Under the pieces are notes generated by a model. The model saw nothing but the letters and a program-made list of their open reading frames with translations. It was not told the origin of the DNA and made no database searches. The translations under genes were made by a program, and so were the position numbers. From assembly GCA_016215655.1 (NCBI GenBank), contig JACRIT010000085.1, positions 39,007 to 103,006 of the forward strand: 64,000 bases of DNA, given 5' to 3'. Source of the stretch: Acidimicrobiia bacterium (GTDB taxonomy: Bacteria > Actinomycetota > Acidimicrobiia > Spongiisociales > UBA11373). How positions within the stretch are numbered: position 1 is the stretch's first letter; each line of letters opens with the position of its first letter. This document shows, piece after piece, positions 1-64,000 of this stretch.

Positions 1-1710
1 AATGGAGGATGTGGGTCCCGGTGTGGCTCTTGCGAATGCGTTCCCGACGACCGGCGTCGACCGACAGCATCGCCCGCTGGCCGACGGCGATCTTCCCGGA
101 TTCGATGGAGCCCTTGTGGCCGTGGAGACCGGCCACCGGCAACTGGGTATCCGTGATGCGGACGGTCCCGGTCTCCGTCGTCGCGCTCCCGGTATCGCCG
201 ATCTGACCACCGGACTCCCCATAGAACGTGGTTCCGGCGAAGAACACCTCGACCTCCGCTCCCGCAGGAGCCTCGCGCACGAGCTCCCCGTCGCGGATGA
301 TGGCGAGCACTTCGGCGTCGAGATCGAGTTGCTCGTAGCCGAGGAACGGGGTGGCACCGTGGGCGTCGAGGATCGACCGATACAACGGCGAGCCCTCGGC
401 TGCGCCGGGCTTGGCACGAGCCGCTCGCCCTCGCTCGCGTTGTGCTGCCATCTCGGCATCGAAGCCGTCCCGATCGACGGTCAACCCGCGCTCGGCGGCG
501 ATCTCTTCGGTCAACTCCACCGGAAACCCGAAGGTATCGTGCAGCTTGAACGCGGTCGGGCCGGCGAGGACACCGCCGGCGTCCATGCCCTCGAGTTCCG
601 AGGCGAGCAGGGTGTGCCCGGATTCGAGGGTGCGGCGGAATCGCAGCTCCTCGCGCTCGGCCATCTCGACGATGCCATCGCGGCCCGACCGCAGCGCGGG
701 ATAGCCGGGCGACATCACCTCGATGGTGGCATCCACCAGGTACGGCGTCACCGGGCGCTCCGCGCCGAGCTGCCAGGCATGTCGCACCGCCCGGCGCAGC
801 AGTCGCCGCAGGATGTAGCCGCGGCCTTCGTTCGAAGGCACCACGCCATCGGCGATGAGGAATGTCAGCGCCCGGCCGTGGTCGGCGAGGATGCGGAGGC
901 TGACGTCACCTGCCGCGGACGTGCCGAACGCCACCCCGGTGGCCGCCTCACCCGCGGCGAGCACGGGGTGCAGGAGATCGGTGGCGAACACGTTGTCGAC
1001 GCCCTGGGTGAGCACCGCCACCCGCTCCAACCCCGACCCGGTGTCGATCGACTTGGCCGGAAGATCGCCCACGACGTGATAGGGGACGTCCTGCACGTAC
1101 TGCATGAAGACCAGGTTCCAGAACTCCATGAACCGCTCTTCGTCGGCCACGGGTCCGCCGTCGACCCCGAACTCCGGTCCGCGGTCGTAGAAGAGCTCGG
1201 AGCAGGGACCCGCCGGGCCCGCCACCCCCATCTGCCAGAAGTTGTCCCGGTCGCGCCGCTGCACCCGGTTGGCCGGCACACCCACCTTGTCGATCCAGAT
1301 CTCCGCCGCGTCATCGTCGCTGTGGTGCACGGTGAACCACAGTCGTTCGGGGTCGAAGCCGAGGACCTCGGTGGAGAACTCGTATGCCCAGGGAATCGCC
1401 CGTTCCTTGAAGTAGTCGCCGAAGGAGAAGTTCCCCAGCATCTCGAAGAACGAGAGGTGCCGCGCCGTGGTGCCGACGATGTCGATGTCCACGGTGCGGA
1501 TGCACTTCTGCGACGTCGTGGCCCGCGGGTACGGGGCGGGCTCGTCGCCGAGGAGGTAGGGCTTGAAGGGCACCATCCCCGCCACGGTGAGCAGCAGGGT
1601 CGGGTCCACGGGGATCAGCGACGCCGACGGCACGACGGTATGGGCACGCGCCGCGAAGAACTCGAGGTAGGCCTTGCGGATCTCGGCGCCGCCGATGGGA
1701 TGGCTCGACA
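1..1710 (-). CDS. alaS: alanine--tRNA ligase, N-terminal ~570 aa (3-prime end beyond window start)
   Basis: Manual minus-strand translation from ATG (revcomp cat at 1708-1710): MSSHPIGGAEIRKAYLEFFAARAHTVVPSASLIPVDPTLLLTVAGMVPFKPY...TSQKCIRTVDIDIVGTTARHLSFFEMLGNFSFGDYFKERAIPWAYEF..., which are class II AlaRS catalytic-core motifs. Absent from the ORF track because no stop occurs inside the window. The long plus-strand ORF 2..2209 is its antisense. Confidence 0.85.
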
Positions 1711-1751
1711 TCGAGCGGAGAGTACCGGAGTCGGGACTCACCGCCCCCCGA

Positions 1752-3077
1752 TCAGCGCCGGCGACCCATCCGGCGATCGATCTCGGCGAGACGCTCGGCG
1801 AGAGCCGCTTCGGCACCGGTGGTGCCCGGACGGAAGAGCACCCGGTCTCGGGCGGCGTCCGGAAGGTACTGCTGCGGCGCGATGCCGTCGGGATGATCGT
1901 GGGGATACACGTATCCCACTCCGTGGCCGAGCTTCTCGGCGCCGCGGTAGCCCGTGGAGCGCAGGTGGGGAGGCACGACCGCAGCCGGAGTCTCGGCCAC
2001 CGCGGCCGAGGCTGCCGCCATGGTGCGCCCTATGGTGTTCGACTTCGGCGCCGTGGCCAGATAGAGGGTGGCGTGGTAGAGGGCGTACCCGGCCTCGGGG
2101 AGCCCGACGAACTGGAGGGCCTGCGAGGCCGCCACCGCCACCTGGAGACCCCGGCTGTCGCCGAGCCCGACGTCCTCGGAGGCGAGGATCACGAGGCGTC
2201 GGGCGATGAACTCGGGGTCCTCACCGGCGGCGAGCATCACCTGGAGCCAGTAGGCGGCGGCATCGGGATCCGATCCCCGCACGCTCTTGATGAACGCCGA
2301 GATCACGTCGAAGTGCTGGTCACCTGCCCGGTCGTAGCGGATGATGCGGCGCTGCAGCGCTTCCTCGACCGCGGGGACGTCGACCACGTCCGATCCGCGA
2401 CCGGCGGCGATGAGCGCGGCGACTTCGAGGGCGTTCAGCGCGAGACGGGCGTCGCCACCCGAGCGCTCTCCCAGCAGGGCGCGCGCCTCGGGGGTGATGC
2501 CGGGCGGCTCACCGATTCCTCGCTCGTCGGCAAAGGCGCGATCCACGAGCGCCTCGACCTCTGCGGGCAGAAGCGACTCGAGCCGGAACAGGGTGCTGCG
2601 CGAGATGAGCGGAGAGTTCACCTCGAAGAAGGGATTCTCGGTGGTGGCGCCCACCAGGATCACGATCCCGGTTTCGACTCCGGGGAGCAGGGCATCCTGC
2701 TGCGCCTTCGAGAACCGGTGGATCTCGTCGAGGAAGAGGACGGTGCGACGCTCGTCCTGCTCCAGCCGTTGGGTTGCCGCGGCGAGGACGTCGCGCACGT
2801 CCTTCACCCCGGCACTCGTGGCCGAGAGCGATGCAAAGGCCGCCTGGCTCGCCGAGGCCACCAGACCGGCCAGGGTGGTCTTGCCGGTCCCGGGCGGCCC
2901 CCACAGGATCATCGACACGGGCCGGCCGGCTCGCACCATCTCCCCAAAGGCCGCTCCCGGAGCGAGGAGGTGGCGCTGGCCCACGACCTCATCGAGGGTG
3001 CGAGGGCGCAGGCGGGCGGCGAGTGGTTCGGCGGACCGGCGATGGGCTGCGCGCTCTCCGGAGAACAGGTCGTCCAT
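1752..3077 (-). CDS. rarA: replication-associated recombination protein A (AAA+ ATPase)
   Basis: 441 aa; Walker A ILWGPPGTGKTTLA, VLFLDEIHRF, and the C-terminal MgsA/RarA helical domain (YDRAGDQHFDVISAFIKSVRGSDPDAA). Immediately upstream of alaS, as in other actinobacteria. Confidence 0.9.
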   Translation of the reverse strand: MDDLFSGERAAHRRSAEPLAARLRPRTLDEVVGQRHLLAPGAAFGEMVRAGRPVSMILWGPPGTGKTTLAGLVASASQAAFASLSATSAGVKDVRDVLAAATQRLEQDERRTVLFLDEIHRFSKAQQDALLPGVETGIVILVGATTENPFFEVNSPLISRSTLFRLESLLPAEVEALVDRAFADERGIGEPPGITPEARALLGERSGGDARLALNALEVAALIAAGRGSDVVDVPAVEEALQRRIIRYDRAGDQHFDVISAFIKSVRGSDPDAAAYWLQVMLAAGEDPEFIARRLVILASEDVGLGDSRGLQVAVAASQALQFVGLPEAGYALYHATLYLATAPKSNTIGRTMAAASAAVAETPAAVVPPHLRSTGYRGAEKLGHGVGYVYPHDHPDGIAPQQYLPDAARDRVLFRPGTTGAEAALAERLAEIDRRMGRRR

Positions 3078-4863
3078 CAGGTTGGGGTCGGCTCCCCCGC
3101 CAGGGACTCGCGCACGTCGGGGCGGAGGTCGATGCCGAGCTCCTGGAGCTGGAACTCGTCGACGAGACTCGGCGAGTCGGTCATGGGGTCGTAGCCGGTC
3201 TGGGTCTTGGGAAACGGCATGACCTCACGAATGTTCGGCTCGTTCTGCAGCACCATGACGAATCGATCGAGGCCGACGGCGAAGCCGGCGTGAGGCGGGG
3301 TGCCATAGCGCAGCGCCCGCATGAACCAGCCGAAGCGCGACTCGGCCTCCCGGTCGGAGATGCCGAGCACCGAGAAGACCTCGCGCTGCACCCGGGGATC
3401 GTGGATCCGCTCGCTTCCCGAACCCAGCTCGACCCCGTTGACGACGAGGTCATAGGCGCGAGACAGGGCGTGCTCGGGGTCGTCGCGCATCTCCTCCACT
3501 CGGTACGGGGCCGTGAACGGGTGGTGTTCCGGAGCGAGGCTGCCGTCTTCGCCCACCGAGAACACCGGGAAGTCGATCACCCAGAGGAACTCCAGGCGAT
3601 CATGGCCGGTGGGGCGCCCCAGGTCGATCCGCAGGGCCCCGAGGACCGTCCGGGTCACCTTCGGCCGATCCGCCACCACGAGCAGCAGATCGCCCCGCCC
3701 GGCGCCGAGCGCCCGCGTCACCGCCGCCAACTCCTCGGGGGTGAGGTGCTTGGCGACCGGCGAACGCACCGATCCGTCGGCCTCGACCACCATCCAGACG
3801 AGGCCCTTGGCCCCGAGGCCCTTGGCGCGCTCGACGAACCCGTCGAGTACCGACCGCGACACCTCGCGGGCTCCGGCATTGATGCCGGCGACGATCCCCC
3901 CGGAAGCGAGGGCCCCGGCGAACATCTGGAATCCGGTGCCGGCGAAGGCCTCGCCCAGGTCGACGATCTCCATGCCGAAGCGCAGGTCGGGCTTGTCCGT
4001 GCCAAAGCGCCGCATCGCCTCGGCGTGGGTCATCCGGGGGAAGGGCGTCGTCAGTTCCACACCGCGCAGCTCCCGGGTGACGGCCACGATCACCGGCTCG
4101 AGTGCGGCGAACACCCCCTCGCGATCCCAGAACGAGCCTTCGATGTCCAACTGGGTGAACTCGATCTGACGATCCGACCGAAAATCCTCGTCGCGGTAGC
4201 ACCGAGCGATCTGGTAGTAGCGCTCCACACCCCCGACCATGAGCAGCTGCTTGAAGAGCTGCGGCGACTGCGGCAGGGCGTAGAACGAGCCCTGGCGGAG
4301 CCGGCTCGGCACCAGGACATCGCGGGCACCTTCGGGTGTGGACTTCACCAGAGTCGGCGTGTCCACCTCCAAGAAGCCCTGGGCGAGCATCGTCGTCCGC
4401 ATCGCCCCGATCGCCTTCGAGCGTGCCACGAGATTGGCGGCCATGCGGGGACGGCGCAGGTCGAGATAGCGGTACTCGAGGCGGCGGTTCTCGTCGACGT
4501 CCGCACGGTCGTCGATGCGGAACGGCAGCGGATCCGACGGCGACAGCACCATCACCTCGGCCGCGGCGACCTCGACCGCGCCACTGGGGAGTTCCGGGTT
4601 CACCGTGCCCGGCGGCCGCTGTCGTACGAGACCACCCACGGCGATGCAGAACTCGTCGCGCAGTTCCCTGCCCAGCTCGGCGGCGGCCGGGTTCAGCACC
4701 GGGTCCACCACCACCTGCACGATTCCCGAAGCGTCACGGAGGTCGACGAACAGCACGCCGCCGTGGTCGCGGATCGTGGCCACCCAGCCGGCCAACCGGA
4801 CCTCGCGTCCGGCGTCGGACTCGCGCAACTCCCCGGCTCGCGCCGTCCTCAACGGTGCAGCCA
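3077..4863 (-). CDS. aspS: aspartate--tRNA ligase
   Basis: ORF 3077..4942; GWVATIRDHGGVLFVDLRD anticodon-binding OB motif, class II core, GGSERIHDP. Likely GTG start at 4863 (VAAPLRTARAGELR...), since the upstream 26 codons are non-conserved. Its stop overlaps the rarA ATG (TGATG). Confidence 0.9.
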
Positions 4864-6072
4864 CGCCACGGCCTCCTCGATGTCCATCGTCACTTCCTCG
4901 CCTGTAGCCATCGACTTCACCCGCACCTCGCCACGCTCCCACTCGTCACCGATGACGGCGACGGCGGCAGCACCACTGCGGTCTGCCGCCTTGAATTGCG
5001 ACTTCAACGACCGATCGCCGCCCGCCCAGTCCACTCGCAGGCCCTCGGCCCGCAGTCGCCGCACCCAACTCGAGGCGACATCCTCGCGTGCCGCGCCGGC
5101 GACGGCGACGAAGACGTCGAGCCGGGGCGATTCGAGATCGGGCATGGCGGCCACGATGCGGTCACAACCCATCGCCACCCCGACTCCCGGCACCGGGAGA
5201 CGGCTCCCGATGAGTTCGCCGAGCGGGTCGTAGCGCCCTCCGCCGCCGAGCGACGACTGCGCGGCCTCGAAGGCCGGGGAGAACACCTCGAACACGGTCC
5301 GGTTGTAGTAGTCCAGGCCCCGTACCAGCCGGGGAGCGATCTCGTAGCCGATGCCCGCCGCATCCAGCCCGGAGCGGACCGCGGCGAAGTGCGCCGCGGT
5401 CTCGGCACCGAGATGATCGAGCGGAACGGGAGCCGCCGCCACGACGTCTTTGTCCACCTTGGAATCGAGCACTCGCAGCGGGTTGTCATCCATGCGCCGC
5501 CGCGAATCCGGCGAAAGCTCGTTGGCGACACCATGGAGGAAGTCGCGCAGGAGATCGCGGTAGGTGGCGCGATCCGAGGCGTCACCGATCGAGTTGAGGT
5601 GCACGGTGATGCCGGGGACCCCGGCCTCGGCGAGCAGCCGATGCGACATCTCGATGACCTCGATGTCGGCGCGGGGACCGGGCTCTCCGAGATACTCCAG
5701 GTCGACCTGGTGGAACTGCCGGCGGCGGCCCTTCTGCGGCTGCTCGTAGCGGAACTGCGGTCCGGACGCGGCCACCTTCATCACCCCGGTGCCGCCGGCC
5801 TCGACATAGGCGCGCACGATCCCGGCGGTGAACTCGGGCCGGAGGGTCACCGAGCGCCCCCCGCGGTCCTCGAAGGTGTACATCTGCTTCTGGACGACCT
5901 CGGTGTCCGCGCCGACACCGCGGGCGAAGAGCTCCGTGGCCTCGAGCACCGGCATGAGCACGAGGTCGTACCCGTAGCGCGCCGCGAGGTCGTCGAAGCC
6001 GCGCAGCAGCCTCCGCCACCGGGCAGATTCCGGAGGCAGGATGTCGTCGGTGCCCTTGAGCCGAGGGATCAC
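4849..6072 (-). CDS. hisS: histidine--tRNA ligase
   Basis: Conserved HisRS sequence from VIPRLKGTDDILPPES onward (class II motifs, RPEFTAGIVRAYVE, GGGRYD). GTG start at 6072 overlaps the stop of the upstream MBL hydrolase as GTGA (translational coupling). The ORF-track N-terminal extension to 6432 overlaps the MBL gene and is not coding for HisS. Confidence 0.9.
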   Translation of the reverse strand: MIPRLKGTDDILPPESARWRRLLRGFDDLAARYGYDLVLMPVLEATELFARGVGADTEVVQKQMYTFEDRGGRSVTLRPEFTAGIVRAYVEAGGTGVMKVAASGPQFRYEQPQKGRRRQFHQVDLEYLGEPGPRADIEVIEMSHRLLAEAGVPGITVHLNSIGDASDRATYRDLLRDFLHGVANELSPDSRRRMDDNPLRVLDSKVDKDVVAAAPVPLDHLGAETAAHFAAVRSGLDAAGIGYEIAPRLVRGLDYYNRTVFEVFSPAFEAAQSSLGGGGRYDPLGELIGSRLPVPGVGVAMGCDRIVAAMPDLESPRLDVFVAVAGAAREDVASSWVRRLRAEGLRVDWAGGDRSLKSQFKAADRSGAAAVAVIGDEWERGEVRVKSMATGEEVTMDIEEAVAWLHR

Positions 6073-6719
6073 GTGCGAAAGGTCTCGAGGAACGGGTTGG
6101 TCTCGAGCTCCCGGGCCAGGGTAGTGGCCGGACCGTGGCCGGGCAGCACCGCGGTGGCCGGGGGCAGCGTGAGCACCCGCTCCCCCATGCTGCGCATGAG
6201 CGCATCGAAATCGCCACCGGGAAGATCCGTGCGGCCGATGGATCCGGCGAACAGTTGGTCCCCACTGAAGAGCACGCCCTCGGCGGCGACGTGGAAGCAG
6301 CAGTGCCCCGGGGTATGGCCGGGGGTGTGGATCACCGAGATGGCGAAGCCGGCGAGGTCGAGCACCTGACCGTGCCACAGCCGCTCCCACCGCTGCGGGG
6401 CGGCGAAGTCCCCCGGCGGCACCATCCCCCACAGCAGGCGCAACTGCGCCGCGGGATCCAGGGCGAGCCAGTCATCATCGGGATGGAGGTATGCCGTGAG
6501 CGCATACCGCTGAGAGACCGCTCCCGCCCCCCCGATGTGATCGGCATGGCCGTGGGTGGCGAGGAGGGCCACCGGAGCGAGGTCGTGGCGGTCGAGGAGC
6601 TCGGCGACCCCGGCGGCGTCAGGAGGGGCATCGACGACGACGGCCGCAGAGCCCTGATGGGCGGCGAACACCCAGGTGTTGGTATCCGCAAGCCACAGGC
6701 CGGCGCCGTCGAGGAGCAC
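6069..6719 (-). CDS. MBL-fold metallo-hydrolase (glyoxalase II-like)
   Basis: 216 aa with HGHADHIGG metal-binding motif, TPGHTPGH and a C-terminal GHG; same position as the glyoxalase-II-like gene next to hisS in mycobacteria. Confidence 0.85.
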   Translation of the reverse strand: MLLDGAGLWLADTNTWVFAAHQGSAAVVVDAPPDAAGVAELLDRHDLAPVALLATHGHADHIGGAGAVSQRYALTAYLHPDDDWLALDPAAQLRLLWGMVPPGDFAAPQRWERLWHGQVLDLAGFAISVIHTPGHTPGHCCFHVAAEGVLFSGDQLFAGSIGRTDLPGGDFDALMRSMGERVLTLPPATAVLPGHGPATTLARELETNPFLETFRT

Positions 6720-6810
6720 GGCCGGAGGCTAGGTCAGGGACACGCGCCCGGAATCGCCGGCATCTGCGGTGGCCCCGTCCGCCGCCATCCGGCGTCTCCG
6801 CACGGCAGCC

Positions 6811-8181
6811 CTAGAGCTCGTCCCACCCCACCATGACCTCGACGGTCCGGGTTCCGACGAACGGTGTGGACAACTCGCCCGAGTTGCTCACGGTTGGATT
6901 GCCGCTGACAAAGGAGACATGGATCGAGCTGGTCGTCGCGGAGTCGCACGCCTCCTCGGCAAGGAGCGACGCCTCGGTGAGCGACGGGTTGCCCGAAACA
7001 CTCACCTGCTGGTGGGCAGCGAAGATGCCCGAGGCGTGCATGCCGCCGCTCAGGTTGAGATCCTTGCCGGCCGCCACGACGAGATTGCTCCCCCCGACAT
7101 GGGGGACGATCGTGGGGCTCCCCGAGATCGACACATCGCCGCCGACGGCGGCGGTGCAGTCCCCGCGAGCCTCCGCGATCATCGTCACCTGCCATGGATC
7201 GATGGACGAGCCAGGGTTCTTGGCAACCACGGCCGAGCCCTCGAAGAAGTAGAAGACTCCATCCACGGGGAGGTCGCTGTCGTAGGCCCATCTGGCGCCG
7301 TCCTTGGCGTCACAGCATCCGAGGAACTTCCACCCGAGCAGGGTCGTCGAGGCATCTCCGATCACCGACCCGGTGCATGGGCGATTCGCCGCGGTTCGCC
7401 CCATCGAGGGATGAGCCGGCCCGGCCCTGACCTTCCCATCGGGACACATGTCGAACTGGCTTCGGTCCCACAACGACCGCGGAGCCACGACCGGTATCTC
7501 GACGGGACTCTGGTTGCCGGGGGCGGCACATTCGGCACCATCGACGACCGATCCGGAGATCCTCGCCCCTCCTGAAGCGGAGACACACCCGGCAACGGAG
7601 ACCGAGCCCGAGGCCTCGAGGAATCCGTTGGCATGGATGCCGACCTTGCGGCCCGACGTGACCGCCGGATTGCCATTGAGCCCGAGGTCGCCACCCGACA
7701 GCATGGCATAGGTGGCAAACCAGCCTCCGGGCACCTGCCGGGTGCCGAGTTCGGCGCGCACGATCCGGACGCGTCGCTCTGCGGCGTCGCGGCTCGGCGC
7801 ATATCCGACCGCATACACGACGGAGACATTCACCGGCCGGATCACGACATACTCGCCCTGGGGCGCCACCGAAAGCCGCGTTCCCGTCACCGCCTCGGCG
7901 AGAGCCAGCACCCACGCTCGTTCATCGGTCCGCGTCGCGAAGCCCGGAGCGACCTCACCGGTGGTGAAGCTCGGATCCATCTGGAGTGCGAGCAGCCCCT
8001 CATCGAGCCCGGACTCGGCCACATGGAGCGCCTGCTCGTGGTCCGCCTCGAGGGCCACCTGGACCACCTGACGCGCGGCGCGAACGGTGAGCGCGGTGGC
8101 CACCGTCACCAGCGCCATACCGAGGAACATGACCATCACCAGGGCTGCCCCGCGCTCTTCGGTGTGCAGTGCTCGTGTCAT
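6811..8181 (-). CDS. TadE/TadG-like pseudopilin (minor pilin-like, beta-helical repeats)
   Basis: Start MTRALHTEERG|AALVMVMFLGMALVTVATALTV: short charged leader ending in G, followed by a hydrophobic helix (prepilin-type/TadE-like). 456 aa rich in SG/VSG repeats and Cys pairs, typical of Tad minor pilins or tip adhesins. Confidence 0.55.
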   Translation of the reverse strand: MTRALHTEERGAALVMVMFLGMALVTVATALTVRAARQVVQVALEADHEQALHVAESGLDEGLLALQMDPSFTTGEVAPGFATRTDERAWVLALAEAVTGTRLSVAPQGEYVVIRPVNVSVVYAVGYAPSRDAAERRVRIVRAELGTRQVPGGWFATYAMLSGGDLGLNGNPAVTSGRKVGIHANGFLEASGSVSVAGCVSASGGARISGSVVDGAECAAPGNQSPVEIPVVAPRSLWDRSQFDMCPDGKVRAGPAHPSMGRTAANRPCTGSVIGDASTTLLGWKFLGCCDAKDGARWAYDSDLPVDGVFYFFEGSAVVAKNPGSSIDPWQVTMIAEARGDCTAAVGGDVSISGSPTIVPHVGGSNLVVAAGKDLNLSGGMHASGIFAAHQQVSVSGNPSLTEASLLAEEACDSATTSSIHVSFVSGNPTVSNSGELSTPFVGTRTVEVMVGWDEL

Positions 8182-8185
8182 TCCA

Positions 8186-8704
8186 TCACCCCCACAGGTT
8201 CCGCAGTGTGATCTGAGATCGAACCCGCCGCTCGGTACCCCCGACGACGACGGCAAACTCCAGCGTGACCGCGGTCACCGCGCTCGGCTCGGCGGCGTCA
8301 TAGAAGAAGGTGGTGCCGGGCAGCGCCAGATCGGTTGCCGGGTGCTCGGTGATGCCGCCTGCGGAACGCTCCAGCATCCCGTCCACCACGCGCCACGTGA
8401 CGAGCTCCGCAGTTCCCACGACGCCGTCACGATTGTCATCGAGCCAGATCGTGAAGCTGTCCGGCTGGGCCACCGTGACCTCGATGGCCCGTCTGATGTC
8501 GCGCCCGATCAGGTTCTCGAGATCACGAATCTCCGAGGATGACACGTCATCGCGCTGGTGGAGCCGATCCGTCCGGGTCACGCTCGAGAACCAGGTGGTC
8601 ATCAAGGCGCCGAGGATCGCGATCCCCATCATGACCACCCCCAATTCGACGAGGGAGGCGCCCCGCTCATCCGGTCGCATCCGGGACATCCTGTTCACCC
8701 GCAT
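8186..8704 (-). CDS. TadE-like pseudopilin (prepilin-type N-terminal domain protein)
   Basis: N-terminus MRVNRMSRMRPDERG|ASLVELGVVMMGIAILGALM has Gly at -1 and Glu at +5 (prepilin cleavage/methylation signature). GGAG lies 6 nt upstream of the ATG at 8704; the start overlaps the upstream stop (ATGCGGGTGA). Alternative ATGs at 8689 and 8680. Confidence 0.55.
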   Translation of the reverse strand: MRVNRMSRMRPDERGASLVELGVVMMGIAILGALMTTWFSSVTRTDRLHQRDDVSSSEIRDLENLIGRDIRRAIEVTVAQPDSFTIWLDDNRDGVVGTAELVTWRVVDGMLERSAGGITEHPATDLALPGTTFFYDAAEPSAVTAVTLEFAVVVGGTERRVRSQITLRNLWG

Positions 8705-10020
8705 GACGACTCCACGGACGGCACGAAGAACCGGTTCACCATGGCTGACGTCGTCAGGCCCGACGGGTACAGCACCGAGGATCCACCCGAGAAGAGCACA
8801 TCGCCGGTCCCGTTCGGTCCGCCGGCGATGAGCGAGCCGATCCACGATGACGTGCCGCTCAGGACGATGCCGCCGTAGGGAGCAAAGGCCACTCCCTGAA
8901 CGGTGCCCGCGCTCCCCCCACTCAGCTTGAGGGACTGAGCGGTGGTTCCGAACGAGACCAATCCGCCTTCGGTGAACTGCTCGACCCGGTACTGGCCCCC
9001 TCCGGAGAACTCGATGAGGGTGTCGGCTACCAGCGGGCTGGCCTGCGAGGTGACGACCGCCCCACGCACCTTGATCGCGTTCGTGGCGTACACCGGCCCC
9101 GCCCCGTTGATGGTGACCGCGCCCTCGAACTCGATGGTTCCGTTCACGTAGATCGGTGCCGTGATCGTCTGGTTGCTGAAACGAACCGTTCCGGAGTACA
9201 CCGCACCGGCTTGGGCCGACGATCGGAGCTCGGCCCTCCACGCTTCGACGTCCGTGGCGGGCGGCATCGACACCACCACTCCGGCGTTCTGCTCGATGAT
9301 CCCCGCCACGTTCGCGGCCGTCGCCGTCGCCGTACCCCCCACCCGGATGTCGCCGTCGACCCGGGCTGTGCCGTCCTTGAAGTCGCCGTTCGCCAGGGCA
9401 GACGCGGTGTGCTGGCCGGCGCTCGATGACGCGGTGAAGGCACCACCGCTCATGGTCACATCGTCCATGGCGATCACCGCGGCATTGGGGAAGAAACCCG
9501 TGCCGACACGATCACCCGCGGCCGCAACCCGAGAGATGGTCGTTGACGCCTCATAGCTCCGTACCGCTCCCTCGAGGTTCCACTCGACGAAGACGACCAC
9601 CCGCCGCACGCCCGAGGACACGTCGGTGACATAGGTCCAGGTGGCGAAGGATGTGCCGGCCGTCTGCGCGCTCGCCCGTGCTGCCACCACCCCGGTGGGA
9701 CATACCACGAGCGGCTCGTCGGCGGCGATCCCGAAGGGCGCCCCGGCCAGGGCCGTGCCACTGCCGGTGAGATGCGGAGCTGCGGTGTCCACCGAGTACA
9801 GGGCGAGCTCCTCCCAACGGAGGGCCCGCGCCGCCTCGATCCGATCCGTCGCCAGGACGGTGGCCGCCTCCTGCATGCGGCTGTCCCGCGAGGACCGCAG
9901 GGCACCCCCGAGCACCGCGGTGAACATCACGAAACACAACGCGCTCAACATGAGCCCGGCGAGGAGTTCCACCACGGTGAACCCGCGATCGTCGCGCCGA
10001 AGCCGCCGCCAATGCCTCAT
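8695..10020 (-). CDS. type IV pilin-like / pseudopilin (prepilin-type N-terminal cleavage-methylation domain)
   Basis: N-terminus MRHWRRLRRDDRG|FTVVELLAGLMLSALCFVMF is a canonical class III signal (G at -1, F at +1, E at +5). 442 aa with Gly/Thr/Ser/Ala-rich beta-rich repeats (GTIEFEGAVTINGAG...). Confidence 0.6.
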   Translation of the reverse strand: MRHWRRLRRDDRGFTVVELLAGLMLSALCFVMFTAVLGGALRSSRDSRMQEAATVLATDRIEAARALRWEELALYSVDTAAPHLTGSGTALAGAPFGIAADEPLVVCPTGVVAARASAQTAGTSFATWTYVTDVSSGVRRVVVFVEWNLEGAVRSYEASTTISRVAAAGDRVGTGFFPNAAVIAMDDVTMSGGAFTASSSAGQHTASALANGDFKDGTARVDGDIRVGGTATATAANVAGIIEQNAGVVVSMPPATDVEAWRAELRSSAQAGAVYSGTVRFSNQTITAPIYVNGTIEFEGAVTINGAGPVYATNAIKVRGAVVTSQASPLVADTLIEFSGGGQYRVEQFTEGGLVSFGTTAQSLKLSGGSAGTVQGVAFAPYGGIVLSGTSSWIGSLIAGGPNGTGDVLFSGGSSVLYPSGLTTSAMVNRFFVPSVESSCG

Positions 10021-10112
10021 GCAGAGTTTGTCGGCAGCCGCCACTGCCGAGTTGAGGTACCGCCGCGCTCACACCCCGGTCCGACTGATCAAAGTCATGA
10101 TCCGCCCGGGGA

Positions 10113-12311
10113 CTAGTCCCTCTCACCCCCGCCGGGGAGCAGCCGGTAGGCGTCGTAGACCCCCTCGACCCCCCGCATCTCCTCAATGGCACGGTCGAGG
10201 GTGGCGATGTCGGACAACTCGATCTCGAACTTCAGCACGGCCACGCGATCCCGGCTCGTCACCGTCGACGACGAGACGATGTTGGCGCCGAGATCCGAAA
10301 GGGCCACGGTGACGTCGCGCAGCAACCGGGGCCGATCGAGGGCCTCTGCCTGGACGGCGGCACGGAAGGTGCCGGCGTGCTCGGCAGACCAGCTCACCTC
10401 GATCATGCGTTCCGATCGATCGACGAGCGATTCGACGTTCGTGCAGTCGGCGCGATGGATCGACACCCCCCGGCCGACGGTCACGTACCCCACGATGGCA
10501 TCTCCCGGAAGGGGGGTGCAGCAATGGGCGATCCGCACCAGCATGTCGTCCATGCCCTCCACCACGATCCCACCCGAGGGGCTGCCGCGCACCGGGAAGG
10601 CGGAAGGCGATGGCTCCTCGTCCTCCTGGCGCTCCGCCTCGGGGTGGACGAGGCGCACGAGGCGGTGCACCACCGTCTGCGGATTCGTGTTCCCGTCCCC
10701 GATGCCGACGAACATCGACTCGATGTCGCGGAACCCGAGCGAGTCGGCCACCTCGGCGAGCAACTCGTCGCGCTTGGCGGCGCCCAGGCCGAGACCCTCG
10801 CGGCGCAGCAGTTTGGCGATCTCCTCCCGGCCGTCGACGAGCGACTGCTCCCGCCGCTCCTGGGTGAACCAATGCCGGATCTTGGCGGCGGCACGCGAGG
10901 TACGGACGAACGACAGCCAGTCGCGCGACGGGGCGTCGGACTTCGAGGTGATCACCTCGACGATGTCACCCGACTCGAGACGGGTCGACAGTGGCACGAG
11001 GCGGCCGTTGACCCGCGCCCCGGTGCAGCGGTGCCCCACCTCGGTGTGCACGGCGTAGGCGAAGTCGATCGGGGTGGCCCCCCGCGGCAACACCTTCACG
11101 TGGCCGTTCGGCGTGAGGGCAAAGACCTCGTCGTCGTAGAGGTCGAGCTTGAGGCCGGCGAGGAACTCGGCCGGTGACTCGTAGTCATCGGCTCCATCGG
11201 CGAGATCCCCCGGCATCGTGAGATCCTCGGCGGTCGTTCCGCCCTCCTTGTACCTCCAGTGCGCCGCAATGCCCTGTTCGGCACGGTCGTGCATCTCCTT
11301 GGTGCGTATCTGCACCTCGAGCGGCTTGCGATCGGGACCGAGCACCGTCGTGTGCAGGCTCTGGTACAGATTGAACTTGGGCATCGCGATGTAGTCCTTG
11401 AACCTCCCCTGCACCGGAGGCCAGGTGGTGTGGATGATGCCGAGGGCTGCGTAGCAATCGGCGACCTCCTTCGTGATGATGCGGATGCCGAGGAGGTCAT
11501 GGATCTCGTCGAAGGTGCGCCCGCCATCGACCATCTTGCGATAGATGGAGTAGATGTGCTTGGGGCGCCCCGTGACTTCGGCGGTGATCCCGGCATCCAC
11601 GAGCATCTGCTCCACTCCCGTGATGACCGAGCGGAGAAAGGCGTCCCGCTCCGGAGCGCGCGCCCGCATGAGCTCCACGATCTCGGCGTAGCGACGGGGA
11701 TGGAGAATGGCGAAGCAGCGGTCCTCCATCTCGTGCTTGATCTCCTGGACACCGAGCCGGTGGGCAAGCGGCGCGTAGACCTCGAGGGTCTCGGCGGCGA
11801 TGCGCTGCTGCTTCTCCGGGGAAAGGGGGAAGATGGTGCGGACGTTGTGCAGGCGATCGGCGAGTTTGATGAGCAGGACGCGCACGTCGCGCGCCATGGC
11901 GATGACCATCTTGCGGATCGTCGCCGCTTGCTGGTCCTCCCGGCTCGAGTACCGCACCCGATCGAGCTTCGTGACCCCATCGATCAGATACGCAACGGTG
12001 GCGCCAAACTCTCGCTCCACGTCGACGAGCGTGATGCGGGTGTCCTCCACCGTGTCGTGGAGGATCGCCGCGGCCACGGTTTCCGCATCCAATCCGTAGT
12101 CCGCCAGCATCGACGCCACCGCCAGGGGATGAGTGATGTACGGCTCGCCGGTCTTGCGGAACTGCCCCTCGTGTGCCGCGGCGGCGATGTCGTACGCCCG
12201 GTGGATGAGGGTGTCCGACTCGTGGGGGTGATGGCGCCGGAACCGATCCAGCACGGGACCCAGCTCGGAGATGACCGCGTCCTCCGGCCGCGAGCCGGCC
12301 TCAATCGACAC
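10113..12311 (-). CDS. relA: bifunctional (p)ppGpp synthetase/hydrolase
   Basis: 732 aa with HD domain (HDTVEDT), RelA/SpoT synthetase domain, TGS and ACT domains. Confidence 0.9.
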   Translation of the reverse strand: MSIEAGSRPEDAVISELGPVLDRFRRHHPHESDTLIHRAYDIAAAAHEGQFRKTGEPYITHPLAVASMLADYGLDAETVAAAILHDTVEDTRITLVDVEREFGATVAYLIDGVTKLDRVRYSSREDQQAATIRKMVIAMARDVRVLLIKLADRLHNVRTIFPLSPEKQQRIAAETLEVYAPLAHRLGVQEIKHEMEDRCFAILHPRRYAEIVELMRARAPERDAFLRSVITGVEQMLVDAGITAEVTGRPKHIYSIYRKMVDGGRTFDEIHDLLGIRIITKEVADCYAALGIIHTTWPPVQGRFKDYIAMPKFNLYQSLHTTVLGPDRKPLEVQIRTKEMHDRAEQGIAAHWRYKEGGTTAEDLTMPGDLADGADDYESPAEFLAGLKLDLYDDEVFALTPNGHVKVLPRGATPIDFAYAVHTEVGHRCTGARVNGRLVPLSTRLESGDIVEVITSKSDAPSRDWLSFVRTSRAAAKIRHWFTQERREQSLVDGREEIAKLLRREGLGLGAAKRDELLAEVADSLGFRDIESMFVGIGDGNTNPQTVVHRLVRLVHPEAERQEDEEPSPSAFPVRGSPSGGIVVEGMDDMLVRIAHCCTPLPGDAIVGYVTVGRGVSIHRADCTNVESLVDRSERMIEVSWSAEHAGTFRAAVQAEALDRPRLLRDVTVALSDLGANIVSSSTVTSRDRVAVLKFEIELSDIATLDRAIEEMRGVEGVYDAYRLLPGGGERD

Positions 12312-12816
12312 GAATCACCGCCTCGAACGGCACCGTGATGCGCGCGCGCCCGCCGAGAAACCCCAGTTCGACGAGCACCCCGAAGCCCAGCACCTCGGCG
12401 CCCAGGTCCCGGATGAGGGAGATCGTGGCTGCTCCCGTCCCTCCGGTGGCGAGGACGTCGTCGATGATGACCACCCGGTCGCCAGGGCCCACGGCGTCGG
12501 CATGCGCCTCGAGCCGATCGGTGCCGTACTCGAGCTCGTAGCTCTTCGCCACCGTGTTCCACGGCAGCTTCCCGGGCTTGCGCACCGGAACGAACCCGGC
12601 ATGGATGCGAGCCGCCACGGGACTGCCGACGATGAATCCGCGCGACTCGATGCCCACCACGTGGCTGACCCCTCTCCCCCGCCACGGCTTGGCCATGGCC
12701 TCGAGGACGCGGTCGAAGGCGCCGGCATCACCGAGGAGCGGGGTGATGTCCTTGAAGATGATGCCCGGCCTGGGGAAGTCGGGTACGTCACGAATCAACG
12801 CGCGGAGATCATCCAT
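12301..12816 (-). CDS. apt: adenine phosphoribosyltransferase
   Basis: 171 aa; PRPP-binding motif VVIIDDVLATGGT, typical Apt length, directly upstream of relA. Confidence 0.9.
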   Translation of the reverse strand: MDDLRALIRDVPDFPRPGIIFKDITPLLGDAGAFDRVLEAMAKPWRGRGVSHVVGIESRGFIVGSPVAARIHAGFVPVRKPGKLPWNTVAKSYELEYGTDRLEAHADAVGPGDRVVIIDDVLATGGTGAATISLIRDLGAEVLGFGVLVELGFLGGRARITVPFEAVIRVD

Positions 12817-12885
12817 CCGGCGATTGTACGGTCACCCTGCGACCGCTGGCGGCGGCTTCGGGCACCGAGGCTCCGACGCTCGCAC

Positions 12886-13938
12886 TCAGCGGCGCGAGCC
12901 CTTCTGGCGCTTGCGCGGCGGCCGGGGCACCGCTCCGGTCGCCACGGCCGTGACTGCCGACGGAGTGCTGTCGTGGGGAGCGAAGTCCTCTCCGGTGCCG
13001 CGGCGTTCCAGCCGGCGGCGCACCTTGATCCAGTGGTCTTCGCGCTCCTTCCACATCCCCACGAGGGGGGCGGCGAGGAAGATCGACGAATACATGCTCG
13101 TCGCCACCCCGACGAAGAGGGCCATGGCGAATTCACGCAGCGTCGTGGCGCCGAGCAGGAACGAGCCGACGAAGAGAAGGCTCCCGATCGGAAGCAGGGA
13201 GACGAGCGAGGTGTTGATGGAGCGCATGAGCACCTCGTTCATCGACATGTTCACGATCGCCGCATAGGTGTGGCGCTCACCCCGGTCACGGACGTTCTCC
13301 TGCATCTTGTCGAACACGACCACGGTGTCATACAGCGAGTAGCCGAGAATGGTGAGGATGGCGATCACCGTCGCCGGGGTGACCTCGAGACCGGTGAGTG
13401 CGTAGATCCCGGATGTGAAGATGAGGTCGTGCATGAGGGCGAAGATGGCCGCGCCCGCCATCTTCCACTCGAGTCGCCACGCCATATAGAGAGCGATCAC
13501 GATGAGGAACACGATGAGGGCGCGCACCGCCGACTTCGTGACCTGGCTGCCAAAGGTCGGTCCCACGGACTGCCTGCTGGCATCGGCCGAATCCACTCCG
13601 AGCAGCTCGGCCAGGTCCTCCACCAGAGCATCTTCGTCGCCCGGCTCGAGCTGGTTGGTCTGCACCCGGATTCCGGACCCACCCACCTCCTGAACCTTGG
13701 CGCTTCCGACGCCGGCGGCGTCAACCCGCTCCCGCACCGCGGCGACCGAGATGCCATTCGGATTGGGGAACTCGACGAGGGTTCCCCCGGTGAAGTCGAC
13801 ACTCAAGTCGAGACGCAGGACGATCAGGGCGAACAGGGACACCGCGATGATCACCCCGGACAGGGCGAACCACCGCCGCCGGTTTCCGTAGAAATCGAAT
13901 CGGGTGTCGCCGTGGTAGAGGTCGCGCCACAGGCTCAT
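12886..13938 (-). CDS. secF: protein translocase subunit SecF
   Basis: Starts MSLWRDLYHGDTRFDFYG; 6-TM SecF topology. ATG overlaps the secD stop (ATGA). Confidence 0.9.
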   Translation of the reverse strand: MSLWRDLYHGDTRFDFYGNRRRWFALSGVIIAVSLFALIVLRLDLSVDFTGGTLVEFPNPNGISVAAVRERVDAAGVGSAKVQEVGGSGIRVQTNQLEPGDEDALVEDLAELLGVDSADASRQSVGPTFGSQVTKSAVRALIVFLIVIALYMAWRLEWKMAGAAIFALMHDLIFTSGIYALTGLEVTPATVIAILTILGYSLYDTVVVFDKMQENVRDRGERHTYAAIVNMSMNEVLMRSINTSLVSLLPIGSLLFVGSFLLGATTLREFAMALFVGVATSMYSSIFLAAPLVGMWKEREDHWIKVRRRLERRGTGEDFAPHDSTPSAVTAVATGAVPRPPRKRQKGSRR

Positions 13939-15608
13939 TTCGTGGCCTCCCGGGGACGGCCCGTGGCGCCGCGGATCGAGAATCGGCCGCCGTCTCCGAA
14001 TCGGGTGTGCGCGAGCAACCACACCGCCGGCCGCGTGAAGAAGACTGCAACGAGCACGTCACAGACCGTGGTGATGAGCAGAGCCAATGCAAAGCCCTTC
14101 ACCGATCCCACGGCCAAGAAGAACAGAAGGATGGCACCCGTGATCGACACGGTGTCGGCGGTGAGGATCGTCCGGATGGCCTGTTTGAAGGAGAAGTCGA
14201 CCGCCGACGCCAGCGATCGTCCGCGGTGGACCTCTTCCTTGATCCGCTCGTAGTAGACGACGTACGAGTCGGCGCTCACCCCGACCCCGACGATGATCCC
14301 GGCCACGCCCGCCAGGGTAAGGGTGACCCCCTGCCATGCGCCGAGCGCGGAGAAGATCACCAGGGTGAGTGCCCCGGACACCCCCAGCCCGACGATGTTG
14401 AGCAGTCCCAACGCCCGGTAGTAGGCCACCATGGCCATCGCCACGAGGGCCAACCCGATGAACCCGGCGACGAGACCAGCGCGCAGCGAGTCCTCACCGA
14501 GGGTGGCCGAGACCGACTCGACGGACGACTGCTCGAAGGCCACCGGCAGGGCGCCGTACTTGAGCACGACGGCGAGGTTGCTCGCCTCGGACTCCTGGTC
14601 GGCGGCATTGCCGAGGGTGATCACGGCGGAGCCGCCGGTGATGCCGGTCGTCGGCGAGACCTCGGCCGCCACCGCCGGCGCCGACTGCACGATGCCGTCG
14701 AGCACGATGGCGAACTGGCGCCGGACGTCACCGAGCGGGAATCCCGCCAACTCGGCGGTCACCTCGGCGAACTTCTCGCCTCCGGACTCGGTGAAATCCA
14801 GGGCGACCAGCCACTGGCCGGTGAGCGAGCCGGTGGTCGTGCCCTGGAACTGCGCCTGGGCGCCTTCGAGGTCCGAACCGAGCACCCGGGCGGGACCGGT
14901 GTGATAGACGATGCCATCGGGGGTGGAGAGGAACGCCTCCAGGGTCGGCACCGGCACCACGGTGATCCCCGTGTCGGGGTCGAGGCAGCCCGGCTGGTCG
15001 ACGACATCGCAGCGGGTCACCCCCTCGGGCATGACCACGCCCTCCCACGGATCGACCGGCACCGTCGTGGTCGTCGTGGTCTCGCCCCCGGCGCCCGTGG
15101 TGGTCGTGGTCGCCGCAGTCGTCGAGGTGGTGGCGCCGGCGACGGTGGTGGTCGTGGTGGAGCTGAGGCCGAATGTGGTCGTGGTCGTGGAACCGTCGGT
15201 CGTGCCGTCATCGACGGGAGCCGTGAAGAAGATCGGGCTGATGCCCAGCACCGGGCTGACGGCGAGCACCGGACGGAACTCGAGCTGCCCGGTGGTGCCC
15301 ACGGCGGACAGGGCCCGGTCTCGATCGGTCACCCCGGGAAGCTGCACCTCCACCGTGCGATCGCCGACGACGGCGATCTCCGGCTCCTGGACGTCACCGA
15401 GCGCCTCGATGCGCCGCCGCATGATGCTCACGGCCTGATCGATCACCGCGGGGTCGGTCCCCTCGGGAGCCTCGAGGACGACGGCGAAGCCGCCCTGGAG
15501 ATCGAGACCGAGCCGGGGCGTGGTGTCGGTCACCTGGGTCAACACGAGAAGGCCGATGGTGACGACCAGCGTCGTCAGGAGTGTGATCAGGGCACCACGC
15601 CGCGACAT
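13935..15608 (-). CDS. secD: protein translocase subunit SecD
   Basis: Starts MSRRGALITLLTTLVV; large periplasmic domain with a Thr-rich linker followed by the C-terminal SecD/SecF 6-TM domain. Confidence 0.9.
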   Translation of the reverse strand: MSRRGALITLLTTLVVTIGLLVLTQVTDTTPRLGLDLQGGFAVVLEAPEGTDPAVIDQAVSIMRRRIEALGDVQEPEIAVVGDRTVEVQLPGVTDRDRALSAVGTTGQLEFRPVLAVSPVLGISPIFFTAPVDDGTTDGSTTTTTFGLSSTTTTTVAGATTSTTAATTTTTGAGGETTTTTTVPVDPWEGVVMPEGVTRCDVVDQPGCLDPDTGITVVPVPTLEAFLSTPDGIVYHTGPARVLGSDLEGAQAQFQGTTTGSLTGQWLVALDFTESGGEKFAEVTAELAGFPLGDVRRQFAIVLDGIVQSAPAVAAEVSPTTGITGGSAVITLGNAADQESEASNLAVVLKYGALPVAFEQSSVESVSATLGEDSLRAGLVAGFIGLALVAMAMVAYYRALGLLNIVGLGVSGALTLVIFSALGAWQGVTLTLAGVAGIIVGVGVSADSYVVYYERIKEEVHRGRSLASAVDFSFKQAIRTILTADTVSITGAILLFFLAVGSVKGFALALLITTVCDVLVAVFFTRPAVWLLAHTRFGDGGRFSIRGATGRPREATK

Positions 15609-15612
15609 CCGG

Positions 15613-15922
15613 CTACCCGGTGACCTTGCGGGCGATGGCCTGGCGGGCCACCCGGAGCTTGCCGCCCCCTTCGACCCGGAGGATGACGTGGCCCTCACCG
15701 ATGAACTCGATGTGGCCGTAGATCCCGCCGATGGTGATCACCTCGTCATTGAGGGCCAGGCCCGACAGCAGCTGCTGCTGGTCGCGGAGTCGGCGGCGCT
15801 GCGGACGCACCATGAGGAAGTAGAAGAGACCGCCGAGCACGACGGCGTAGAGCAGCAGCGTCGCCCATGTCGAGCCGGTGCTCGTGGTCGCGTCGTCAGC
15901 CTGGGCAAGGATGGTGATCATC
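15613..15922 (-). CDS. yajC: preprotein translocase subunit YajC
   Basis: 102 aa from MITILAQADD...LLLYAVVLGGLFYFLMVRPQRRR...; single TM helix plus conserved YajC C-terminus. The ORF-track N-terminal extension is not needed. Confidence 0.85.
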
Positions 15923-15962
15923 GGACCTCCGGAACCCGCCCCGGTCGGGGCGAGGCGGTCGC

Positions 15963-18088
<2,126 letters not shown>

Positions 18089-18110
18089 CGTGGGGAGAGT
18101 ATGGGCCGTC

Positions 18111-18248
18111 CGCAATTCGCAATTCGTCAGAGCGTGAGAGCACCGTGCCTCACCGCCCACGAGTCCGCTGCGACTTCGCCGCGGCTGGCGCATTGCGAAC
18201 TGCGAATTGCGAATTGCGGGCCACTGCCAATTGCCAATCGCCAATCAC
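18111..18248. repeat. intergenic structured repeat: 16-bp perfect inverted repeat built from tandem CGCAATT heptamers, followed by a GCCAAT x3 tandem
   Basis: CGCAATTCGCAATTCG at 18111-18126 and its exact reverse complement CGAATTGCGAATTGCG at 18203-18218, 76 nt apart. A GCGAAcT/GCGAATT x3 tandem and CCAATTGCCAATCGCCAATC at 18221-18248 follow. The region lies between the ruvB stop (18254) and the queA start (18088). Confidence 0.6.
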
Positions 18249-18253
18249 CCGAC

Positions 18254-19279
18254 CTACAACAGCTTCCCCTGCTCGATCGCCGTGGGCACTTCGAGTCCGA
18301 GGTGGCGATAGGCCAGGGCGGTGGCGATACGACCCCGCGAGGTGCGCTGCAGGAACCCCATCTGGAGCAGGAAGGGCTCGTAGGCGTCTTCGACCGTCTG
18401 GGTCTCCTCACTCACCGCGATCGCCAGCGTCGACAGACCCACCGGCCCGCCGCCGAACTTGTGGATGACCGCCTCGAGGATCGCCCGGTCGACCCGATCG
18501 AGGCCGGCGGCATCGACCTCGAACACCTCGAGTGCCTGCTCGGCGATGGCGACGTCGACCGCACCGTCCGCTCGCACCGCGGCGAAGTCCCGGACCCGCC
18601 GCAACAGACGGTTGCCGATGCGCGGCGTACCGCGCGATCGCTGGGCGATGGCGCGGCGGCCGTCGCGGTCGATGGTGATGCCGAGGAGCCGGGCAGAACG
18701 CTCCACGATGGCCTCGAGCTCCTCCGGGCGGTAGTAGTCGATGCGAGCGACATAGCCGAAGCGATCCCGCAGCGGCGCCGACACCCTGCCGACGCGCGTC
18801 GTGGCACCGATGAGCGTGAAGGGTGGGAGCTCGAGTCGGATCGAGTTCGCTCCGGCGCCCTTGCCGACCACGATGTCGAGCTGGAAGTCCTCCATGGCGG
18901 TGTAGAGGATCTCCTCGACGGCGCGCGGCAGGCGATGCACCTCGTCGATGAACATCACGTCGCCGCCCTGGAGATTCGACAGGATCGCGGCCAGGTCTCC
19001 GGCGCGCTCCAGCACCGGCCCCGAGGTGGCGCGCAGCTGTGCCCCCATCCCCTCGGCGAGGATGGCGGCGAGGGTGGTCTTGCCCAGACCCGGAGGACCG
19101 CTGAAGAGGACGTGGTCGAGGGGTTCACCTCTCCCCCGGGCCGCTTCCATGAGGATCGACAGCCGCTCCTTCAGCTCGTCCTGTCCGACGAACTCGTCGA
19201 GTGAGCGCGGACGCAGCCCTGCCTCGAACGCGGCGTCTTCCGGTCCCGGTCGTCCGGCGAGCAGCCCGTCCTCTCTCAT
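18254..19279 (-). CDS. ruvB: Holliday junction branch migration DNA helicase RuvB
   Basis: 341 aa; [12 protein letters not shown], Walker [12 protein letters not shown], sensor motifs. ATG overlaps the ruvA stop. Confidence 0.95.
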
Positions 19280-19842
19280 CGGCGCCCCAGCTTCTGCAGC
19301 GCGGCGCGGAGCATGGCTTCCACGTCCTCACCGTGCAGGTCCGCGATGGCATCGCGGATCTCCGCTGCCGAGTACCCGAGCCCCTCGAGCGCGGTGCGCA
19401 CCGAGCCGAGCCCTCCCGACGCGGGGATGCCTCCCGCAGGGAGCGCCAGACGGGCGCGGAGGTCGAGCACGAGCTTCTGAGCGCTGCGCACGCCGATTCC
19501 GGGAACGGTCGTGAGGGTGTCGATGTCCTCGCCGATCACCGCGGCTCGAAGCCGGTCGGGACCGAGCGCCCCGAGGATCGCCAGTGCGAGCTTCGGTCCC
19601 ACCCCGCTCGTTGCGATCAAGTGCCGGAAGACGACCCGGCCGTCCTCGTCGGCGAATCCGAAGAGCGCCAGCTGATCCTCGCGCACATGGAGGTGGGTGT
19701 GGATGACGACCTCTTCGCCGAGCGCAGGCAGCGCCCCGAGGTCGCGGGTGGGCATGGCGATCTCGTAGCCGACTCCACCGACATCGACGATCACCGATTC
19801 GGTGGTCAGGGCAACCAGCGTCCCGCGCAGCCGCCCGATCAC
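19276..19842 (-). CDS. ruvA: Holliday junction DNA helicase RuvA
   Basis: [28 protein letters not shown]...; GTG start at 19842 overlaps the ruvC stop (GTGA). The ORF-track extension to 20442 is out-of-context low-complexity. Confidence 0.9.
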
Positions 19843-20333
19843 GTGCGCTCTCCGATGAGCCGGCGCAGGCCGGTGGACTGGAGATGGCACACGGCGATGG
19901 CCAGGGCATCGGCGGCGTCGGCCGGCTTCGGAGCCTCCGTCATCCCGAGCCTCCGGGCCACCATCGCCTGAACCTGATCCTTGGGGGCGTCGCCGTACCC
20001 GGTCACGGCGAGCTTCACCGCCGACGGCGTGTACTCGGTGACCCGCAGGCCCGCCCGGGCCACGGCGAGGATGGCGACACCCGATGCCCGTCCCACCGCG
20101 GTGGCGGTCTGCAGGTTGCGATTCACGAAGACCTCTTCGATGGCGGCCTCCGTGGGACCGAACTCGGCGATCACGGCCGAGAGGTCGTCGAACAATTCCA
20201 CGAGCCGTTGCGACAGGGGCGCCCGCGGATCGGTGCGCACCACCCCTGCCGCCAGGGCCTGCAGCGGGCGGCTCGCCGCGACGATGCCGTACCCGGTGAC
20301 CGAGAGACCGGGGTCGATGCCGAGGACAAACAT
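19839..20333 (-). CDS. ruvC: crossover junction endodeoxyribonuclease RuvC
   Basis: MFVLGIDPGLSVTGYGIV... with the catalytic D..E..D..D pattern, 164 aa. Confidence 0.9.
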   Translation of the reverse strand: MFVLGIDPGLSVTGYGIVAASRPLQALAAGVVRTDPRAPLSQRLVELFDDLSAVIAEFGPTEAAIEEVFVNRNLQTATAVGRASGVAILAVARAGLRVTEYTPSAVKLAVTGYGDAPKDQVQAMVARRLGMTEAPKPADAADALAIAVCHLQSTGLRRLIGERT

Positions 20334-20396
20334 GTGTTCGATCAGGATAGAGCCCCCACGAAGGGCCTGGGGGGATTGCGCGGATAGCCTGTCCGC

Positions 20397-21941
20397 ATGA
20401 TCCGCGACGAACCGTCGGCGGCGGCGATGGCGGCGGCGACACCCGCCGACCGCGACCGGTGGATCGACTTCCTCCGGGCCCTCAGCATCCTCGTGGTCGT
20501 CGTGGGCCATTGGCTGGTCGCGGTGGTGGTGTGGCGCGACGGCCGGATCGAGGGGTTCAATGCCCTCGAGCGGATCGATGGGCTGTGGTCGATCACCTGG
20601 GTCCTGCAGGTGATGCCGATCTTCTTCTTCGTCGGTGGCTTCTCCAACCTCGTGAGCCTGCGCGCCGCCCGGCGCCGAGGCGTGGGATACGCCGGGTATC
20701 TCCACGGGCGGGTCACCCGGATGATGCGTCCGACCGCGCTCTTCCTCGGCCTCTCCGTCGTCGTCGTGGCGACGCTCGACGCCCTCAACCTCGCCGACGA
20801 CATCGTGTTCCCCGTGGCCACGCTCATCACCGGGCCCTTGTGGTTCCTCGGCGTGTACATGATCGTCGTGGCCCTCGCCCCGGTCATGGTCGCCCTGCAC
20901 GAGCGTCTCGGCTTCCGGGTGATCGTGGCCCTCGTGGCGCTGACCGGAGCCGTCGACCTCGTCCGATTCGCCGGAGGAGTGTCGGCGGTGGGATACGCCA
21001 ACTACCCCCTCGTCTGGCTGCTCGCCCACCAGTGGGGCTTCGTCTACGCCGACGGGGGACTGACGGCCCTCCGCGGGCGGCTGCTGGCCGCCGTCGGATT
21101 TGCAGGGCTCGTTGCCCTCGTCTCGTTCGGGCCGTATCCCCTCTCGATGGTCGGTCTCGCCACCGACGAGTTCTCGAACATGGATCCACCGACGCTGTGC
21201 ATCGTGGCATTGACGATGTGGGAGGTGGGACTCGCCGTGGCGACTCGTGGGGCGGTCGCCCGATGGCTGCAACGCCCCCGTCCGTGGACCGCAGTGATCG
21301 TGGTGAACTCGGTGATCATGACGGTGTTCCTCTGGCACCTCACCGTGCTCGTGGTGGCCATCGGCCTCCTCTATCCGGTGGGGTTTCCGCAGCCGGATGT
21401 CGGCACGGCGTCGTGGTGGTGGTGGAGGCCGGTCTGGGTGGCGACGCTGACGGTGCTGCTCGCCGGGTTCGTGGCCGCCTTCGGAGCCGTGGAGCGGCGT
21501 GGCCTGACTCGTTCACCTGGGGGCGGCGCGGCCCGCCCGGGGAGTGCCCTGCTCGCCGTGGTGGCGGTGACGGCGACCCTGGTCGGAGTGCTCGGGTTCG
21601 CCGTCGGCGGCCTCCACCAGGTCTTCTCCCCCACCGGCGAGGATCTCATCGTGATGGCGGTCAATCCGTTTCAGAATGTGGTCCACATCGCCTGGGGGAT
21701 GGTGGCGCTCGCCGCGGCGTCGGGCCGCTTCGGACGAATCTCCCCTGCGGCCCTGGTCTCGATGGCGATGGCGGCAGCACTCGCCGTCGCGGGTCCGGTG
21801 CTGCGCGGCCTCGGCGAGGGCAATGTCCTCGCCCTCGATGGAACCGGAGACGTCCTCCACCTCGGGTTGGCCGTCCTGGCGGCAGTCGCCTGGGTGCGGA
21901 GCAGGTCGGGCGGCACGATCGTCGACCGGGAGTCCGGCTGA
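20397..21941 (+). CDS. acyltransferase family 3 (OpgC/OafA-like) integral membrane protein
   Basis: 514 aa, about 10 TM helices, N-terminal WIDFLRALSILVVVVGHW (acyltransferase_3 signature R..LR... .H). High GC3. Lies on the opposite strand to the flanking ruvC and yebC genes. Confidence 0.75.
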   Translation: MIRDEPSAAAMAAATPADRDRWIDFLRALSILVVVVGHWLVAVVVWRDGRIEGFNALERIDGLWSITWVLQVMPIFFFVGGFSNLVSLRAARRRGVGYAGYLHGRVTRMMRPTALFLGLSVVVVATLDALNLADDIVFPVATLITGPLWFLGVYMIVVALAPVMVALHERLGFRVIVALVALTGAVDLVRFAGGVSAVGYANYPLVWLLAHQWGFVYADGGLTALRGRLLAAVGFAGLVALVSFGPYPLSMVGLATDEFSNMDPPTLCIVALTMWEVGLAVATRGAVARWLQRPRPWTAVIVVNSVIMTVFLWHLTVLVVAIGLLYPVGFPQPDVGTASWWWWRPVWVATLTVLLAGFVAAFGAVERRGLTRSPGGGAARPGSALLAVVAVTATLVGVLGFAVGGLHQVFSPTGEDLIVMAVNPFQNVVHIAWGMVALAAASGRFGRISPAALVSMAMAAALAVAGPVLRGLGEGNVLALDGTGDVLHLGLAVLAAVAWVRSRSGGTIVDRESG

Positions 21942-21989
21942 AGACTGAAAGCCGTCCGGGGTCTGCCGTCTGCGATCTGCCGCCTGGTC

Positions 21990-22730
21990 TCACCCGGCGA
22001 CGGCAGCCATGACCTCGTCGCTGATGTCGAAGTTGGCGTAGACCGCCTGCACGTCGTCGAGATCCTCGAGGGCATCGATCAGCCGGAGCACCGCACGCGC
22101 CGTCGATTCGTCGAGGGGCACCGAGGTCACGGGAAGGCGGGTGACCTCCGGGTCCTCGATGGCGATGCCCGCTTCCCGGAGCGCGGCCACCACCTTGGCC
22201 AGATCGCCGGGAGCCGTGATCACCTCGTGCTGGGTCTGTCCGGGGCGAACGTCCTCGGCACCGGCGTCGAGTGCCACGAGCATGACATCGTCCTCGGCGC
22301 CGGTGGCAAGCAGGTAGCCGCGCTGCACGAACAGATAGGCCACCGATCCCGGTTCACCGAGATTGCCGCCGTTGCGCGAGAAGGTCGAACGGACGTCGGA
22401 CGCGGCCCGGTTGCGGTTGTCGGTCAGGGTCTGCACGTAGACCGCGACCCCGCCCGGGGCATACCCCTCGTACCAGATCTCGTCGTAGTGCCCGCCCCCG
22501 GACTCGCCGGTGCCGCGCTTGATGGCCCGCTCGATGTTGTCGTTGGGCATCTCCCCGGCCTTGGCCTTGGCCACCGCCTGGGCAAGGGCGGCATTCGTCG
22601 AGACGTCGCCGCCGCCATCACGCGCCGCCACTTCGATCCCGCGGGCGAGTTTGGCGAAGACCTTGGCGCGCTGGATGTCCTTGGCGCCCTTCTTGTGCTT
22701 GATGGTCGACCATTTGGAGTGCCCCGACAT
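21990..22730 (-). CDS. yebC: YebC/PmpR family DNA-binding transcriptional regulator
   Basis: Starts MSGHSKWSTIKHKKGAKDIQRAKVFAKLARGIEVAAR, a near-universal YebC N-terminus; 247 aa. Confidence 0.9.
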   Translation of the reverse strand: MSGHSKWSTIKHKKGAKDIQRAKVFAKLARGIEVAARDGGGDVSTNAALAQAVAKAKAGEMPNDNIERAIKRGTGESGGGHYDEIWYEGYAPGGVAVYVQTLTDNRNRAASDVRSTFSRNGGNLGEPGSVAYLFVQRGYLLATGAEDDVMLVALDAGAEDVRPGQTQHEVITAPGDLAKVVAALREAGIAIEDPEVTRLPVTSVPLDESTARAVLRLIDALEDLDDVQAVYANFDISDEVMAAVAG

Positions 22731-23302
22731 CACGCCCTCCCGCGCATGTGGAGGAGCAGTGTATGGACCCGCGGATCCCCGGTGAGCTCCGGATGGAACG
22801 AGGTGGCGACGATGTTGCCCTCGCGCACCATCACCGGATGGCCCTCCACCTCGGCGAGCACCTCGACACCCGCACCCACCTTCTCGATCCACGGCGCCCT
22901 GATGAAGACCGCCCGCACCGGATCCGGGATGCCGACCACGTCGATGTCCGCTTCGAACGACGCCACCTGTGAGCCGAATGCATTGCGCCGCACCACGACG
23001 TCGAGCACCCCGAGCTGCACCTGGGGCCGAGCTTCGGTGGTCCCGGCGGCGAGGAAGATCATCCCCGCGCAGGTGCCCAACGTGGGGAGCCCCGACTCGA
23101 TGGCGGTGCGCAGGGGCTCGACCAGTCCATAGCGCTCGGCGAGCTTGCCGATCGTGGTGCTCTCCCCTCCGGGGATGGCCAGGGCATCCAGCCCGTCGAG
23201 ATCTTCGGCGACCCGTACGAGCACGGGTTCGGCGCCGGCCGCCGCGGCCGCGGCGGCATGCTCGCGAACGTCACCCTGGAGGGCCAGCACCCCGAACCGC
23301 AC
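22730..23302 (-). CDS. pdxT: pyridoxal 5-prime-phosphate synthase glutaminase subunit PdxT
   Basis: GVLALQGDVREH...GTCAGMIF (catalytic Cys)...HPE; class I glutamine amidotransferase, 190 aa, GTG start. Confidence 0.9.
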   Translation of the reverse strand: MRFGVLALQGDVREHAAAAAAAGAEPVLVRVAEDLDGLDALAIPGGESTTIGKLAERYGLVEPLRTAIESGLPTLGTCAGMIFLAAGTTEARPQVQLGVLDVVVRRNAFGSQVASFEADIDVVGIPDPVRAVFIRAPWIEKVGAGVEVLAEVEGHPVMVREGNIVATSFHPELTGDPRVHTLLLHMRGRA

Positions 23303-23305
23303 CGT

Positions 23306-24187
23306 TCACCAGCCCCGTTTTGCCAGCCGGTCCCCGTCGGCGAGGCGGTCCATCCCGATGCCCACCATCGGCTCGCCGAGTCCACGCGACACCTTGGCCA
23401 GGATCTGGGGATCGTTGAAGTACGTCGTGGCTTCGACGATGGCCCGGGCACGAGGCGCCGGATCGGCGGACTTGAAGATGCCCGACCCGACGAAGACGCC
23501 GTCGCAGCCCAGTTGCATCATGAGCGCGGCGTCGGCCGGGGTGGCCAGTCCGCCCGCGGCGAAGTTCACCACCGGCAGCTTCCCCGTGCGAGCCACCTCC
23601 TCGACGAGGTCGTACGGGGCTCCGAGGTCGCGGGCCGCCGCCATGAGCTGCTCGTGGCCGAGCGTGGCCAGCCGACGGATGCCTTCGGTCATGGCGCGCA
23701 TGTGCCGAACGGCCTCGACGACGTCGCCGGTGCCGGCCTCTCCCTTGGTGCGGATCATCGCCGCGCCCTCGCCGATCCGGCGGAGGGCCTCGCCGAGGTC
23801 ACGGGCGCCGCACACGAAGGGGACGGTGAATGCCCACTTGTCGATGTGGTGCGCCTCGTCGGCCGGGGTGAGCACCTCGCTCTCATCGATGTAGTCGACG
23901 CCGAGCGATTGGAGGATCTGCGCTTCGACGAAGTGCCCGATGCGAGCCTTGGCCATGACCGGGATCGAGACCGCCGCCACGATCTCCTCGACGCGCGTCG
24001 GGTCGGCCATGCGCGCCACTCCCCCATCGCGACGGATGTCGGCGGGAACCCGTTCGAGAGCCATCACAGCCACCGCCCCCGCTTCCTCGGCGATGCGCGC
24101 CTGGTCGGCGGTGGTGACGTCCATGATCACGCCACCTTTGAGCATTTCGGCGAGACCCCGCTTGACGCGGACGGTGCCTTGCTCCAC
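23306..24187 (-). CDS. pdxS: pyridoxal 5-prime-phosphate synthase lyase subunit PdxS
   Basis: [50 protein letters not shown]...; GTG start at 24187 with AAGGAG 6 nt upstream. The ORF-track extension to 24676 is spurious. Confidence 0.9.
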
Positions 24188-24323
24188 GACGACTCCTTGA
24201 TCGGCTGAGAGGCTCGGCGGACAGGACACCCCGTAATCTGGAGTCGGCCCGATCTTGGGCCGGCTCCCGATCGAGCCAGTGCGTACCGCCGAGTCTCCGG
24301 GCAATCCTACCCCCGCCCGGGGC

Positions 24324-25367
24324 TCACGCCCGCCCCGAGATGGCGTCGCCGTAGGCGATGAGGTAGGCGCGGGCCACCGTCTCTCCCGAGAACATGGCGG
24401 CGCGTTCGCGGGCGGCGGCGCCGAGGTGCGCCCGGGCGTCGGCATCGCCGAGGAGCTCGGCCACGCCACGCCCCAGTCCGACCGGATCGCCAACCGGCAC
24501 CCAGCGCACCGTGTCGCCCGCCACTCCGCGGAAGGCATCGAGATCGGCGGCGACGATGGGCTTGCCCGCCGCCATCGCCTCGAGCACCACGATCCCGAAG
24601 CTCTCACCGCCGATGTTCGGCGCCGCCACGACGGAGGCCTTGCCCAGCTCGAGGCGCTTCGTCGGCTCGTCGACACGGCCGAGGAACGTCACTCCCGCCG
24701 GCCCCGACGGACGGTCCGCCCCGATGATGCGCAACGAGGCTCCGGGGACATCGCGCAGGATCCGCGGCCACGCCTGGAGCAGCACATCGAGCCCCTTGCG
24801 CGGATCGTCCCGACCGATGAAGACCACCCTCCCCGGGACCGGCGCATGCGTGTCGGCGTAGTCGGCGAGATCGATCCCATTCGGAATGATGCGGATGCCC
24901 GGCACCGTGGGCACCGCCGACGCCGCCACTTCACTGACCGCCGTCGCCACCGCGATGCGCGCCGCAACCCTGCGCACCAGCGGCTCGGCGATGCGATAGG
25001 CGTTGCGGGCGAAGCTGCCCGGATCCGCATGGAACGTGCCCACGATCGGGGGGGTGTCGGCCAGGATGGCGCCGAGCGACACCATTGGCATGAACGGCTC
25101 GTGGACGTGGACCACGTCCGCACCGGCAACCGCATCGGCGACGCGTCGGATCACCCGGGGATCCACCGCAATCGGCGCCGCCGATCGGTTGGCCCGCACC
25201 GAACGCCATGCACCGACCGACCGGGTACCCGGCGGTCCGGCATCACCCGGCGCCACCGCCCAGGCATCGTGACCGGCGGCACCGAGCCAACCCACCAACC
25301 GGGTCACCTGATCCTGGACGCCGCCGTGCGCTTCGAACGCATACGGGCAGACCAGGGCGACCCTCAT
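24324..25367 (-). CDS. pimA: GT4 glycosyltransferase, phosphatidylinositol alpha-mannosyltransferase-like
   Basis: [21 protein letters not shown]..., GT-B fold with the C-terminal EX7E-like region. The position between pdxS and the acyltransferase/pgsA genes matches the mycobacterial pimA locus (recalled from memory). Confidence 0.8.
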
Positions 25368-26248
25368 GACGCCTCGCGATCGGATGGCCAGTTCGGCAAG
25401 ATGAGGTGCCACTGCTCGGGATGAACCCGGATGATCGACTCGAGCGCGGTGGCCAGGCGCTGGGTCCCCCGTCTCACCCGCTCGTCGGTGTCGGCTCCCT
25501 CGGGAATCTCCAGCTCGGGGTGGATCACGAAGCGGTTGCCGGCGCCGGGTTCGAAGTAGGTCCCCACCGGGAACAGGACCGCCCCGGTGCGTTCGGCCAG
25601 CGCCACCGGCCCGGGAGGGAACGTGGTCGACTCCCCGAAGAAGGTGACCGGAATCCCCCGGCCGGAGAGATCGCGATCGCACACCAACGCCACCACCCCG
25701 CCCTCGTCGAGCCGCTGCAGGAGGTCACGCGTCACCCGCGAGCCCTTGCGGGCGATCACGATGTCGATATCCATCATCGCACGCATGTGGACGAACCATT
25801 GGACGATGCGCTCATTGCCGAGCTCCTCGGCGACGGCGAGCACCCGAGCACCCTCGGAGGCGGCCGCCAGGCCCGCCGCCTCCCAGTTGCCCATGTGGGG
25901 AAGCGCCACGATCACTCCCCGGCCCGTGGCCACCGCGGCCATGAGACGGTCCAGGTTCTCGATCGGCGAGCGGGCCACGACCTTCTTCCGGCGACGCGGA
26001 CGCATCCAGAACACCTCGGCCCAGTAGCGGCCGTACCACCCGAACACCCGCCGTGCGGCAGCGCGAGCGCCAGCGGCGGATCCGGCGACACGGGTCTGGT
26101 GGCGGACCGCCATGGCGAACCTGCGACGCGCCACGAACGACACCAGCCATCCGACGCGGAACCCCACACGGCGCACCACGGGCTCGGGCAGGATCCCGAG
26201 GATGCCCGCCAACACCCGGTAGACGTGGTACCCGAGCGCTTCCTTCAC
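25364..26248 (-). CDS. lysophospholipid (HtrB/LpxL-family) acyltransferase, PIM acyltransferase-like
   Basis: VKEALGYHVYRVLAGILGILPEPVVRRVGF...ALPHMGNWE (HX4D-like acyltransferase motif region)...; GTG start overlaps the pgsA stop (GTGA) and its stop overlaps the pimA start (ATGA). Confidence 0.75.
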   Translation of the reverse strand: MKEALGYHVYRVLAGILGILPEPVVRRVGFRVGWLVSFVARRRFAMAVRHQTRVAGSAAGARAAARRVFGWYGRYWAEVFWMRPRRRKKVVARSPIENLDRLMAAVATGRGVIVALPHMGNWEAAGLAAASEGARVLAVAEELGNERIVQWFVHMRAMMDIDIVIARKGSRVTRDLLQRLDEGGVVALVCDRDLSGRGIPVTFFGESTTFPPGPVALAERTGAVLFPVGTYFEPGAGNRFVIHPELEIPEGADTDERVRRGTQRLATALESIIRVHPEQWHLILPNWPSDREAS

Positions 26249-26811
26249 GCCGGGAGCCGGCGCCAGGTCCGAACGAATCGTTGGATCACCGTCACCCAGG
26301 CACCGACCGCCACGATCCAGACGGCAGCCTCGAGCGTGGGCAGCCCGACCCCCTCGAGACCGACACCCAGTCCGAACACGAGCAGGCGCTCGGCGCGACC
26401 CATCAAACCGCCCTTGCCTTCGATCCCCAACGCCTCGGCCTTGGCACGGAGATACGGGGTGAGCAGCGAGCCGCACACCGCCACGATCGAGAGCGTGACG
26501 AGCGCCGCCTCGGCCCGGCCACCGAGGTAGAAGGCGAGACCGGTCCACATGGCGACTTCGCCGACCCGATCGGTGAAGGAGTCGAGGAGGGCCCCGCGGG
26601 TGCTCTCGGTGCCGGTCACCCGGGCGAGCACGCCGTCGAGGATGTCGAGAGCAGCGCCGACGCCCAGGATGACAGCGCCCACGGCGAGGCGGCCACCGGC
26701 GATGAGTACGGACCCGGCGATCGACAGGGTGAGACCCGTGATGGTGACCATCGTGGGGGTGGCACCCGTCCGGGCGATCAATCGCGCCACGGGATCGACC
26801 ACCCTTGACAT
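26245..26811 (-). CDS. pgsA: CDP-alcohol phosphatidyltransferase (phosphatidylinositol phosphate synthase-like)
   Basis: DG..AR......G..LD...D conserved CDP-OH_P_transf motif (LDILDGVLARVTGTESTRGALLDSFTD); about 6 TM; an alternative ATG lies at 26838. Confidence 0.8.
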   Translation of the reverse strand: MSRVVDPVARLIARTGATPTMVTITGLTLSIAGSVLIAGGRLAVGAVILGVGAALDILDGVLARVTGTESTRGALLDSFTDRVGEVAMWTGLAFYLGGRAEAALVTLSIVAVCGSLLTPYLRAKAEALGIEGKGGLMGRAERLLVFGLGVGLEGVGLPTLEAAVWIVAVGAWVTVIQRFVRTWRRLPA

Positions 26812-26842
26812 CTTCTGGCGCGCTCTCACGTCGAGCATGGGG

Positions 26843-26880
26843 ACCTCGTACGGGAAACCTCGTACGGGGAACCTACCACA
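26843..26880. promoter_or_regulatory. tandem direct repeat (AACCTCGTACGGG x2 plus a partial third) in the pgsA / EF-G-like divergent promoter region
   Basis: ggggACCTCGTACGGGAAACCTCGTACGGGGAACCTACC between divergent genes; candidate operator for a transcription factor. Confidence 0.35.
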
Positions 26881-26934
26881 CGGGTTCCGCCCCCATCCCG
26901 CTCACTACAATCCCGCCGCACTCCAGGAGGTTGG

Positions 26935-28977
26935 ATGGGCTCCGAGAAGATCCGCAACGTCGTCCTCGTGGGTCACAGTGGAAGCGGCAAGACCGCACTC
27001 GCCGAGGCACTGCTCTTCGCCGCCGGCGCCACCACCCGCATGGGCAAGGTCGAGGACGGCAACACGGTCACCGACTTCGAACCCGAGGAGCGCAGCCGAC
27101 GCTCGTCGGTGAGCCTGGCGATGGCGCCGTTCGACTGGGACGGGCACCGCATCAATGTGATCGACACCCCCGGCGTATCGGACTTCATCGGCGAGGTGCG
27201 CGCTGCCATGCGGGTCGCCGACCTCGCCCTCTTTGTCGTGTCGGCCGTGGATGGGGTCGAGGTGCAGACCGAACACCTCTGGAGGCTGGCGGAGGAAGAG
27301 GGCATCGCCCGGGCGGTGTTCGTGAACAAGCTCGATCGCGAGCGCGCCTCGTTCGGCCGGACGCTGCAGCATCTCAAAGACGTCTTTGGGACCCCGATCG
27401 CACCCATCCTCGTCCCCATCGGAGCCGAACACAGCCTGTCCGGTGTCGCCAACCTCGTCGGGGGCAAGGCCTACACGTATGCCGGCGGCACCATGAAGGC
27501 CGCCGAGTCCGAGCTCCCCGACTCGATGCACGGCGAAGTCGCCAGCTTGCACACCGCCCTCGTCGAGGCAGTGGTCGAAACCGATGATGCCATGCTCGAG
27601 AAGTATCTCGAAGGAGTGGAGCCCTCCGGCACCCAGCTCATCTCCGGGATGCATCGCGGCATGGTGCAGGGTTCGGCCTTTCCCGTCCTGTGCGGTTCGG
27701 CCACCCGGGGCATCGGCGTGGATCGCCTTGCCCAGTTCATCGTGGACTTCGGCCCCCGCCCCGACGAGCGTCCCGCTCCACCGCTTGCTGCCGGCTCCAG
27801 GCTGCCGGACTCCGGAGTGGTCGCCTTCGTGTTCAAGACGATGTCGGACCCGTATGTCGGAAGGATCTCCCTCTTCCGGGTGTTTCGGGGCGTCGTCGAC
27901 GTCGATGTGGAACTGGAGAACCCAACACGCCACGTGAACGGACGGATGCACAACGTCTTCACCATGCGGGGAAAGGAGCACCAGGACGTCCGCCACGTCG
28001 AGGCCGGCGACATCGCCGCCGTCGCCAAATTGGAGGCAACCCTCTCCGGTGACACCCTGCGGTCTCCCGGCCTCGATGTCGTGATCGCCCCGTTGGCACT
28101 GCCCAATCCGACGATGTCGCTGGCCATCTTCCCCCGCAGCCAGCACGACGAGGAGAAGCTCTCGACCGCGCTCACCCGGGCGGTCGAGGACGACCCGACG
28201 CTGCGGGTGACCCGGAACGTGGTCACGAACGAGACCGTGCTCTCCGGCCTCGGTGATGCCCACCTCGAGGTCACCGTGTCCCGCCTCGCCGCCCGCTTCG
28301 GCGTCGCCGTCGACACGGCGCTGCCCAAGATCCCCTACCGCGAGACGATCCGAGGCAAGGCCGATGTCGAGGGCAAGCACAAGAAGCAGTCCGGGGGACG
28401 CGGCCAATTCGGTGTGGCCAACATCCGCTTCGAGCCTGCCCCTTCCGGAACCGGATACGAGTTCGTGAACGAGATCAAAGGCGGCTCCATCCCCAAGCAG
28501 TACCTGCCTGCAGTGGACAAGGGCGTGCAGGAAGCGCTCGACCGGGGCATCCTCGCCGGATACCCCGTCGTCGACGTGCGGGCCATCGTCTATGACGGCA
28601 AGTTCCACGCCGTCGATTCGGACGAGCTCTCCTTCCGCATGGCGGGGATCATGGCGGTCAAGGAAGCGGCTCCCAAGCTGAATGCCGCGTTGCTCGAGCC
28701 GATCATGAGGGTCACCATCCGCATCCCCGAGGACCTCATGGGCGATGTCATCGGCGACCTCAATGCCAAGCGGGGCCGGGTGCTCGGGATGGATTCCGAA
28801 GGAGGGACTCGCGTCGTCACCGCCGAGGTCCCCCTCGCCGAGATGCAGCGCTATGCCATCGACCTGCGCTCGCTCACCAGCGGTCGGGGCTTCTTCGAAA
28901 TGGAAATGGATCACTACGAGGAGGCCCCTCCTCACGAGACACAGAAGGTTATCGCCGCCCTGCAGAGCGACGACTGA
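26935..28977 (+). CDS. elongation factor G-like GTPase (EF-G paralogue)
   Basis: G1 VGHSGSGKT, DTPG, NKLD; EF-G domains II-V; 680 aa, shorter than canonical FusA; AGGAGG RBS. Confidence 0.85.
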   Translation: MGSEKIRNVVLVGHSGSGKTALAEALLFAAGATTRMGKVEDGNTVTDFEPEERSRRSSVSLAMAPFDWDGHRINVIDTPGVSDFIGEVRAAMRVADLALFVVSAVDGVEVQTEHLWRLAEEEGIARAVFVNKLDRERASFGRTLQHLKDVFGTPIAPILVPIGAEHSLSGVANLVGGKAYTYAGGTMKAAESELPDSMHGEVASLHTALVEAVVETDDAMLEKYLEGVEPSGTQLISGMHRGMVQGSAFPVLCGSATRGIGVDRLAQFIVDFGPRPDERPAPPLAAGSRLPDSGVVAFVFKTMSDPYVGRISLFRVFRGVVDVDVELENPTRHVNGRMHNVFTMRGKEHQDVRHVEAGDIAAVAKLEATLSGDTLRSPGLDVVIAPLALPNPTMSLAIFPRSQHDEEKLSTALTRAVEDDPTLRVTRNVVTNETVLSGLGDAHLEVTVSRLAARFGVAVDTALPKIPYRETIRGKADVEGKHKKQSGGRGQFGVANIRFEPAPSGTGYEFVNEIKGGSIPKQYLPAVDKGVQEALDRGILAGYPVVDVRAIVYDGKFHAVDSDELSFRMAGIMAVKEAAPKLNAALLEPIMRVTIRIPEDLMGDVIGDLNAKRGRVLGMDSEGGTRVVTAEVPLAEMQRYAIDLRSLTSGRGFFEMEMDHYEEAPPHETQKVIAALQSDD

Positions 28978-28989
28978 GGGAGGACGCCC

Positions 28990-30264
28990 ATGGGGGATCG
29001 CACGGCCCGGCTCATCTTCGACGACCGCGAGATCGTCCTCCCGATCGTGGAGGGTGTCGAGGGCAACCACGGCTTCGACATCTCCCGCCTCCGTGCGGAC
29101 ACGGGATACGTCACGCTCGACTATGGCTTTGCCAACACCGCAGGCACCTCCAGCGCGGTGTCATTCGTCGATGGCACCGCCGGCGAGCTCCGCTACCGCG
29201 GCTATCCCATCGAGCAACTCGCCGCCAAGTCGACCTTCCTCGAGGTGGCCTATCTCCTCTTCCACGGCGAAATGCCCACCCCCGAGCAGCTCAAGACCTA
29301 CACCGCCAGCATCACCCACCACACCCTCCTCAACGAGGAGATGAAGCGGCTGTTCGATGCCTTCCCCAAGAGCGCCCACCCCATGGCGATCCTCGCCTCG
29401 GCGACGAACGCCATGGCCACCTTCTACCCGGACTTCCACAACCCGCGCGATCCGTACGCCGTCGAGCAATCGGCCTTGCGGCTCGTTGCCAAGCTGCCCA
29501 CCGTGGCCGCGCTCGCCTACAAGAAGTCGATCGGCCAGCCCTACATCTATCCGCGCAACGACCTCGACTATGCCGCCAACTTCCTGCACATGATGTTTGC
29601 GCTCCCCGTCGAGGAGTACCAGGTGGATCCGGTGGTGGCCCGAGCCCTCGACGTGCTGCTGATCCTCCACGCCGATCACGAGCAGAATTGCTCCACCTCG
29701 ACCGTTCGGCTCGCCGGTTCCAGCCAGGCGAATCTCTTCACGTCCGTCGCCGCCGGCATGAGCGCGCTCTGGGGACCACTCCACGGCGGGGCGAATCAGG
29801 AGGTGGTCGAGACGCTGGAGCGGATCCACGCCGACGGTGGCAACACCGCCAAGTGGGTCGCCAAGGCGAAGGATCCGAATGACCCGTACCGGCTCCCCGG
29901 ATTCGGCCACCGGGTGTACCGCAACTACGACCCGCGAGCGAAGATCCTCAAGTCGTTCGCCTACGAGGTCATCGAACGGATGGGGGCCAATGATCCTTTG
30001 CTCGACATCGCCCTGAAACTCGAAGAGACCGCCCTCGCCGACGACTACTTCGTGTCACGGCGCCTCTACCCCAATGTCGATTTCTATTCGGGCCTGATGT
30101 TCCAGGCACTGGGGTTCCCCGTTCACATGTTCACCGTCCTCTTCGCCATCGGCCGCCTCCCCGGATGGGTGGCGCAGTGGAAGGAGATGTCGGAGGACGA
30201 AGAGAACAAGATCGGCCGCCCGCGCCAGATCTATACTGGCCATCCCAAGCGCGACCTGCCCTGA
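28990..30264 (+). CDS. gltA: citrate synthase (type II, hexameric-type)
   Basis: 424 aa; catalytic His/Asp region (GFGHRVYRNYDPRA, HADHEQN); GGGAGG RBS. Confidence 0.9.
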   Translation: MGDRTARLIFDDREIVLPIVEGVEGNHGFDISRLRADTGYVTLDYGFANTAGTSSAVSFVDGTAGELRYRGYPIEQLAAKSTFLEVAYLLFHGEMPTPEQLKTYTASITHHTLLNEEMKRLFDAFPKSAHPMAILASATNAMATFYPDFHNPRDPYAVEQSALRLVAKLPTVAALAYKKSIGQPYIYPRNDLDYAANFLHMMFALPVEEYQVDPVVARALDVLLILHADHEQNCSTSTVRLAGSSQANLFTSVAAGMSALWGPLHGGANQEVVETLERIHADGGNTAKWVAKAKDPNDPYRLPGFGHRVYRNYDPRAKILKSFAYEVIERMGANDPLLDIALKLEETALADDYFVSRRLYPNVDFYSGLMFQALGFPVHMFTVLFAIGRLPGWVAQWKEMSEDEENKIGRPRQIYTGHPKRDLP

Positions 30265-30265
30265 C

Positions 30266-30865
30266 GTGACCGACCTGCACGCACGCGAGGCGGAGCTCCC
30301 CGACTTCGACGGGCCGGTCGTCGAACTCATCGAGGAGGGCCGCTCGGTCGGGGTGGCCTACCTCGAAGACGGTGCCATGCTCGTCGAGTTCCACACCGAC
30401 GAGGACGGCGCGGCGTGGGCATTCGACGTCGCGGACCTGCAGCGCGTCCTCGACACCGCGGCCGCCATGCTCGGGGTGGACGAACCCGTCGCGGCCGCCC
30501 CGCCCGGCGGGGGCCACCCGGTGGATCGCCTCGCCGAGGAGTTCGATGCCGCCGCCGATTTCCGCGGCGAGGAGGACGAGGGCTTCTACCCGGTCCCGGC
30601 GGCGGCGGCGATCGTGGCGCGCTGCGAGTCATTGGGACTTGCGGTGGTGGCGCTGGAGGGGTTCATCCGCCTCGACCGAGGCCTCGAACCCGTGGCCGGG
30701 CATCAGGTCGATCTCGCCGACGCCCACGCCGGGGAACCCTGGCTCACCTTCCAGGCAGGGTGCAACGTCCAGGCGCGAGCCCTGCTGGAACGGTGGTCGA
30801 TGCGCTCCGGGTTGATCGTCGCCATGGAAGTGGCCGACGACAGCGGCGAGAGGTTCGTTCTGTGA
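30266..30865 (+). CDS. hypothetical acidic cytoplasmic protein (two-subdomain, unknown function)
   Basis: 199 aa; GTG start immediately after the citrate synthase stop; high GC3; no recognisable motif. Confidence 0.5.
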   Translation: MTDLHAREAELPDFDGPVVELIEEGRSVGVAYLEDGAMLVEFHTDEDGAAWAFDVADLQRVLDTAAAMLGVDEPVAAAPPGGGHPVDRLAEEFDAAADFRGEEDEGFYPVPAAAAIVARCESLGLAVVALEGFIRLDRGLEPVAGHQVDLADAHAGEPWLTFQAGCNVQARALLERWSMRSGLIVAMEVADDSGERFVL

Positions 30866-30942
30866 GAGTCATCAGTCTTCAGTCATCAGCCAGACGTGCT
30901 GCGGGCCTCTGACCGAAGACTGAAGACTGAACGCCCGGCGAT

Positions 30943-31452
30943 TCAGCCTGCGGACCTGGACTCTGCTGCAGCAACCTCTTCTTCGTACTTCTCCACCACG
31001 TGGCCGTCGACGGCGTCGACGCGCACCAGGCCGCGTCGGGTCGGCGGCTCATCCCCGCTGAAGACCAACACGTTCCACACCGGCCGTGACCGCCAGCCAT
31101 CGAAGGAGACCGCGGCCGAGGCATGACCGACGGCGAAGCCCACCGCCGCCCCGGCGATGTCGAGGGCTTGAGGATCGAGCACGCGGATGGGCCAGGCGGC
31201 GGCAAGCGACCACATGCCGATCACCGCGAGGACCGCGGCGGCGACCAGGAGGCCGGGCGCAGCACCCATCGCCACCAGCCCGGCAGCCGTGGCAGCGCCA
31301 CCGACATGAATCCATCCGGCAACACGACGGCGCCGTGTGCTCGGAATCGTGTACGGAGCGCGTTGTGCGGCGTCGAGGTCCTCCGGTACGGCGGCGGCCT
31401 GTGCCACCGCCTCCGGGATCTCGATCCGCGGCCTCTTCGTGTTCCTAGGCAT
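30943..31452 (-). CDS. hypothetical membrane protein (2 TM plus C-terminal bacterial PH-like domain suspected)
   Basis: Two hydrophobic helices (GGAATAAGLVAMGAAPGLLVAAAVLAVIGMWSLAAAW) followed by a ~70-aa domain; translationally coupled to the upstream MMPL gene. Confidence 0.45.
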   Translation of the reverse strand: MPRNTKRPRIEIPEAVAQAAAVPEDLDAAQRAPYTIPSTRRRRVAGWIHVGGAATAAGLVAMGAAPGLLVAAAVLAVIGMWSLAAAWPIRVLDPQALDIAGAAVGFAVGHASAAVSFDGWRSRPVWNVLVFSGDEPPTRRGLVRVDAVDGHVVEKYEEEVAAAESRSAG

Positions 31453-33676
31453 GAGCCTCGCGATCGTGGGCCACTGCGGCAGCGGCGTGGCCTTCGACAT
31501 CGAGTTGCGGCAGCCAATCCAACCACTTCGGCAGGTACCAGTTCCAGTTGCCGAGAAGGCGCATCCCTGCAGGAACGAGGATCGATCTCACGATCGTGGC
31601 ATCGAGGAACACCGCAATGGCGAGTCCGAAGCCCATCTGCTGCATCATCACGAGGTCCCCGGCGGCGAATCCACCGAACACCGCGACCATGATGAGTGCG
31701 GCGCCGGTGATGATCGCTCCGGTCGTGCGCAGACCGTGCGCCACCGCTTCGGTGTTGTCACCCGATCGGTCGTAGTACTCCCGGATCCTGGTCAACAGGA
31801 ACACGTGATAGTCCATCGACAACCCGAACAGGATCGAGAACAGGAACAGCGGCAGCCACGCCTCGATCGACTCGACCTGAATGAATCCCATCCACTCGGC
31901 GATCTCCTGGATCCAACTCGGCGAGGCCGACGGCTGGAAGAACAGCACCACCGCCCCATACGCAGCTGCCACCGACAGCAGGTTGAGCAGGATCGCCTTG
32001 ATGGGCAGCACGATCGACCGGAAGACGACCGTCAAGAGCAGGAAGCTCAAGCCGAGGACGAAGGTGAACACGATCGGCGTGAACGTGTCGACATCGTCGA
32101 AGAAGTCCACGCTGAATGCCGGATAGCCGCCGACCAGCACCTCCTCGTCCAGCCCGGCAAAGGCTGCCGGCACGTACGTTCCGCGCAGCCGCTCGATTGC
32201 CGCCACCGACGCCTGAGATGCCGAGTCGCCTGCCAGGGGGACCGTGAGCGCATGGATGTCGCCGGCCGCATTGCTCTGCAGCTCGCCGAGCGGAGGGCCA
32301 AATGCCGGGTCGGCCGCCAATGCGGCCAGGAGTTCCTCGAGACCATCCCCCACCTCGGGGGTGATCGCACCGTCGATGACGATCTCGAGCGGCTCCCCCA
32401 ATCCCCCGGAGAACTCCTCGGTGAGGATGAGAAACGCCTGCTTGGCCTCGGTGTCGTCGGGCAACGTGCTGACGCCGGAGAAACCCTTCTCGATCTGGAA
32501 GTAGGCGACACCGATCGCCATGAGCAACGCGGCGCCTGCCAGGAGCCAGACGACCGGGCGGCGCATGACGGCATTCGACATCTTGTCCCAGAACCCGCCG
32601 ACCCGGTCCACGTTGTTGAGGGACTCGGTCTTGCGCACCCGAAGTCGGTTCACCTTGTCGCCGAGGAGCGCCAGCACCGCGGGCAGCAGCGTCATCGACG
32701 CCGCCATCGCCACCACGACCACCAGGATGGCGCCGGTGCTGAGGCTGCGGAAGATGGTGTTGGGCATGAAGAACAGGCCCATGAGGGCGAGGACCACGGT
32801 GAGCCCCGAGAAGAACACGGCCCGGTTGGCCGTGGCGCCGGCTCGACCGATCGCCTCGAGCGTCGCCGCGCCACGGATGCGTTCCTCGCGATAGCGGGCC
32901 ACGATGAAGAGCGAGTAGTCGATCCCCACCGCCAGTCCCATCATCGTGATGAAGTTGGTGATGAAGAACGTGAGGTCGAACATGAGCCCCACGAGGGCAG
33001 TGAGTCCGAACGCCACGGCGATGGCGGCGATGGCGAGCAGGATCGGCAGCACCGCGGCCACCACGGTTCCGATCACGCCCATGAGGACCACGAGGGCGAT
33101 GATGATCCCGAACGACTCGCCCTTTGCCAGGGTCTCCTCGGCGAGCTCCTGAAACACGTTGTTGAGGGTGGCCTGACCCGACAGCAGCGTCTCGATGCCG
33201 GTCGGGTGAGGTATTGCCGCCACGGCCGCCTCCAACTCGAGGGCATCCTCCGAGGCGGCGGCAAGGTCCGAGTTGGCCATGGTCACCGGAAGCAACGCGG
33301 TCATCCCGTCGTCCGACACCGGGCCGGTTTCGTCGAGGAAGGACCCCACGAACAGCACCTTGTCGGGGCCGAGGCCGGCGACGGCAGCCTGGACTTCGCC
33401 GACGAACTGCTGAAAGCTCGGATCCTCGACGGTGATCCCATCGCCCGCGACGATTACGAATTCGGAGAACTTCGGCTCACCGCGCATCTCATCGAGCAGC
33501 TCCTGCGCCTGCACCGATTCGGGGCGATCGGTGAAGGTGACGTCCGTGGTGAGGGCATCGCCAAGCAGCGCCGCCGACAAGAAGCCGGAGCCCGCGATGA
33601 CGGCGATCCACAGCAGTACGGTGATCCAGGGTCGGCGGCTCGAGGCGCGGGCGATCGATTCGGGGTTCAGCTTCAT
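31445..33676 (-). CDS. MMPL-family RND transporter
   Basis: 743 aa; 12-TM, two-periplasmic-loop RND/MMPL architecture. Confidence 0.85.
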   Translation of the reverse strand: MKLNPESIARASSRRPWITVLLWIAVIAGSGFLSAALLGDALTTDVTFTDRPESVQAQELLDEMRGEPKFSEFVIVAGDGITVEDPSFQQFVGEVQAAVAGLGPDKVLFVGSFLDETGPVSDDGMTALLPVTMANSDLAAASEDALELEAAVAAIPHPTGIETLLSGQATLNNVFQELAEETLAKGESFGIIIALVVLMGVIGTVVAAVLPILLAIAAIAVAFGLTALVGLMFDLTFFITNFITMMGLAVGIDYSLFIVARYREERIRGAATLEAIGRAGATANRAVFFSGLTVVLALMGLFFMPNTIFRSLSTGAILVVVVAMAASMTLLPAVLALLGDKVNRLRVRKTESLNNVDRVGGFWDKMSNAVMRRPVVWLLAGAALLMAIGVAYFQIEKGFSGVSTLPDDTEAKQAFLILTEEFSGGLGEPLEIVIDGAITPEVGDGLEELLAALAADPAFGPPLGELQSNAAGDIHALTVPLAGDSASQASVAAIERLRGTYVPAAFAGLDEEVLVGGYPAFSVDFFDDVDTFTPIVFTFVLGLSFLLLTVVFRSIVLPIKAILLNLLSVAAAYGAVVLFFQPSASPSWIQEIAEWMGFIQVESIEAWLPLFLFSILFGLSMDYHVFLLTRIREYYDRSGDNTEAVAHGLRTTGAIITGAALIMVAVFGGFAAGDLVMMQQMGFGLAIAVFLDATIVRSILVPAGMRLLGNWNWYLPKWLDWLPQLDVEGHAAAAVAHDREAHA

Positions 33677-33781
33677 GTCATCCTCGGCTCATGGGACAGG
33701 CCAACGCTAGACGACCTCTCCACCCATTCCGTCCGTCGGGTGTCGTTGCCTCGCCCGCTCACCCAGACCGTCAGACGACGG

Positions 33782-33807
33782 CCCGCCCCACCTTCCGGCG
33801 GGGCGGG
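33782..33807 (-). terminator. GC-rich hairpin downstream of the lipoprotein gene
   Basis: CCCGCCCC-N10-GGGGCGGG; no U-tract, as is common in high-GC actinobacteria. Confidence 0.4.
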
Positions 33808-33830
33808 GGATCATCGAACGCGGTGGGCCG

Positions 33831-34376
33831 TCAGGCGGTCGGATCGTCGAAGTAGGTGAGCACGCCGTCGGCGACGGTGCCCAGGATCTCGATCGGAGCA
33901 TTCACCCAGAAGGCGAGTGCGGAACCGGCCGGAGCCTCCTGGAGCCCCGCCATCCCCTCCACCGAGAAGCCGACCACGGGGATGGTGGCTCCACCCGGCT
34001 GCGGCGGGAACGACTCCAGGATGACATCGGCGAGCACCATCGTTCCGTCGGCGTACACGAACAGGTACCCCCGCACCAGGTGGGGGCGATCGTCGCCGGC
34101 GGACAACGCCTCGTCGACCGAGATCGGCGGCCCCACCGCCACCCGCCCGGTGTCGCCGGGGGGCTCGGTGGTCGTGGTGGTGTCAGCGGCGTCGTCGCCG
34201 CAGGCGGCGAGCGCCCCGACGACGAGAGCCATGGACAGAAGAGCTGTGATCAGCGAGCCCGTTGCCCGGGTCCGGCTACCCGTCTTGCGTTGTCCGACGA
34301 CGCGGCTCGGGACCGGGGACTGGAGACCGGAGACGGGAGACTTCCTGCGTGCGCCTGCAGTGTTCTTGGTGTGCAT
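33831..34376 (-). CDS. putative lipoprotein (MMPL-associated)
   Basis: Signal peptide with lipobox LAAC|GDD; start uncertain (ATG 34376 or GTG ~34301); mature ~130 aa. The 5-prime region carries (C/G)GGAGAC x3 repeats. Confidence 0.55.
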   Translation of the reverse strand: MHTKNTAGARRKSPVSGLQSPVPSRVVGQRKTGSRTRATGSLITALLSMALVVGALAACGDDAADTTTTTEPPGDTGRVAVGPPISVDEALSAGDDRPHLVRGYLFVYADGTMVLADVILESFPPQPGGATIPVVGFSVEGMAGLQEAPAGSALAFWVNAPIEILGTVADGVLTYFDDPTA

Positions 34377-34417
34377 GCGGCTGAGACGAAAGCGGAGTCG
34401 GATGGGTTCCCGTGAAC

Positions 34418-36346
34418 TCAACGGGGGGGCCGGCACCCCGCCCGGATGATCTCGACGACCTCGGGAAGGGGCACCCCGCGCCGCTCTTCGTCGCCTCGCA
34501 ACCGCAGGCCCGCGGTGCCGGCAGCCTGGTCGGAGTCGCCGACCACGAGCACCGCGGGGTGCTTGTGGGTGATGGCGCTGCGCAGCTTCTCCCCCACCGT
34601 CTCGTCGGCGATGTCGACCTCGGTGCGGATTCCGGCATCGCGCAGCCGGGCAGCCACCAGGCCGGCATAGTCGTGGTGCCGATCGGCGACGGGGATCACC
34701 GTCGCCTGCACCGGCGACAGCCAGCCAGGGAGGGCTCCGGCGTAGTGCTCCATGAGCACCCCGAAGAACCGCTCCACCGAGCCGAACAGGGCACGGTGGA
34801 TCATCACCGGGCGCTCCCGCTCGTTGCCGGCGGCGGCGTACTCGAGAGCGAAGTTCTCCGGCTGGCCGAAGTCGACCTGGAGCGTGGAGAGCTGCCAGCG
34901 ACGCCCGATGGCATCGCGCACATGGATGTCGATCTTGGGCCCGTAGAAGGCGCCTTCGCCTTCGGCCACCTGATAGGACAGGCCTGCGGACTCGAGGGCA
35001 TTGGCCAATTCGGCCGTCGCCTTGTCCCAGAGCTCGAGGCGGCCCACGTACTTCTCCGGCCGCGTGGAGAGATCGGCGGAGAACTCCTCGAACCCGAAGT
35101 CGCGCAGCACCATGAGCACGAAATCGAGGAGGTTCTTCAACTCCTCACCCACCTGGGACTCCATGCAGAAGATGTGACTGTCGTCCTGGGTGAAACCGCG
35201 CGCCCGCAGCAGCCCGTGGATCACCCCGCTGCGCTCATAGCGATATACGGTCCCCAGTTCGAAGAAGCGCAGGGGGAGCTCGCGGTACGAACGGGCTCGA
35301 GACCGGTAGATGAGGATGTGCCCCGGGCAGTTCATCGGCTTCAACACGTACTCGTCGCCGTCATCGATCGACATCGTCGGATACATGTTCTCCCGGTAGA
35401 ACGAGAGGTGACCGGAGGTCTCCCACAGATGGCTGCGAGCGATGTGCGGAGTCGAGACGATGTCGTAGCCGTGCGACAGATGGGTGCGCCGCGAGTAGTC
35501 CTCCATGAGCATGCGCACCAGGGCGCCTCGGGGGTGCCACACCGCCAACCCGCTTCCCGTCTCCGGCGGGAACGAGAAGTAGTCGAGCTCGACCCCGAGC
35601 TTGCGGTGATCGCGCTTGCGCGCCTCCTCGAGACGATGGAGGTAGTCCTCTTGAGCCTTGCGACTCTCCCAGGCGGTGCCGTAGATCCGCTGCAGCTGGG
35701 GACGGTGTTCGTCCCCACGCCAGTAGGCCCCGGCGGTGCGCAGCAGCTTGAAGGCGGCGAGGCGGCCGGTCGAGGGGAGGTGGGGACCGCGGCACAGGTC
35801 GATGAAGTCCCGGTTGCGGTACGCCGACACCGAGTCCCCGGCTGCCCCCTCCCCTTCGTCGACGCCCTGGATGATCTCCGACTTGAAAGGATGGGCGGCG
35901 AAGACCTTCATCGCCTCGGCCTTCGACATCTCCACACGTTCGAAGGGCTGGTCTTCCGCGACGATCTCGGCCATGCGGGCCTCGAGACGCATCAGATCCT
36001 CCGGGGTGAAGGCCCGGCCGATGTCGAAGTCGTAGTAGAACCCGTCTTCGATGGGAGGACCGATGGCAAACGTCGCTCCCTCGAACAGGTCCAGCACCGC
36101 CTGGGCGAGCACGTGGGCCGCAGAGTGACGCAACACGTGACGCCCGGCATCGCTCTCCGCAGTGATCACCTCGAGGGTCCCGGAGTGCGGCAACGGCCGG
36201 GCCATGTCCAGCTCGACCCCATCGAGACGCACCGCCACGGCAGCCTCGGCGAGGCGACGGCCGATGGCCCGCGCCGCGTCCGCTCCGGTGCTCCCCTCGG
36301 GGAGTTCGAGCGCCTTGCCATCGGGAAGGGTGAGCGTGAGCGTCAT
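34418..36346 (-). CDS. thrS: threonine--tRNA ligase
   Basis: MTLTLTLPDGKALELPEG (TGS domain), editing domain, class II core; 643 aa from ATG 36346. The ORF-track extension to 36799 is upstream read-through. Confidence 0.9.
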   Translation of the reverse strand: MTLTLTLPDGKALELPEGSTGADAARAIGRRLAEAAVAVRLDGVELDMARPLPHSGTLEVITAESDAGRHVLRHSAAHVLAQAVLDLFEGATFAIGPPIEDGFYYDFDIGRAFTPEDLMRLEARMAEIVAEDQPFERVEMSKAEAMKVFAAHPFKSEIIQGVDEGEGAAGDSVSAYRNRDFIDLCRGPHLPSTGRLAAFKLLRTAGAYWRGDEHRPQLQRIYGTAWESRKAQEDYLHRLEEARKRDHRKLGVELDYFSFPPETGSGLAVWHPRGALVRMLMEDYSRRTHLSHGYDIVSTPHIARSHLWETSGHLSFYRENMYPTMSIDDGDEYVLKPMNCPGHILIYRSRARSYRELPLRFFELGTVYRYERSGVIHGLLRARGFTQDDSHIFCMESQVGEELKNLLDFVLMVLRDFGFEEFSADLSTRPEKYVGRLELWDKATAELANALESAGLSYQVAEGEGAFYGPKIDIHVRDAIGRRWQLSTLQVDFGQPENFALEYAAAGNERERPVMIHRALFGSVERFFGVLMEHYAGALPGWLSPVQATVIPVADRHHDYAGLVAARLRDAGIRTEVDIADETVGEKLRSAITHKHPAVLVVGDSDQAAGTAGLRLRGDEERRGVPLPEVVEIIRAGCRPPR

Positions 36347-36380
36347 GTGGGGAGGAAGGGTAGAACAGGGCGAGGGTGCG

Positions 36381-36459
36381 GGTGCCGGATGCCGGATCCC
36401 AGATGCCAGATACCAGATACCAGACGCATCCGGCTCCGGTCTGGAATCTGGCATCTGGG
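36381..36459 (-). promoter_or_regulatory. long imperfect hairpin in the thrS 5-prime leader, built from GCCGGAT x2 and CCAGATN x4 heptamer repeats
   Basis: CCCAGATGCCAGATACCAGATACCAGAC-gcatccggctccg-GTCTGGAATCTGGCATCTGGG (36398-36459), 35-113 nt upstream of the thrS ATG; candidate attenuator or operator. Confidence 0.5.
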
Positions 36460-36543
36460 ACCTGGAACCTTCTCCTTGCCCGAAATCCTTCACTCGCGCC
36501 CGCCCGGGTTCTACGCTGCGCCGTGATCGAGTGAGGAGAGCCC

Positions 36544-36717
36544 GTGTTTGCCCTCGTGAGCAGCCTGATCCTCGGGTTGGCCGCTTCGGCCGGACGCCCG
36601 TCGCGTCTGGTGATGCTCCACGACCCGATCCATCCCGACCTGCCGTGCCCGTGGTGCCGGACCGCCACCATCGAGGACGATTCCACCTGCCCGGGGTGCG
36701 GCAAGCTCTTCGGGTGA
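36544..36717 (+). CDS. small zinc-ribbon protein (57 aa), absent from the ORF track
   Basis: GTG start with GAGGAG 5 nt upstream; VFALVSSLILGLAASAGRPSRLVMLHDPIHPDLPCPWCRTATIEDDSTCPGCGKLFG; two CxxC pairs; strongly GC-biased third positions. Confidence 0.45.
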   Translation: MFALVSSLILGLAASAGRPSRLVMLHDPIHPDLPCPWCRTATIEDDSTCPGCGKLFG

Positions 36718-36758
36718 CGACGGTGGTGGGGTGACGCGCTCCTCCTAGACTCCTCGAG

Positions 36759-37754
36759 GTGTCACGAGTCGGCCTCGTACTCGGCGGCGGCGGCATCACC
36801 GGCGCCGCCTTTCATTTTGGAGCCCTGCTCTCGCTGCGCATGGCGACGGAGTGGGACCCCGGCTCTGCCGACGTGGTCGTCGGCACGTCGTCGGGCGCGG
36901 TGCTGGCCGCCCTGGTCCGCTCCGACCGACTCTCGATCGACGCGCTGATCGGCGACGTCCACGGTCCCGGTGAACTCGCCTGGGAATTACGCCGGCGCAT
37001 CTACCGGCGCACCCGGCCCAGTGGCGTCGGGCGGTGGATGCGTCATGGCGTCCTCCCCGGGCTGCGTCGACCCGGCATCGGACTCGCCGTCGGTTCCCCG
37101 GCGCGCTACTCGACCGACGGCATCTCCGACTGGATTCGTGACACCGTGGGCGACGCCGCCGCCGACGGGTGGCCCGGTGCCCCCACCACGATCGTCGCCT
37201 ACGAGGTCGAATCGCGCCGTCGCGTGGCCTTTGGGACAGAGGGCAGCCCCGACGTCGGTCTCGCCACCGCGGTAGCCGCCTCGTCGGCGGTGCCGCTCGT
37301 GTTCGAGCCGGTGCTCATCGAGGGCAGGCACTACGTCGACGGCGGCGTCACGAGCGGCACCAACGTGGACCTCCTCCTCGGCCACCCCGAACCGCTCGAC
37401 CTCATCATCGTGGTGGCGCCCATGGCCTCGCTCGAGGGCCGGCCCGACGCCCGCTTCTATGAGGGCTACCTCGATCGCCTCGGTGCCAGTGCGCTCACCG
37501 ACGAACTGGCGAGCGTCTCCAGGGTGTGGCCCGAAAGCGATGTCATCGTGCTGCGACCCGACGCCGCCGTCCTCACCGCCTCGCGGCCGAATCCGCTCGA
37601 TCCGGCGGCGGCCCTTCCGGCCTTCCTGGCGACGCTGCGCTCGATGCGGTCGCTCCTGGCTGGAGCCGACGTATGGCCGCTGTTGGAGCGGCACTTTCCG
37701 CCTGCCCGGCGCCACCGGTCGTGGGCGACCCGGCTGCGGTCGTTGCGCGGCTGA
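36759..37754 (+). CDS. patatin-like phospholipase
   Basis: GGGGITGAAFHFGAL (oxyanion hole), GTSSG (nucleophile Ser), DGG (catalytic Asp); 331 aa. Confidence 0.85.
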   Translation: MSRVGLVLGGGGITGAAFHFGALLSLRMATEWDPGSADVVVGTSSGAVLAALVRSDRLSIDALIGDVHGPGELAWELRRRIYRRTRPSGVGRWMRHGVLPGLRRPGIGLAVGSPARYSTDGISDWIRDTVGDAAADGWPGAPTTIVAYEVESRRRVAFGTEGSPDVGLATAVAASSAVPLVFEPVLIEGRHYVDGGVTSGTNVDLLLGHPEPLDLIIVVAPMASLEGRPDARFYEGYLDRLGASALTDELASVSRVWPESDVIVLRPDAAVLTASRPNPLDPAAALPAFLATLRSMRSLLAGADVWPLLERHFPPARRHRSWATRLRSLRG

Positions 37755-37766
37755 CCACTCCGCCGA

Positions 37767-39278
37767 TCAACCCACGGCGATGCGCACCGTGTGATGTCCC
37801 GTGGCGCCATCGGGGCGGGGCGGCAGGGGTTCGGCGGTCTGGGTGTATCCGGTGGCATCGGTCGCCCGCACCGCCACCCGATGCTCCCCGGCCGTCAGAT
37901 CGACGGTCGCCTGCCATTGGACCCAGGCATGGGACGACAACGCCTGCGTGATCTCGCCGGGGACCCACTCCCCCGCGTCCACGGAGACCTCGACACCGGA
38001 TACCCCGTGCAGCGGCGCCCACGCCACGCCCGCCACCGCCACCGGACCGGGAGCCACCCGGGAACGGGGGAGATCGATGCGGGACTGCGTCTTCACCGGA
38101 GCCGCCTTCGACCATCCCCGCGGCACCCAGTAGGCGTCGAACCCATCCCAGGTGGTGAGCTCGATCTCGGAAAGCCACTTGGTCGCCGACACATAGCCAT
38201 AGAGGCCGGGAACGATGAGCCTCGCCGGGAAGCCGTGCGCCGCCGGAAGCGGATCCCCGTTCATGGCCAGAGCGACCAGCGGCTCCCGCCCGTCGAACGC
38301 GGCATCGGGCGGGAATCCCACGGTGAAGCCATCGACCGACCGTCCCACGAGCTGGCTGGCTCTCGATTGCACCCCGGCGCGCTCGAGGATCTCGGCGAGA
38401 CGCACACCGGTCCACCGGGCGTTGCCAACGAGTTCGCCACCCACTTCGTTCGACACGCAGGCGATGGTGACGTGATCCTCGACCAACTCCATGCCGAGGA
38501 GGTCGTCATAGGTGAACGCCAGCGGCTCGTCGACGAGACCCGACACCCGCAGCGTCCAGCGGCCGAGATCGACCCGGGGAACGACGAGCGCGGTGTCGAT
38601 GCGATAGAACTCGCGGTTGGGCACCACGATCGGCGTGATCCCATCGAGGGCGAAGGAGTGCTCCGCGCCCGGGGTCACCGCCGGGCGTGGTACCGGCCCG
38701 ATCACCCGCGGCGCCACCGCCGGTGTCGCCGTCGACAGGCTCCTGCCGACCACTCCGGCGGCGAGGGCGGCCGCCCCGGCGGCGCCGGCCATGCCGAGAA
38801 AGCGACGCCGCGACCCATCGGCGGGAACGCCGTCGGTGGGGGCGGCGTCACCGCCGATCCGGCCCAGGCCAAAGGCGACCAGGATCCCGGCGGCGACCGC
38901 GATGAGGGTGGCCCAGCTCACCGCCACGGCCCCGGCATCGGGCTCGCCACTTCCGGCAAGCGCCCCGAGGACGCCGAAGCCGGCGAAGACCGTCACGAGC
39001 ACCGCGGGGCGGGTGCGCGCCGCCACACCGGCGAACCACCCGAGCATCGCCGCCACCACGACCGTGCCGATCGCCAGCGCCGTCTTGTCGGCCGTCCCAA
39101 AGGTGGCGATGGCGAAGTCCTTCAGCCAGGGGGGAGACCCGTCGACGACGGCGCCTCCCACTGCGGCGAGCGGCGAAGGAATCGCGCTGAACAATCCCCC
39201 GGCCAGTTCCCCCACCCCGAGGGCGACTCCGGCGCCGACGAGTCCGGCGGTCCCCCATCGCACGGTGTCCGGTCGCAT
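37767..39278 (-). CDS. membrane-anchored molybdopterin-dependent oxidoreductase (sulfite-oxidase family)
   Basis: N-terminal ~4 TM helices, an internal SRRRFLG twin-arginine-like motif, a Moco-binding core (VSNEVGG..NARWTGVRL..GFPARLIVPGLYG) and a C-terminal Ig-like dimerisation domain. Start set at MRPDTVRW; the ORF extends to 39338. Confidence 0.8.
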   Translation of the reverse strand: MRPDTVRWGTAGLVGAGVALGVGELAGGLFSAIPSPLAAVGGAVVDGSPPWLKDFAIATFGTADKTALAIGTVVVAAMLGWFAGVAARTRPAVLVTVFAGFGVLGALAGSGEPDAGAVAVSWATLIAVAAGILVAFGLGRIGGDAAPTDGVPADGSRRRFLGMAGAAGAAALAAGVVGRSLSTATPAVAPRVIGPVPRPAVTPGAEHSFALDGITPIVVPNREFYRIDTALVVPRVDLGRWTLRVSGLVDEPLAFTYDDLLGMELVEDHVTIACVSNEVGGELVGNARWTGVRLAEILERAGVQSRASQLVGRSVDGFTVGFPPDAAFDGREPLVALAMNGDPLPAAHGFPARLIVPGLYGYVSATKWLSEIELTTWDGFDAYWVPRGWSKAAPVKTQSRIDLPRSRVAPGPVAVAGVAWAPLHGVSGVEVSVDAGEWVPGEITQALSSHAWVQWQATVDLTAGEHRVAVRATDATGYTQTAEPLPPRPDGATGHHTVRIAVG

Positions 39279-39328
39279 TCCCCACTCAACGCCCCGACCC
39301 GTCGGGTCGTTCCCGGTACCGTCACCGC

Positions 39329-39754
39329 ATGGGACCACGGGCCCGCCGGATCGCAGCCGTCACGGTGGTGGGCATCCAGCTCGTGCTCATCCTGCGCGCC
39401 TATTCGGCACCGATCGACACCTTTGGGTTTCAGATGTTTCCCGAATCGTCGCAGTGGCAGGCGGAGATCTACCGGGTGCTGGGCAACGGCAGTCGGATCG
39501 ACGTGCGCCAACCGTGGCCCGGCGGCTACCGGTGGGAGGACCTCGTCGACGCCCGTGGACTCGGGGCACCCTACGACCCCCACCACGCCGATGCCGGACT
39601 CGATGCCACGATGTACCTGCTCGATGCCGCCCTCGATTGGGTCGCCGCCAACACCCCTGACGACCACGAGACCGTCCGCCTCATCGCCGAAGTCACCCTC
39701 ATCCACAACGGCCGGGCGCCCACGACGCTGGTGCTGGAGAGCGATCCACGGTGA
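39329..39754 (+). CDS. hypothetical signal-anchored protein (first gene of the HTTM operon)
   Basis: 141 aa, N-terminal hydrophobic helix RIAAVTVVGIQLVLILRAYSA, no Cys; its stop overlaps the next GTG start. Confidence 0.5.
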   Translation: MGPRARRIAAVTVVGIQLVLILRAYSAPIDTFGFQMFPESSQWQAEIYRVLGNGSRIDVRQPWPGGYRWEDLVDARGLGAPYDPHHADAGLDATMYLLDAALDWVAANTPDDHETVRLIAEVTLIHNGRAPTTLVLESDPR

Positions 39755-40824
39755 TGGGCCGCGTGCGCCAATGGCTCTCCGCGCTCGACGAGCCGATCGA
39801 CCCGCGCCCCTTGGTGCTGCTGCGTCTTGCCGTCGGGCCCTTGGTGCTGATGCACCTCATGCCGTTCCTCTCGCGAGCCGCCGATGGCGTCATCTATCGA
39901 GACCGCTTCTGGCTGCCCTATGCCGACTGGTATCCCCATCTGCCGCGTGACGCCTACCTGGCGCTCTTGTGGTGCGTCGTCGCCGCCGGGTTCCTGGTGT
40001 CCCTCGGTCTCATCACCCGAATCGCGGCGTGGGTGTGCGCCGCAGGCGTCGCCTACAACCTCTTTCTCAGCCAGACCCACTTTCACCACAACCGGGCGTT
40101 TCTCCTGATCCTGCTCGTCGGTGTCGCCGTGCTTCCCGCCGGCGCGTCGCTGTCGGTCGATCGACGCATCGGGACGCCGGCTCGTCTCAGCCGTGGCCGG
40201 GGAAGGCGGCTGGCGCTGGTGGTGCTCCGGGTCGAGATCGCCCTCGTGTATCTCGCCTCCGGCGTATCGAAGCTGCTCGATGCCGACTGGTGGGGCGGCA
40301 CGGTCACCCGGCTGCGGGTGGTCGCCGGCGCCGACCGGGTGCCCGGCTTCCTTGCGGACCTCCTCCTCGATCCCGGGTTCCACGCCTGGGTCGCCAAGGC
40401 GATCGTGGTGACGGAGATCTTCATCGGCGCCGGGCTGCTGTGGCGGCGCACCCGCCTTGCCGCGGTGTGGGCGGCGATCCCCTTCCACCTCGCCATCGAG
40501 GCGACGGCCGCCGTCCAGGTCTTCTCCTGGGCGGCCCTGGCGGCGCTCGTGGTGTGGGTGACGCCGTCGTCGTCCGATCGCCGCCTCCAGGTGGCCTCGG
40601 GACGCCAGGCGCGACTGGTGCGCGCTCTCGATTGGACGGGACGCTTCGTGGTCACCACCGGCCCGCAGATCGAACTCGAAGACCGAGGCGGCCGACGCCG
40701 GCAGGGACGCGAGGCGGCGCGATTCGCCGCGACCCGATTCCCCCTCACCTTCTGGGTCGTGGCACCGCTGATGCTGGTGCATGCCGCCTACCCTTCGGCA
40801 GACGCCGAGAAAGGAATGCCGTGA
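39751..40824 (+). CDS. HTTM-domain (vitamin K-dependent gamma-carboxylase-like) polytopic membrane protein
   Basis: LVLLRLAVGPLVLMHLMPF...DRFWLPYADWYPH...NRAFLLILLVGVAVLP; 357 aa, multiple TM helices. Confidence 0.8.
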   Translation: MMGRVRQWLSALDEPIDPRPLVLLRLAVGPLVLMHLMPFLSRAADGVIYRDRFWLPYADWYPHLPRDAYLALLWCVVAAGFLVSLGLITRIAAWVCAAGVAYNLFLSQTHFHHNRAFLLILLVGVAVLPAGASLSVDRRIGTPARLSRGRGRRLALVVLRVEIALVYLASGVSKLLDADWWGGTVTRLRVVAGADRVPGFLADLLLDPGFHAWVAKAIVVTEIFIGAGLLWRRTRLAAVWAAIPFHLAIEATAAVQVFSWAALAALVVWVTPSSSDRRLQVASGRQARLVRALDWTGRFVVTTGPQIELEDRGGRRRQGREAARFAATRFPLTFWVVAPLMLVHAAYPSADAEKGMP

Positions 40825-41114
40825 CGACGCCCACGCCGCCGACACCGCTGTGGAGGACTCGCAGGTTTCGCATCGCCGCCCTCGCCGGGACCGTCGTCCT
40901 GCTGGCGCTCATCATCATCCTGCAGAACCTGGAGCGGTGGGACATCCAGTTCCTCTTCTGGAACGTCCGCACCTCGATCGCCGCCACGATCTTCGCCTCG
41001 ATGCTGGCCGGTGCCGGACTCGAGGTGCTGCTGCGCCTCGTGCTTCGTCGCCGCAAGCGCAAGCGCGAGTCGGCGCGGCTCGCGGAACACAAGCCCGAGG
41101 AGAAGACCGACTAG
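40821..41114 (+). CDS. LapA-like / DUF1049 small inner-membrane protein
   Basis: GTG start overlaps the HTTM stop (GTGA); two TM helices followed by a basic tail (LRLVLRRRKRKRESARL). Confidence 0.6.
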   Translation: MTTPTPPTPLWRTRRFRIAALAGTVVLLALIIILQNLERWDIQFLFWNVRTSIAATIFASMLAGAGLEVLLRLVLRRRKRKRESARLAEHKPEEKTD

Positions 41115-41124
41115 ACGGCCCTGG

Positions 41125-41595
41125 CTAGTAGCGCGGACCCTGATACCGCTTCGGCGGACGGCCGGTGAGCGAGGGGGCACCCCACGTGTCGTGGTACCAG
41201 ACATGGCGGAGCATCAGCCGGGCCTGCTCCACCCAGTTGGCGAGGGTCGCCTCGCGCGGAGTCTTCTTCTTGAGCCCTTCGATGGCGGCGGCGATCTCCA
41301 CCTCGCCCGCCAGCTCCATCGGGTTGCGGGTGCTGAGGTCCACCACGCCGGCCACCCCGGCGCGGACGAGGAGGCGTGCGTAGTCGTCATCGACGCCATT
41401 GATGCGCATCAGATCGCACCGATGCACCCAGTCGGCGATGCGGCGCGTCGAGATCTTGGTGAGCGCGGCGATCTCGGACCGGCCGTCGGGGGTGCTCCCC
41501 CACTTCAGCAATGCTTCGGTGTTCTTGATCCCGGCCTTGGTCAGCCGCTCGATCTGCTTGTCGCCGATGCCCTTGAGTTTCTCCAGCTTCGCCAT
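41125..41595 (-). CDS. DUF4332-like (tandem helix-hairpin-helix) protein
   Basis: MAKLEKLKGIGDKQIERLTKAGIKNTEALL...INGVDDDYARLLVRAGV; 156 aa. Confidence 0.65.
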   Translation of the reverse strand: MAKLEKLKGIGDKQIERLTKAGIKNTEALLKWGSTPDGRSEIAALTKISTRRIADWVHRCDLMRINGVDDDYARLLVRAGVAGVVDLSTRNPMELAGEVEIAAAIEGLKKKTPREATLANWVEQARLMLRHVWYHDTWGAPSLTGRPPKRYQGPRY

Positions 41596-41661
41596 GCGGT
41601 CTCCTCGGATGTGCGGGCCAAACCTACCAATCCGCGACACCCGCTGCGCCGGAACCGGCGG

Positions 41662-41871
41662 TCAAACGGCCCAGCGCTGCTGGACGGCCGGAGCCTCCTC
41701 GTCGTCGAAGAGGGCCGGGCGGTGAGCACCGACATCGACCACGAGGTGGCGCTGGGTGAAGGGGCCCTCGCCGCCCCACAACTCGGCGATGCCGACGGCA
41801 CGGGCCAGATCATGATTGCAGCGGCCCTGCTCGCACTGGCGATACGGGTCCTGGGGGGTGGTGTCCACCAC
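41662..41871 (-). CDS. small hypothetical protein (69 aa, CxxxxC)
   Basis: GTG start; DPYRQCEQGRCNHDLARAVGIAELWGG; high GC3; no clear RBS. Confidence 0.3.
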   Translation of the reverse strand: MVDTTPQDPYRQCEQGRCNHDLARAVGIAELWGGEGPFTQRHLVVDVGAHRPALFDDEEAPAVQQRWAV

Positions 41872-41915
41872 TCAGGCATCGGCGTACCCGGGCCGGGCTT
41901 GAACGGAGTCTGGGA

Positions 41916-42266
41916 CTAGTACCCGAGTTCCTGCAGCCGCTCGTCGTCGATGCCGAGGTGGTGCGCCACCTCGTGGAGCACGGTCTTGCGGATCTGGCGG
42001 CGCAGCCGCGACGGTGGGAGCCGCAGTTCGAGGTGCGGGCCCATGAACACGGTGATCCGGTCGGGGAGAAACCCGGAGTAGCCGCTGGAACGGTCGTGGA
42101 GGTTTACCCCCTCATAGAGCCCGAGCAGCCCGACACCATTGGGATCCTGCTCCGCCGACGGCCATTCCTCGACGACGACGTGGAGATTGTCCACGGCGGC
42201 GGTGACCCAGTCGGGCAGGTCCTCGAGGGCCTCGTCCACGAGGGTCTCGAAGTCGGCGCGTCTCAT
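41916..42266 (-). CDS. metallopeptidase-family protein (DUF1025/COG3824, HExxH)
   Basis: 116 aa with HEVAHHLG zinc-binding motif. Confidence 0.75.
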   Translation of the reverse strand: MRRADFETLVDEALEDLPDWVTAAVDNLHVVVEEWPSAEQDPNGVGLLGLYEGVNLHDRSSGYSGFLPDRITVFMGPHLELRLPPSRLRRQIRKTVLHEVAHHLGIDDERLQELGY

Positions 42267-42301
42267 GGGGGTGAGGATACGAGGGCTACAATCGCTGCTC
42301 C

Positions 42302-42373
42302 GGGCGCTTAGCTCAGCGGGAGAGCGCTGCCTTCACACGGCAGAGGCCACTGGTTCAATCCCAGTAGCGCCCA
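42302..42373 (+). tRNA. tRNA-Val (anticodon CAC)
   Basis: GGGCGCTTAGCTCAGCGGGAGAGCGCTGCCTTCACACGGCAGAGGCCACTGGTTCAATCCCAGTAGCGCCCA; clover-leaf with 7-bp acceptor stem; CCA not encoded. Confidence 0.9.
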
Positions 42374-42405
42374 CGGCGGCAACCCTCGCGTCGCTCGGGT
42401 CGCGG

Positions 42406-42445
42406 GCCGCCCCTCGGGCGGCTAGGGCGAATCCTTCGGATTCGC
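42406..42445 (+). terminator. twin hairpins downstream of tRNA-Val(CAC)
   Basis: GCCGCCC-ctc-GGGCGGC and GCGAATCC-TTCG-GATTCGC; the same pair recurs downstream of tRNA-Val(GAC) at 52079-52119. Confidence 0.4.
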
Positions 42446-42572
42446 CTGGCTGACGCAAACCCCGACCGGCGAACAGCCGAGCAGGCTTCAGAGCCCGAAC
42501 CCACAGCCTCACCACGGCCGCTCTCCGAGCGTTGGGTTCCGGATAGCCTGCCGCCCGGAGGAGGACCACCGC

Positions 42573-43970
42573 ATGACCGACTTCGACTTCATCGTGATCG
42601 GATCGGGTCCGGCCGGCGAGAAAGCCGCGGCGCAGGCCGCCTACTTCGGAAAGAAGGTCGCCATCGTCGAGCGCGACGAGCGGCTCGGAGGCGCCCCGGT
42701 CAATCGCGGCGGCATCCCCGCCAAGACCCTGCGCGAAACCGCCCTCTACATGACCGGGTTCGGACGCAGCGACCTCTACGGCGTCGAGGTCGCCTTCGGA
42801 TCGGAGGTCACGCTCGACCGGCTGCGCACCCGAGCCGCCGCCGAATCCGAGCGCGCCGGCGAAACCGTACGGCAGAACCTCGATCGTCATGGCATCGCCC
42901 TGCTCCGCGGGTCGGGCCGTCTCGAAGCCGATCACACGGTGGCGGTGACCGCTGCCGACGGCACCGTCACCCGACACCGCGGGGAGGTCGTGCTGATCGC
43001 CACGGGTTCCCACCCCTTCCATCCGCCCGGTATCCCCTTCGACGATCCCGACGTCGAGGACTCCGACTCGATCCTCATCCTGGATCGCATCCCGCGCAGC
43101 ATCGTCGTGGTGGGCGGGGGTCCGGTGGGATGCGAGTACGCCTCGATCTTCGCCGCCCTCGGCGCCCAGGTGACGCTGGTCGACATGGCCGACCGCCTGC
43201 TCCCCTTCCTGGACGCGGAGATCTCGCGGACCCTGGCCGACTGCTTCGCCGACTCCGGAATCCGGGTGGTCCTCGGGTCGCCACCCGCCGGGATCCGGCG
43301 TGGGGCGAAGGGTCTCGAGGTCACGGTCGCCGATGAAGTACAGCACCCCGACCGGGTGCTGTTCGTGGCGGGACGCACGGGCAATACCGATGGCATCGGC
43401 CTGGCCGAGGCCGGGGTGCAACTCGACGACCGGGGTCGCATTCAGGTCGATGCCGAGTACCGCACCACGGTTCCCTGGGTGTTCGCCGCTGGAGACGTGA
43501 TCGGTCCTCCCGCCCTCGCCTCGGTGTCTGCGGAGCAGGGCCGGGTGGCGGCGTGCCACGCCTTCCACATCCCGTTCAAGGAGTCGGTGGACCAACTCCC
43601 ACCGTTTGGCATCTACTCGATTCCCGAGGTCGGCGGCGTCGGCCTGACCGAAGAGCAAGCGGCAGCTACGGGCATCGACTACTCCGTTGGCACGTACGAG
43701 TTCGCCGACAACCCGCGCAGTCGCATCGCCGGCACGACCTACGGCATGATCAAGCTGGTGCTGCGCCGCGACGATCGGCGACTTCTCGGTGTGCACATCG
43801 TCGGCGAGGAAGCCGCCGAGTTGATCCACATCGGCCAGGCGGTGATCCACGCCGGGGAGACGACCGATCGGTTCATCGACACGACCTTCAACATCCCCAC
43901 CCGCAGCGAGGCGTACAAGTACGCCGCCTACGACGCCTTGCGGCGGCTGGCGGCGCCCCGGCCCGGGTGA
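42573..43970 (+). CDS. FAD-dependent pyridine-nucleotide oxidoreductase (soluble transhydrogenase SthA-like, lacks the redox-active Cys pair)
   Basis: GSGPAGEKAA (FAD), GGGPVGCEYA (NAD), C-terminal dimerisation domain; GGAPVNRGGIPAK replaces the CxxxxC disulfide; GGAGGAGG RBS. Confidence 0.8.
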   Translation: MTDFDFIVIGSGPAGEKAAAQAAYFGKKVAIVERDERLGGAPVNRGGIPAKTLRETALYMTGFGRSDLYGVEVAFGSEVTLDRLRTRAAAESERAGETVRQNLDRHGIALLRGSGRLEADHTVAVTAADGTVTRHRGEVVLIATGSHPFHPPGIPFDDPDVEDSDSILILDRIPRSIVVVGGGPVGCEYASIFAALGAQVTLVDMADRLLPFLDAEISRTLADCFADSGIRVVLGSPPAGIRRGAKGLEVTVADEVQHPDRVLFVAGRTGNTDGIGLAEAGVQLDDRGRIQVDAEYRTTVPWVFAAGDVIGPPALASVSAEQGRVAACHAFHIPFKESVDQLPPFGIYSIPEVGGVGLTEEQAAATGIDYSVGTYEFADNPRSRIAGTTYGMIKLVLRRDDRRLLGVHIVGEEAAELIHIGQAVIHAGETTDRFIDTTFNIPTRSEAYKYAAYDALRRLAAPRPG

Positions 43971-44062
43971 ACGCCCCGTCCTCGGCCCGGGTCGTCGCCG
44001 GCAAGCCGCGCCGCGGCGCCGCGGCGGGTACGCTGCCTGCTCTTCCACGGAGGATGCACCGA

Positions 44063-44230
44063 TGAGCCAGAACCATCCCGAATCCACCGACCCCGTGTCG
44101 CCGGACAACAAGCGCATTGCCGACGGCATCGAGGCCGAGGTTGGCATCCCGGTGAGCATCGAGGCGGAGATGCTGCTGGAGGCCGCGGAGCTCGAAGAGG
44201 CCGAATACGGGGAACCGGCTCCGGACTGAT
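44063..44230 (+). CDS. small acidic protein (55 aa), absent from the ORF track
   Basis: GGAGG 7 nt upstream of ATG; MSQNHPESTDPVSPDNKRIADGIEAEVGIPVSIEAEMLLEAAELEEAEYGEPAPD; high GC3. Confidence 0.4.
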
Positions 44231-44292
44231 CGGCACCGGCTCGCTCGCCGGGGCGGTCACATCGGAACGCTCGGGTTGCCCCCGGGACCTGC

Positions 44293-44880
44293 TCAGCTTC
44301 CGAGCTGCCGGATGACGTCGGCAATGCGTTTCGCCCTGGTCTCGGGACGCTTGGCGATGCGCACCGCCCACAGATGCTGCTTCTTGGCGGAGTCGGGCAA
44401 TCCCGCAAAGGCGGCCTGAGCCGCCGGTGAGGCCGAGAGGGCGGCCTCGAGATCGGCGGGAATGATCAGCGAGTCGACCTCATCGGTCTGCGACCACGAA
44501 CCGTCCGCCTGGGCCTGGTCGATCACCGCCTGGCCGATTGCGGTCATCAGCCCCTCCTCCTGCAATCGGGCAATGCGCGACTTGTTCGACGCCGACCAGA
44601 GACCGCCCTTGCGTCGCGGAGAGAACCACTGGATCTTGCGGTCGTCGTCCACCCGGCGGGACTGACTGTCGATCCACCCGAAGCACAGCGCCTCCTCCAC
44701 CAGATCGTCATACAGAGGGCCCTCGAGGGCGCTCGACTTCTTGCGGTGGACGATCCACAGGCCTTCCTTCCGCCCGGAGTTGGACATGAGCCAGCTCCTC
44801 CACTCGGCCCGGGTCGAGGGGGTGAACACCTCCTTGCCGTTGGGCGACGCGGGCGGTGCCAGGTCGGCTGTTCTGGCCAC
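44293..44880 (-). CDS. YdeI/OmpD-associated family protein
   Basis: WRSWLMSNSGRKEGLWIVHRKK...EEALCFGWIDSQSRRVDDDRKIQWFSPRRKGGLWSASNKSRIARL. Confidence 0.8.
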   Translation of the reverse strand: MARTADLAPPASPNGKEVFTPSTRAEWRSWLMSNSGRKEGLWIVHRKKSSALEGPLYDDLVEEALCFGWIDSQSRRVDDDRKIQWFSPRRKGGLWSASNKSRIARLQEEGLMTAIGQAVIDQAQADGSWSQTDEVDSLIIPADLEAALSASPAAQAAFAGLPDSAKKQHLWAVRIAKRPETRAKRIADVIRQLGS

Positions 44881-44960
44881 GACGACACGATAGGAGTCGA
44901 CGCCGACCCCCGGCCTCTACCCGGAGCGACTCGGCAACGCGGCGACGGAAGCAGTCGCTT

Positions 44961-45428
44961 TCAGGGTCCGCCTTCGATCCAGCTGCGGTCCGAGCGCGCC
45001 AGTCGACTCGCGATCGCCTCCCAGCGCGCTTCGTCGAGCAGGATCGGACTGGCGAACTGCATGTTGCCGAAGATGAACGGTTTGCGGCCGCGAAACGCCC
45101 GGTCCCGGCGCAGGTCGTCGCCGGGTACCCACCGGCGCAGAGGGCGGACCTTCCAGGGCACGAAGGCATGCCGGTCCGCCGCCGAGCGAATCGCGCTTCC
45201 CCGGATGCGGGCGACGGCGACGATGTTGCCCCACCCGCCATCGAACTGGAACACCGCGGCACGATCCCCTAGCCCGATCCGATCCGCATGATGGAAGACC
45301 GATGTGCGGTCGCGCAGCCGGTCCAACAGGATGTCGTATCCCCGGGTCTCCGGGTGGCCCCGATAGTCGTAGGTCCAGTTCGGGTTCTTGGGGTTGTTGC
45401 CGAACAGGTAGAAGTCCGTCACCACCAA
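44961..45428 (-). CDS. hypothetical protein (155 aa; PUA/EVE-like fold suspected, unverified)
   Basis: High GC3 and typical codon usage; no motif I can assign with confidence. Confidence 0.5.
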   Translation of the reverse strand: MVVTDFYLFGNNPKNPNWTYDYRGHPETRGYDILLDRLRDRTSVFHHADRIGLGDRAAVFQFDGGWGNIVAVARIRGSAIRSAADRHAFVPWKVRPLRRWVPGDDLRRDRAFRGRKPFIFGNMQFASPILLDEARWEAIASRLARSDRSWIEGGP

Positions 45429-45521
45429 AGGATACGCCGACCCACCGGGTGCGGCGGGTTCGCTCCTCCCGCTATCGGACGCCGGCGGGACGATCGCGGC
45501 GGAGGACCCGATCCGTCGCCA

Positions 45522-47090
45522 TCAGCCGCTCGTCGCCACCTCGGCCGCGCGGAAGCGGAAGTACGACCACGTGATCGCGGTCACGGTGGCATATGCCCCC
45601 GCCAGCGCCAGCACCACCACCACTCCGGTCTCGCCGAACGCATCTCCGTACTCACCGTGGGGATTGATGAGCAGGTGGAAGAACAGGTAGGTGGACACGC
45701 CGAACAGCGCCAGCCACGCCGCACGGTTCCACTCGACGATCGACCGGCCGTCCATGAACGTGAGGGGGACCATGTTGTACATGACGCCTTCGATGCCCCC
45801 GACGAAGAGCACCGCAAGCACTCCCTCGGCGAGGTCACTGCCCCACCCTTCGCCCCCGCCGGAGCGCACCACCCCGAGACCGAACCACGCCACGATGCCG
45901 AGACCGAGGAGCGCCAGTGCCGGATAGAAGGCGGAGCGTCCCGACTGCGCCCGATCGAGCGCCTGCGGCACGAGGATCGCCGTGGACGCCACGAACCCAT
46001 AGACGATGCCCGGCTCGAATTCGAGGGCGCGAGTCACGATCACACAGCCGATGGCGGCGAAGAGGGCAACGGTGTGGACGCGGACCGCGGCGGGCAACCC
46101 GAGTCTGCGCCGGGCGAACCAGGCAGCCCCTCCCTCGCCCACGAGGGTCAGCACGCCCAATCCGGCCATGAGTGAGACGAACAACACCGCACTCGCCCGA
46201 TTGAGCCCGAATCCGGGGCTGAGAAACCCGTACACGCCGCCGGTGAGGACGAGCAGGACACCGGCTCGTACCGCCACCGGAATGGATCCGGTGAACCAAC
46301 TCCCCCACCGCGCCACCCGGCCGCGGACGCCCCGCCACCACCCCTCGATCGTGTCCCGATTCGACTCGAGGGTGCTGTTGAACACGGCCGAGGTCACTCC
46401 GAAGATCAGCAGCAGGAGCAGGGTGAGCATCAGATTGGTGAGGATCACCCCCAGCGACGACTTCACCTTGTCGGGACCGGGAGTGGTGGCGATGAACCCG
46501 CCGCCGGGACCGCCCGCCCCCGGGGACTCCTGTGGCGCCAGCACCTGTGGCGCGGTGGTCGTCGTGATCGGCACCGGCAGGGTGGTGGTGGTCGGTACCG
46601 TCGTCGGGGCCGTGGCCGGAGCAGGTTCGGAGAGCTTCGGAGGCAGGACCGGGGGCAGGGTCGTCGTCGTCGTGGTGGTCGTCGTGGTCGTCGTGGTCGT
46701 GGTCGTCGGAGGGGCAGGATCGATGGTGTAGCCGGCAGATGCCTGCTGACACGGACCGAATGGCGTACACATGCGGGCGTACACCATGTGCCGCCCGAGA
46801 GGCGCGCCACCGGGAGTCGGAGCGGTGGCCGAACCGGTGCACGACACGCCGTCCATGGTCGCCGAGGCATAGGCAGGGTTCGTCGGACTGTCCCAGTGGA
46901 AGGTGACCGTGGCTCCACCGTTGAAACACTCGGGTCCGCTCTGCGAGAAGAAGGAGGCGGTGAAGGAGACCCCGGCAGGACCGTGGTTGGGAGTCAGGGT
47001 CAGCGAGTTCGCCGCCCCGGCAGAGGGCGCGACGATCAGCACCATCGCCACGCAGGCGACCACGGCGAGGACCCTCCCGACCCGCGACAT
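45522..47090 (-). CDS. secreted Cys-containing domain plus T16-PP linker plus polytopic membrane domain protein
   Basis: Signal peptide MSRVGRVLAVVACVAMVLIVAPSAGA|ANS, ~110-aa domain with 6 Cys, 16 consecutive Thr then Pro-rich segments, ~8 C-terminal TM helices; GAGGAGGG RBS before ATG 47090. Confidence 0.6.
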   Translation of the reverse strand: MSRVGRVLAVVACVAMVLIVAPSAGAANSLTLTPNHGPAGVSFTASFFSQSGPECFNGGATVTFHWDSPTNPAYASATMDGVSCTGSATAPTPGGAPLGRHMVYARMCTPFGPCQQASAGYTIDPAPPTTTTTTTTTTTTTTTTLPPVLPPKLSEPAPATAPTTVPTTTTLPVPITTTTAPQVLAPQESPGAGGPGGGFIATTPGPDKVKSSLGVILTNLMLTLLLLLIFGVTSAVFNSTLESNRDTIEGWWRGVRGRVARWGSWFTGSIPVAVRAGVLLVLTGGVYGFLSPGFGLNRASAVLFVSLMAGLGVLTLVGEGGAAWFARRRLGLPAAVRVHTVALFAAIGCVIVTRALEFEPGIVYGFVASTAILVPQALDRAQSGRSAFYPALALLGLGIVAWFGLGVVRSGGGEGWGSDLAEGVLAVLFVGGIEGVMYNMVPLTFMDGRSIVEWNRAAWLALFGVSTYLFFHLLINPHGEYGDAFGETGVVVVLALAGAYATVTAITWSYFRFRAAEVATSG

Positions 47091-47201
47091 GTCCCTCCTC
47101 GGACGAAGCTGGCGCCCCCAACCCCGAGGATGGTACGCGACCCGCCACCTGCACGCGGACACCCCGGTCCGCTATCTTCTCGCCCCGAACGAGGAGGCGG
47201 G

Positions 47202-47657
47202 ATGTCCAAGGTCGAGCTGTACACACTCATTCACGTGCTGGCCGCCATCATCTGGGTGGGCGGCGCGGCCACGTCACAGGTGGTGGCCTTGCGGCTGAAG
47301 AAGGCGGATCCCGGCCATCGCCTCGGGTTCGCCAAGGACATGCGGTTCGTGGCGCAGTGGCTCTTCATCCCGTCGGCGGTCGTCGCCTTCGTGTTCGGCT
47401 CGCTCCTCGTGGAAGAGACACCCGCCTTCGGATACGACCAGACCTGGCTCGTGATCGGCAACACCGGGCTCCTGGTGGCGCTGCTCATCGCCGCCGGATA
47501 CCTGGTGCCGCACATCCGCAAGGCCATTCGACTCATGGAGTCGGGTCAGGGGGAGGCAGCAGGCGCCACGATGCGCCGAGTGACGGTCGGCGCCCGCCTC
47601 GTCGTGCTCATCCTGATCGTGATCGTGTGGGCAATGGTCGCAAAGCCGGGCCTGTAG
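47202..47657 (+). CDS. DUF2269-like 4-TM membrane protein (paralogue 1)
   Basis: MSKVELYTLIHVLAAIIWVGGAATSQVV...; AGGAGG RBS. Confidence 0.6.
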   Translation: MSKVELYTLIHVLAAIIWVGGAATSQVVALRLKKADPGHRLGFAKDMRFVAQWLFIPSAVVAFVFGSLLVEETPAFGYDQTWLVIGNTGLLVALLIAAGYLVPHIRKAIRLMESGQGEAAGATMRRVTVGARLVVLILIVIVWAMVAKPGL

Positions 47658-47668
47658 GAGGGAACGCC

Positions 47669-48118
47669 ATGACACTCTTCGAAACCCTGAAGTTGCTCCA
47701 CGTGCTCGCGGCCGCCATCTGGGTGGGTGGCGGAGTCCTGCAGACGACGTACGTGGTGCGGTCGGTCCGCGCGGATGCAGCACACCGGCTCGGCGTCGCC
47801 CGCGACATGGTGTTCCTCGGATCCAAGGTGTTCGGGCCGGTCTCGGGTCTGGCGTTCATCTCCGGGGTATGGATGGTGATCGAACGACCCGCATTCGCCT
47901 TCGGCGACGCCTGGATCGTCATCGGCCTCGCCGGCTTCGCCCTTTCCAGCATCGTGGGCGGCGCGGTCTTCAGCCCCAAGGGGAAGGCACTGCTGGCCGA
48001 ACTCGAGGCCGGCACCTCCGGAGAGGCACCGCTCCGGGCGATCATCCGGGCGGCGTTCGTCGATCAGGCGATCCTGCTCGTGGTGGTCTGGGCGATGGTG
48101 GTCGGGCCCGGGGCCTAG
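47669..48118 (+). CDS. DUF2269-like 4-TM membrane protein (paralogue 2)
   Basis: MTLFETLKLLHVLAAAIWVGGGVLQTTYVV...; about 40% identical to the upstream paralogue, 11-nt spacer. Confidence 0.6.
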   Translation: MTLFETLKLLHVLAAAIWVGGGVLQTTYVVRSVRADAAHRLGVARDMVFLGSKVFGPVSGLAFISGVWMVIERPAFAFGDAWIVIGLAGFALSSIVGGAVFSPKGKALLAELEAGTSGEAPLRAIIRAAFVDQAILLVVVWAMVVGPGA

Positions 48119-48125
48119 GGAAGCC

Positions 48126-49952
48126 TCAGTCCGACGTGTAGAGCGCCTCGATCTCCGCGGCGAAGTGCTCGGTGACCCGGTTGCGCTTCACCTTCAGGGT
48201 CCCGGTCAGCTCGCCACTCTCGATGGACAGCTCGCGGGGCAGGATCGCGAACTTCTTCACCCCGTTCACCTGAGCGACCTTCTTGTTGATCCCGTCGATC
48301 GTCGCCTGGATCTCGCGGCGGATCTCGGGCGAGAGGTGAAGGGGACCGCTCACGTTGTGTCGATCGGCAAATGCCCCGGCCGCCACCGGGTCGAGCGTCA
48401 CCAGGGCCGTGAGGTACTTGCGCCGGTCACCGATCAGCACCGCTTCCGAGACCAGCGGATTCTCCTTGATGCCGGTCTCGATGTCCTTGGGGGCGATGTT
48501 CTTGCCCCCGGCCGTGATGATGATGTCCTTCTTCCGACCCGTGATGAACAGGAACCCGTCCGCATCGAACGTGCCGATGTCGCCGGAGAGCAGCCAGCCG
48601 TCCTTGAGTGTCTCGGCGGTGGCTTCCGGGTTCTTGAAGTAGCCGGCGAACACGTTGCCGCCCTTGAGCAGGACCTCACCGTCCTCGGCGAGCCGCACTT
48701 CGGCGCCCGGGTAGGCGATGCCGACACTGCCGAACTTGGTCTTCCCGGGCCGATTGAACGTCGTCGGCCCAGACCCCTCGGACTGGCCATAGACCTCGAT
48801 GATCGGGAGGTGGAAGCCGGCGAAGAACTCGAGCAACTCGGGGGAGATCGGCGCGGCTCCGGAGATGGCGCCACGCACCCGGTCCATGCCGATGCCCGTC
48901 CTCACCTTCTTGTGCACCACCCCGGCGAGGACCAGCTTGGCGGCAAGGGCCGCCGACGGCTTGCCGCCCCGGTTCTCGATCGCCACGACCTTGCGTCCCA
49001 CCACCTGCGCCCAGGCGGCGAGTTTCGCCTTGACCCCGGTGGCGTGGCCGAGCTCTGCGGCGACCCCGGCGTGGAACTTCTCCCACACCCGGGGAACCGC
49101 AAAGAACACGGTCGGCTTGACCTCCTTGAGGTTGTCGAGGAGAGCCTCGAGAGACTCGGCGAAGTAGATCGGATACCCGATGCTGATCGGGATGTGGACC
49201 GAGAACATCTGCTCGGCGATGTGGCTCAGCGGCAGATACGAGACCGATGAGTCGTCCGAGGTGAGGGGCATGACACCGTAGGAGTTGTCGGCGGTCCACG
49301 TGAGATTGGAGTGGGTGAGCATGACCCCCTTCGGGGGCCCGGTGGTGCCGGAGGTGTAGATGAGGGTCGCCAGCCCACCCGGGGTGAGGGACGCCAGCCG
49401 GGCATCGAATTCGGCATCGGGGACACCGTTGCCCATCGCCAGGAACTCGTCCCAGGTGATGACCTGGGCGTCGTCGATCTCGGGGGCTCCGCGCATGGTG
49501 ACGATCCACTTGAGGGCGGGCAGGTCACGCCGCACCGCCAGGACCTTGTCCAATTGCACCTTGTTCTCGACGAGGATCACCGGTGCCTCGGCGTGACCGG
49601 TGATGTACTGGACTTCCTCGGGCGACGAGGTGGCGTAGATGCCCGCGGGAGCGCCGCCCACCGCCATCGTGGCGAGATCGAGGATCACCCACTCGGGGCG
49701 ATTGAACCCGAGAATGGTCACCTTGGACTCGAACGGGAATCCGACGGCGAGGAGGGCCTTTCCGGCGCGCCGCACCTGGGCGGCGTATTCGGTCCACGAG
49801 GTCGAGCGGTACTCGCCGTCCACCTTCTCGAAGTACGCAGGGCTGCCAGGGCGCTTCTCGGCTTGAGCGAACAACCGGGCGGGAATCGTGTCGGCCACCG
49901 GGACCTCCTCGCAGTCGGCGGCAATCGTACACGGGGGGGTCCTTGTCCCCAC
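48126..49952 (-). CDS. fadD: long-chain fatty-acid--CoA ligase (AMP-dependent synthetase)
   Basis: AMP-binding motif IYTSGTTGPPKGVMLTH, GYGQSE-like motif, C-terminal KVKR...; start may be internal (GTG near VADTIPARLF). Confidence 0.85.
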   Translation of the reverse strand: MGTRTPPCTIAADCEEVPVADTIPARLFAQAEKRPGSPAYFEKVDGEYRSTSWTEYAAQVRRAGKALLAVGFPFESKVTILGFNRPEWVILDLATMAVGGAPAGIYATSSPEEVQYITGHAEAPVILVENKVQLDKVLAVRRDLPALKWIVTMRGAPEIDDAQVITWDEFLAMGNGVPDAEFDARLASLTPGGLATLIYTSGTTGPPKGVMLTHSNLTWTADNSYGVMPLTSDDSSVSYLPLSHIAEQMFSVHIPISIGYPIYFAESLEALLDNLKEVKPTVFFAVPRVWEKFHAGVAAELGHATGVKAKLAAWAQVVGRKVVAIENRGGKPSAALAAKLVLAGVVHKKVRTGIGMDRVRGAISGAAPISPELLEFFAGFHLPIIEVYGQSEGSGPTTFNRPGKTKFGSVGIAYPGAEVRLAEDGEVLLKGGNVFAGYFKNPEATAETLKDGWLLSGDIGTFDADGFLFITGRKKDIIITAGGKNIAPKDIETGIKENPLVSEAVLIGDRRKYLTALVTLDPVAAGAFADRHNVSGPLHLSPEIRREIQATIDGINKKVAQVNGVKKFAILPRELSIESGELTGTLKVKRNRVTEHFAAEIEALYTSD

Positions 49953-50243
49953 CCCGGGGCGGCGCGCGGACCTTCGGCCCTACACCACGCCGCCACGACG
50001 CCGCAGGGTGATGCCAAGCCGGTGGGAGGATCCGGGTGCAACCGGGCGCCGCCAACAACGGCCCCAGGGTCCGGGCGCACGAACGAGCCTCACACGGTGC
50101 GTCCACCGCGGGCGGGAACTCGCGATGCACTCGCTGCAGGATGCGCCGTTGAGGCACCGCCGGACCGTCTCGTGCGGGACCGCTGTCCCGGGAGCACCAG
50201 ACGGAGACGGACCTCCCTCCGGGGTTCCTCCTCCGGAACCAGC

Positions 50244-50271
50244 GGGGCGCCACTCTCCGGGGTGGCGCCCC
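50244..50271 (-). terminator. 10-bp GC stem hairpin 22 nt downstream of the M23 peptidase gene
   Basis: GGGGCGCCAC-tctccggg-GTGGCGCCCC. Confidence 0.4.
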
Positions 50272-50292
50272 GTCGCGTCACCGATCAGACGA

Positions 50293-51423
50293 TCAGGAGC
50301 ACGACACCAACGGCGTCAGATGGAGCACGGCGGCGAGGCGGGCGCGCGTGGCACGACCGACCACGCCGTCCATGAACAGGCCGTTGGCATTCTGGAAGGC
50401 GCGCACGGCTGCCGTGGTCTTCGAACCGAAGATCCCGTCCGCCGCCCCGACATCGAGGCCCACCGCCTTGAGCAAGCCCTGGAGTTCGGCGACATCGCCA
50501 CCGAGCGAGCCCTGGCGCAGCGAGCGTCCGTCGGGATCGAGCACCGATGCCCGGGAGGCGAGCGCCACGAGCTCGGCGACTTCGGCCCGGGTCATGCTCC
50601 CCACGACCCCATCGGAGGCAAGGCTCACCTCGGTCTGGAATCCGCGCACCGCACCGAGAGTCCGCGATCCGAAGATGCCATCGATCGGACCGGGGGCATG
50701 GCGGAAGGCGGCGAGGAACTCCTGCAACTGGCGCACCGCATCGCCGGCCGCGCCCACCTTGATGAGCCCGGAAGTGGAGAGCAGGGTGGTGACATCGCCG
50801 ACCCGGGTGATCCCGCAGTGTGCCCTGCCTTCGGCGGCAAGGAGCGCATCGTGGGGATTCACCAGGACACCTTCGGGGTCGTATAGCTCGAAGTGAAGAT
50901 GGGGTCCCGTGTTCTCGGCGCTGCCGCTGTCTCCCACCCAACCGATGAGATCCCCGGCAGCGACGTGGGTGCCGAGAGCGATCTCGGGTGCGATCCCCCA
51001 GGCGAGGCCGTCGTCGGTGCCGGGAGTGTCGTTGTTGAGGTGGATGTACCACGATTCCCACCCATCGTCGTGGGTGATGACCACCGTGCAGCAGCGTTCG
51101 GGATTGAGGTCGTTGGGATCCTGGCTCCAGTTGATCCAGGTCACGGTTCCCGCAGCCGCGGCCACCACGGGGGTCAGCTTCGCCGCCATGAGATCCTGGG
51201 CGTGGTGCTCACCAACGCCACGCGCCGCCCAGAACCAGTCCTCGTACCAGTACGAACCGACGACGGGAAAGGCGAGCGGGTAGTCGACCATGTCGCCGTA
51301 GGCGTGCGCCGACCCATCGAACGGGGCCTCGTGATTGGCGCTCGCCGGCGCCGCCATGCCGACGACCAACCCGAGCACGACGGCGGTGATGGTCGTCCGT
51401 CCGGAGACGCGGTTCGGTGGCAC
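50293..51423 (-). CDS. secreted M23-family peptidase with three peptidoglycan-binding (PG_binding_1) repeats
   Basis: Signal peptide; HAQDLMAA...GDSGSAENTGPHLHFE (M23 HxxxD / HxH); 3x ~60-aa repeats with GxxGxxVxxLQ and DGIFGSxT. Confidence 0.8.
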   Translation of the reverse strand: MPPNRVSGRTTITAVVLGLVVGMAAPASANHEAPFDGSAHAYGDMVDYPLAFPVVGSYWYEDWFWAARGVGEHHAQDLMAAKLTPVVAAAAGTVTWINWSQDPNDLNPERCCTVVITHDDGWESWYIHLNNDTPGTDDGLAWGIAPEIALGTHVAAGDLIGWVGDSGSAENTGPHLHFELYDPEGVLVNPHDALLAAEGRAHCGITRVGDVTTLLSTSGLIKVGAAGDAVRQLQEFLAAFRHAPGPIDGIFGSRTLGAVRGFQTEVSLASDGVVGSMTRAEVAELVALASRASVLDPDGRSLRQGSLGGDVAELQGLLKAVGLDVGAADGIFGSKTTAAVRAFQNANGLFMDGVVGRATRARLAAVLHLTPLVSCS

Positions 51424-51564
51424 GGCAGCAACTCCTCACAAGGACATTGGGCTTCCTCCTTCTTCCATCGGCGCGCTTTGGCCGCACCTGAGCCCTGATC
51501 GGGACCCTTCGACGGATGGCGGGGAGCCGTTCTCCCCTGGTGCGGGCTGCCGACCGGAGGCGCG

Positions 51565-51984
51565 ATGGCCGGGAACCGAGGAGGACGCGTGAAGCGAAGG
51601 GTGCCGGTCGCGATGATCCTGGTTGCGATGGGCATGGTGGCGTGCTCGTCGCCCACCGCGGTGATCGTGTCGATCGAGGCCGCCGCAGCCGCGGACCTGC
51701 TCGGGGAGGATCCCGACGCCGTGGTACTCGACATCCGGACTCCGCAGGAGTACGCCGAGTCGCGTATCGCCGGATCGATGAACATCGACTTCTATGCCGA
51801 CGACTTCTCGACACGGCTCGACGCCCTCGATCGCGACGTCACCTACGTGATCTACTGCCGCTCGGGCAACCGAACGACCGCGGCGCTGGACGTCTTCCGC
51901 GACCTCGGCTTCACCTCGGTGTACGCCGTCGAAGGTGGGATTCAGGCCTGGGAGGCCACGGGATTGGCGGTGGAGCGGGGCTAG
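51565..51984 (+). CDS. rhodanese-like domain (lipo)protein
   Basis: Active-site loop YCRSGNRT; N-terminal signal with LVAMGMVAC|SS. Confidence 0.8.
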   Translation: MAGNRGGRVKRRVPVAMILVAMGMVACSSPTAVIVSIEAAAAADLLGEDPDAVVLDIRTPQEYAESRIAGSMNIDFYADDFSTRLDALDRDVTYVIYCRSGNRTTAALDVFRDLGFTSVYAVEGGIQAWEATGLAVERG

Positions 51985-52121
51985 GACCGGTTTCTGCTGG
52001 GGTCGATCCACGGTCGAGTCGTGCTTCCCGGGAACCCGAAGGGTTCCCGACAAACTCGCAAGCCGCCGCGGATCGCCAGGCGAATCCGAAGGATTCGCCG
52101 AAGCCGCCCGAAGGGCGGCCG

Positions 52122-52193
52122 TGGGCGCTACTGGGATTGAACCAGTGACCTCTTCCGTGTCAGGGAAGCGCTCTCCCGCTGAGCTAAGCGCCC
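52122..52193 (-). tRNA. tRNA-Val (anticodon GAC)
   Basis: Revcomp GGGCGCTTAGCTCAGCGGGAGAGCGCTTCCCTGACACGGAAGAGGTCACTGGTTCAATCCCAGTAGCGCCCA; identical to the CAC copy outside the anticodon arm. Confidence 0.9.
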
Positions 52194-52220
52194 GCAGGCC
52201 AGGCCCCGTGGCCTGCCCCG

Positions 52221-52292
52221 AGGCGGCGCCCGGAATTGAACCGGGGTAAAGGGTTTTGCAGACCCTTGCCTGAACCACTCGGCCACGCCGCC
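52221..52292 (-). tRNA. tRNA-Cys (anticodon GCA)
   Basis: Revcomp GGCGGCGTGGCCGAGTGGTTCAGGCAAGGGTCTGCAAAACCCTTTACCCCGGTTCAATTCCGGGCGCCGCCT. Confidence 0.85.
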
Positions 52293-52323
52293 AGGTGTGC
52301 AGGAGGCCGGTGCATCCCGCCCC

Positions 52324-52399
52324 TGGAGCGGACGACCGGTCTCGAACCGGCGGCCTTCACCTTGGCAAGGTGACGCTCTACCAACTGAGCTACGTCCGC
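52324..52399 (-). tRNA. tRNA-Gly (anticodon GCC), CCA encoded
   Basis: Revcomp GCGGACGTAGCTCAGTTGGTAGAGCGTCACCTTGCCAAGGTGAAGGCCGCCGGTTCGAGACCGGTCGTCCGCTCCA. Confidence 0.9.
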
Positions 52400-52432
52400 G
52401 AGGACCGGCAGTATACGCTGCGGCTCCCCGGC

Positions 52433-52861
52433 TCAGGAACCGGTGGATCCGAATCCGGCGGGGCCCCGATCCGACTCCTCGAGCGCCTCCACCACCTCGA
52501 AGTCGACACTCACCACCGGTACGACGACGAGCTGGGCGATGCGGTCCCCGCGTTCGATGGATACCGGCTCCGCGCCGAGATTGACCAGGATGATGGCGAG
52601 TTCACCCCGATAGCCGCTGTCCACGATCCCGGGGGCATTGACGATGGCGATCCCCGACCGCAGCGCCAGACCGGAGCGGGGGGCCACGAGACCCACGTAG
52701 CCTTCGGGGATGGCCACCGCCATACCGGTGGGGACGAGCCGGCGCTCCCCCGGTGCCAGCACCACCGCCTCGCGGGCGGGGAGATCGACTCCGGCATCGC
52801 CGGGGCGGGCATGCTTCGGCACGGGGAGATCGGGGTCGAGGCGCTGCAAGGGGATTCGCAT
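52433..52861 (-). CDS. dut: dUTP diphosphatase
   Basis: MRIPLQRLDP...GDAGVDL...RSGLALRSGIAIVNAPGIVDSGYRGE...; five dUTPase motifs; 142 aa. Confidence 0.9.
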   Translation of the reverse strand: MRIPLQRLDPDLPVPKHARPGDAGVDLPAREAVVLAPGERRLVPTGMAVAIPEGYVGLVAPRSGLALRSGIAIVNAPGIVDSGYRGELAIILVNLGAEPVSIERGDRIAQLVVVPVVSVDFEVVEALEESDRGPAGFGSTGS

Positions 52862-52964
52862 TCGGTCGATTATCGCCTTCCGCCGAGGAGGCGGCACCGG
52901 AAGGGGAAATGGCGGACAAACCGCCGCCGCTTGAGCAATATCACTTCCGGGTCGATGATGACCC

Positions 52965-53918
52965 ATGGAGGCCATGCCGATACACCCCCGCGAGCGCGAG
53001 GCCAACAAGCGCACCATCCTCGGGATGCTGGAGACGACTCCGGCCACGGTGGCGCGCCACATGGAGCCGGCGCAGCCGGCAGAACCGCTCTCCGACATCG
53101 ACTTCGACTGGCATCCCCAACCCCTCAGCCGGGCGATGGGGACCCGCCGGTCGTTCCGCTGGTCGGTCCTCGTCGCCGCGGCCGTCCTCGGCGGCCTGGC
53201 CCTGGTGGCGGTCCAGGTGCTCGTCACCGTCCCGCAGAAACGCGCCGATGCCCGACGCATCGAGTATCACGCCGCCCTCGATGCCTACGAGCCGGCCCTG
53301 ATCGCCTATGCCGCCGCGCCCGTTCCCAGCGACCCCGTTGCCCTCGCCGCCTTCTCCAGTGCCACCACCGCCTTCGCCGAGGTGGCGCGGGCCGACCTGC
53401 CGACGGTGATCCCGCTGCTTCCCATCGGGCCGATCGAGGAGCTGCGACCCGCCCGCAGCGAGATGTTGGCCATGGTCGACACCGCAGAGGCGATCCTCGC
53501 CGACCTCGCCTCGGCCACGGCCTACCGGGAGGCCGCCGCCGACATCCTGGCGTTTCCCTTCCTCCCCACCCAGGCCCCGGAGGAGCTCATCGATCCGGCG
53601 GCTCGCGCCATCGCCAAGATGCAGACCGACTCCGAGATCGCCTACGAGGCGCTCGACGACGACCCCCTGTTCGCCGCCTACCGGTCCCGGGTCGCCGAGG
53701 CGATCGACGCCCTCCCCGAGTGGGCCGACCGCTACCTGCTGTCGCTCCGCCGCGGTGAGGTGGAGGCGACGACGGCATTGGTGGCGGAGTTCCAGGCGCG
53801 GACCGCACTCGCCAATGCCGAGCTGGAAGCCGCGGTCGCCGACGTGGATGCGGCCGCGGCGGCACTCATCCCAGATCTGCTTGCCGGCCTCGAAGAGGCT
53901 CGGATCAAACTCGGCTGA
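52965..53918 (+). CDS. hypothetical single-pass membrane protein (Ala/Glu-rich)
   Basis: TM helix SVLVAAAVLGGLALVAVQVLV; 317 aa; divergent from dut, as with DUF-type membrane proteins near dut in actinobacteria. Confidence 0.5.
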   Translation: MEAMPIHPREREANKRTILGMLETTPATVARHMEPAQPAEPLSDIDFDWHPQPLSRAMGTRRSFRWSVLVAAAVLGGLALVAVQVLVTVPQKRADARRIEYHAALDAYEPALIAYAAAPVPSDPVALAAFSSATTAFAEVARADLPTVIPLLPIGPIEELRPARSEMLAMVDTAEAILADLASATAYREAAADILAFPFLPTQAPEELIDPAARAIAKMQTDSEIAYEALDDDPLFAAYRSRVAEAIDALPEWADRYLLSLRRGEVEATTALVAEFQARTALANAELEAAVADVDAAAAALIPDLLAGLEEARIKLG

Positions 53919-53922
53919 CGGC

Positions 53923-54375
53923 TCAGTCCCGGGGTTCCTCGAGAGACTGCATCTCACGGGAGAAGTCGCTCGCCCCGGCGAAGTCCTTGTAGACCGAGGC
54001 GAATCGCAGGTAGGCGACCTCGTCCATCGACCGCAACTCGACGAGCACCTGTCGGCCGATCTCCACCGACGTGATCTCGGGCCCGTGCTCCTCGACGAAG
54101 GCCTCGATCCGGGCCACGGCCGTGTCGAGGGCGTCGGAGTCGGTGCCCCCGTCGGCGAGAGCCCGCTCCATCCCGGCCCGCACCTTCGCCGGGTCGAAGG
54201 CCTCGAGGCGGCCATCACGCTTCCGCACCATGAGCGCCGGTTCGCGCCGTTCATAGGTCGTGAAGCGCTGCTCGCAGGTCTCGCACGACCGGCGCCTGCG
54301 GATGGCACCACCGCCCTCGACGGGGCGGCTGTCGACCACCCTGGTGTCGTCTGCGCCGCAGTAGGGGCATCGCAT
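53923..54375 (-). CDS. nrdR: transcriptional repressor NrdR
   Basis: MRCPYCGADDTRVVDSRP...CETCEQRFTTYER zinc ribbon plus ATP-cone; 150 aa. Confidence 0.9.
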   Translation of the reverse strand: MRCPYCGADDTRVVDSRPVEGGGAIRRRRSCETCEQRFTTYERREPALMVRKRDGRLEAFDPAKVRAGMERALADGGTDSDALDTAVARIEAFVEEHGPEITSVEIGRQVLVELRSMDEVAYLRFASVYKDFAGASDFSREMQSLEEPRD

Positions 54376-54452
54376 ACCCGGCCAGGGTACCGGCACCGGC
54401 TCTCCCCGATTCGCGGGTTCGCCGATGGACCCGCCGGCATCGGTTGGACGGG

Positions 54453-54752
54453 TCACCCAACCGGAATGTGGAGCACCTGGCCGGGGACGATCACGCTCGT
54501 CGCCAGCCCGTTGTGGTGCTTGATGTCCTCGACGAGGACGCGGACATCGTCGCCGGGGGCGACATGGGCGGCGGCGATGTCCCACAGGGTGTCGCCCGAG
54601 CGAACCGTGTGATCGACGAAGGCGATCGCCGTTGGCCCCGCAGGATCGTCCGCCTCGGCGACCACGGCGCCCGCCAACAGGATGGCCAACGCCATGACGA
54701 TCGAGGTGAGGAGAACCACGACCCGGGTTCGGGTGCTGGCGGGCATCGTCAT
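54453..54752 (-). CDS. LysM-domain membrane protein (SOS-regulated ChiZ/Rv2719c-like)
   Basis: TM helix plus LysM (HTVRSGDTLWDIAAAHV...GQVLHIP); divergent from lexA with SOS boxes between them. Confidence 0.75.
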   Translation of the reverse strand: MTMPASTRTRVVVLLTSIVMALAILLAGAVVAEADDPAGPTAIAFVDHTVRSGDTLWDIAAAHVAPGDDVRVLVEDIKHHNGLATSVIVPGQVLHIPVG

Positions 54753-54828
54753 GGCGTTGGCTCCTGTCTGCCAGTGAGGGTCGCTGCCCGGCCCTCACAC
54801 CTCCCACAACGTACGGTCAGGGTATGAC

Positions 54829-54900
54829 ACGAACGCGTGTTCGCTGCAGGAGACCACTGTACCGAACGCGTGTTCGGTCGTCAAGGTCGAACATATGTTT
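54829..54900. promoter_or_regulatory. three LexA (SOS) boxes in the lexA / LysM-gene divergent region
   Basis: aCGAACgcgtGTTCGc (54829-54844), cCGAACgcgtGTTCGg (54862-54877), TCGAACatatGTTTGc (54887-54902); actinobacterial SOS consensus TCGAAC-N4-GTTCGA. Confidence 0.75.
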
Positions 54901-54954
54901 GCCCGAGAGCGCGAAAAGCGGTACCGTGGCCCCCACCACGACCACCAGGGAGAC

Positions 54955-55582
54955 GATGATGGCCCCGAGCGACATCAGCGAACGCCAACGGGAGATCCTC
55001 GAGCTCATCCTCGAAACCGTCCGCCGGCGGGGGTACCCGCCTTCGGTACGGGAGATCGGCGAGGCCGTCGGGCTCAGCTCTCCGTCCACCGTGCACAGCC
55101 ACCTCTCCGCCCTCGTCGAGGCCGGCCTGCTGCGCCGTGATCCCTCCAAGCCGCGCGCCATCGAGGTCATCGAAGAGGAGCCCGATCTGCGCCGGGCGCC
55201 GGTGCGCGACGTCCCACTGGTGGGGCGCATCGCCGCGGGGACCCCGATCCTCGCCGAAGAGGACATCGAGGAGATCTTCCCGCTGCCCACCGAGATCGTG
55301 GGCAACGATCCGGTGTTCATGGTGCGGGTCCACGGCGACTCGATGATCCTCGCCGGGATCTTCGACGGCGACCTGGTCGTGATCCGCCGCCAGCCCGATG
55401 CCCGCGACGGGGAGTTGGTGGCCGCCCTCATCGACGGCGAGGAGGCGACGGTGAAGCGCCTGCGCCGTGAGCCCGGGCGGGTGGTACTGCTCCCGGAGAA
55501 CCCCGACTACGAACCGATCGTGCTCACGGGTGGTGTCGAGATCATCGGCAAGGTGGTTGCCGTGATCCGCACCGTGCGCTGA
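54955..55582 (+). CDS. lexA: LexA repressor
   Basis: Winged HTH, cleavage site AAG (IAAGTPI), S24 peptidase Ser/Lys (GDSM ... VVAVIRTVR). Confidence 0.9.
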
Positions 55583-56326
55583 TCAGATCGCTCCGGCATA
55601 GACGACCCGCGCCGGGCCCTCGATCCACGCCACCCCCTCCAGGATCTCGACCTCGAGGTCGCCCCCGGGCAACCGCACCGTGACCGACGGATCGGTGAGC
55701 CCCCCCGCATGCGCCGCGGCGACCGCGGCGGCGGCACCGGTGCCACAGGCGAGCGTTTCGCCGACGCCACGCTCCCAGACGCGCAGTGCCAGGTGCCTGG
55801 TGTCGACCACCGTCGCAAACCCGGCATTCGCCCGCCCGGGGAAAGCCGGATCCGTCTCGATGAGGGGACCCACCGCTGCCACCGGGACCGAGTAGCAGTC
55901 GGCGACGAACACCACCGCATGCGGATTCCCGACGTTCACCGCCACCGCCCGATATCCGGCGATCTCGACGGAACCGGGCGACACCACCACGGAACCCAGC
56001 TCGACGCGTACGGTGGCGTCCTTCACCTCGACGCGACGTGGTCCGATCGGTGTGTTCACCACGAAGGTGTCCGTCGCCGCCATGCCGCGCAAGCGGGCAT
56101 ACCGTGCCACACACCGCAGGCCGTTGCCACACATCTCCGCCGCCGAGCCGTCGGCATTCCAGTACCCCATCGTGACGGGCTCGCCGGCGCCGACCACGAG
56201 GACACCATCGGCGCCGATGCCGCGGCGTCGATCGCACCACTCGGCGACCTGCTCGGCAGTGGGGCTCATGGGCCCGGTGACGACCACGAAGTCGTTGCCG
56301 AGTCCCTCCATCTTCACGAAGTCCAT
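55583..56326 (-). CDS. dapF: diaminopimelate epimerase
   Basis: MDFVKMEGLGNDFVVV; catalytic Cys motifs (MCGNGLRC, ACGTGAAA). Confidence 0.9.
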   Translation of the reverse strand: MDFVKMEGLGNDFVVVTGPMSPTAEQVAEWCDRRRGIGADGVLVVGAGEPVTMGYWNADGSAAEMCGNGLRCVARYARLRGMAATDTFVVNTPIGPRRVEVKDATVRVELGSVVVSPGSVEIAGYRAVAVNVGNPHAVVFVADCYSVPVAAVGPLIETDPAFPGRANAGFATVVDTRHLALRVWERGVGETLACGTGAAAAVAAAHAGGLTDPSVTVRLPGGDLEVEILEGVAWIEGPARVVYAGAI

Positions 56327-57237
56327 CCGGCCTCCTCGAGCAGCGCAGCCCCTTTGGCCACCAGCGCCGCCTCATCATCCCACTCGAGCCACCGCACTCG
56401 CGGATCGCGCCGATAGAAGGTGCGTTGCCGCCGAGCGAGGGCGAGGGTCGCCTCGATGGCAGTGCGTGTCGCCCGGTCCAGCGTCCACTCCCCTCGCACC
56501 ACCTTGAGCAGTTCGCGGTAACCCACCCCCTGGGAAGCGGTCACCCCGAGCCGGGGCGCGAGCGACTCCACCTCGGCCTGCAAGCCGGCCGCAAGCATCG
56601 CGGCGAACCGCTGTCGGATGCGTTCACCGAGCGCCGGGCCCGGATCGACACCGATGCCCACCACGGGCCACAACCCGCGATACGAGCGGATCGCCTCGGC
56701 CTCGGGGGTTGCCGCTCGAGCGCTCGGCGTCGCCCCGGTGGTGCGAAACACTTCGAGCGCCCGCACCACGCGCCTCGGATTGGCCAGGTCCACCAGGGAC
56801 GCCACCTCAGCATCTGCGGCGAGGAGGTGCCCGACGGCCTCGGACGGCGTCAGCGCCTCGATCTCCGCTCGGACCGCCGGATCCGAGGGTGGGAAGTCGA
56901 GTGGGTCCACCAGCGCCCGGAAATGCAGGCCGCTGCCTCCGACGATGAGGATCCGTTCCCCTGCCGCCCGCGCCGCGGCGATCACCGTTCGCCCGGCGCG
57001 CTGGAACTCGGCGACGGAGAAGGCGTCGGCGGGATCGGCGATGTCGACGAGGTGGTGCGGGACGGTCGCCCGCTCCTCGACCGAGGGCTTGGCGGTCCCG
57101 ACATCCATGCCCCGGTATACCTGCATGCTGTCCACCGACACGATGTGCGCCCCGAACCGACGGGCGAGGGACATCGCGATCGCGCTCTTCCCGGCTGCGG
57201 TGGGGCCGAGGACCGCCGCGATCGTGGTCAGACCGGC
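56314..57237 (-). CDS. miaA: tRNA dimethylallyltransferase
   Basis: P-loop GPTAAGKSAIA, DSMQVYRGMDVGTAKP; start ambiguous, with no ATG/GTG near the conserved N-terminus and a possible CTG overlapping the miaB stop. Confidence 0.8.
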   Translation of the reverse strand, partial: AGLTTIAAVLGPTAAGKSAIAMSLARRFGAHIVSVDSMQVYRGMDVGTAKPSVEERATVPHHLVDIADPADAFSVAEFQRAGRTVIAAARAAGERILIVGGSGLHFRALVDPLDFPPSDPAVRAEIEALTPSEAVGHLLAADAEVASLVDLANPRRVVRALEVFRTTGATPSARAATPEAEAIRSYRGLWPVVGIGVDPGPALGERIRQRFAAMLAAGLQAEVESLAPRLGVTASQGVGYRELLKVVRGEWTLDRATRTAIEATLALARRQRTFYRRDPRVRWLEWDDEAALVAKGAALLEEAGWTS

Positions 57238-58607
57238 GTCCCCATGAGGTGGCTCGGTGCGGCGCGATCGATGCGGGCATGGAGGAAGGCGCCCGACGGT
57301 TGGATCCCCGCCACGTGCACCACCTTGTTGGTGCGCGTGCGCGCCGTGATCATCGAGGCATCCTTGCGAGAGGCTCCCTCGCTGAGGACTTCGACGGTCG
57401 AGCCGATGAGCGCCACATTCTTCTCGAGCGAGATGCGCTGCTGCAGAGAGGTGAGGCGGGCAAAGCGCTCCGAGGCCACCCCGCGCTCGATCTGGCCCCC
57501 CATCGTCGCCGCCGCCGTGCCGGGCCGCGGCGAGTAGATGAACATGTACGCCCCGTCGAATCGGGCTTCTTCCACCACGTCGAGCGTCTGCTGGAAGTCG
57601 GACTCGGTCTCGCCGGGAAAGCCCACGATGATGTCCGTCGAGGTCGCCAACCCGGGGATGGTCGCCTCGGCGAGGCGGAGCTTCTCCAGGAACCGCTCCG
57701 GGGTGTAGCCGCGTTGCATGGCACGCAGGACCCTGGCGCTGCCGCTCTGCAGCGGGAGATGAAGCTGCTCGCACACCGCCGCGGTCTCGGCCATCGCCTC
57801 GAGGACGTCGATGCGGATGTCCTTGGGGTGGGGGCTGGTGAAGCGGATCCGCCGGATCCCCTCGACCTCCCCCACCCGCCGCAACAGGTCGGCGAAGATC
57901 GGCCGGCGGCTCCCCTCCAGGCCCAGGTCCCGGCCGTAGGAATTGACGTTCTGACCGAGCAGGGTCACCTCGCTCACCCCGTCGGCGGCCAGCGCCCGCA
58001 CCTCGCGCACGATGTCGGCCGGCCGCCGTGAGATCTCCTTGCCCCTCACCGTGGGGACGATGCAGAAGGTGCAGGCGTTGTTGCAGCCGATGGTGATGGT
58101 CACCCATGCCGAATGAGGCACCTCGCGGTGGCTGGGGAGCGACGAAGGGACATCGTCGATGGACGCCGTCTCCTCCCAGATCTCGGTGACCGGCCCCCAC
58201 TCCTCGGCATGGTCGAGCAGGGTGAGCACCCGGTGGAGGTTGTGGGTCCCGAAGACCACATCCACCCACGGCGCCTTGGCCATCACGAGGTCGCGGTCCT
58301 TCTGGGCCAGGCACCCTCCCACCAGGATGCGCAGATCCGGCCGCTCATCCTTGACCGCCTTGAGCTGCCCGAGGTTGCCGTAGAGACGATTGTCGGCGTT
58401 CTCCCGGATGCAGCAGGTGTTGATGAGCACCACGTCGGCATCGGCCACGTCGGCCGCCGGAACCATCCCATCCACCTCGAACAGCCCCGACATGCGCTCC
58501 GAGTCGTGCTCGTTCATCTGACAGCCGAAGGTCCGCACGAGATATCGCTTCCCGATTCGGGTCGGCGTCCGCCGCTCCCGCACCTCGGGGATCCCGAGGG
58601 TGGTCAT
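57228..58607 (-). CDS. miaB: tRNA-2-methylthio-N6-dimethylallyladenosine synthase
   Basis: UPF0004 domain, radical-SAM CxxxCxxC (CNNACTFC), TRAM domain; 459 aa. Confidence 0.9.
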   Translation of the reverse strand: MTTLGIPEVRERRTPTRIGKRYLVRTFGCQMNEHDSERMSGLFEVDGMVPAADVADADVVLINTCCIRENADNRLYGNLGQLKAVKDERPDLRILVGGCLAQKDRDLVMAKAPWVDVVFGTHNLHRVLTLLDHAEEWGPVTEIWEETASIDDVPSSLPSHREVPHSAWVTITIGCNNACTFCIVPTVRGKEISRRPADIVREVRALAADGVSEVTLLGQNVNSYGRDLGLEGSRRPIFADLLRRVGEVEGIRRIRFTSPHPKDIRIDVLEAMAETAAVCEQLHLPLQSGSARVLRAMQRGYTPERFLEKLRLAEATIPGLATSTDIIVGFPGETESDFQQTLDVVEEARFDGAYMFIYSPRPGTAAATMGGQIERGVASERFARLTSLQQRISLEKNVALIGSTVEVLSEGASRKDASMITARTRTNKVVHVAGIQPSGAFLHARIDRAAPSHLMGTPV

Positions 58608-60135
58608 CGCGCGAAGTCGGTGGCCCGGAGCTCCCGGATCACCGTCACCTCGATCTGACCCGGGTACTGGAGCTCCTCCTGGAAGCGCTTGGCGATGCGG
58701 CGTGCCAGGTCGTGAGCGGCGAGATCGTCGACGGCGCCGGGATCCACGACCACCCGCACCTCGCGGCCGGCCTGCATGGCGTACACCCGCTCGACACCCG
58801 GGAAGGAGCGGGCGATGGCTTCCAGCTGCTCGAGACGGCGCACATACGACTCCACCGCCTCACGACGCGCCCCGGGACGCGAGGCCGATACCGCATCGGC
58901 GGCCTGCACGATCACCGCCGTCAGGGTGCGCGGCTCCACCTCGTTGTGATGCGCCTCGATGCCATGCACGATCGCCGGCGTCTCACCGAACCGGCGAGCG
59001 ATCTCGGCACCGACGAGGGCATGGGAGCCGCCCAGCTCATGGCTCACCGCCTTGCCGATGTCATGGAGGAAGGCGGCGCGGCGCGCCTCCACGGGATCGA
59101 CGCCGATCTCCGCGGCGAGCATCCCCGCCACCTTGGCGGACTCGATGAGGTGATGGAGGACGTTCTGGCCGTAGGAGAGGCGATACTTGAGGCGGCCGAG
59201 CAGATTCACCAATTCGGGGTGCATCCGCGAGATACCCACCTCGAGAATGGCCCACTCGCCGGCATCGCGCACGCTCTGTTCCACCTCGGCCAGCGCCTTC
59301 TCGTAGGCATCTTCGATCGACGCCGGGTGGATCCTGCCGTCGGCGATGAGACGCTCCAGCGCGATGCGTGCCACCTCGCGTCTCACCGGATCGAATGCGG
59401 AGATCCCGACGGCCTCGGGAGTGTCGTCGACGATGATGTTGACACCGGTGATCCCCTCGAAGGCGCGGATGTTGCGCCCGTCGCGGCCGATGATGCGGCC
59501 CTTCATCTCGTCACTGGGCAGGTGCACCGTGGACACGGTCGTCTCGGCGACCACCTCGGAGGCGAGTCGCTGCACCGTGGAGGTGAGGATGCGCCGGGCT
59601 CGCCGGTCGGCCTCCTCCCGGGCCCTCATCTCCAGATCTCGCATCAGCACCATGGCGTCGCGTCGGGCCTCATCCTCGACGCGCTGCAGCAATTCCGCCT
59701 TGGCGGCCCGGGCATCCACGCCGGCGAGCTTCTCCAGGGAGGCGCGGGCATCCTCCCGAAGCTCCTCGGCGACGCGCCGGGCATCGACCACCTCGCGCTC
59801 GCGCTCGATCAGGTTGGTTTCACGCTGGGCGAGATTCGCCGCTCGCTGCTCGAGGGTCGCCTCGCGCTGCAGGGACCGCTCCTCGAGCGACTCGAGCTCG
59901 AGCCGGCGATGGTCGAGCGCCGCCTCCTCCCGCTCCCGGAAGGCCTCTGCCGTCGCCCTGGCCTCCCGCTCGGCGCCCTCGAGCACCCGCTGGGCGTCAC
60001 GCCGCGCCTCACGCAGCATCTGCTCTGCCGTCACCGCGGCCCGATCCCGGGTGCGGCGCTGCCAGAGGCGCCCCGCGCCCACGCCGAGCACCAGGGCAAC
60101 CAGAGCGGCGCCCGTGGCGACGAGGGCGGTAGGCA
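58604..60135 (-). CDS. rny: ribonuclease Y
   Basis: N-terminal TM helix, coiled coil, KH domain (GRIIGRDGRNIRAFEGITG), HD domain (HHLIESAKV...FLHDIGK). Confidence 0.9.
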
Positions 60136-60367
60136 TGAGCGGCTCCTCTCGGCGGCTCCCGGAACGCATTGCGCGCCGAACCCGCAACGGGCTCGACGCG
60201 CACTCGGCATGACCTCGTCACGGACGACTCGGTCGATTCAAGACTGCGAACAGGGGGTCGGATTCGGTACGGGTTTCAGGATTTGGTGCGCGTTGGGACA
60301 CCATCGTACTCCGCCCCCGGCCAAAGGGCCCGGCACCCTTTTCCTCCCCGGAGGGGTCCCAAACACG

Positions 60368-60394
60368 CCGGTGCGGCCCCGCCGGACCGCACCG
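60368..60394 (-). terminator. hairpin 18 nt downstream of recA
   Basis: CCGGTGCGG-ccccgccggac-CCGCACCG; the U-poor stretch UGUUUGGG follows on the transcript. Confidence 0.4.
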
Positions 60395-60411
60395 AATCCC
60401 GTCCCGAGAGG

Positions 60412-61521
60412 TCAGTCCTCGACGTCGTCGAGCCCCGTCTTGGTGATCCGACCGGCCCCTTCGTCGGTGGCGTCGGCATCGGTCTCCGTGTCGTCGAACG
60501 ACCCCGCCCCGGCTCCCCCGATCCCGACGGTCTCGAGCACCCGGGCCTGGAGTTGCACCACGACCTCCGGGTTCTCCCGCAGGAACCGCTTGGCGTTCTC
60601 CCGTCCCTGGCCGAGCTGATCGCCATCGAACGTGTACCAGGCCCCGCTCTTGCGAACCACGTCGTGCTCCACCGCCACATCGAGCAGCGAGCCTTCGCGT
60701 GAGATGCCCTCGCCGAACATGATGTCGAACTCCGCCTTGCGGAAGGGAGGCGCCACCTTGTTCTTCACGACCTTGGCCACCACGCGGTTGCCGACGGCCT
60801 CCTGGCCTTCCTTGATGGACTGCACCCGGCGGATGTCGATCCGGACCGACGAGTAGAACTTGAGGGCGCGCCCGCCAGGCGTGGTCTCCGGGCTGCCGAA
60901 CATCACCCCGATCTTCTCGCGGAGCTGGTTGATGAACACCGCCGTGGTCTGGGAGCGATTGATCGAGCCGGCGAGCTTGCGCAGCGCCTGCGACATCAGT
61001 CGGGCCTGAAGCCCGACGTGGGTGTCGCCCATCTCGCCTTCGATCTCGGCCCGGGGCACCAGGGCGGCCACCGAGTCGATGACCACCACGTCGAGGGCAC
61101 CGGAGCGGATCAGCATGTCGGTGATCTCGAGGGCCTGCTCACCGGTGTCCGGCTGGGAGATGAGCAACTCGTCGACGTCGACGCCCAGCGCCGCGGCGTA
61201 GCCGGGATCGAGGGCGTGTTCGGCGTCGATGAAGGCGGCGATGCCGCCGTTGCGCTGCGCCTCGGCCACGATGTGCAGCGCCAGGGTGGTCTTGCCACTG
61301 CTCTCGGGCCCGAAGATCTCGACGATTCGCCCGCGGGGGACTCCGCCGATGCCCAGGGCCAGGTCGAGCGCCATGGCGCCGGTCGAGATGGCGTTGATCT
61401 TCTGCACGTTGTCGGCGCCGAGGCGCATGATGGCGCCCTTGCCGAACTGGCGCTCGATCTGCGACAGGGCCATCTCGAGAGACTTGTCTTCCACGGCTCG
61501 ACTCCTTCCGGGCTTGGTCAT
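60412..61521 (-). CDS. recA: recombinase RecA
   Basis: GPESSGKTT Walker A, L1/L2 loops; 369 aa. Confidence 0.95.
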
Positions 61522-61600
61522 GAGGGCAACGTATCCGCGGGGTGTGACACCAACCGGTGAATCACACGAATGCTATTCCGTGACATGGCGGAACGATAGC

Positions 61601-61614
61601 CGAACATCTGTTCG
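61601..61614. promoter_or_regulatory. LexA (SOS) box upstream of recA
   Basis: gCGAACatctGTTCGa, 80 nt upstream of the recA ATG. Confidence 0.7.
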
Positions 61615-61627
61615 ATGCCAAGCAACC

Positions 61628-62172
61628 TCATCCCCGGCCCAGGGGGATCTCCTCACGGATGCGATAGGCCGCCCCACCGCTGCCCAGCCGGCTCTGATAG
61701 ACGGTGACCCGGTCCACCTCCATCGTGATTCCGAAGGGAGCCGTGGTGGCGACCAACGCGGCAATGTCCTCGGCCGGCCGCAACCGGCTGAGGGTGAGGT
61801 GGGGATTGAACGGGCGGTCCTCCGGCGGGAATCCGGCGCGATCCACCGCAGCGTCGACGGCGACGGCGAGCGACGCCAGTGCCTCGCCGCCCCGATCGGG
61901 ACCGATCCACAGCACCGTGGCGCGCTCGGCGCGGGGAAAGGCGCCGAGCCCGCCCCAGCGGAGCCGGAATCGTCCTCCGAGGTCCGCCTCGGCGAGGCGC
62001 GAGACGAGGACCTCATAGGCGACCTCCTCGATCTCGCCGAGGAAGCGAAGCGTGACGTGCCAGTTCCCGGGGCGCACCACCTTGCCGGGAATGTGGTCGA
62101 CGGAGGCGCCGAGGGCGGCGACGATCCGATGGCGCACCTCATCGGGCACCGGCACCGCCACGAAGATCCTCA
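61628..62172 (-). CDS. thpR: RNA 2-prime,3-prime-cyclic phosphodiesterase (2H family, LigT/ThpR)
   Basis: Two HxT/S motifs (HVTLRF, HLTLSR); GTG start overlaps the cinA stop (GTGA). Confidence 0.8.
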
Positions 62173-63416
62173 CCCGCTCCACCACTCCCCGGTGATCCCG
62201 AGCCTGAGCAGATGCAGGGCCGCCGTGGTGGTGTAGACCCGGACGCGCTCGCGGTCTCCCGGCCACCGCGACACCCGTACCCGCGAACCCTCCGGCGTCG
62301 CCACCGCGATCACCATCGTCCCGGCCGGCTGCTCCAGGGTGTCGGGGCCGGCGGAGCCGGTCACCGCCACCGCCACGTCGGCGCCGAGCACCCGGCGCGC
62401 CCCCTCTGCCATCTCCAGCGCCGTCTCCGCGCTCACCAGGCCGAACCGTGCCACGGTCTCGGGTGACACCCCGAGGGTGCCCGTCTTCACATCGGGGTGA
62501 TACGCCACCACTCCGCCGCGAACCACCGCCGATGATCCGGGGACCGCGGTCAGGGCGGCAGCCACCAGGCCCCCGGTGGCAGACTCGGCGGTCGCCACGC
62601 TCCACCCTCGCTCGGCGCAGAGGCGCAGGACGATGCGTTCGATGGTGTCGTCGCCGGCACCGAACACCAGCCGGCCGAGGCGCCGGCGGATCTCGCTCTC
62701 GAGCGGGGCGATGAGCGCCTCGGCTGCAGCCGCATCACCGGCACGGGCGGTGATGCGCAGCTTGATCTCTCCGCCGCTCGCCAGGAACGCCAGGGTCGGG
62801 TTGGTGTGGCCCTCGTAGAGGTCGCCGACGATCTCGGCGATGCGTGATTCGGACTCACCCCAGGTGCGCAGCAGTCGGCTGACGATGACCCCGCCACCGC
62901 CCGCCTCGGCGACGAGGTGCGGCAACACGTGCTCGTCGACCATGGGCAGCATCTCCTGCGGAACACCGGGGAGGGCGAAGACCCAGCACCCACCGATGCG
63001 CAACCGCAGCCCGGGTGCGGTTCCCTTGGCGTTGGCGATGAGCGTCGCCCCTGCCGGGTGTTCGGCCTGGCGGAGATTCGACGCCGGCATCTCGCGACCG
63101 CGACGCTCCCACCAGACCCGGAGGTGATCGGCGTACTCCTCGGAGAACTCCATGGACACCCCGGCGGCGGCGCAGAGCGCCTCACGGGTGAGATCGTCCT
63201 GGGTGGGCCCGATGCCGCCGGTGATGATGAGGGCGTCGGCCCGACCTGTGGCCTCCCGGATGGCGGCGGTGATGCGCTCGACGTTGTCACCCACGACCGT
63301 CTGGCGGTAGTGATCGAGGCCGGAGGAGGCGAGGCGATCGCCGATCTCGGCGGCGTTGCCGTTGACGATCTGGCCGAGCAACAACTCCGTGCCGACGGCG
63401 AGCACTTCGACGTTCA
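62170..63416 (-). CDS. cinA: competence/damage-inducible protein CinA (MoCF-binding plus PncC nicotinamide-nucleotide amidase domains)
   Basis: VNVEVLAVGTELLLGQIVNGNAAEIG...; the C-terminal CinA domain ATAESATGGL. Confidence 0.85.
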
Positions 63417-64000
63417 CCGCAGGACCTCGGCCGTCGACTCCGACCCGTAGGAGGCCGTCACCCGCACCCGCAGCCATTCCCCCGGCTTGCCCTCGTCGAG
63501 GAGCATCACCCCGTCGATCTCCGGCGCCTCGCGGTACGACCTGGCCACGGGGGTTCCGTCCTCCACCTGGTCCACGACCACCTCGAACTCGGATCCGACC
63601 GTCTCGGCATTGCGTCGGGCGGTGATGCGCTCCTGGACCTCTTGGAGGCGCCTCGTGCGCTCGGCGATCTCGACACCGTCGATCCGGCCGGGAAGCAGGG
63701 CAGCCGGGGTCCCCTCCTCCGGGGAGTAGGCGAAGAATCCCGCCCAGTCGAGTTCGGCAGCCTCGAGGAAGCGCTCCAGGGTGTCGACGTCGGACTCGGT
63801 CTCGCCGGGGAATCCGACGATGAACGACGACCGCAGGGCTGCCTGCGGCGCCGCCCGCCGGATCCGGGCGATGAGATCGAGATGGCGCTCGCCGTCGCCG
63901 GGCCGTCGCATCGCCCGCAGCAGCGAGCCGGAGGCGTGCTGCAGGCTCAGGTCGAAGTACGGGGCGATGACGGGGCTGGCGGCCATTTCCGCGATGAGGG
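63414..64000 (-). CDS. rimO: ribosomal protein S12 methylthiotransferase RimO, C-terminal part (5-prime end beyond window)
   Basis: Radical-SAM C-terminal region and TRAM domain (SSFIVGFPGETESD, FFAYSPEEGTPAA, EWLRVRVTAS); N-terminal half lies outside the window. Confidence 0.8.
   Translation of the reverse strand, partial: LIAEMAASPVIAPYFDLSLQHASGSLLRAMRRPGDGERHLDLIARIRRAAPQAALRSSFIVGFPGETESDVDTLERFLEAAELDWAGFFAYSPEEGTPAALLPGRIDGVEIAERTRRLQEVQERITARRNAETVGSEFEVVVDQVEDGTPVARSYREAPEIDGVMLLDEGKPGEWLRVRVTASYGSESTAEVLR

Follow-up and report, generated by a model that had tools for sequence, protein, structure and literature searches.

Core minor pilins are familiar as GspI-GspJ-GspK in type II secretion systems (T2SS) and as PilV-PilW-PilX(-FimU) in type IVa pili (T4aP), and the absence of Glu at position +5 is the rule among GspK/PilX-type caps. 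A close known counterpart of the gene trio considered here is found in Thermus thermophilus, where ComZ, a competence minor pilin accompanied by PilA1-PilA3, binds DNA and is required for transformation (PDB 6QVI; PMC6561018). Cyanobacterial genomes carry several alternative minor-pilin sets of the PilV/PilW/PilX and HpsA-D kinds, some of them encoded away from the machinery; one of two sets is dedicated to competence, and a beta-solenoid PilX has been proposed to act as a tip plug where there is no PilY1 (bioRxiv 10.64898/2026.02.12.705559). In the monoderm Streptococcus sanguinis, PilB and PilC each display a functional module grafted on a pilin domain (PMC8179133, PMC9934059).

We analyzed a 64-kb stretch of DNA from an uncultured member of the Acidimicrobiia (the window) in which three consecutive genes, called A, B and C, lie between relA and an MBL-hydrolase gene. 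The trio was previously unannotated; the kind of system is already known. With good confidence, the products can be taken as the core set of minor pilins in a type IVa-like pilus, with A PilV/GspI-like, B PilW/GspJ-like and C PilX/GspK/ComZ-like. They are most likely the 'starter and tip' subunits of a pilus, encoded apart from the pilus motor genes.

The gene trio and its predicted folds

The three minus-strand reading frames of the original prediction stand, together with their starts and the sizes of B and C, and only the length of A is corrected from 442 aa (Table 1). Independent public gene calls on an identical contig give the same products (441/172/456 aa). Exact look-up placed the A and C proteins on a 5-kb Logan contig and nowhere else, and gave no record for B. 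The A stop and the B start overlap by 10 nt and a gap of 4 nt separates B from C.

Table 1. Features of the relA-hisS region, in window coordinates; assignments of A, B and C are probable
Feature	Coordinates	Strand	Description
relA	10113-12311	(-)	upstream of trio
relA-A intergenic spacer	10021..10112	(-)	92 nt
Gene A	8695..10020	(-)	441 aa; PilV/GspI-like minor prepilin
Gene B	8186..8704	(-)	172 aa; small PilW/GspJ/HpsC-like minor prepilin
Gene C	6811..8181	(-)	456 aa; ComZ/PilX/GspK-like cap pilin
C-MBL intergenic spacer	6720..6810	(-)	91 nt
MBL-hydrolase	6069-6719	(-)	downstream of trio; hisS and aspS also downstream

Prepilin-type signals had been proposed for all three proteins, and both the leaders and their conservation bear this out. 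The canonical signal is that of A, where a basic leader of 13 aa, MRHWRRLRRDDRG, precedes FTVVELL and provides G-1, F+1 and E+5. In B (...DERG/ASLVEL, the slash following Gly-1) A+1 is combined with E+5, and C (...EERG/AALVMV) carries Met at +5 and lacks Glu there, as had been noted. At least 19 of the 21 residues after Gly-1 are hydrophobic or small in each protein. These motifs are not due to chance, because the same pattern, E5 in A, E5 in B and none in C, is repeated in over 25 homologous trios; Glu at +5 is absent from all the C-type N-termini tabulated across them. Purifying selection acts on A, B and C (dN/dS of about 0.2-0.3), including the G-1 and E+5 residues.

The predicted structure of C displays the prepilin fold, a long alpha1 helix (the N-terminal helix spans 62 residues) lying on an antiparallel beta-sheet of the GspK-like pilin type. 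An ice-binding-protein-like beta-solenoid is inserted ahead of the last strand, so that C shows the architecture of a cap, a GspK-like pilin domain with a large inserted domain, as does ComZ, whose solenoid likewise precedes the final strand. C also has six conserved cysteines. Among solved structures ComZ comes closest, with a sequence identity of about 12%; it was found by fold comparison only, and a C-family profile matched no PDB sequence, ComZ included. The original prediction that the large proteins are beta-helix-like holds for C in the structure model and only tentatively for A. In the latter, some 165 aa of pilin domain precede a C-terminal module (about 275 aa) that resembles DUF7305 weakly, is missing from most relatives and is likely a beta-solenoid. 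Its AF2 model, built from three sequences and of poor quality (pLDDT 60), displays a helix at 16-66, four strands and a solenoid-like region at 273-418; a fold search with this model gave no significant match. Alignment shows that the N-terminal domain is common to short (165-183 aa) and long forms of A, and the modules appended to it across the family are DUF7305-like, CarboxypepD_reg or Ig-like. Gene B encodes a conserved WxDxDxD...GE loop and, at the C-terminus, an LRN motif. Its family profile matched nine PDB sequences, all of them type IV pilins (best Geobacter PilA-N, E=9.6e-4).

The proposed mechanism follows from these architectures. Each of the three proteins would enter the membrane through its hydrophobic alpha1 helix and be cut after Gly-1 by a prepilin peptidase. 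They would then gather on the assembly platform as a small complex joined by the alpha1 helices; since it has no Glu+5 and bears a bulky beta-solenoid, C would sit on top as the cap, with A and B below it. The complex would prime the polymerization of a major pilin whose gene lies elsewhere and finish at the pilus tip, where the C solenoid and the additional C-terminal module of A may be exposed to bind a surface, a glycan or DNA.

If the ligand were DNA, the trio would constitute a competence (DNA-uptake) tip complex and not a tip for adhesion or motility in general; C would be the receptor that, like ComZ in Thermus, takes up DNA at the tip of a pilus or pseudopilus that is short and dynamic. 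This is a specialization of the core-minor-pilin assignment and not an exclusive alternative, and we regard it as possible but rather doubtful. The structural proximity of C to ComZ, together with the DNA binding of the latter and its requirement in transformation (PMC6561018), argues in its favor, as do weak matches of some A- and B-family members to the ComGE, ComGF and ComGD models and the precedent of the competence-dedicated set in cyanobacteria (bioRxiv 10.64898/2026.02.12.705559). However, C and ComZ share only 12% sequence identity, other PilX proteins and ice-binding or adhesin proteins use the solenoid fold for adhesion, and neither comEA, comEC nor dprA is adjacent to the trio. Tandem trios differing by Ig-like or CarboxypepD_reg modules look more like adhesin variation.

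Genomic setting and assembly machinery

The flanking genes, relA on one side and MBL-hydrolase and hisS on the other, are those originally reported. Their interpretation has changed: the trio had been considered an insertion specific to the lineage and replacing ppiB, but one to three trios fill the relA-MBL slot in 15 or more related contigs of Acidimicrobiia, and ppiB was seen nowhere, including the nearer outgroups in which the slot is empty or holds dtd. Trios at the relA site are present in assemblies GCA_964511945.1, GCA_040878325.1 and GCA_033722675.1. Among the nearest relatives devoid of the trio, relA adjoins MBL directly in L010 and a dtd-like gene fills the slot in L018. A recent one-off insertion was also rejected, the often duplicated trio being the conserved occupant of this position across the clade. 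Synteny loci L010, L015, L018 and L020 were obtained from an AlaS-fragment scan of genome contigs, in which most of the matches listed were universal AlaS motifs, and a metagenome scan with a 19-sequence alignment gave 14 loci. All loci contain three genes per set, and no fourth adapter pilin of the FimU/GspH type was found beside the trio, which departs from a core of four subunits.

The trio is orthologous to A-B-C sets with the same motif pattern that reside inside complete type IVa pilus clusters of two distant relatives, L007 and L008, the only two cases recovered; their middle gene is the homolog of B, with E of about 1e-5 to 1e-6. These clusters encode pilB/pilT/pilC, major pilins, pilM/N/O and a prepilin peptidase, and the in-cluster orthologs are flanked by genes for PilM, PilN, PilO, a PilT-like ATPase and N_methyl pilins, with no tad neighborhood. 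Co-occurrence of the trio with PilB/PilC/PilM/N/O, PilD and a major pilin was found in L007 and L008 and not in the window. There, tblastn with related-locus queries detected none of PilB/T/C/D/M/N/O or the major pilin in 64 kb at E<1e-4, and a scan of all ORF N-termini for G/xxxxE followed by a hydrophobic stretch recovered A and B only. The window is devoid of an ATPase, a platform protein, a major pilin and a prepilin peptidase, as first proposed. Nor are there pil genes within +/-10 kb of the trios in any relA-site contig examined. In relatives, the prepilin peptidase gene is located between aroE and aroC or directly after the trio; the best 120 of 720 matches of a PilD profile search all came from the L010 clade. 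In this Acidimicrobiia clade, the trio was probably separated from the machinery genes; it resides in the housekeeping relA-MBL-hisS block, often in tandem copies with different modules. The idea of an orphan minor-pilin module priming a pilus built elsewhere is retained for the minor pilins, with priming and tip role most likely, and the word orphan applies to the window only; the machinery would be encoded at another place in this genome.

The same absence of machinery from 64 kb, the lack of linkage to pil genes at every relA site and the lone peptidase retained at the ancestral aroE-aroC position by L010, the closest trio-less relative, could also be read as signs of a relic or an autonomous surface module, in which the motor was lost and the trio persists as membrane-anchored adhesins or in another pilus-independent role. 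We consider this decidedly unlikely. Selection has kept all three proteins, down to the G-1 and E+5 residues of processing and assembly, and T4aP genes are reported from Acidimicrobiia (PMC12008989). Moreover, complete trios are co-inherited and tandem-duplicated, which argues for a three-part complex and therefore for a filament context that is still in use.

The promoter/terminator scan of the locus revealed no intergenic signals: the relA-A spacer contains neither a sigma-70-like promoter nor an intrinsic terminator, and the C-MBL spacer contains no terminator. The C-MBL junction measures only 30-34 nt in L002, L091, L107 and L108, a distance compatible with read-through into MBL-hisS. Tip-pilin sets might be wired into a relA-(trio)n-MBL-hisS transcription unit, coupling the choice between an adhesive and a DNA-binding tip, or tip production as such, to the stringent response and amino-acid starvation, with tandem trios serving as an alternative-tip cassette for one machine; we view this scenario as unlikely.

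Family assignment

None of the window proteins reaches a curated HMM threshold, and all family-level HMM matches correspond to minor pilins of type IVa pili, T2SS or Com systems. Against Pfam N_methyl (PF07963), whose gathering score is 21.2, window A falls short with 15.6 bits, and its orthologs in L007 (24.6), L093 (26.2) and L006 (22.6) pass; window B and C gave no match to this model. A is matched by the NCBIfam PilV model (E=1.2e-4), which recognizes 8/24 members of its family. Nine of the 24 match GFxxxE, HpsB and XpsI are found too, and GspH matches only 3/24. Among the 22 members of the B family, the NCBIfam matches are HpsC (four), GFxxxE (four) and ComGF (three). C scores 23 bits against NF037980 (GspK), far from the cut-off of 130 and over the N-terminal 61 residues only, and PilX_N (PF14341) matched 4/85 remote C members at E>=1e-4; sequence alone places C in neither family.

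The original prediction compared B to TadE and the large proteins to TadG or type IV tip adhesins. Tad loci are common across Actinomycetota, and they are reported from Acidimicrobiia (PMC12008989); B and C have G/A(S/A)LVE leaders with a superficial resemblance to the N-termini of TadE and TadG, so that the trio might be seen as Tad/Flp-type pseudopilins (TadE/TadF/TadG) that work with a tad locus at another site. This assignment is largely refuted already and very improbable. Neither PF07811 (TadE) nor PF13400 (Tad) matches A, B or C even at E<=1, A carries the canonical GFxxxE motif and C the GspK/ComZ fold. Ortholog trios reside in PilM/N/O/B/T/C clusters and not in tad clusters, adjoining PilM/N/O, PilT and an A24_N-containing PilD, none of which is known as part of Tad systems.

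Least probable of all, and rejected, is the view that the trio encodes ordinary proteins, secreted or located at the cell surface, whose leaders look pilin-like by coincidence and are Sec signal peptides removed by signal peptidase I: their scores under every curated HMM cut-off would permit it, but it is contradicted by the Gly-1/Glu+5 register kept across more than 25 trios, by orthologs above the N_methyl threshold, by the 62-residue helix and GspK-like fold of C and by T4P synteny in relatives.

Comparison with known minor-pilin systems

The core-minor-pilin assignment would provide a function for a sizeable protein family that lacks any annotation: clustered at 50% identity, the C-type cap pilin has about 3,300 representatives, with almost no Pfam coverage. 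It would extend the beta-solenoid PilX/ComZ cap replacing PilY1 from Thermus and cyanobacteria to Actinomycetota, and it implies that pilus presence is under-called in Acidimicrobiia metagenome-assembled genomes (MAGs) if the machinery locus alone is inspected. The interchangeable tip modules (short A, or A with a solenoid, an Ig-like or a CarboxypepD_reg module, in one to three trios) form a natural series useful for the study of pilus-tip diversification. The trio reveals no new kind of machine.

Compared with the ComZ system, the similarity of C is not visible at the sequence level, the trio genes are not beside a major pilin or the machinery, and the host is an actinobacterium; since the latter is presumed monoderm, there would be no secretin to pass through. 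With respect to GspI-GspJ-GspK and PilV-PilW-PilX(-FimU), the trio scores far under the cut-offs and lacks both a GspH/FimU-type adapter and PilY1, and the inserted domain is a beta-solenoid in C whereas it is alpha-helical in GspK. The grafting of a functional module on a pilin domain in a monoderm, as the present host is presumed to be, is shared with Streptococcus sanguinis PilB and PilC; the modules of these pilins (vWA, lectin) are unrelated to those of A and their genes lie inside the pil locus. The cyanobacterial sets belong to another phylum; the trio differs from them by its tandem arrangement within one housekeeping location (relA-hisS) and by the C-terminal module that A sometimes possesses. 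They resemble it in the beta-solenoid cap, the presence of several sets, the ability of sets to lie apart from the machinery genes and the matches of the A and B families to HpsB and HpsC.

The trio and its genomic setting

The adjoining genes A, B and C, located between relA and the MBL-fold hydrolase gene (MBL) beside hisS, probably encode the core minor pilins of a type IVa-like pilus: a PilV/GspI-like subunit (A), a PilW/GspJ-like subunit (B) and a cap resembling ComZ/PilX/GspK (C). The three consecutive minus-strand genes originally predicted are found both among the open reading frames and in public gene calls on an identical contig. Exact protein matches, with locus tags HZA58_09175 to HZA58_09185, assign the window to an uncultured Acidimicrobiia MAG; all public copies are labelled 'hypothetical protein'. 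A and B overlap by 10 nt at the A stop and B start, and the gap from B to C is 4 nt. The GC content of the window is ~68-70%, and its gene order alaS-rarA-aspS-hisS-MBL ... relA-apt-secF-secD-tgt-queA-ruvB is an actinobacterial housekeeping order. A signal scan found neither a sigma-70-like promoter nor an intrinsic terminator in the spacers flanking the trio, and two terminator-like matches fall within A. Since the C-MBL spacer measures only ~30 nt in some relatives, co-transcription of the trio with its neighbours is possible. Elsewhere in the window, a 550-aa protein has a signal peptide, an N-terminal domain containing Cys and then a long poly-Thr/Pro linker, with several transmembrane segments predicted in its C-terminal region, and reading of the translations alone places rny (RNase Y, KH and HD domains), recA and miaB consecutively.

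Coordinates of features in the window and in loci (L) or contigs of related genomes
Locus	Feature	Positions	Strand	Remark
Window	MBL	6069-6719	-	C-side flank of trio
Window	C-MBL spacer	6720-6810		91 nt
Window	C	6811-8181	-	456 aa
Window	B	8186-8704	-	172 aa
Window	W-x-D loop of B	8390-8440		residues ~87-103
Window	A	8695-10020	-	441 aa
Window	terminator-like matches	9943-9955, 9498-9511
Window	relA-A spacer	10021-10112		92 nt
Window	relA	10113-12311	-	A-side flank of trio
Window	550-aa protein	45522-47171	-
Window	miaB	57228-58859	-
Window	rny	58604-60217	-
Window	recA	60412-61572	-
L090	two complete tandem A-B-C trios, relA-MBL	8944-14009
L091	two complete tandem A-B-C trios, relA-MBL	8945-13991
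L093	two complete tandem A-B-C trios, relA-MBL	3675-10325		break in second C at ~9570-9650
L099	two complete tandem A-B-C trios, relA-MBL	6453-11962
L108	two complete tandem A-B-C trios, relA-MBL	1996-7063
L100	additional divergent trio	5007-8909
L094	additional divergent trio	489-4388
JGI 3300042731 contig	additional divergent trio			downstream of P0003
L018	dtd-like gene	5137-5517
L007	split pil genes, two major-pilin genes and PMT-family gene	1264-5080, 5056-6182
L010	lone A24 prepilin peptidase, aroE-aroC	16320-17105
L015	lone A24 prepilin peptidase, aroE-aroC	17843-18622
L020	lone A24 prepilin peptidase, aroE-aroC	16097-16894

Architecture of the C and A proteins

The AlphaFold2 model of C (51-sequence alignment, pLDDT 92.2) opens with an N-terminal helix of 62 residues, after which come a second, small helix and a beta-sheet at 103-156; a long stretch made up of beta structure only (160-432) leads to the last strand (437-455). 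This predicted profile agrees with the description of ComZ, a GspK-like pilin domain bearing, between its penultimate and last strands, a beta-solenoid most closely related to an ice-binding protein; ComZ was argued to fit nowhere but the pilus tip (PMC6561018). All cyanobacterial PilX homologs share this solenoid-bearing architecture; PilX lacks Glu5, and its solenoid has been proposed to stand in for PilY1 as a tip plug in cyanobacteria (bioRxiv 10.64898/2026.02.12.705559, 2026 preprint). A competence-specific role such as that of ComZ would be a specialisation of the minor-pilin reading and is conceivable, if on the doubtful side.

The A model is poor (pLDDT 60, built from three sequences only); it displays a helix (16-66), a sheet of four strands and a solenoid-like region (273-418) that is predicted better, and had no significant PDB match. 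An alignment delineates a pilin domain of ~165 aa common to A proteins, with which most relatives end (163-183 aa). An extra module of ~275 aa follows it in the window, L002, L006 and L093, where its DUF7305 score of 25.5-26.0 bits stays slightly below the threshold of 27; its place is taken by CarboxypepD_reg in L100 (above threshold) and by an Ig-like domain with a Thr-rich linker in L099. Judged from its sequence, A is a modular pilin, and its pilin domain with appended modules fits the 'modular pilin' concept developed for S. sanguinis (PMC8179133).

The trio among relatives

In a clade of Acidimicrobiia with RelA 64-76% and RarA 72-78% identical to the proteins of the window, the trio usually resides in the relA-MBL slot. 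A single trio is present there in the window, L002-L006, L105 and L107, and two in tandem in L090, L091, L093, L099 and L108, where the second C is 27-45% identical to window C; in L093 it is apparently split or frameshifted. Several shorter contigs also carry C directly upstream of MBL, and L092 has a trio in an unrelated context. L094 and L100 have an additional (third), divergent trio at this site, also present on the JGI 3300042731 contig; it consists of A' (548-556 aa, 551 aa in L094 and L100, with CarboxypepD_reg repeats plus a linker of poly-Thr), B' (~217 aa, GF(S/T)L(V/I)E) and C' (532-536 aa, G↓FAMMAV without E5, weakly matching an 'ice-binding-like adhesive' domain). In the closest trio-less species representative, L010 (RelA and AlaS each 61% identical to the window's), relA ends only 24 nt before MBL, and in a more distant Actinomycetota MAG, L018, the slot holds a D-tyrosyl-tRNA deacylase-like (dtd-like) gene with an SQFTL motif. 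The trio had been predicted to be inserted in place of ppiB, which in mycobacteria presumably lies between relA and MBL/hisS. Considering its distribution and the absence of ppiB from this site in every relative compared, gene order instead marks the trio as an old, clade-wide occupant of the slot. The use of alternative tip cassettes, expressed under coupling to the stringent response, is unlikely.

As predicted, the window is devoid of pilus machinery: tblastn searches of the 64 kb, for which PilB/T/C/D/M/N/O and major pilins of related loci served as queries, returned nothing beyond the trio. That the trio is a relic, or an autonomous module operating without machinery, is nevertheless quite improbable. 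Purifying selection acts on all three genes, with dN/dS values (approximate because dS is ~1) against the 69%-identical orthologs of L002 of 0.23 (A), 0.28 (B) and 0.22 (C); the neighbouring MBL gives 0.15. By synteny, pilD would lie a few kb past the left window edge: in L010, L015 and L020, Acidimicrobiia without a relA-site trio, an A24 peptidase gene lies 4.6-6 kb downstream of alaS, in the interval from aroE to aroC, where L007 and L008 carry their whole pil cluster. In M. tuberculosis, Rv2551c has a similar position. Free-living Acidimicrobiia belonging to order UBA5794 have been reported to carry the type IVa pilus genes pilABCEMOT (PMC12008989).

In two distant relatives, L007 and L008, a complete type IVa-like pilus cluster surrounds the trio. 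L007 (540-kb ENA contig; C 40% identical to window C) encodes, in order, T2SSE (PilB-/PilT-like) and T2SSF (PilC-like) fragments, two N_methyl pilins (125-126 aa), a PMT glycosyltransferase, the trio (524/185/452 aa), an HTH protein, PilM, a PilN-position product, PilO, aroC, aroK/B, aroQ, efp and nusB. In L008 (GCA_038256525.1; C 27% identical), the trio (549/200/486 aa) directly precedes the A24 prepilin peptidase, PilM, PilN, PilO and aro genes. The window proteins match their positional counterparts in L007 and L008 at 1e-83 and 1e-27 (C), ~1e-5 to 1e-6 (B) and ~1e-6 (N-terminal domain of A). Because these counterparts adjoin PilM/N/O and PilT, which are components of type IVa pili and not of Tad, and since A, B and C do not match TadE (PF07811) or Tad (PF13400) even at E<=1, the Tad-like identity first proposed was rejected as extremely improbable. 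The pilB, pilT and pilC genes of L007 are split into many short ORFs, which may be assembly indel errors and not real pseudogenes. Its two major-pilin genes are nearly identical, and the PMT-family gene that follows in divergent orientation could reflect pilin O-glycosylation.

The N-termini, correctly read in the original prediction down to the missing Glu+5 of C, are MRHWRRLRRDDRG↓FTVVELL in A, ...RPDERG↓ASLVEL in B and MTRALHTEERG↓AALVMV in C; a scan of the whole window recovered this kind of prepilin N-terminus in A and B only. They are invariant in more than 25 trios as G↓F(T/S)x(V/I)E, G↓x(S/T)(L/I)VE and G↓xAxxxV, the last never with Glu+5. The window proteins reach no curated HMM threshold, their matches being N_methyl (E=0.012), PilV (8e-4) and DUF7305 (0.08) for A, HpsC pseudopilin (0.07) for B and the GspK N-terminus (4.9e-5) for C. 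The Pfam N_methyl gathering score is exceeded by A orthologs in L007 (24.6 bits), L093 (26.2) and L006 (22.6). Pilin domains of the A family (n=24) match GFxxxE (9), PilV (8, best 3.5e-7), ComGE (7), HpsB (5) and XpsI, equivalent to GspI (4); B-family members (n=22) match HpsC (4), GFxxxE (4) and ComGF (3); 12 of 51 C-family members match GspK (best 6e-7), and 85 remote representatives only PilX_N (4), DUF4900 (3) and DUF7305 (1). All nine PDB sequences matched by the B profile are type IV pilins, and no recurrent non-pilin family emerged from the HMM and PDB-sequence searches with the three families. Ordinary signal peptides cleaved by signal peptidase I are barely credible. The B family also conserves a W-x-D-x-D-x-D-(x4-6)-G-E loop, similar in sequence to the Dx[DN]xD motif that binds calcium, and ends in an L-R-N that hardly varies.

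A word-seeded search identified 54 relatives of C at the 90% cluster level, and an exhaustive profile search at E<=1e-3 yielded 3,336 clusters (50% level; 1,016 at E<=1e-10), nearly all full-length (440-540 aa). Each C gene with recovered DNA is preceded by B-type and A-type genes in constant order.

Proposed role and known systems

As minor pilins, and by analogy with GspIJK, PilVWX and ComZ-PilA2, A, B and C would be cleaved at Gly-1, form a complex priming filament assembly and remain at the filament tip, where the C solenoid and the A module would be displayed, presumably to a ligand. The kind of system is thereby already known. New are the probable assignment to it of a large family that lacks annotation and for the most part Pfam coverage, its presence in Acidimicrobiia, and the unusual position of the trio, conserved and in many cases duplicated, in the relA-hisS housekeeping block, apart from the machinery.

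Follow-up and report, generated by a model that had tools for sequence, protein, structure and literature searches.

Bacterial HTTM proteins are, to our knowledge, numerous and almost wholly uncharacterised. SdpB is an HTTM-like protein that works together with a small partner. In human VKGC/GGCX (PDB 9BUM, 9L54), the catalytic base Lys218 is stacked on Trp223; Asn159, His160 and Phe299 are residues of the Glu/CO2 site, and the loop LL9 covers the vitamin K pocket, the backbone of Met401 contacting Lys218 (PMC12647623). A split bacterial VKGC homologue consisting of DUF5819 and HTTM-DCC1 has been predicted by AlphaFold 3, and MloH of malonomycin biosynthesis is a fused bacterial VKGC-like HTTM enzyme with a small-partner-like region (bioRxiv 10.64898/2026.08.19.745780). 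HTTM proteins associated with PF22777 (VKGC_lumenal_dom) likewise occur in fused and split forms (the fused Bernardetia protein WP_338815710.1; the P0280 locus), and natural split pairs exist in which the HTTM gene is followed by a PF22777 gene with an overlap of 4 nt.

Here, a locus of an Acidimicrobiia bacterium was analysed within a window of 64,000 nucleotides, i.e. the whole stretch of DNA under study (GCA_016215655.1 JACRIT010000085.1:39007-103006). We regard gene 1 of this locus, which is followed by an HTTM gene (gene 2), as a new partner family within the recently predicted type of split HTTM enzyme. Like the DUF5819 system, the pair combines a small partner, made up of an N-terminal membrane helix and a domain, with an adjoining HTTM gene that has a C-terminal extension. 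The spacing of the Lys/Trp/Phe triad is identical in the two HTTM proteins (189/195/273 in the DUF5819 partner and 174/180/258 in gene 2, thus 6 residues from K to W and 84 from K to F), and in both small proteins a hydrophobic pair follows soon after the helix (Leu59/Phe60 of DUF5819, with a predicted quinone-pocket contact, and Met36/Phe37 of gene 1). In contrast, the DUF5819 HMM did not match gene 1 or any of 48 relatives even at E 5-10, the domain of gene 1 (~113 aa) is shorter than that of DUF5819 (~158 aa), and the extension of gene 2 has no CxxC and only a trace of DCC1-like signal, unlike the HTTM-DCC1 protein of the DUF5819 pair.

Compared with human VKGC, which is a single polypeptide, there are two proteins here, the putative helix-9 part is encoded upstream instead of downstream, and there is no counterpart of clamp B, of the cap-propeptide apparatus or of the C-terminal domain. 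We know of no Gla-type substrates in these bacteria. MloH, likened to the pair by description only, is fused and belongs to a biosynthetic gene cluster, whereas the pair is split and surrounded by housekeeping genes (ThrRS, citrate synthase, EF-G-like GTPase). The SdpA/SdpB system of B. subtilis is alike in having an HTTM-like protein and a small partner, but the SdpC-like peptide and immunity genes are absent from this locus.

Organization of the locus

The features of the locus are compiled in Table 1. The three plus-strand genes chained by stop/start overlaps that the initial annotation had described were found again, with GTGA at both junctions (39751-39754 and 40821-40824) and a purine-rich, Shine-Dalgarno-like stretch before each of them. 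Gene 2 has an alternative ATG at 39754.

Table 1. Features of the gene 1-HTTM locus; positions are counted from the first nucleotide of the window.
Feature	Position	Strand	Description
Moco protein	37767..39278	-	Oxidored_molyb / Mo-co_dimer, sulfite-oxidase family, polytopic; divergent neighbour
Divergent intergenic region	39279..39328		50 bp; five-relative alignment
Conserved block TCAACGCC	39286-39293		Five-relative alignment
Hexamer TACCGT, TAnnnT-type	39317-39322		Conserved; 6 nt before gene 1 ATG
Gene 1	39329..39754	+	141-aa ORF; proposed as HTTM partner subunit
Gene 1 membrane helix, aa 3-26	39335..39406	+	Helix in AlphaFold2 model
Gene 1 loop F32-G-F-Q-M36-F37-P-E39-S-S41	39422..39451	+	Family conservation
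Gene 2	39751..40824	+	357 aa, HTTM membrane protein; start overlaps gene 1 stop (GTGA)
Gene 2 Lys174 codon	40270..40272	+	Invariant; aligned to VKGC catalytic base Lys218
Gene 2 C-terminal extension, aa 273-357	40567..40821	+	Motif LDW.gRF ... SRLP.T.WF; no cysteine
Gene 3	40821..41114	+	97 aa; small membrane protein with two helices; translation coupled to that of gene 2

Gene 2 encodes an HTTM core with equivalents of VKGC active-site residues

The assignment of gene 2 to the HTTM family in the initial annotation is borne out by a match to PF05090 with 83.1 bits (cutoff 27.7, E 3.2e-23, residues 14-272), and the HTTM model also matched 50 of 50 orthologues. When these 50 orthologues were aligned with human VKGC by hhalign (probability 96.5%, E 7.6e-10), residues 3-275 of gene 2 were placed on VKGC residues 46-316, and the alignment ended short of the ninth membrane helix of VKGC. 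Besides the catalytic lysine, Trp180, Asn114, His246 and Phe258 of gene 2 correspond to Trp223, Asn159, His287 and Phe299 of VKGC, and all of these equivalents are invariant in the family. The position of VKGC His160 is occupied by an invariant arginine (Arg115).

The C-terminal extension of gene 2 occupies the position of the DCC1-like domain in the HTTM partner of DUF5819 and is missing from orthologues of ~300 aa. In a Pfam scan of ten sequences for a DCC1-like domain (PF04134) in this extension, one gave a weak match in the correct register (E 0.12) and the others were negative, and 50 full-length orthologues yielded no DCC1-like match at E up to 0.01. A CxxC motif was absent at the aligned position from all orthologues aligned. 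A tblastn search of plasmids with gene 2 returned one distant match only, which is the fused PF22777 form.

Gene 1 belongs to a conserved family linked to the HTTM gene

The 141-aa ORF, whose conservation the initial annotation had left to be checked, has 1555 relatives in the database, none of them with a Pfam domain; they form 216 clusters at 50% identity and are mainly 130-170 aa long. Pfam and NCBIfam models, including PF22777, DUF5819 and SdpA, matched neither gene 1 nor 48 diverse relatives nor the consensus sequences of the family. By these searches, gene 1 represents a conserved family as yet without a Pfam or NCBIfam model, and the family deserves a model of its own. Searches of PDB chains with the gene 1 profile and with gene 2 gave chance-level matches only.

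The AlphaFold2 model of gene 1 (pLDDT 89) consists of a membrane helix with its N-terminus inside, the conserved FGFQMFPES loop and an extracytoplasmic domain of beta-beta-alpha-alpha-beta-beta order. Within the helix Gln17 is nearly invariant and Arg23 and Tyr25 are invariant; because these polar residues are retained, the helix appears to be a kept anchor rather than a cleaved signal peptide. In the loop F32, M36, F37, P38, E39 and S41 are invariant, yet the confidence of the model is low there.

An HTTM gene lies directly 3' of gene 1 in 77 of 80 species-level loci, and the three others are contig ends, so that all 77 informative loci show the pairing. A 4-nt overlap of the two genes was present in 62 of the 72 loci that could be analysed. 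Adjacency and overlap have been kept in Acidimicrobiia, Thermoleophilia and Chloroflexota, and the pairing extends to relatives of 30-32% identity, namely L085/L086, which overlap by 4 nt, L087/L088 and L090. The conservation of gene 1 and its linkage to the HTTM gene are far beyond chance, and gene 1 is translationally coupled to the HTTM gene. Because adjacency and the 4-nt overlap are conserved, the obligate co-expression that the initial annotation had read from the overlaps is supported for gene 1 and the HTTM gene. Of the neighbours whose co-occurrence had been suggested as a check, the HTTM gene is constant in the informative loci, and the Moco gene is present in 7 of 80 loci.

The flanking ORFs of the 80 loci were clustered in search of a substrate or of a further conserved gene beside the pair. 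None recurred in more than 16 loci, in agreement with the earlier remark that no substrate peptide is encoded nearby; many of the clusters consist of wrong-frame ORFs typical of high-GC DNA. Long matches were screened for natural fusions of gene 1 with HTTM, without a reliable case: they have the appearance of out-of-frame products of the frameshift type, and P0189 resembles a chimera or a deletion.

Proposed equivalence of gene 1 to helix 9, LL9 and clamp A of VKGC

From the sequence comparisons described below, the membrane helix of gene 1 is proposed to be the equivalent of membrane helix 9 of VKGC (the region of Gln374) and its conserved loop the equivalent of the LL9 lid loop (Y397-S-W399-D-M401-M402). 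Gene 1 probably provides, as a separate protein, the ninth helix, the lid of the active site and the outer domain of the HTTM enzyme. The initial annotation had missed this likeness to a part of VKGC that is absent from the HTTM gene.

Gene 1 has in common with PF22777 proteins a helix that carries a conserved Gln, a loop of the form [FY]x[WF]xM[MF] and a small domain whose last element is an NGR.P hairpin. In hhalign alignments the gene 1 helix was paired with the helix-9 segment 'Q..lPlRh' of PF22777, and the matches to the PF22777 profiles were collinear, comprising the helix with its Gln, FGFQMF with FSWRMM, and NGR.P with NGR.P. The probability was 44-46% without secondary structure (local P 2e-4 to 9e-4, global P ~3.5e-5) and reached 89% (local) and 73% (global) with model-derived secondary structure. 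For the soluble part alone, comparison with column shuffles gave z = 4.5, and the observed score was reached by 1 of 200 shuffles; a circular-shift null was uninformative on local scores. The order of secondary-structure elements is identical in the model of gene 1 and in that of a standalone PF22777 protein (P0285), and in both models the conserved motif lies in a low-confidence loop. This order is also that of VKGC residues 358-480, namely helix 9, then the LL9 lid loop, then the core of clamp A (the first lumenal subdomain). Gene 1 covers at most these three elements, and nothing in it matches clamp B.

Some of the searches would also suit a different kind of protein, i.e. an obligate HTTM partner without relationship to the VKGC lumenal region, such as a convergent single-pass assembly factor, regulator or substrate adaptor that has no more in common with that region than its layout of a helix and a small domain. 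The PF22777 HMM matched neither gene 1 nor 48 relatives nor three consensus sequences at E up to 5-10, nor did DUF5819, and the hhalign result is borderline without secondary structure. An hhalign comparison of the gene 1 family with human VKGC alone found nothing, and structure searches with the gene 1 model did not recover VKGC, whereas a PF22777 control did. We nevertheless consider such a convergent partner unlikely: helix, loop and last hairpin give collinear motif matches, the secondary-structure order is the same, exactly this part of VKGC is missing from gene 2, and there is precedent in the split PF22777 and DUF5819 partners.

A proposed two-subunit membrane enzyme

The reading that we favour, and hold to be reasonably probable, is that the products of genes 1 and 2 are the two subunits of a single membrane enzyme of the VKGC/HTTM type and that the 4-nt overlap keeps their synthesis coupled. 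The analysis shows that the pairing is conserved, that the genes are coupled and that gene 2 keeps the catalytic residues. A physical complex of the two proteins, the correspondence of gene 1 to helix 9, LL9 and clamp A, and the whole of the chemistry set out here are what we infer. Gene 2 would form an eight-helix HTTM core in which Lys174 acts as the quinol-deprotonating lysine, with the Asn, Trp, His and Phe residues lining the active site. Gene 1 would supply in trans a ninth membrane helix, with its N-terminus inside and its C-terminus outside. Its lid loop FGFQMFPES would cover the pocket of the quinone and the active site in the manner of LL9 in VKGC, and its outer alpha/beta domain would replace the clamp A core and likely shape substrate access. 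By analogy, the complex may bind menaquinol, make a strong base using O2 and abstract a proton from an extracytoplasmic substrate for which no gene lies close by, the product being carboxylated or not. Since the His160 position holds an invariant Arg, and since neither clamp B nor the propeptide-binding parts are present, carboxylation of Glu in proteins is not implied.

A more far-reaching version, which we put forward tentatively and as doubtful on balance, is that the pair forms a chromosomal enzyme of two subunits, widespread in Acidimicrobiia, Thermoleophilia and Chloroflexota, that depends on menaquinol and O2, applies VKGC chemistry (strong-base generation, possibly carboxylation) to a cell-envelope substrate, and has a minimal detachable clamp subunit. 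If true, this would show a route by which the fusion of two bacterial subunits could have given rise to the animal carboxylase.

Gene 1 would be a third type of HTTM partner beside DUF5819 and split PF22777, bearing on the assembly of animal VKGC, and one large HTTM subgroup is never seen without its specific small partner in the informative loci. Gene 1 moreover gains a concrete structural role that can be tested, that of a ninth helix, an active-site lid and a minimal outer domain. For biochemistry, genes 1 and 2 form an expression unit, and their co-expression is advisable.

Other explanations for the gene pair

Gene 1 might instead encode a membrane-anchored substrate that the HTTM enzyme modifies at a conserved position, for instance Glu39 in MFPES. 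This Glu is invariant and lies in a conserved flexible loop beside the membrane, and other candidate substrates were not found nearby. The conserved 4-nt overlap, however, suggests matched synthesis and fits a subunit better, the invariant polar residues of the membrane helix suggest helix packing, and the loop aligns to the VKGC lid loop and not to Gla-type substrates, which together make a substrate role improbable.

Gene 2 gives additional matches to DoxX (25.3 bits, cutoff 23.6) and MauE, which are related families, and so do 20-25 of 50 orthologues. Together with the divergently adjacent Moco gene, these matches could be taken to indicate a quinone-linked thiol/sulfur redox module of the DoxX/MauE kind acting with the Moco enzyme. 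We give this reading little credence: both matches overlap the much stronger HTTM match, the catalytic lysine and the pocket residues of VKGC are invariant, the extension is without cysteine, and the Moco neighbour is confined to a small minority of loci.

A peptide-toxin maturation system of the SdpA/SdpB type, brought up in the initial annotation since SdpB is HTTM-like and has a small partner, is highly improbable, as the match of gene 2 to TIGR04033 (SdpB; E 3.7e-6) reaches 26.7 bits against a cutoff of 178.4, SdpA (TIGR04034) matches neither gene 1 nor 48 relatives, and the surroundings are housekeeping genes without a conserved peptide or immunity gene.

Neighbouring genes and the divergent intergenic region

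Gene 3 had been called LapA-like; its match to LapA_dom (PF06305) is below threshold (19.4 bits, cutoff 28, E 1e-3), and its layout as a two-helix small protein is compatible with that domain. It is present in 5 of 80 loci, all close relatives, and in each of these the HTTM stop and the gene 3 start share the bases ATGA or GTGA. Judged by this occurrence, gene 3 is a lineage-specific accessory.

The description of the minus-strand gene as a membrane-anchored Moco oxidoreductase holds: its translation shows four N-terminal hydrophobic segments, SRRRFLG, a fifth segment and then the Moco domain. Polytopic MoCo proteins of the Sco3746 family are inserted by the Sec and Tat pathways (PMC5449189), and the neighbour has an architecture of the Sco3746 type, the likeness being one of architecture alone. 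The Moco gene is adjacent in 7 of 80 loci, all of them close relatives, and the same holds for a DUF4332 gene (7 of 80 loci). The Moco, LapA-like and DUF4332 neighbours thus reflect synteny by descent, and the Moco enzyme is an incidental neighbour outside the conserved module; the shared function suggested before is not supported. With this link and the SdpAB analogy, two misleading leads are removed.

The start of the Moco gene, ATG 39278, is conserved in five of five aligned relatives, while the longest ORF would start at GTG 39338. In the alignment of five relatives, the sequence from this ATG to gene 1 behaves as non-coding and contains two conserved blocks. Therefore, the two genes diverge across a 50-bp gap, and the overlap that had been reported between gene 1 and the start of the Moco gene is not upheld. 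In view of what is known of actinobacterial promoters, the TACCGT hexamer would be compatible with a leaderless transcript of gene 1. A scan for the sigma-70 consensus found no promoter-like site. One terminator-like site was detected, on the minus strand within coding sequence at the junction of genes 2 and 3.

Operon layout and genomic surroundings

The three-gene overlapping operon described in the initial annotation is real, and that first observation was largely correct: the genes for a 141-aa membrane-anchored protein (gene 1), an HTTM protein (gene 2) and a small LapA-like protein (gene 3) are joined by two GTGA stop/start overlaps, each preceded by a purine-rich stretch. Gene 3 gave only a sub-threshold Pfam match to LapA_dom and was present at five loci, where its start likewise overlapped the HTTM stop (ATGA or GTGA). 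The surrounding genes are of the housekeeping type (EF-G-like GTPase, citrate synthase, MMPL, ThrRS, pyridine nucleotide-disulfide oxidoreductase and acyl-CoA synthetase), and the locus is neither a biosynthetic nor a toxin cluster. The position of the converging DUF4332 and Zincin_1 genes beside the operon was kept in the closest relatives only. The G+C content of the region is about 70%; the very long ORFs overlapping the real genes are typical of such DNA and are not to be counted as genes. Comparable wrong-frame ORFs, which cluster together, were found at the examined loci.

Features of the operon region and its flanks (window positions)
Feature	Position	Strand	Remarks
Moco oxidoreductase, sulfite-oxidase family	37767-39278	-	divergent from gene 1
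Divergent intergenic region	39279-39328		50 bp
Gene 1	39329-39754	+	ORF, 141 aa
Overlap gene 1/gene 2	39751-39754		GTGA
Gene 2	39751-40824	+	ORF, 357 aa; HTTM
C-terminal extension of gene 2	40567-40821		motif LDW.gRF ... SRLP.T.WF; conserved in 360-400-aa class
Overlap gene 2/gene 3	40821-40824		GTGA
Gene 3	40821-41114	+	ORF, 97 aa
DUF4332 (with helix-hairpin-helix motif) and Zincin_1 genes	41125-41640 and 41916-42266	-	converging on operon
Long overlapping ORF	37791-39950	+	other frame or opposite strand to real genes
Long overlapping ORF	39571-40845	-	other frame or opposite strand to real genes
Long overlapping ORF	39969-41114	+	other frame or opposite strand to real genes

Pairing of gene 1 with the HTTM gene

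For gene 1, 1555 relatives were found, none with a Pfam domain, the closest belonging to metagenome-assembled genomes of Acidimicrobiia. At 50% identity the family splits into 216 clusters, almost all of 130-170 aa, and its invariant residues include Arg23, Tyr25, F32..M36-F37-P38-E39..S41..W43, W63, Y67, W69, A87, G90 and N127. A relative is encoded at 210 species-level genome loci from Acidimicrobiia, Thermoleophilia and Chloroflexota, 80 of which were fetched for the neighbourhood counts. A same-strand HTTM gene came next after gene 1 in 77 of the 80 loci, the remaining three being contig ends, and in 62 of the 72 analysable loci the gene 1 stop and the HTTM start codon shared a 4-nt overlap. 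Among relatives with 28-32% identity to gene 1, P0247 and P0197 are followed by an HTTM orthologue, and the partial gene next to P0253 fits the HTTM profile as well. Genes 1 and 2 are obligately paired, and their translational coupling is conserved. Next to P0206 (28% identity; L089, 841-1652, on a 1.6-kb contig) lies, with a 4-nt overlap, the gene for a different membrane protein without a match to the HTTM profile.

Other neighbours were confined to the closest relatives, namely the Moco oxidoreductase (7/80), DUF4332 (7/80), LapA-like (5/80) and patatin (5/80) genes, and the search for a third conserved gene among the flanking ORF clusters of the 80 loci revealed no other cluster in more than 16 loci. 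Gene 1 is thus a real gene that belongs with the HTTM gene and not with the neighbourhood. The operon exists as first described, but the conserved unit is the gene 1/gene 2 pair rather than the three genes or the Moco neighbour, and with the latter beside the pair at so few loci the functional tie raised as a possibility in the initial annotation is not supported.

Comparison of gene 2 with human VKGC

The match of gene 2 to the HTTM family leaves no doubt about its assignment (PF05090, 83 bits, E 3.2e-23). The query for human vitamin K-dependent gamma-carboxylase (VKGC, also GGCX) was identical to the PDB chains over residues 1-629. In a profile comparison with 50 orthologues, gene 2 residues 3-275 aligned to VKGC 46-316 (96.5% probability, E 7.6e-10), a stretch which is the HTTM domain span and stops short of helix 9; the VKGC match to the profile PF22777 (VKGC_lumenal_dom) comprises residues 358-524. 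Helix 9 and the lid are absent from gene 2, and the catalytic lysine and pocket residues of VKGC are kept, all equivalent gene 2 residues being invariant. Lys174 corresponds to Lys218, the general base deprotonating the quinol, Trp180 to Trp223, which is stacked on Lys218, Asn114 to Asn159, which takes part in Glu carboxylate binding, and Phe258 to Phe299, which is involved in CO2 stacking (roles in VKGC from PMC12647623). Furthermore, His246 corresponds to His287, and Arg115 replaces His160.

Two length classes can be distinguished among the gene 2 orthologues, one of about 300 aa without a C-terminal extension (Chloroflexota and some Ilumatobacteraceae) and one of 360-400 aa with it. The conserved extension is devoid of any CxxC, that of the window protein contains no cysteine, and a trace DCC1-like signal was obtained for only 1 of 10 extensions, whereas the HTTM partner of DUF5819 proteins carries a DCC1-like thiol-disulfide domain at this place. 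At two loci the HTTM frame runs on, to 975 aa (L032, 6417-9344) and 1260 aa (L054, 6411-10193); the additional part has no Pfam match save a weak squalene-hopene-cyclase C-terminal one in L032, and is explained either by a genuine fusion with a domain of unknown kind or by the absence of a stop codon.

Comparison of gene 1 with the VKGC lumenal region

Past the HTTM domain, VKGC has helix 9, then LL9, a conserved loop on the lumenal side, and then the lumenal subdomain clamp A. The vitamin K pocket is covered by LL9 (393-404, ...YGYSWDMMVHS), in which the backbone of Met401 touches Lys218 (PMC12647623). In the AlphaFold2 model of gene 1 (pLDDT 89), a membrane helix (3-26) leads into a low-confidence loop with FGFQMFPES, the motif of strongest conservation; there follow two strands (42-51, 56-58), two helices (69-76, 91-107) and two further strands (115-125, 132-137). 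The same element order, with a conserved loop also of low confidence, was modelled for the standalone PF22777 protein P0285 (pLDDT 85; one helix at 14-40, the loop, two strands at 64-72 and 78-81, two helices at 89-94 and 99-115, and a strand at 122-130).

Against PF22777 profiles, gene 1 showed a collinear helix with a conserved Gln, FGFQMF/FSWRMM and a final ..V...NGR.P hairpin (profile-profile local P 2e-4 to 9e-4, global P ~3.5e-5, probability 44-46%), and only 1 of 200 column shuffles reached the score of its soluble part alone (z = 4.5). With model-derived secondary structure, hhalign probabilities reached 89% (local) and 73% (global), in a register pairing Gln17, Phe32, Phe34, Met36 and Phe37 with VKGC Gln374, Tyr397, Trp399, Met401 and Met402, respectively. 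Neither gene 1 nor 48 diverse relatives nor the family consensus sequences were detected by the PF22777, DUF5819 or SdpA HMMs. Since the profile and model likeness stands against this result, homology of gene 1 to the VKGC lumenal region is likely without being proven, and the case for an equivalent role is the stronger one.

A convergent accessory protein with no relation to VKGC was also considered, as was the possibility that gene 1 is the substrate, with the invariant Glu39 as target. The SdpAB analogy of the initial annotation, in which the pair would resemble the Bacillus toxin-maturation system, is disfavoured by the lack of SdpA matches and of conserved neighbours. A DoxX-like thiol or sulfur redox module tied to the Moco enzyme is likewise disfavoured by membership tests and lacking conserved neighbours.

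Fused and split precedents and proposed mechanism

The helix 9/LL9/clamp A region is fused to the HTTM domain in a Bernardetia plasmid protein (476 codons translated, stop included), whose relatives are annotated PF22777. In two independent assemblies (L083, 3102-4513; L084, 812-2223) a standalone PF22777 gene of 170 aa comes directly after an HTTM gene of 300 aa and overlaps it by 4 nt. Split forms of this canonical type may be common, because further standalone PF22777 proteins (P0322, P0341, P0353 and P0403) are located on long contigs. In an August 2026 preprint, AlphaFold 3 was applied to a DUF5819 protein, which has a helix at its N-terminus and a domain after it, and the adjacent HTTM-DCC1 protein; in the model the helix superposes on a GGCX helix, the domain occupies the clamp position, and Leu59/Phe60 touch a quinone pocket lined by Lys189, Trp195 and Phe273 (10.64898/2026.08.19.745780). 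The Lys/Trp/Phe spacings of 6 and 84 are identical in this HTTM protein (189/195/273) and gene 2 (174/180/258). Because layout and spacings agree with these precedents, the window pair probably represents the same split design, with gene 1 as a new, unmodelled partner family that current models miss, in a kind of system only recently predicted computationally.

According to this split design, gene 1 would be inserted with its N-terminus inside and packed as a ninth helix, its loop would form a lid on the pocket for the quinone and active site, and substrate access would be shaped by its small domain. With menaquinol and O2 the complex could produce a strong base acting on an extracytoplasmic substrate. 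Animal-type protein Glu carboxylation is not implied, because the clamp B and propeptide-binding apparatus of VKGC are absent from the pair and the His160 position is Arg.

Moco neighbour and divergent intergenic region

The longest ORF of the Moco gene begins at GTG 39338, a start that would overlap gene 1 as claimed earlier. In the alignment of five relatives, however, ATG 39278 is conserved and the sequence past it behaves as non-coding, and therefore the two genes do not overlap but are separated by the intergenic region, which contains two conserved blocks, the invariant TCAACGCC and a TAnnnT hexamer. This arrangement suggests overlapping divergent promoters. The hexamer ends 6 nt ahead of the gene 1 ATG and, judging from this layout, the gene 1 mRNA may be leaderless. 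The Moco protein consists of four N-terminal hydrophobic segments, the twin-arginine motif SRRRFLG, a fifth hydrophobic segment and the Moco domain. This architecture, which appeared odd at first reading, is probably a known design, because it matches the layout of the Sco3746 family, in whose insertion Sec and Tat act together (eLife 2017, PMC5449189).

Follow-up and report, generated by a model that had tools for sequence, protein, structure and literature searches.

In Salmonella, non-reciprocal recombination keeps the inversely oriented paralogues tufA and tufB nearly identical, and inversion between the copies is possible but costly and is not fixed (PMC5485169; PMC6735719). A comparable pair of near-identical, inversely oriented paralogues on one chromosome is formed by the tRNA-Val genes in 64 kb of an Acidimicrobiia bacterium (GCA_016215655.1, contig JACRIT010000085.1), the whole stretch of DNA analysed and hereafter termed the window. 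Unlike tuf, the repeat unit here is about 125-150 nt (1185 nt for tuf), the copies lie 5-13 kb apart (762 kb for tuf), and the unit includes a non-coding trailer and, in its middle, a selected, differing anticodon arm; conversion is here deduced from comparative sequence.

Genomic islands at tRNA genes, with their tyrosine integrase and attL/attR direct repeats, resemble this locus in the involvement of tRNA 3' ends: Acidimicrobiia relatives carry integrases at tRNA-Val, and the related loci L092 and L103 contain short direct duplications of the tRNA 3' end. They differ from it in that the window has inverted repeats and no integrase, the composition is native and relatives share the enclosed core. 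REP/BIME elements likewise are short, perfect, GC-rich palindromes in variable mosaics 3' of genes, and in some metagenome contigs the 21-mer of one hairpin described below, hp2, is arrayed in tandem. Unlike REP/BIME, the hairpin module is not dispersed, being limited in the 64 kb to one site after each tRNA-Val; RAYT genes were not seen, and the hairpins form a lineage-specific family that goes with a single tRNA. Hairpin terminators that lack a U tract ("I-shaped" or tandem) have been proposed for high-GC Actinobacteria. The tRNA-Val trailers are like these in having stable GC-rich hairpins, single or tandem, with no T run, after a highly transcribed gene, and in that hairpin presence is conserved and sequence is not. 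By this comparison the trailer hairpins are putative terminators; they were not called in a canonical terminator scan of the window, and U tracts are absent.

The tRNA-Val pair and the enclosed block

The features of the locus are collected in Table 1. Val(CAC) is a solo gene, and Val(GAC) is the end of a Gly-Cys-Val operon. The TACAAT hexamer is probably the solo gene's own promoter; it was not called by a consensus promoter scan of the window, and the stretch GGATACGAGGGCTACAAT is unchanged in the close relative (L092). The two tRNAs differ at 5 of 73 positions (28, 31, 33, 40 and 46). A preliminary description, made from the DNA sequence of the window, had found them alike outside the anticodon arm; the near-identity stands, but one of the differences lies in the variable loop. 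The anticodon-arm differences are the same in every genome sampled, which makes the two genes paralogues of long standing rather than products of a recent duplication. T-loop position 56 of Val(CAC) is A, the Val(GAC) state, in exactly the three genomes with facing genes, and G in L007 and L011.

The close relative, one 46-kb JGI contig seen as L092 and L097, has 82-87% DNA identity and 73-95% protein identity to the window. Its Val(CAC) (L092 9745-9817, +) and Val(GAC) (L097 9160-9232, -) are convergent and oriented as in the window. In L104, from a more distant member of the Acidimicrobiia, Val(CAC) (3628-3700, +) and Val(GAC) (9130-9202, -) are 5.4 kb apart and enclose a minimal block of the FGLLP membrane protein, two DUF2269 genes, fadD and the M23 peptidase, again oriented as in the window; the flanks are also those of the window (HTTM/LapA/DUF4332 on the left, Cys-Gly-dut-nrdR on the right). 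The order dut-Gly-Cys-Val(GAC) is common to the window, L005, L020, L095, L097, L103, L104 and L105. The segment, which had been regarded as non-core cargo, has a core that is kept between the same tRNAs, in the same orientation, in L092/L097 and L104. The membrane protein has homologues at the corresponding position in L092, L103 and L104, the DUF2269 pair is conserved in L001, L002, L013, L092, L095, L100, L103 and L104, and the fadD-like orthologues in Acidimicrobiia loci are 55-91% identical.

Variation between genomes is limited to the tRNA-adjacent genes (sthA with the 55-aa ORF; rhodanese with its neighbours) and the central YdeI/155-aa insert. The sthA gene adjoins the tRNA in the window, is missing at this position in L104, and lies elsewhere in other relatives, with different neighbours in L095, L096, L101 and L102. 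The 55-aa ORF is about 91% identical in L001, L092, L093 and L094, and in L100 it is called as a gene 3' of sthA. Rhodanese is missing in L005, L103 and L104; different extra genes follow it in L092/L097, L095 and L105. The insert is missing from L001 and L092, which have 90 bp instead, and its GC3 (0.85-0.86) is like that of the rest of the genome. The earlier gene list was right overall, with two amendments: the protein named for its T16 linker is an FGLLP-motif membrane protein (NF041501), and the SthA-like flavoprotein said to lack the redox disulfide is an ordinary SthA equivalog (NF003585).

Table 1. Features of the tRNA-Val locus, in window coordinates
Feature	Position	Strand	Remarks
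-10-like hexamer TACAAT	42287..42292	+	9 nt upstream of tRNA-Val(CAC); read from sequence
tRNA-Val(CAC)	42302-42374	+	ARAGORN; Rfam tRNA 68 bits; sequence identical in L092 and L104
hpA'	42378..42403	+	Decayed copy of hairpin module GGCAACCCTCGCKTCGCTCGGGTYGC; CAC trailer alone in this genome
hp1, CAC side	42406..42422	+	GCCGCCC-CTC-GGGCGGC, perfect 7-bp hairpin
hp2, CAC side	42426..42446	+	GGCGAATCC-TTC-GGATTCGCC, perfect 9-bp hairpin
sthA, Si-specific NAD(P)+ transhydrogenase	42573..43970	+	NCBIfam NF003585 equivalog, 507.7 bits (cut-off 465)
55-aa acidic ORF	44062..44229	+	Always 3' of sthA in close relatives
Window-specific 1.3-kb insert	44235..45519	-	YdeI/OmdA-family gene and 155-aa gene
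YdeI/OmdA-family gene	44293-44880		Pfam OmdA, 3.9e-20
155-aa protein gene	44961-45428		No family assigned
FGLLP-motif membrane protein, poly-Thr linker	45522..47162	-	NCBIfam NF041501, 187.7 bits (cut-off 150); ancestral core block
Tandem DUF2269 genes, two	47202-47657, 47669-48118	+	Pfam; core block
fadD-like long-chain acyl-CoA ligase	48126..49952	-	Pfam AMP-binding and AMP-binding_C_3; core block
M23 peptidase with PG_binding_1 repeats	50293..51423	-	Core block; adjoins Val(GAC) in L005, L103, L104
Rhodanese	51589..51984	+	Pfam; variable tRNA-proximal gene, convergent with tRNA operon
hp3	52029..52049	-	CGGGAACCC-TTC-GGGTTCCCG, perfect 9-bp hairpin; GAC trailer only; orthologous copy in L097
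hp2, GAC side	52079..52099	-	Same sequence as CAC-side hp2
hp1, GAC side	52103..52119	-	GCCGCCC-TTC-GGGCGGC
tRNA-Val(GAC)	52121-52193	-	ARAGORN and Rfam; last gene of Gly-Cys-Val cluster
tRNA-Cys(GCA)	52220-52292	-	ARAGORN; conserved right flank (with tRNA-Gly, 52220..52399)
tRNA-Gly(GCC)	52324-52399	-	ARAGORN; conserved right flank
dut	52433-52897		Conserved right flank

Hairpin trailers and their likeness within genomes

Module alignment bears out that near-identical, inverted tRNA-Val and hairpin units bracket the segment: one pair of arms spans 83 nt at 92% identity (42298-42380 / 52115-52197) and another 46 nt at 93% (42405-42450 / 52075-52120). The same two hairpins follow each tRNA-Val, as had been noted, and both are perfect and absent elsewhere in the 64 kb. 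They had been called twin UUCG hairpins, but are perfect 7-bp and 9-bp palindromes around CTC or TTC and not canonical cUUCGg tetraloops. Missing from that account was hpA', an extra ~30 nt that separates tRNA-Val(CAC) from the twin hairpins; in the close relative an intact hpA comes directly after tRNA-Val(GAC) (L097 9131). The 19-nt core of hp2 has two sites in the window, one in each trailer (chance expectation 0.03). A covariance model of the twin hairpins, run on the window with filters off, scored 79.5 and 77.6 bits at the two trailers, the next-best match being hp3 at 17.5 bits. Among the related Acidimicrobiia loci scanned, the module is found only at the trailers of the close relative; the remaining matches are contigs fetched with the hp2 21-mer as query.

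The trailers are predicted to fold very stably (-50 to -72 kcal/mol, z from -1.8 to -6.8), and one long stem in L097 has two G-U pairs, whose counterparts on the opposite strand would be C-A mismatches. In most lineages examined a GC-rich hairpin lies close 3' of tRNA-Val, with a different sequence in each; since its presence is kept and its sequence is not, this is typical of a terminator or 3'-end structure. Most likely, the trailer hairpins act as transcription terminators, shield the tRNA transcript at its 3' end, or do both.

The new element of this analysis is the concerted evolution of the tRNA-Val trailers, which is seen in two independent clades, these being all that is represented by the only three genomes with both genes. 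In L104 the CAC and GAC trailers are 94% identical over 53 nt, and they share with those of the window only 7-9 of 75 positions (shuffled mean 9.4). Within-genome likeness amounts to 41/75 positions in the window and 38/75 in the close relative. Orthologous pairs between these two genomes agree at 40/75 and 45/75 positions, below the cross-paralogue pairs (window CAC with relative GAC, 52/75; window GAC with relative CAC, 53/75), and the two loci of either genome combine hpA, hp1 and hp2 in different ways. The pattern is best explained by gene conversion between the inverted tRNA-plus-trailer units, which would keep the trailers alike. The longest runs of perfect identity between copies (27, 30 and 25 nt) are almost as short as RecA-type recombination allows. 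The mosaic of the window and its relative could instead reflect independent deletions of single hairpins from an ancestral hpA-hp1-hp2 trailer; no exchange after their split would then be needed.

Mobile and invertible readings, and a proposed mechanism

Integration at a tRNA-Val 3' end is an extremely improbable origin for the 9.7-kb segment, whether as an intact genomic island or as what is left of one. The preliminary description was correct that tRNA 3' ends are integration sites, in that a tyrosine integrase or remnant adjoins Val(CAC) in L007 and L011 and Val(GAC) in L020, and the varying sthA/55-aa ORF, rhodanese and YdeI/155-aa genes also fit an island. Yet the repeats are inverted and not direct, the window contains no integrase (as had been reported for the segment) nor any remnant, sthA is a housekeeping equivalog, and in genomes down to about 70% protein identity the core block is enclosed by the same pair of tRNAs. 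Nor does the segment differ from its flanks in composition: GC is 0.67-0.69 inside (window overall range 0.655-0.72), GC3 is 0.867 inside and 0.871 outside (p = 0.44), and GC3 skew shows neither a difference nor a reversal. The conserved core, native composition and lack of an integrase largely refute a mobile island; the locus is collinear in relatives and its tRNA-Val paralogues are old and fixed. It is very unlikely, too, that recombination between the modules flips the segment so that both orientations coexist in the population. Inverted repeats of 123-153 nt stand at both ends, the trailers show signs of exchange between loci, a reciprocal crossover would invert the block, and in Salmonella both conversion and inversion take place between the inverted tuf genes (PMC5485169, PMC6735719). 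Against this, all three genomes with both tRNAs share one orientation, the partial loci all have it too (toward Val(CAC) lies sthA or the membrane/DUF2269 side, toward Val(GAC) M23/fadD/rhodanese), GC3 skew is unreversed and the window has no invertase gene. An inverted orientation was seen in none of the genomes compared; contigs built from short reads are broken at the repeat (L093, L094, L099, L100), and public assemblies therefore cannot reveal a minority orientation. Homologous inverted modules that appear to exchange sequence, and variable tRNA-proximal genes, survive from the earlier island or inversion proposal; the island itself and the inverted orientation do not.

Somewhat less improbable, though still unlikely, are separate insertions at tRNA-Val 3' ends of a small non-autonomous mobile cassette made of hp1-hp2, with or without hpA and hp3. 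Such a cassette could be REP/BIME-like, or a miniature element with att flanks, mobilised in trans by tRNA-Val-specific tyrosine integrases, and the integrases or remnants abutting Val(CAC) or Val(GAC) in L007, L011 and L020 fit the latter. The distance from module to tRNA differs among the four copies, before or after hpA. In L092 the tRNA 3' end CCCACGGC is directly repeated (at positions 69 and 135) on either side of a 66-nt hp1-hp2-linker stretch, and a second hpA comes next. In L103 the tRNA 3' end and trailer are directly duplicated over 72 nt, 158 nt apart, and L097 contains a truncated second trailer copy. The exact hp2 21-mer also occurs in BIME-like arrays on unrelated metagenome contigs (L082, L084, L088, L091), but the 11 metagenome matches about equal, on a rough estimate, chance convergence of short perfect hairpins in a collection of that size. 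Further copies were found neither in the 64-kb window (covariance model, filters off) nor in roughly 33 kb of the relative (default filters), the window has no integrase, remnant or RAYT-like gene, and viral contigs lack both hp2 and the 22-nt tRNA 3' end. In L104, moreover, the trailers are likewise alike within the genome but have a completely different sequence, so that a second, unrelated cassette would be needed at both loci.

We consider it likely that, taken as a whole, the locus is an old, convergent pair of functional tRNA-Val isoacceptor genes that bracket a conserved chromosomal block and carry hairpin trailers homogenised by conversion. The tRNA 3' part and the first 50-80 nt of trailer would form one inverted-repeat unit, homogenised by intrachromosomal non-reciprocal recombination, while selection would preserve the five anticodon-arm/variable-loop differences that define the two isoacceptors. 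The trailers, made up of short GC-rich hairpin modules that are very stable and lack U tracts, would serve in termination and/or 3'-end protection: those on the CAC side may insulate sthA, and those on the GAC side may stop transcription both from the tRNA operon and from the rhodanese gene that converges on it. Gene gain and loss would occur mainly in the slots adjoining the two trailers, in a block that is not itself mobile and has kept its orientation in the genomes compared. The arrangement is old and is without island features. The hp2 hairpin is 100% identical in 4/4 copies from two genomes with a divergence of about 15%, which suggests selection on hp2 itself, beyond what conversion alone would explain.

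The paired tRNA-Val genes and their trailers

Four tRNA genes were called in the window by both ARAGORN and Rfam (see table), among them the two tRNA-Val genes that bound the 9.7-kb segment. The Val genes have five differences in 73 positions (28, 31, 33, 40 and 46), of which 28 and 40 make up a compensated anticodon-stem pair, 33 lies in the anticodon and 46 in the variable loop. The statement in the preliminary description that the two are the same outside the anticodon arm thus holds for positions 28, 31, 33 and 40, and fails at position 46. Its main observation, of near-identical tRNA-Val modules with twin hairpins in inverted orientation at both ends of the segment, is borne out by the tRNA calls and by inverted arms of 83 nt (92%) and 46 nt (93%) returned by a repeat finder; the CAC copy has about 30 extra nt between its two arms. 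A 17-mer of the tRNA-Val 3' end occurs in the window only in the two genes, inverted to each other, and the same search revealed no direct repeats of the tRNA 3' end (attL/attR) that would bound the segment.

The 46-nt arm contains two perfect palindromes, hp1 and hp2. Within the window hp2 has two sites only, against 0.03 expected by chance, and a covariance model of hp1-hp2, run over the 64 kb with filters off, scored 79.5 and 77.6 bits at the trailers (the sequence 3' of each tRNA) and at most 17.5 bits elsewhere, so that no copy beyond the two trailers was found. Nor were module copies seen outside the trailers in about 33 kb scanned of the close relative (L092 and L097, two loci of one 46-kb JGI contig). 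Predicted folds of the trailers are very stable, from -50.5 to -72.4 kcal/mol with z from -1.8 to -6.8. No Rfam family matched the trailers (the tRNA alone passed threshold, and E-value scans of both trailers gave noise).

Like canonical intrinsic terminators, these are GC-rich hairpins, but they have no U tract: a T run is absent after the hairpins in both trailers, which is why a canonical promoter and terminator scan made no call at either. A GC-rich hairpin nonetheless lies close 3' of tRNA-Val in most lineages examined, its sequence differing in each. On the GAC side (the trailer of tRNA-Val(GAC)) the hairpins sit between convergent transcription units; on the CAC side a conserved TACAAT stands 9 nt 5' of Val(CAC), and a conserved TANNNT-type element of sthA itself immediately precedes the start of that gene, which lies 200 nt 3' of the tRNA in the same direction (read by eye). 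This -10-like element occurs close 5' of the sthA start in the window, L092, L095, L096 and L100. From fold stability, the recurrence of tRNA-Val hairpins across lineages, TACAAT and the element upstream of sthA, the hairpins are therefore placed at points that would call for a stop or for a barrier at the 3' end, and we infer that they are putative terminators or 3'-end protectors.

Coordinates and composition of features (L numbers denote related or retrieved loci and contigs)
Feature	Locus	Position	Strand	Content or source
tRNA-Val(CAC)	window	42302-42374	+	ARAGORN, Rfam
tRNA-Val(GAC)	window	52121-52193	-	ARAGORN, Rfam
tRNA-Cys(GCA)	window	52220-52292	-	ARAGORN, Rfam
tRNA-Gly(GCC)	window	52324-52399	-	ARAGORN, Rfam
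hp1				GCCGCCC-YTC-GGGCGGC, perfect palindrome, both arms
hp2				GGCGAATCC-TTC-GGATTCGCC, perfect palindrome, both arms
hp3				CGGGAACCC-TTC-GGGTTCCCG, GAC side
CAC trailer	window			hpA'-hp1-hp2
GAC trailer	window			hp1-hp2-Y-hp3 (Y, ~30-nt spacer)
CAC trailer	close relative			hp1-hp2-linker-(CCCACGGC)-hpA''
GAC trailer	close relative			hpA-hp2-Y-hp3-truncated hpA/hp1/hp2 copy
8-nt direct repeat of tRNA 3' end (CCCACGGC)	L092	9813-9910		both sides of 66-nt hp1-hp2-linker
Truncated second hpA/hp1/hp2	L097	8985-9045		cut inside hp2, just before 3.48-kb extra gene set
Duplication of tRNA-Val(GAC) end and trailer hairpin	L103	8971-9202		last 25 nt of tRNA, direct orientation
55-aa acidic ORF	window	44062-44229
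YdeI/155-aa insert	window	44235-45519		1.3 kb
FGLLP-motif membrane protein	window	45522-47162
sthA upstream region	L095	3054-3238
sthA upstream region	L096	4757-4973
sthA upstream region	L101	9762-10000
sthA upstream region	L102	9909-10000
Rhodanese-to-Val(GAC) slot	window	51985-52030		no extra gene
Rhodanese-to-Val(GAC) slot	L097	5584-9060		Germane, cysteine desulfurase-like, Se/S carrier, two Sulf_transp
Rhodanese-to-Val(GAC) slot	L095	9513-10335		DUF2238
Rhodanese-to-Val(GAC) slot	L105	1735-4866		epimerase fragment, 809-aa cyclase/AAA_16/HTH protein
Contig end at repeat	L093	1-22
Contig end at repeat	L094	1-70
Contig end at repeat	L099	1-76
Contig end at repeat	L100	1-45
Contig end at repeat	L098	1-30
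Tyrosine integrase, full, and HTH_17 excisionase-like gene	L007	13832-16427		after Val(CAC)
Integrase remnant	L011	18828-19253		after Val(CAC)
Integrase remnant and PemK/MazF toxin	L020	701-1909		after Val(GAC)
Array of hp2 21-mer (or 1-2-nt variant)	L082	75-150
Array of hp2 21-mer (or 1-2-nt variant)	L084	1890-1974
Array of hp2 21-mer (or 1-2-nt variant)	L088	869-1001
Array of hp2 21-mer (or 1-2-nt variant)	L091	1704-1910, 3391-3411

The enclosed block and its variable slots

The region is core chromosome of a high-GC Acidimicrobiia genome, with relA, secDF, ruvAB, pdxST and thrS to the left of the segment (judged from product length and order) and dut, nrdR, lexA, dapF, miaA, miaB, rny and recA to the right (by homology to annotated relatives). 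Pfam upheld the gene list of the preliminary description, and NCBIfam brought two clarifications. At 507.7 bits, the flavoprotein there called only SthA-like clears the 465-bit equivalog threshold of the Si-specific NAD(P)+ transhydrogenase model and is therefore a regular SthA; the membrane protein with the poly-Thr stretch is of the FGLLP-motif type. In the latter, 16 consecutive threonines separate an extracellular-looking N-terminal domain from the membrane domain, and in relatives homology was detected over the membrane part only. Exact-protein look-ups with two proteins of the window had no match, but a protein collection includes an SthA 100% identical to the window's, on a 104.7-kb contig of an NCBI Acidimicrobiia MAG.

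Matches to the fadD-like protein put the locus in Acidimicrobiia, and the informative loci came from look-ups with homologues of SthA and of the 317-aa gene adjoining dut. The close relative (82-87% identical in DNA and 73-95% in proteins) is collinear with the window over 31.4-64 kb, in the same orientation, in the order Zincin_1 - Val(CAC) - sthA - 55-aa ORF - membrane protein - two DUF2269 genes - fadD - M23 - rhodanese - five extra genes - Val(GAC)-Cys-Gly - dut. In L104, a more distant genome with proteins 50-87% identical, a convergent tRNA-Val pair 5.4 kb apart encloses only the membrane protein, both DUF2269 genes, fadD and M23, and both flanks are as in the window. Partial loci agree: dut-Gly-Cys-Val(GAC) faces M23/fadD or rhodanese in L005, L103, L095 and L105, and Val(CAC) faces sthA in L100. 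Given this constancy of order and polarity, the tRNA-Val bracket is old as well as fixed, and the segment has an ancestral core.

Variation among genomes, as read from these alignments, falls in a slot at the CAC trailer, a slot at the GAC trailer and a central insert. The first holds sthA and the 55-aa ORF in the window; elsewhere (L095, L096, L101, L102) the upstream neighbours of sthA are purC, SAF/BacA, carA and a GerE regulator, and sthA appears to relocate as a self-contained unit. L001, L092, L093 and L094 have the 55-aa ORF at about 91% identity, and in L100 one of equal size was called after sthA; since it invariably follows sthA directly, it is probably a genuine small gene tied to sthA. 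At the GAC trailer is found rhodanese alone, or with five genes, with DUF2238 or with a cyclase-type regulator, or nothing. The five genes of the close relative, which are sulfur/selenium-related, occupy 3.48 kb between rhodanese and Val(GAC). No recombinase was found in the rhodanese-Val(GAC) slots of the window, L097, L095 or L105. The central insert, a YdeI/OmdA-family gene and a 155-aa gene with no Pfam or NCBIfam match, is missing in both of the closest relatives (L001, L092), and its GC3 is native. Neither microhomology nor repeats are evident at its junctions or at those of the relative's 3.48-kb insert.

The segment had been proposed as non-core cargo, integrated at a tRNA or capable of inversion. 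As a tRNA-associated island it is extremely improbable, and the reading was rejected on composition, integrase, att direct repeats and synteny alike. Segment GC is 0.67-0.69 within a window-wide range of 0.655-0.72, and GC3 is 0.867 inside against 0.871 outside (Mann-Whitney p = 0.44); in composition the segment matches its flanks. As the preliminary description had it, no integrase or transposase is present: Pfam revealed no recombinase, integrase or transposase in any of the 10 ORFs, and tblastn with the tRNA-Val integrase of L007 found no homologue in the 64-kb window or the close relative (best E-value 3.7). The core of the supposed insert, moreover, sits between the same tRNAs in L092/L097 and L104. 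That the segment inverts is suggested by the inverted repeats at both its ends, and is very unlikely: the opposite orientation was seen at no locus, among three genomes with both tRNAs and all partial loci, and Pfam identified no invertase or recombinase in the segment. GC3 skew shows no reversal inside the segment, though here the coding-strand effect dominates and the in-segment effect is just +0.03, so this inversion test is uninformative. Because short-read contigs break at the repeat (L093, L094, L099, L100), public assemblies are blind to a minority orientation.

Probable concerted evolution of the trailers

Across the class the tRNA-Val bodies are nearly invariant, and the five isoacceptor-specific differences are the same everywhere, so the Val genes are old paralogues. 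Trailers are not conserved between lineages and are alike within a genome. L104 has inverted arms of 75 nt (93%) and 53 nt (94%), its trailer being a GGCGGCC-GAAG-GCCGCC hairpin with GCAATTS heptamer repeats; compared with one another, its two trailers agree at 50 of 75 positions (94% over 53 nt), and compared with those of the window at 7-9 of 75, where shuffling gives a mean of 9.4. Among the four trailers of the window clade, pairs have 38-53 of 75 positions in common, and between window and close relative the cross-paralogue similarity (52-53/75) exceeds that of orthologues (40-45/75). At T-loop position 56, Val(CAC) has the A of Val(GAC) precisely in those three genomes where the genes face each other, and G in L007 and L011. 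These similarity patterns and A56 bear the signature of trailers and tRNA 3' parts evolving in concert. The homogenised unit would run from about tRNA position 47 to 50-80 nt beyond the 3' end, with selection shielding the anticodon arm.

Window and close relative have the modules hpA, hp1, hp2 and hp3 in common (hpA' and hpA'' denote further copies of hpA), arranged otherwise at each locus. This mosaic could have come about by exchange after the split or by separate single-hairpin deletions from an ancestral hpA-hp1-hp2, and both fit the hpA/hp1/hp2 gains and losses seen in the two genomes of the close clade. The L104 result is independent of how the mosaic arose. Taken together, the comparisons portray a repeat that is apparently recombinationally active around an old, native block.

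Movement of a hairpin cassette at tRNA-Val 3' ends would also bring like sequences to both genes. The distance from module to tRNA varies, copies of the tRNA 3' end in direct orientation flank the module in L092, and tandem partial trailer copies occur in L103 and L097. In L103 the duplication comprises a 42-nt repeat (100%) and a 30-nt repeat (93%) at a spacing of 158-160 nt, and constitutes an att-like footprint, the copies enclosing almost nothing. Both tRNA-Val isoacceptors are integration sites in more distant Acidimicrobiia, tyrosine integrases or their remnants abutting Val(CAC) or Val(GAC) in L007, L011 and L020; these integrases have a C-terminal DSxVxxMW motif in common, are 51-55% identical over aligned fragments (69 and 132 aa), and plausibly target the 3' half common to both isoacceptors. 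Some metagenome contigs also carry the hp2 21-mer in BIME-like arrays, in tandem, alternating with a second hairpin and fixed linkers, mostly after stop codons, on contigs of other organisms that encode unrelated genes such as Lon protease. A mobile cassette is nevertheless unlikely, as neither the window nor the relative's loci contain a further copy, L104 repeats the pattern with unrelated sequence, and hp2 and the tRNA-Val 3' 22-mer had 0 matches in viral contigs. The metagenome scan yielded 11 contigs, 0 of them adjoining a tRNA, few enough for convergent hairpins, which these 21-mers probably are rather than relatives. In a more specific form, which we consider distinctly unlikely, hp1-hp2 would be a miniature att-flanked "CIME-like" element, mobile or integrase-mobilised and specific for the 3' half common to both tRNA-Vals. 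If so, identical sequence seeded at both inverted tRNAs would create and renew homology for recombination across a 5-13 kb block, with the L092 direct repeat, the L103 and L097 trailer duplications and the tRNA-Val integrases of related genomes as its footprints.

Relation to known systems

Concerted evolution of paralogues remains the preferred reading, and its nearest analogue is the tufA/tufB pair of Salmonella, inversely oriented genes that co-evolve by gene conversion (PMC5485169) and between which inversion is possible but costly (PMC6735719). The tRNA-Val unit has about a tenth of the length, is in part non-coding, and has a selected island of difference. The tuf papers serve as the analogue, no directly comparable tRNA-specific precedent having been found in the literature. 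The locus does not belong with tRNA islands, invertible segments or REP/BIME elements, because defining features of these classes, when tested, were not found; the many dispersed copies per genome that mark REP/BIME, for instance, do not occur here (64 kb and the relative's ~33 kb). REP/BIME elements are associated with a RAYT (TnpA_REP) transposase, and the segment carries no transposase by Pfam. Judged on sequence, the locus would behave as two paralogues that convert each other and end in hairpin terminators.

The locus changes no major question and is not a new kind of system; it is a good small example of tRNA genes and trailers in concerted evolution. The 3' halves and non-coding trailers of two isoacceptors would evolve together, selection holding the anticodon arm apart, and homogenisation could then work on units of ~130 nt that lie 5-13 kb apart. 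For island calling it urges caution, since two tRNAs with common flanking repeats need not bracket an island; the bracket here is old, with turnover only in tRNA-proximal slots. Short-read (Logan) contigs of related strains begin or end exactly in tRNA-Val, hp2 or tRNA-Gly, and this breaking of assemblies at the tRNA-Val genes affects the assembly and binning of the group's MAGs.
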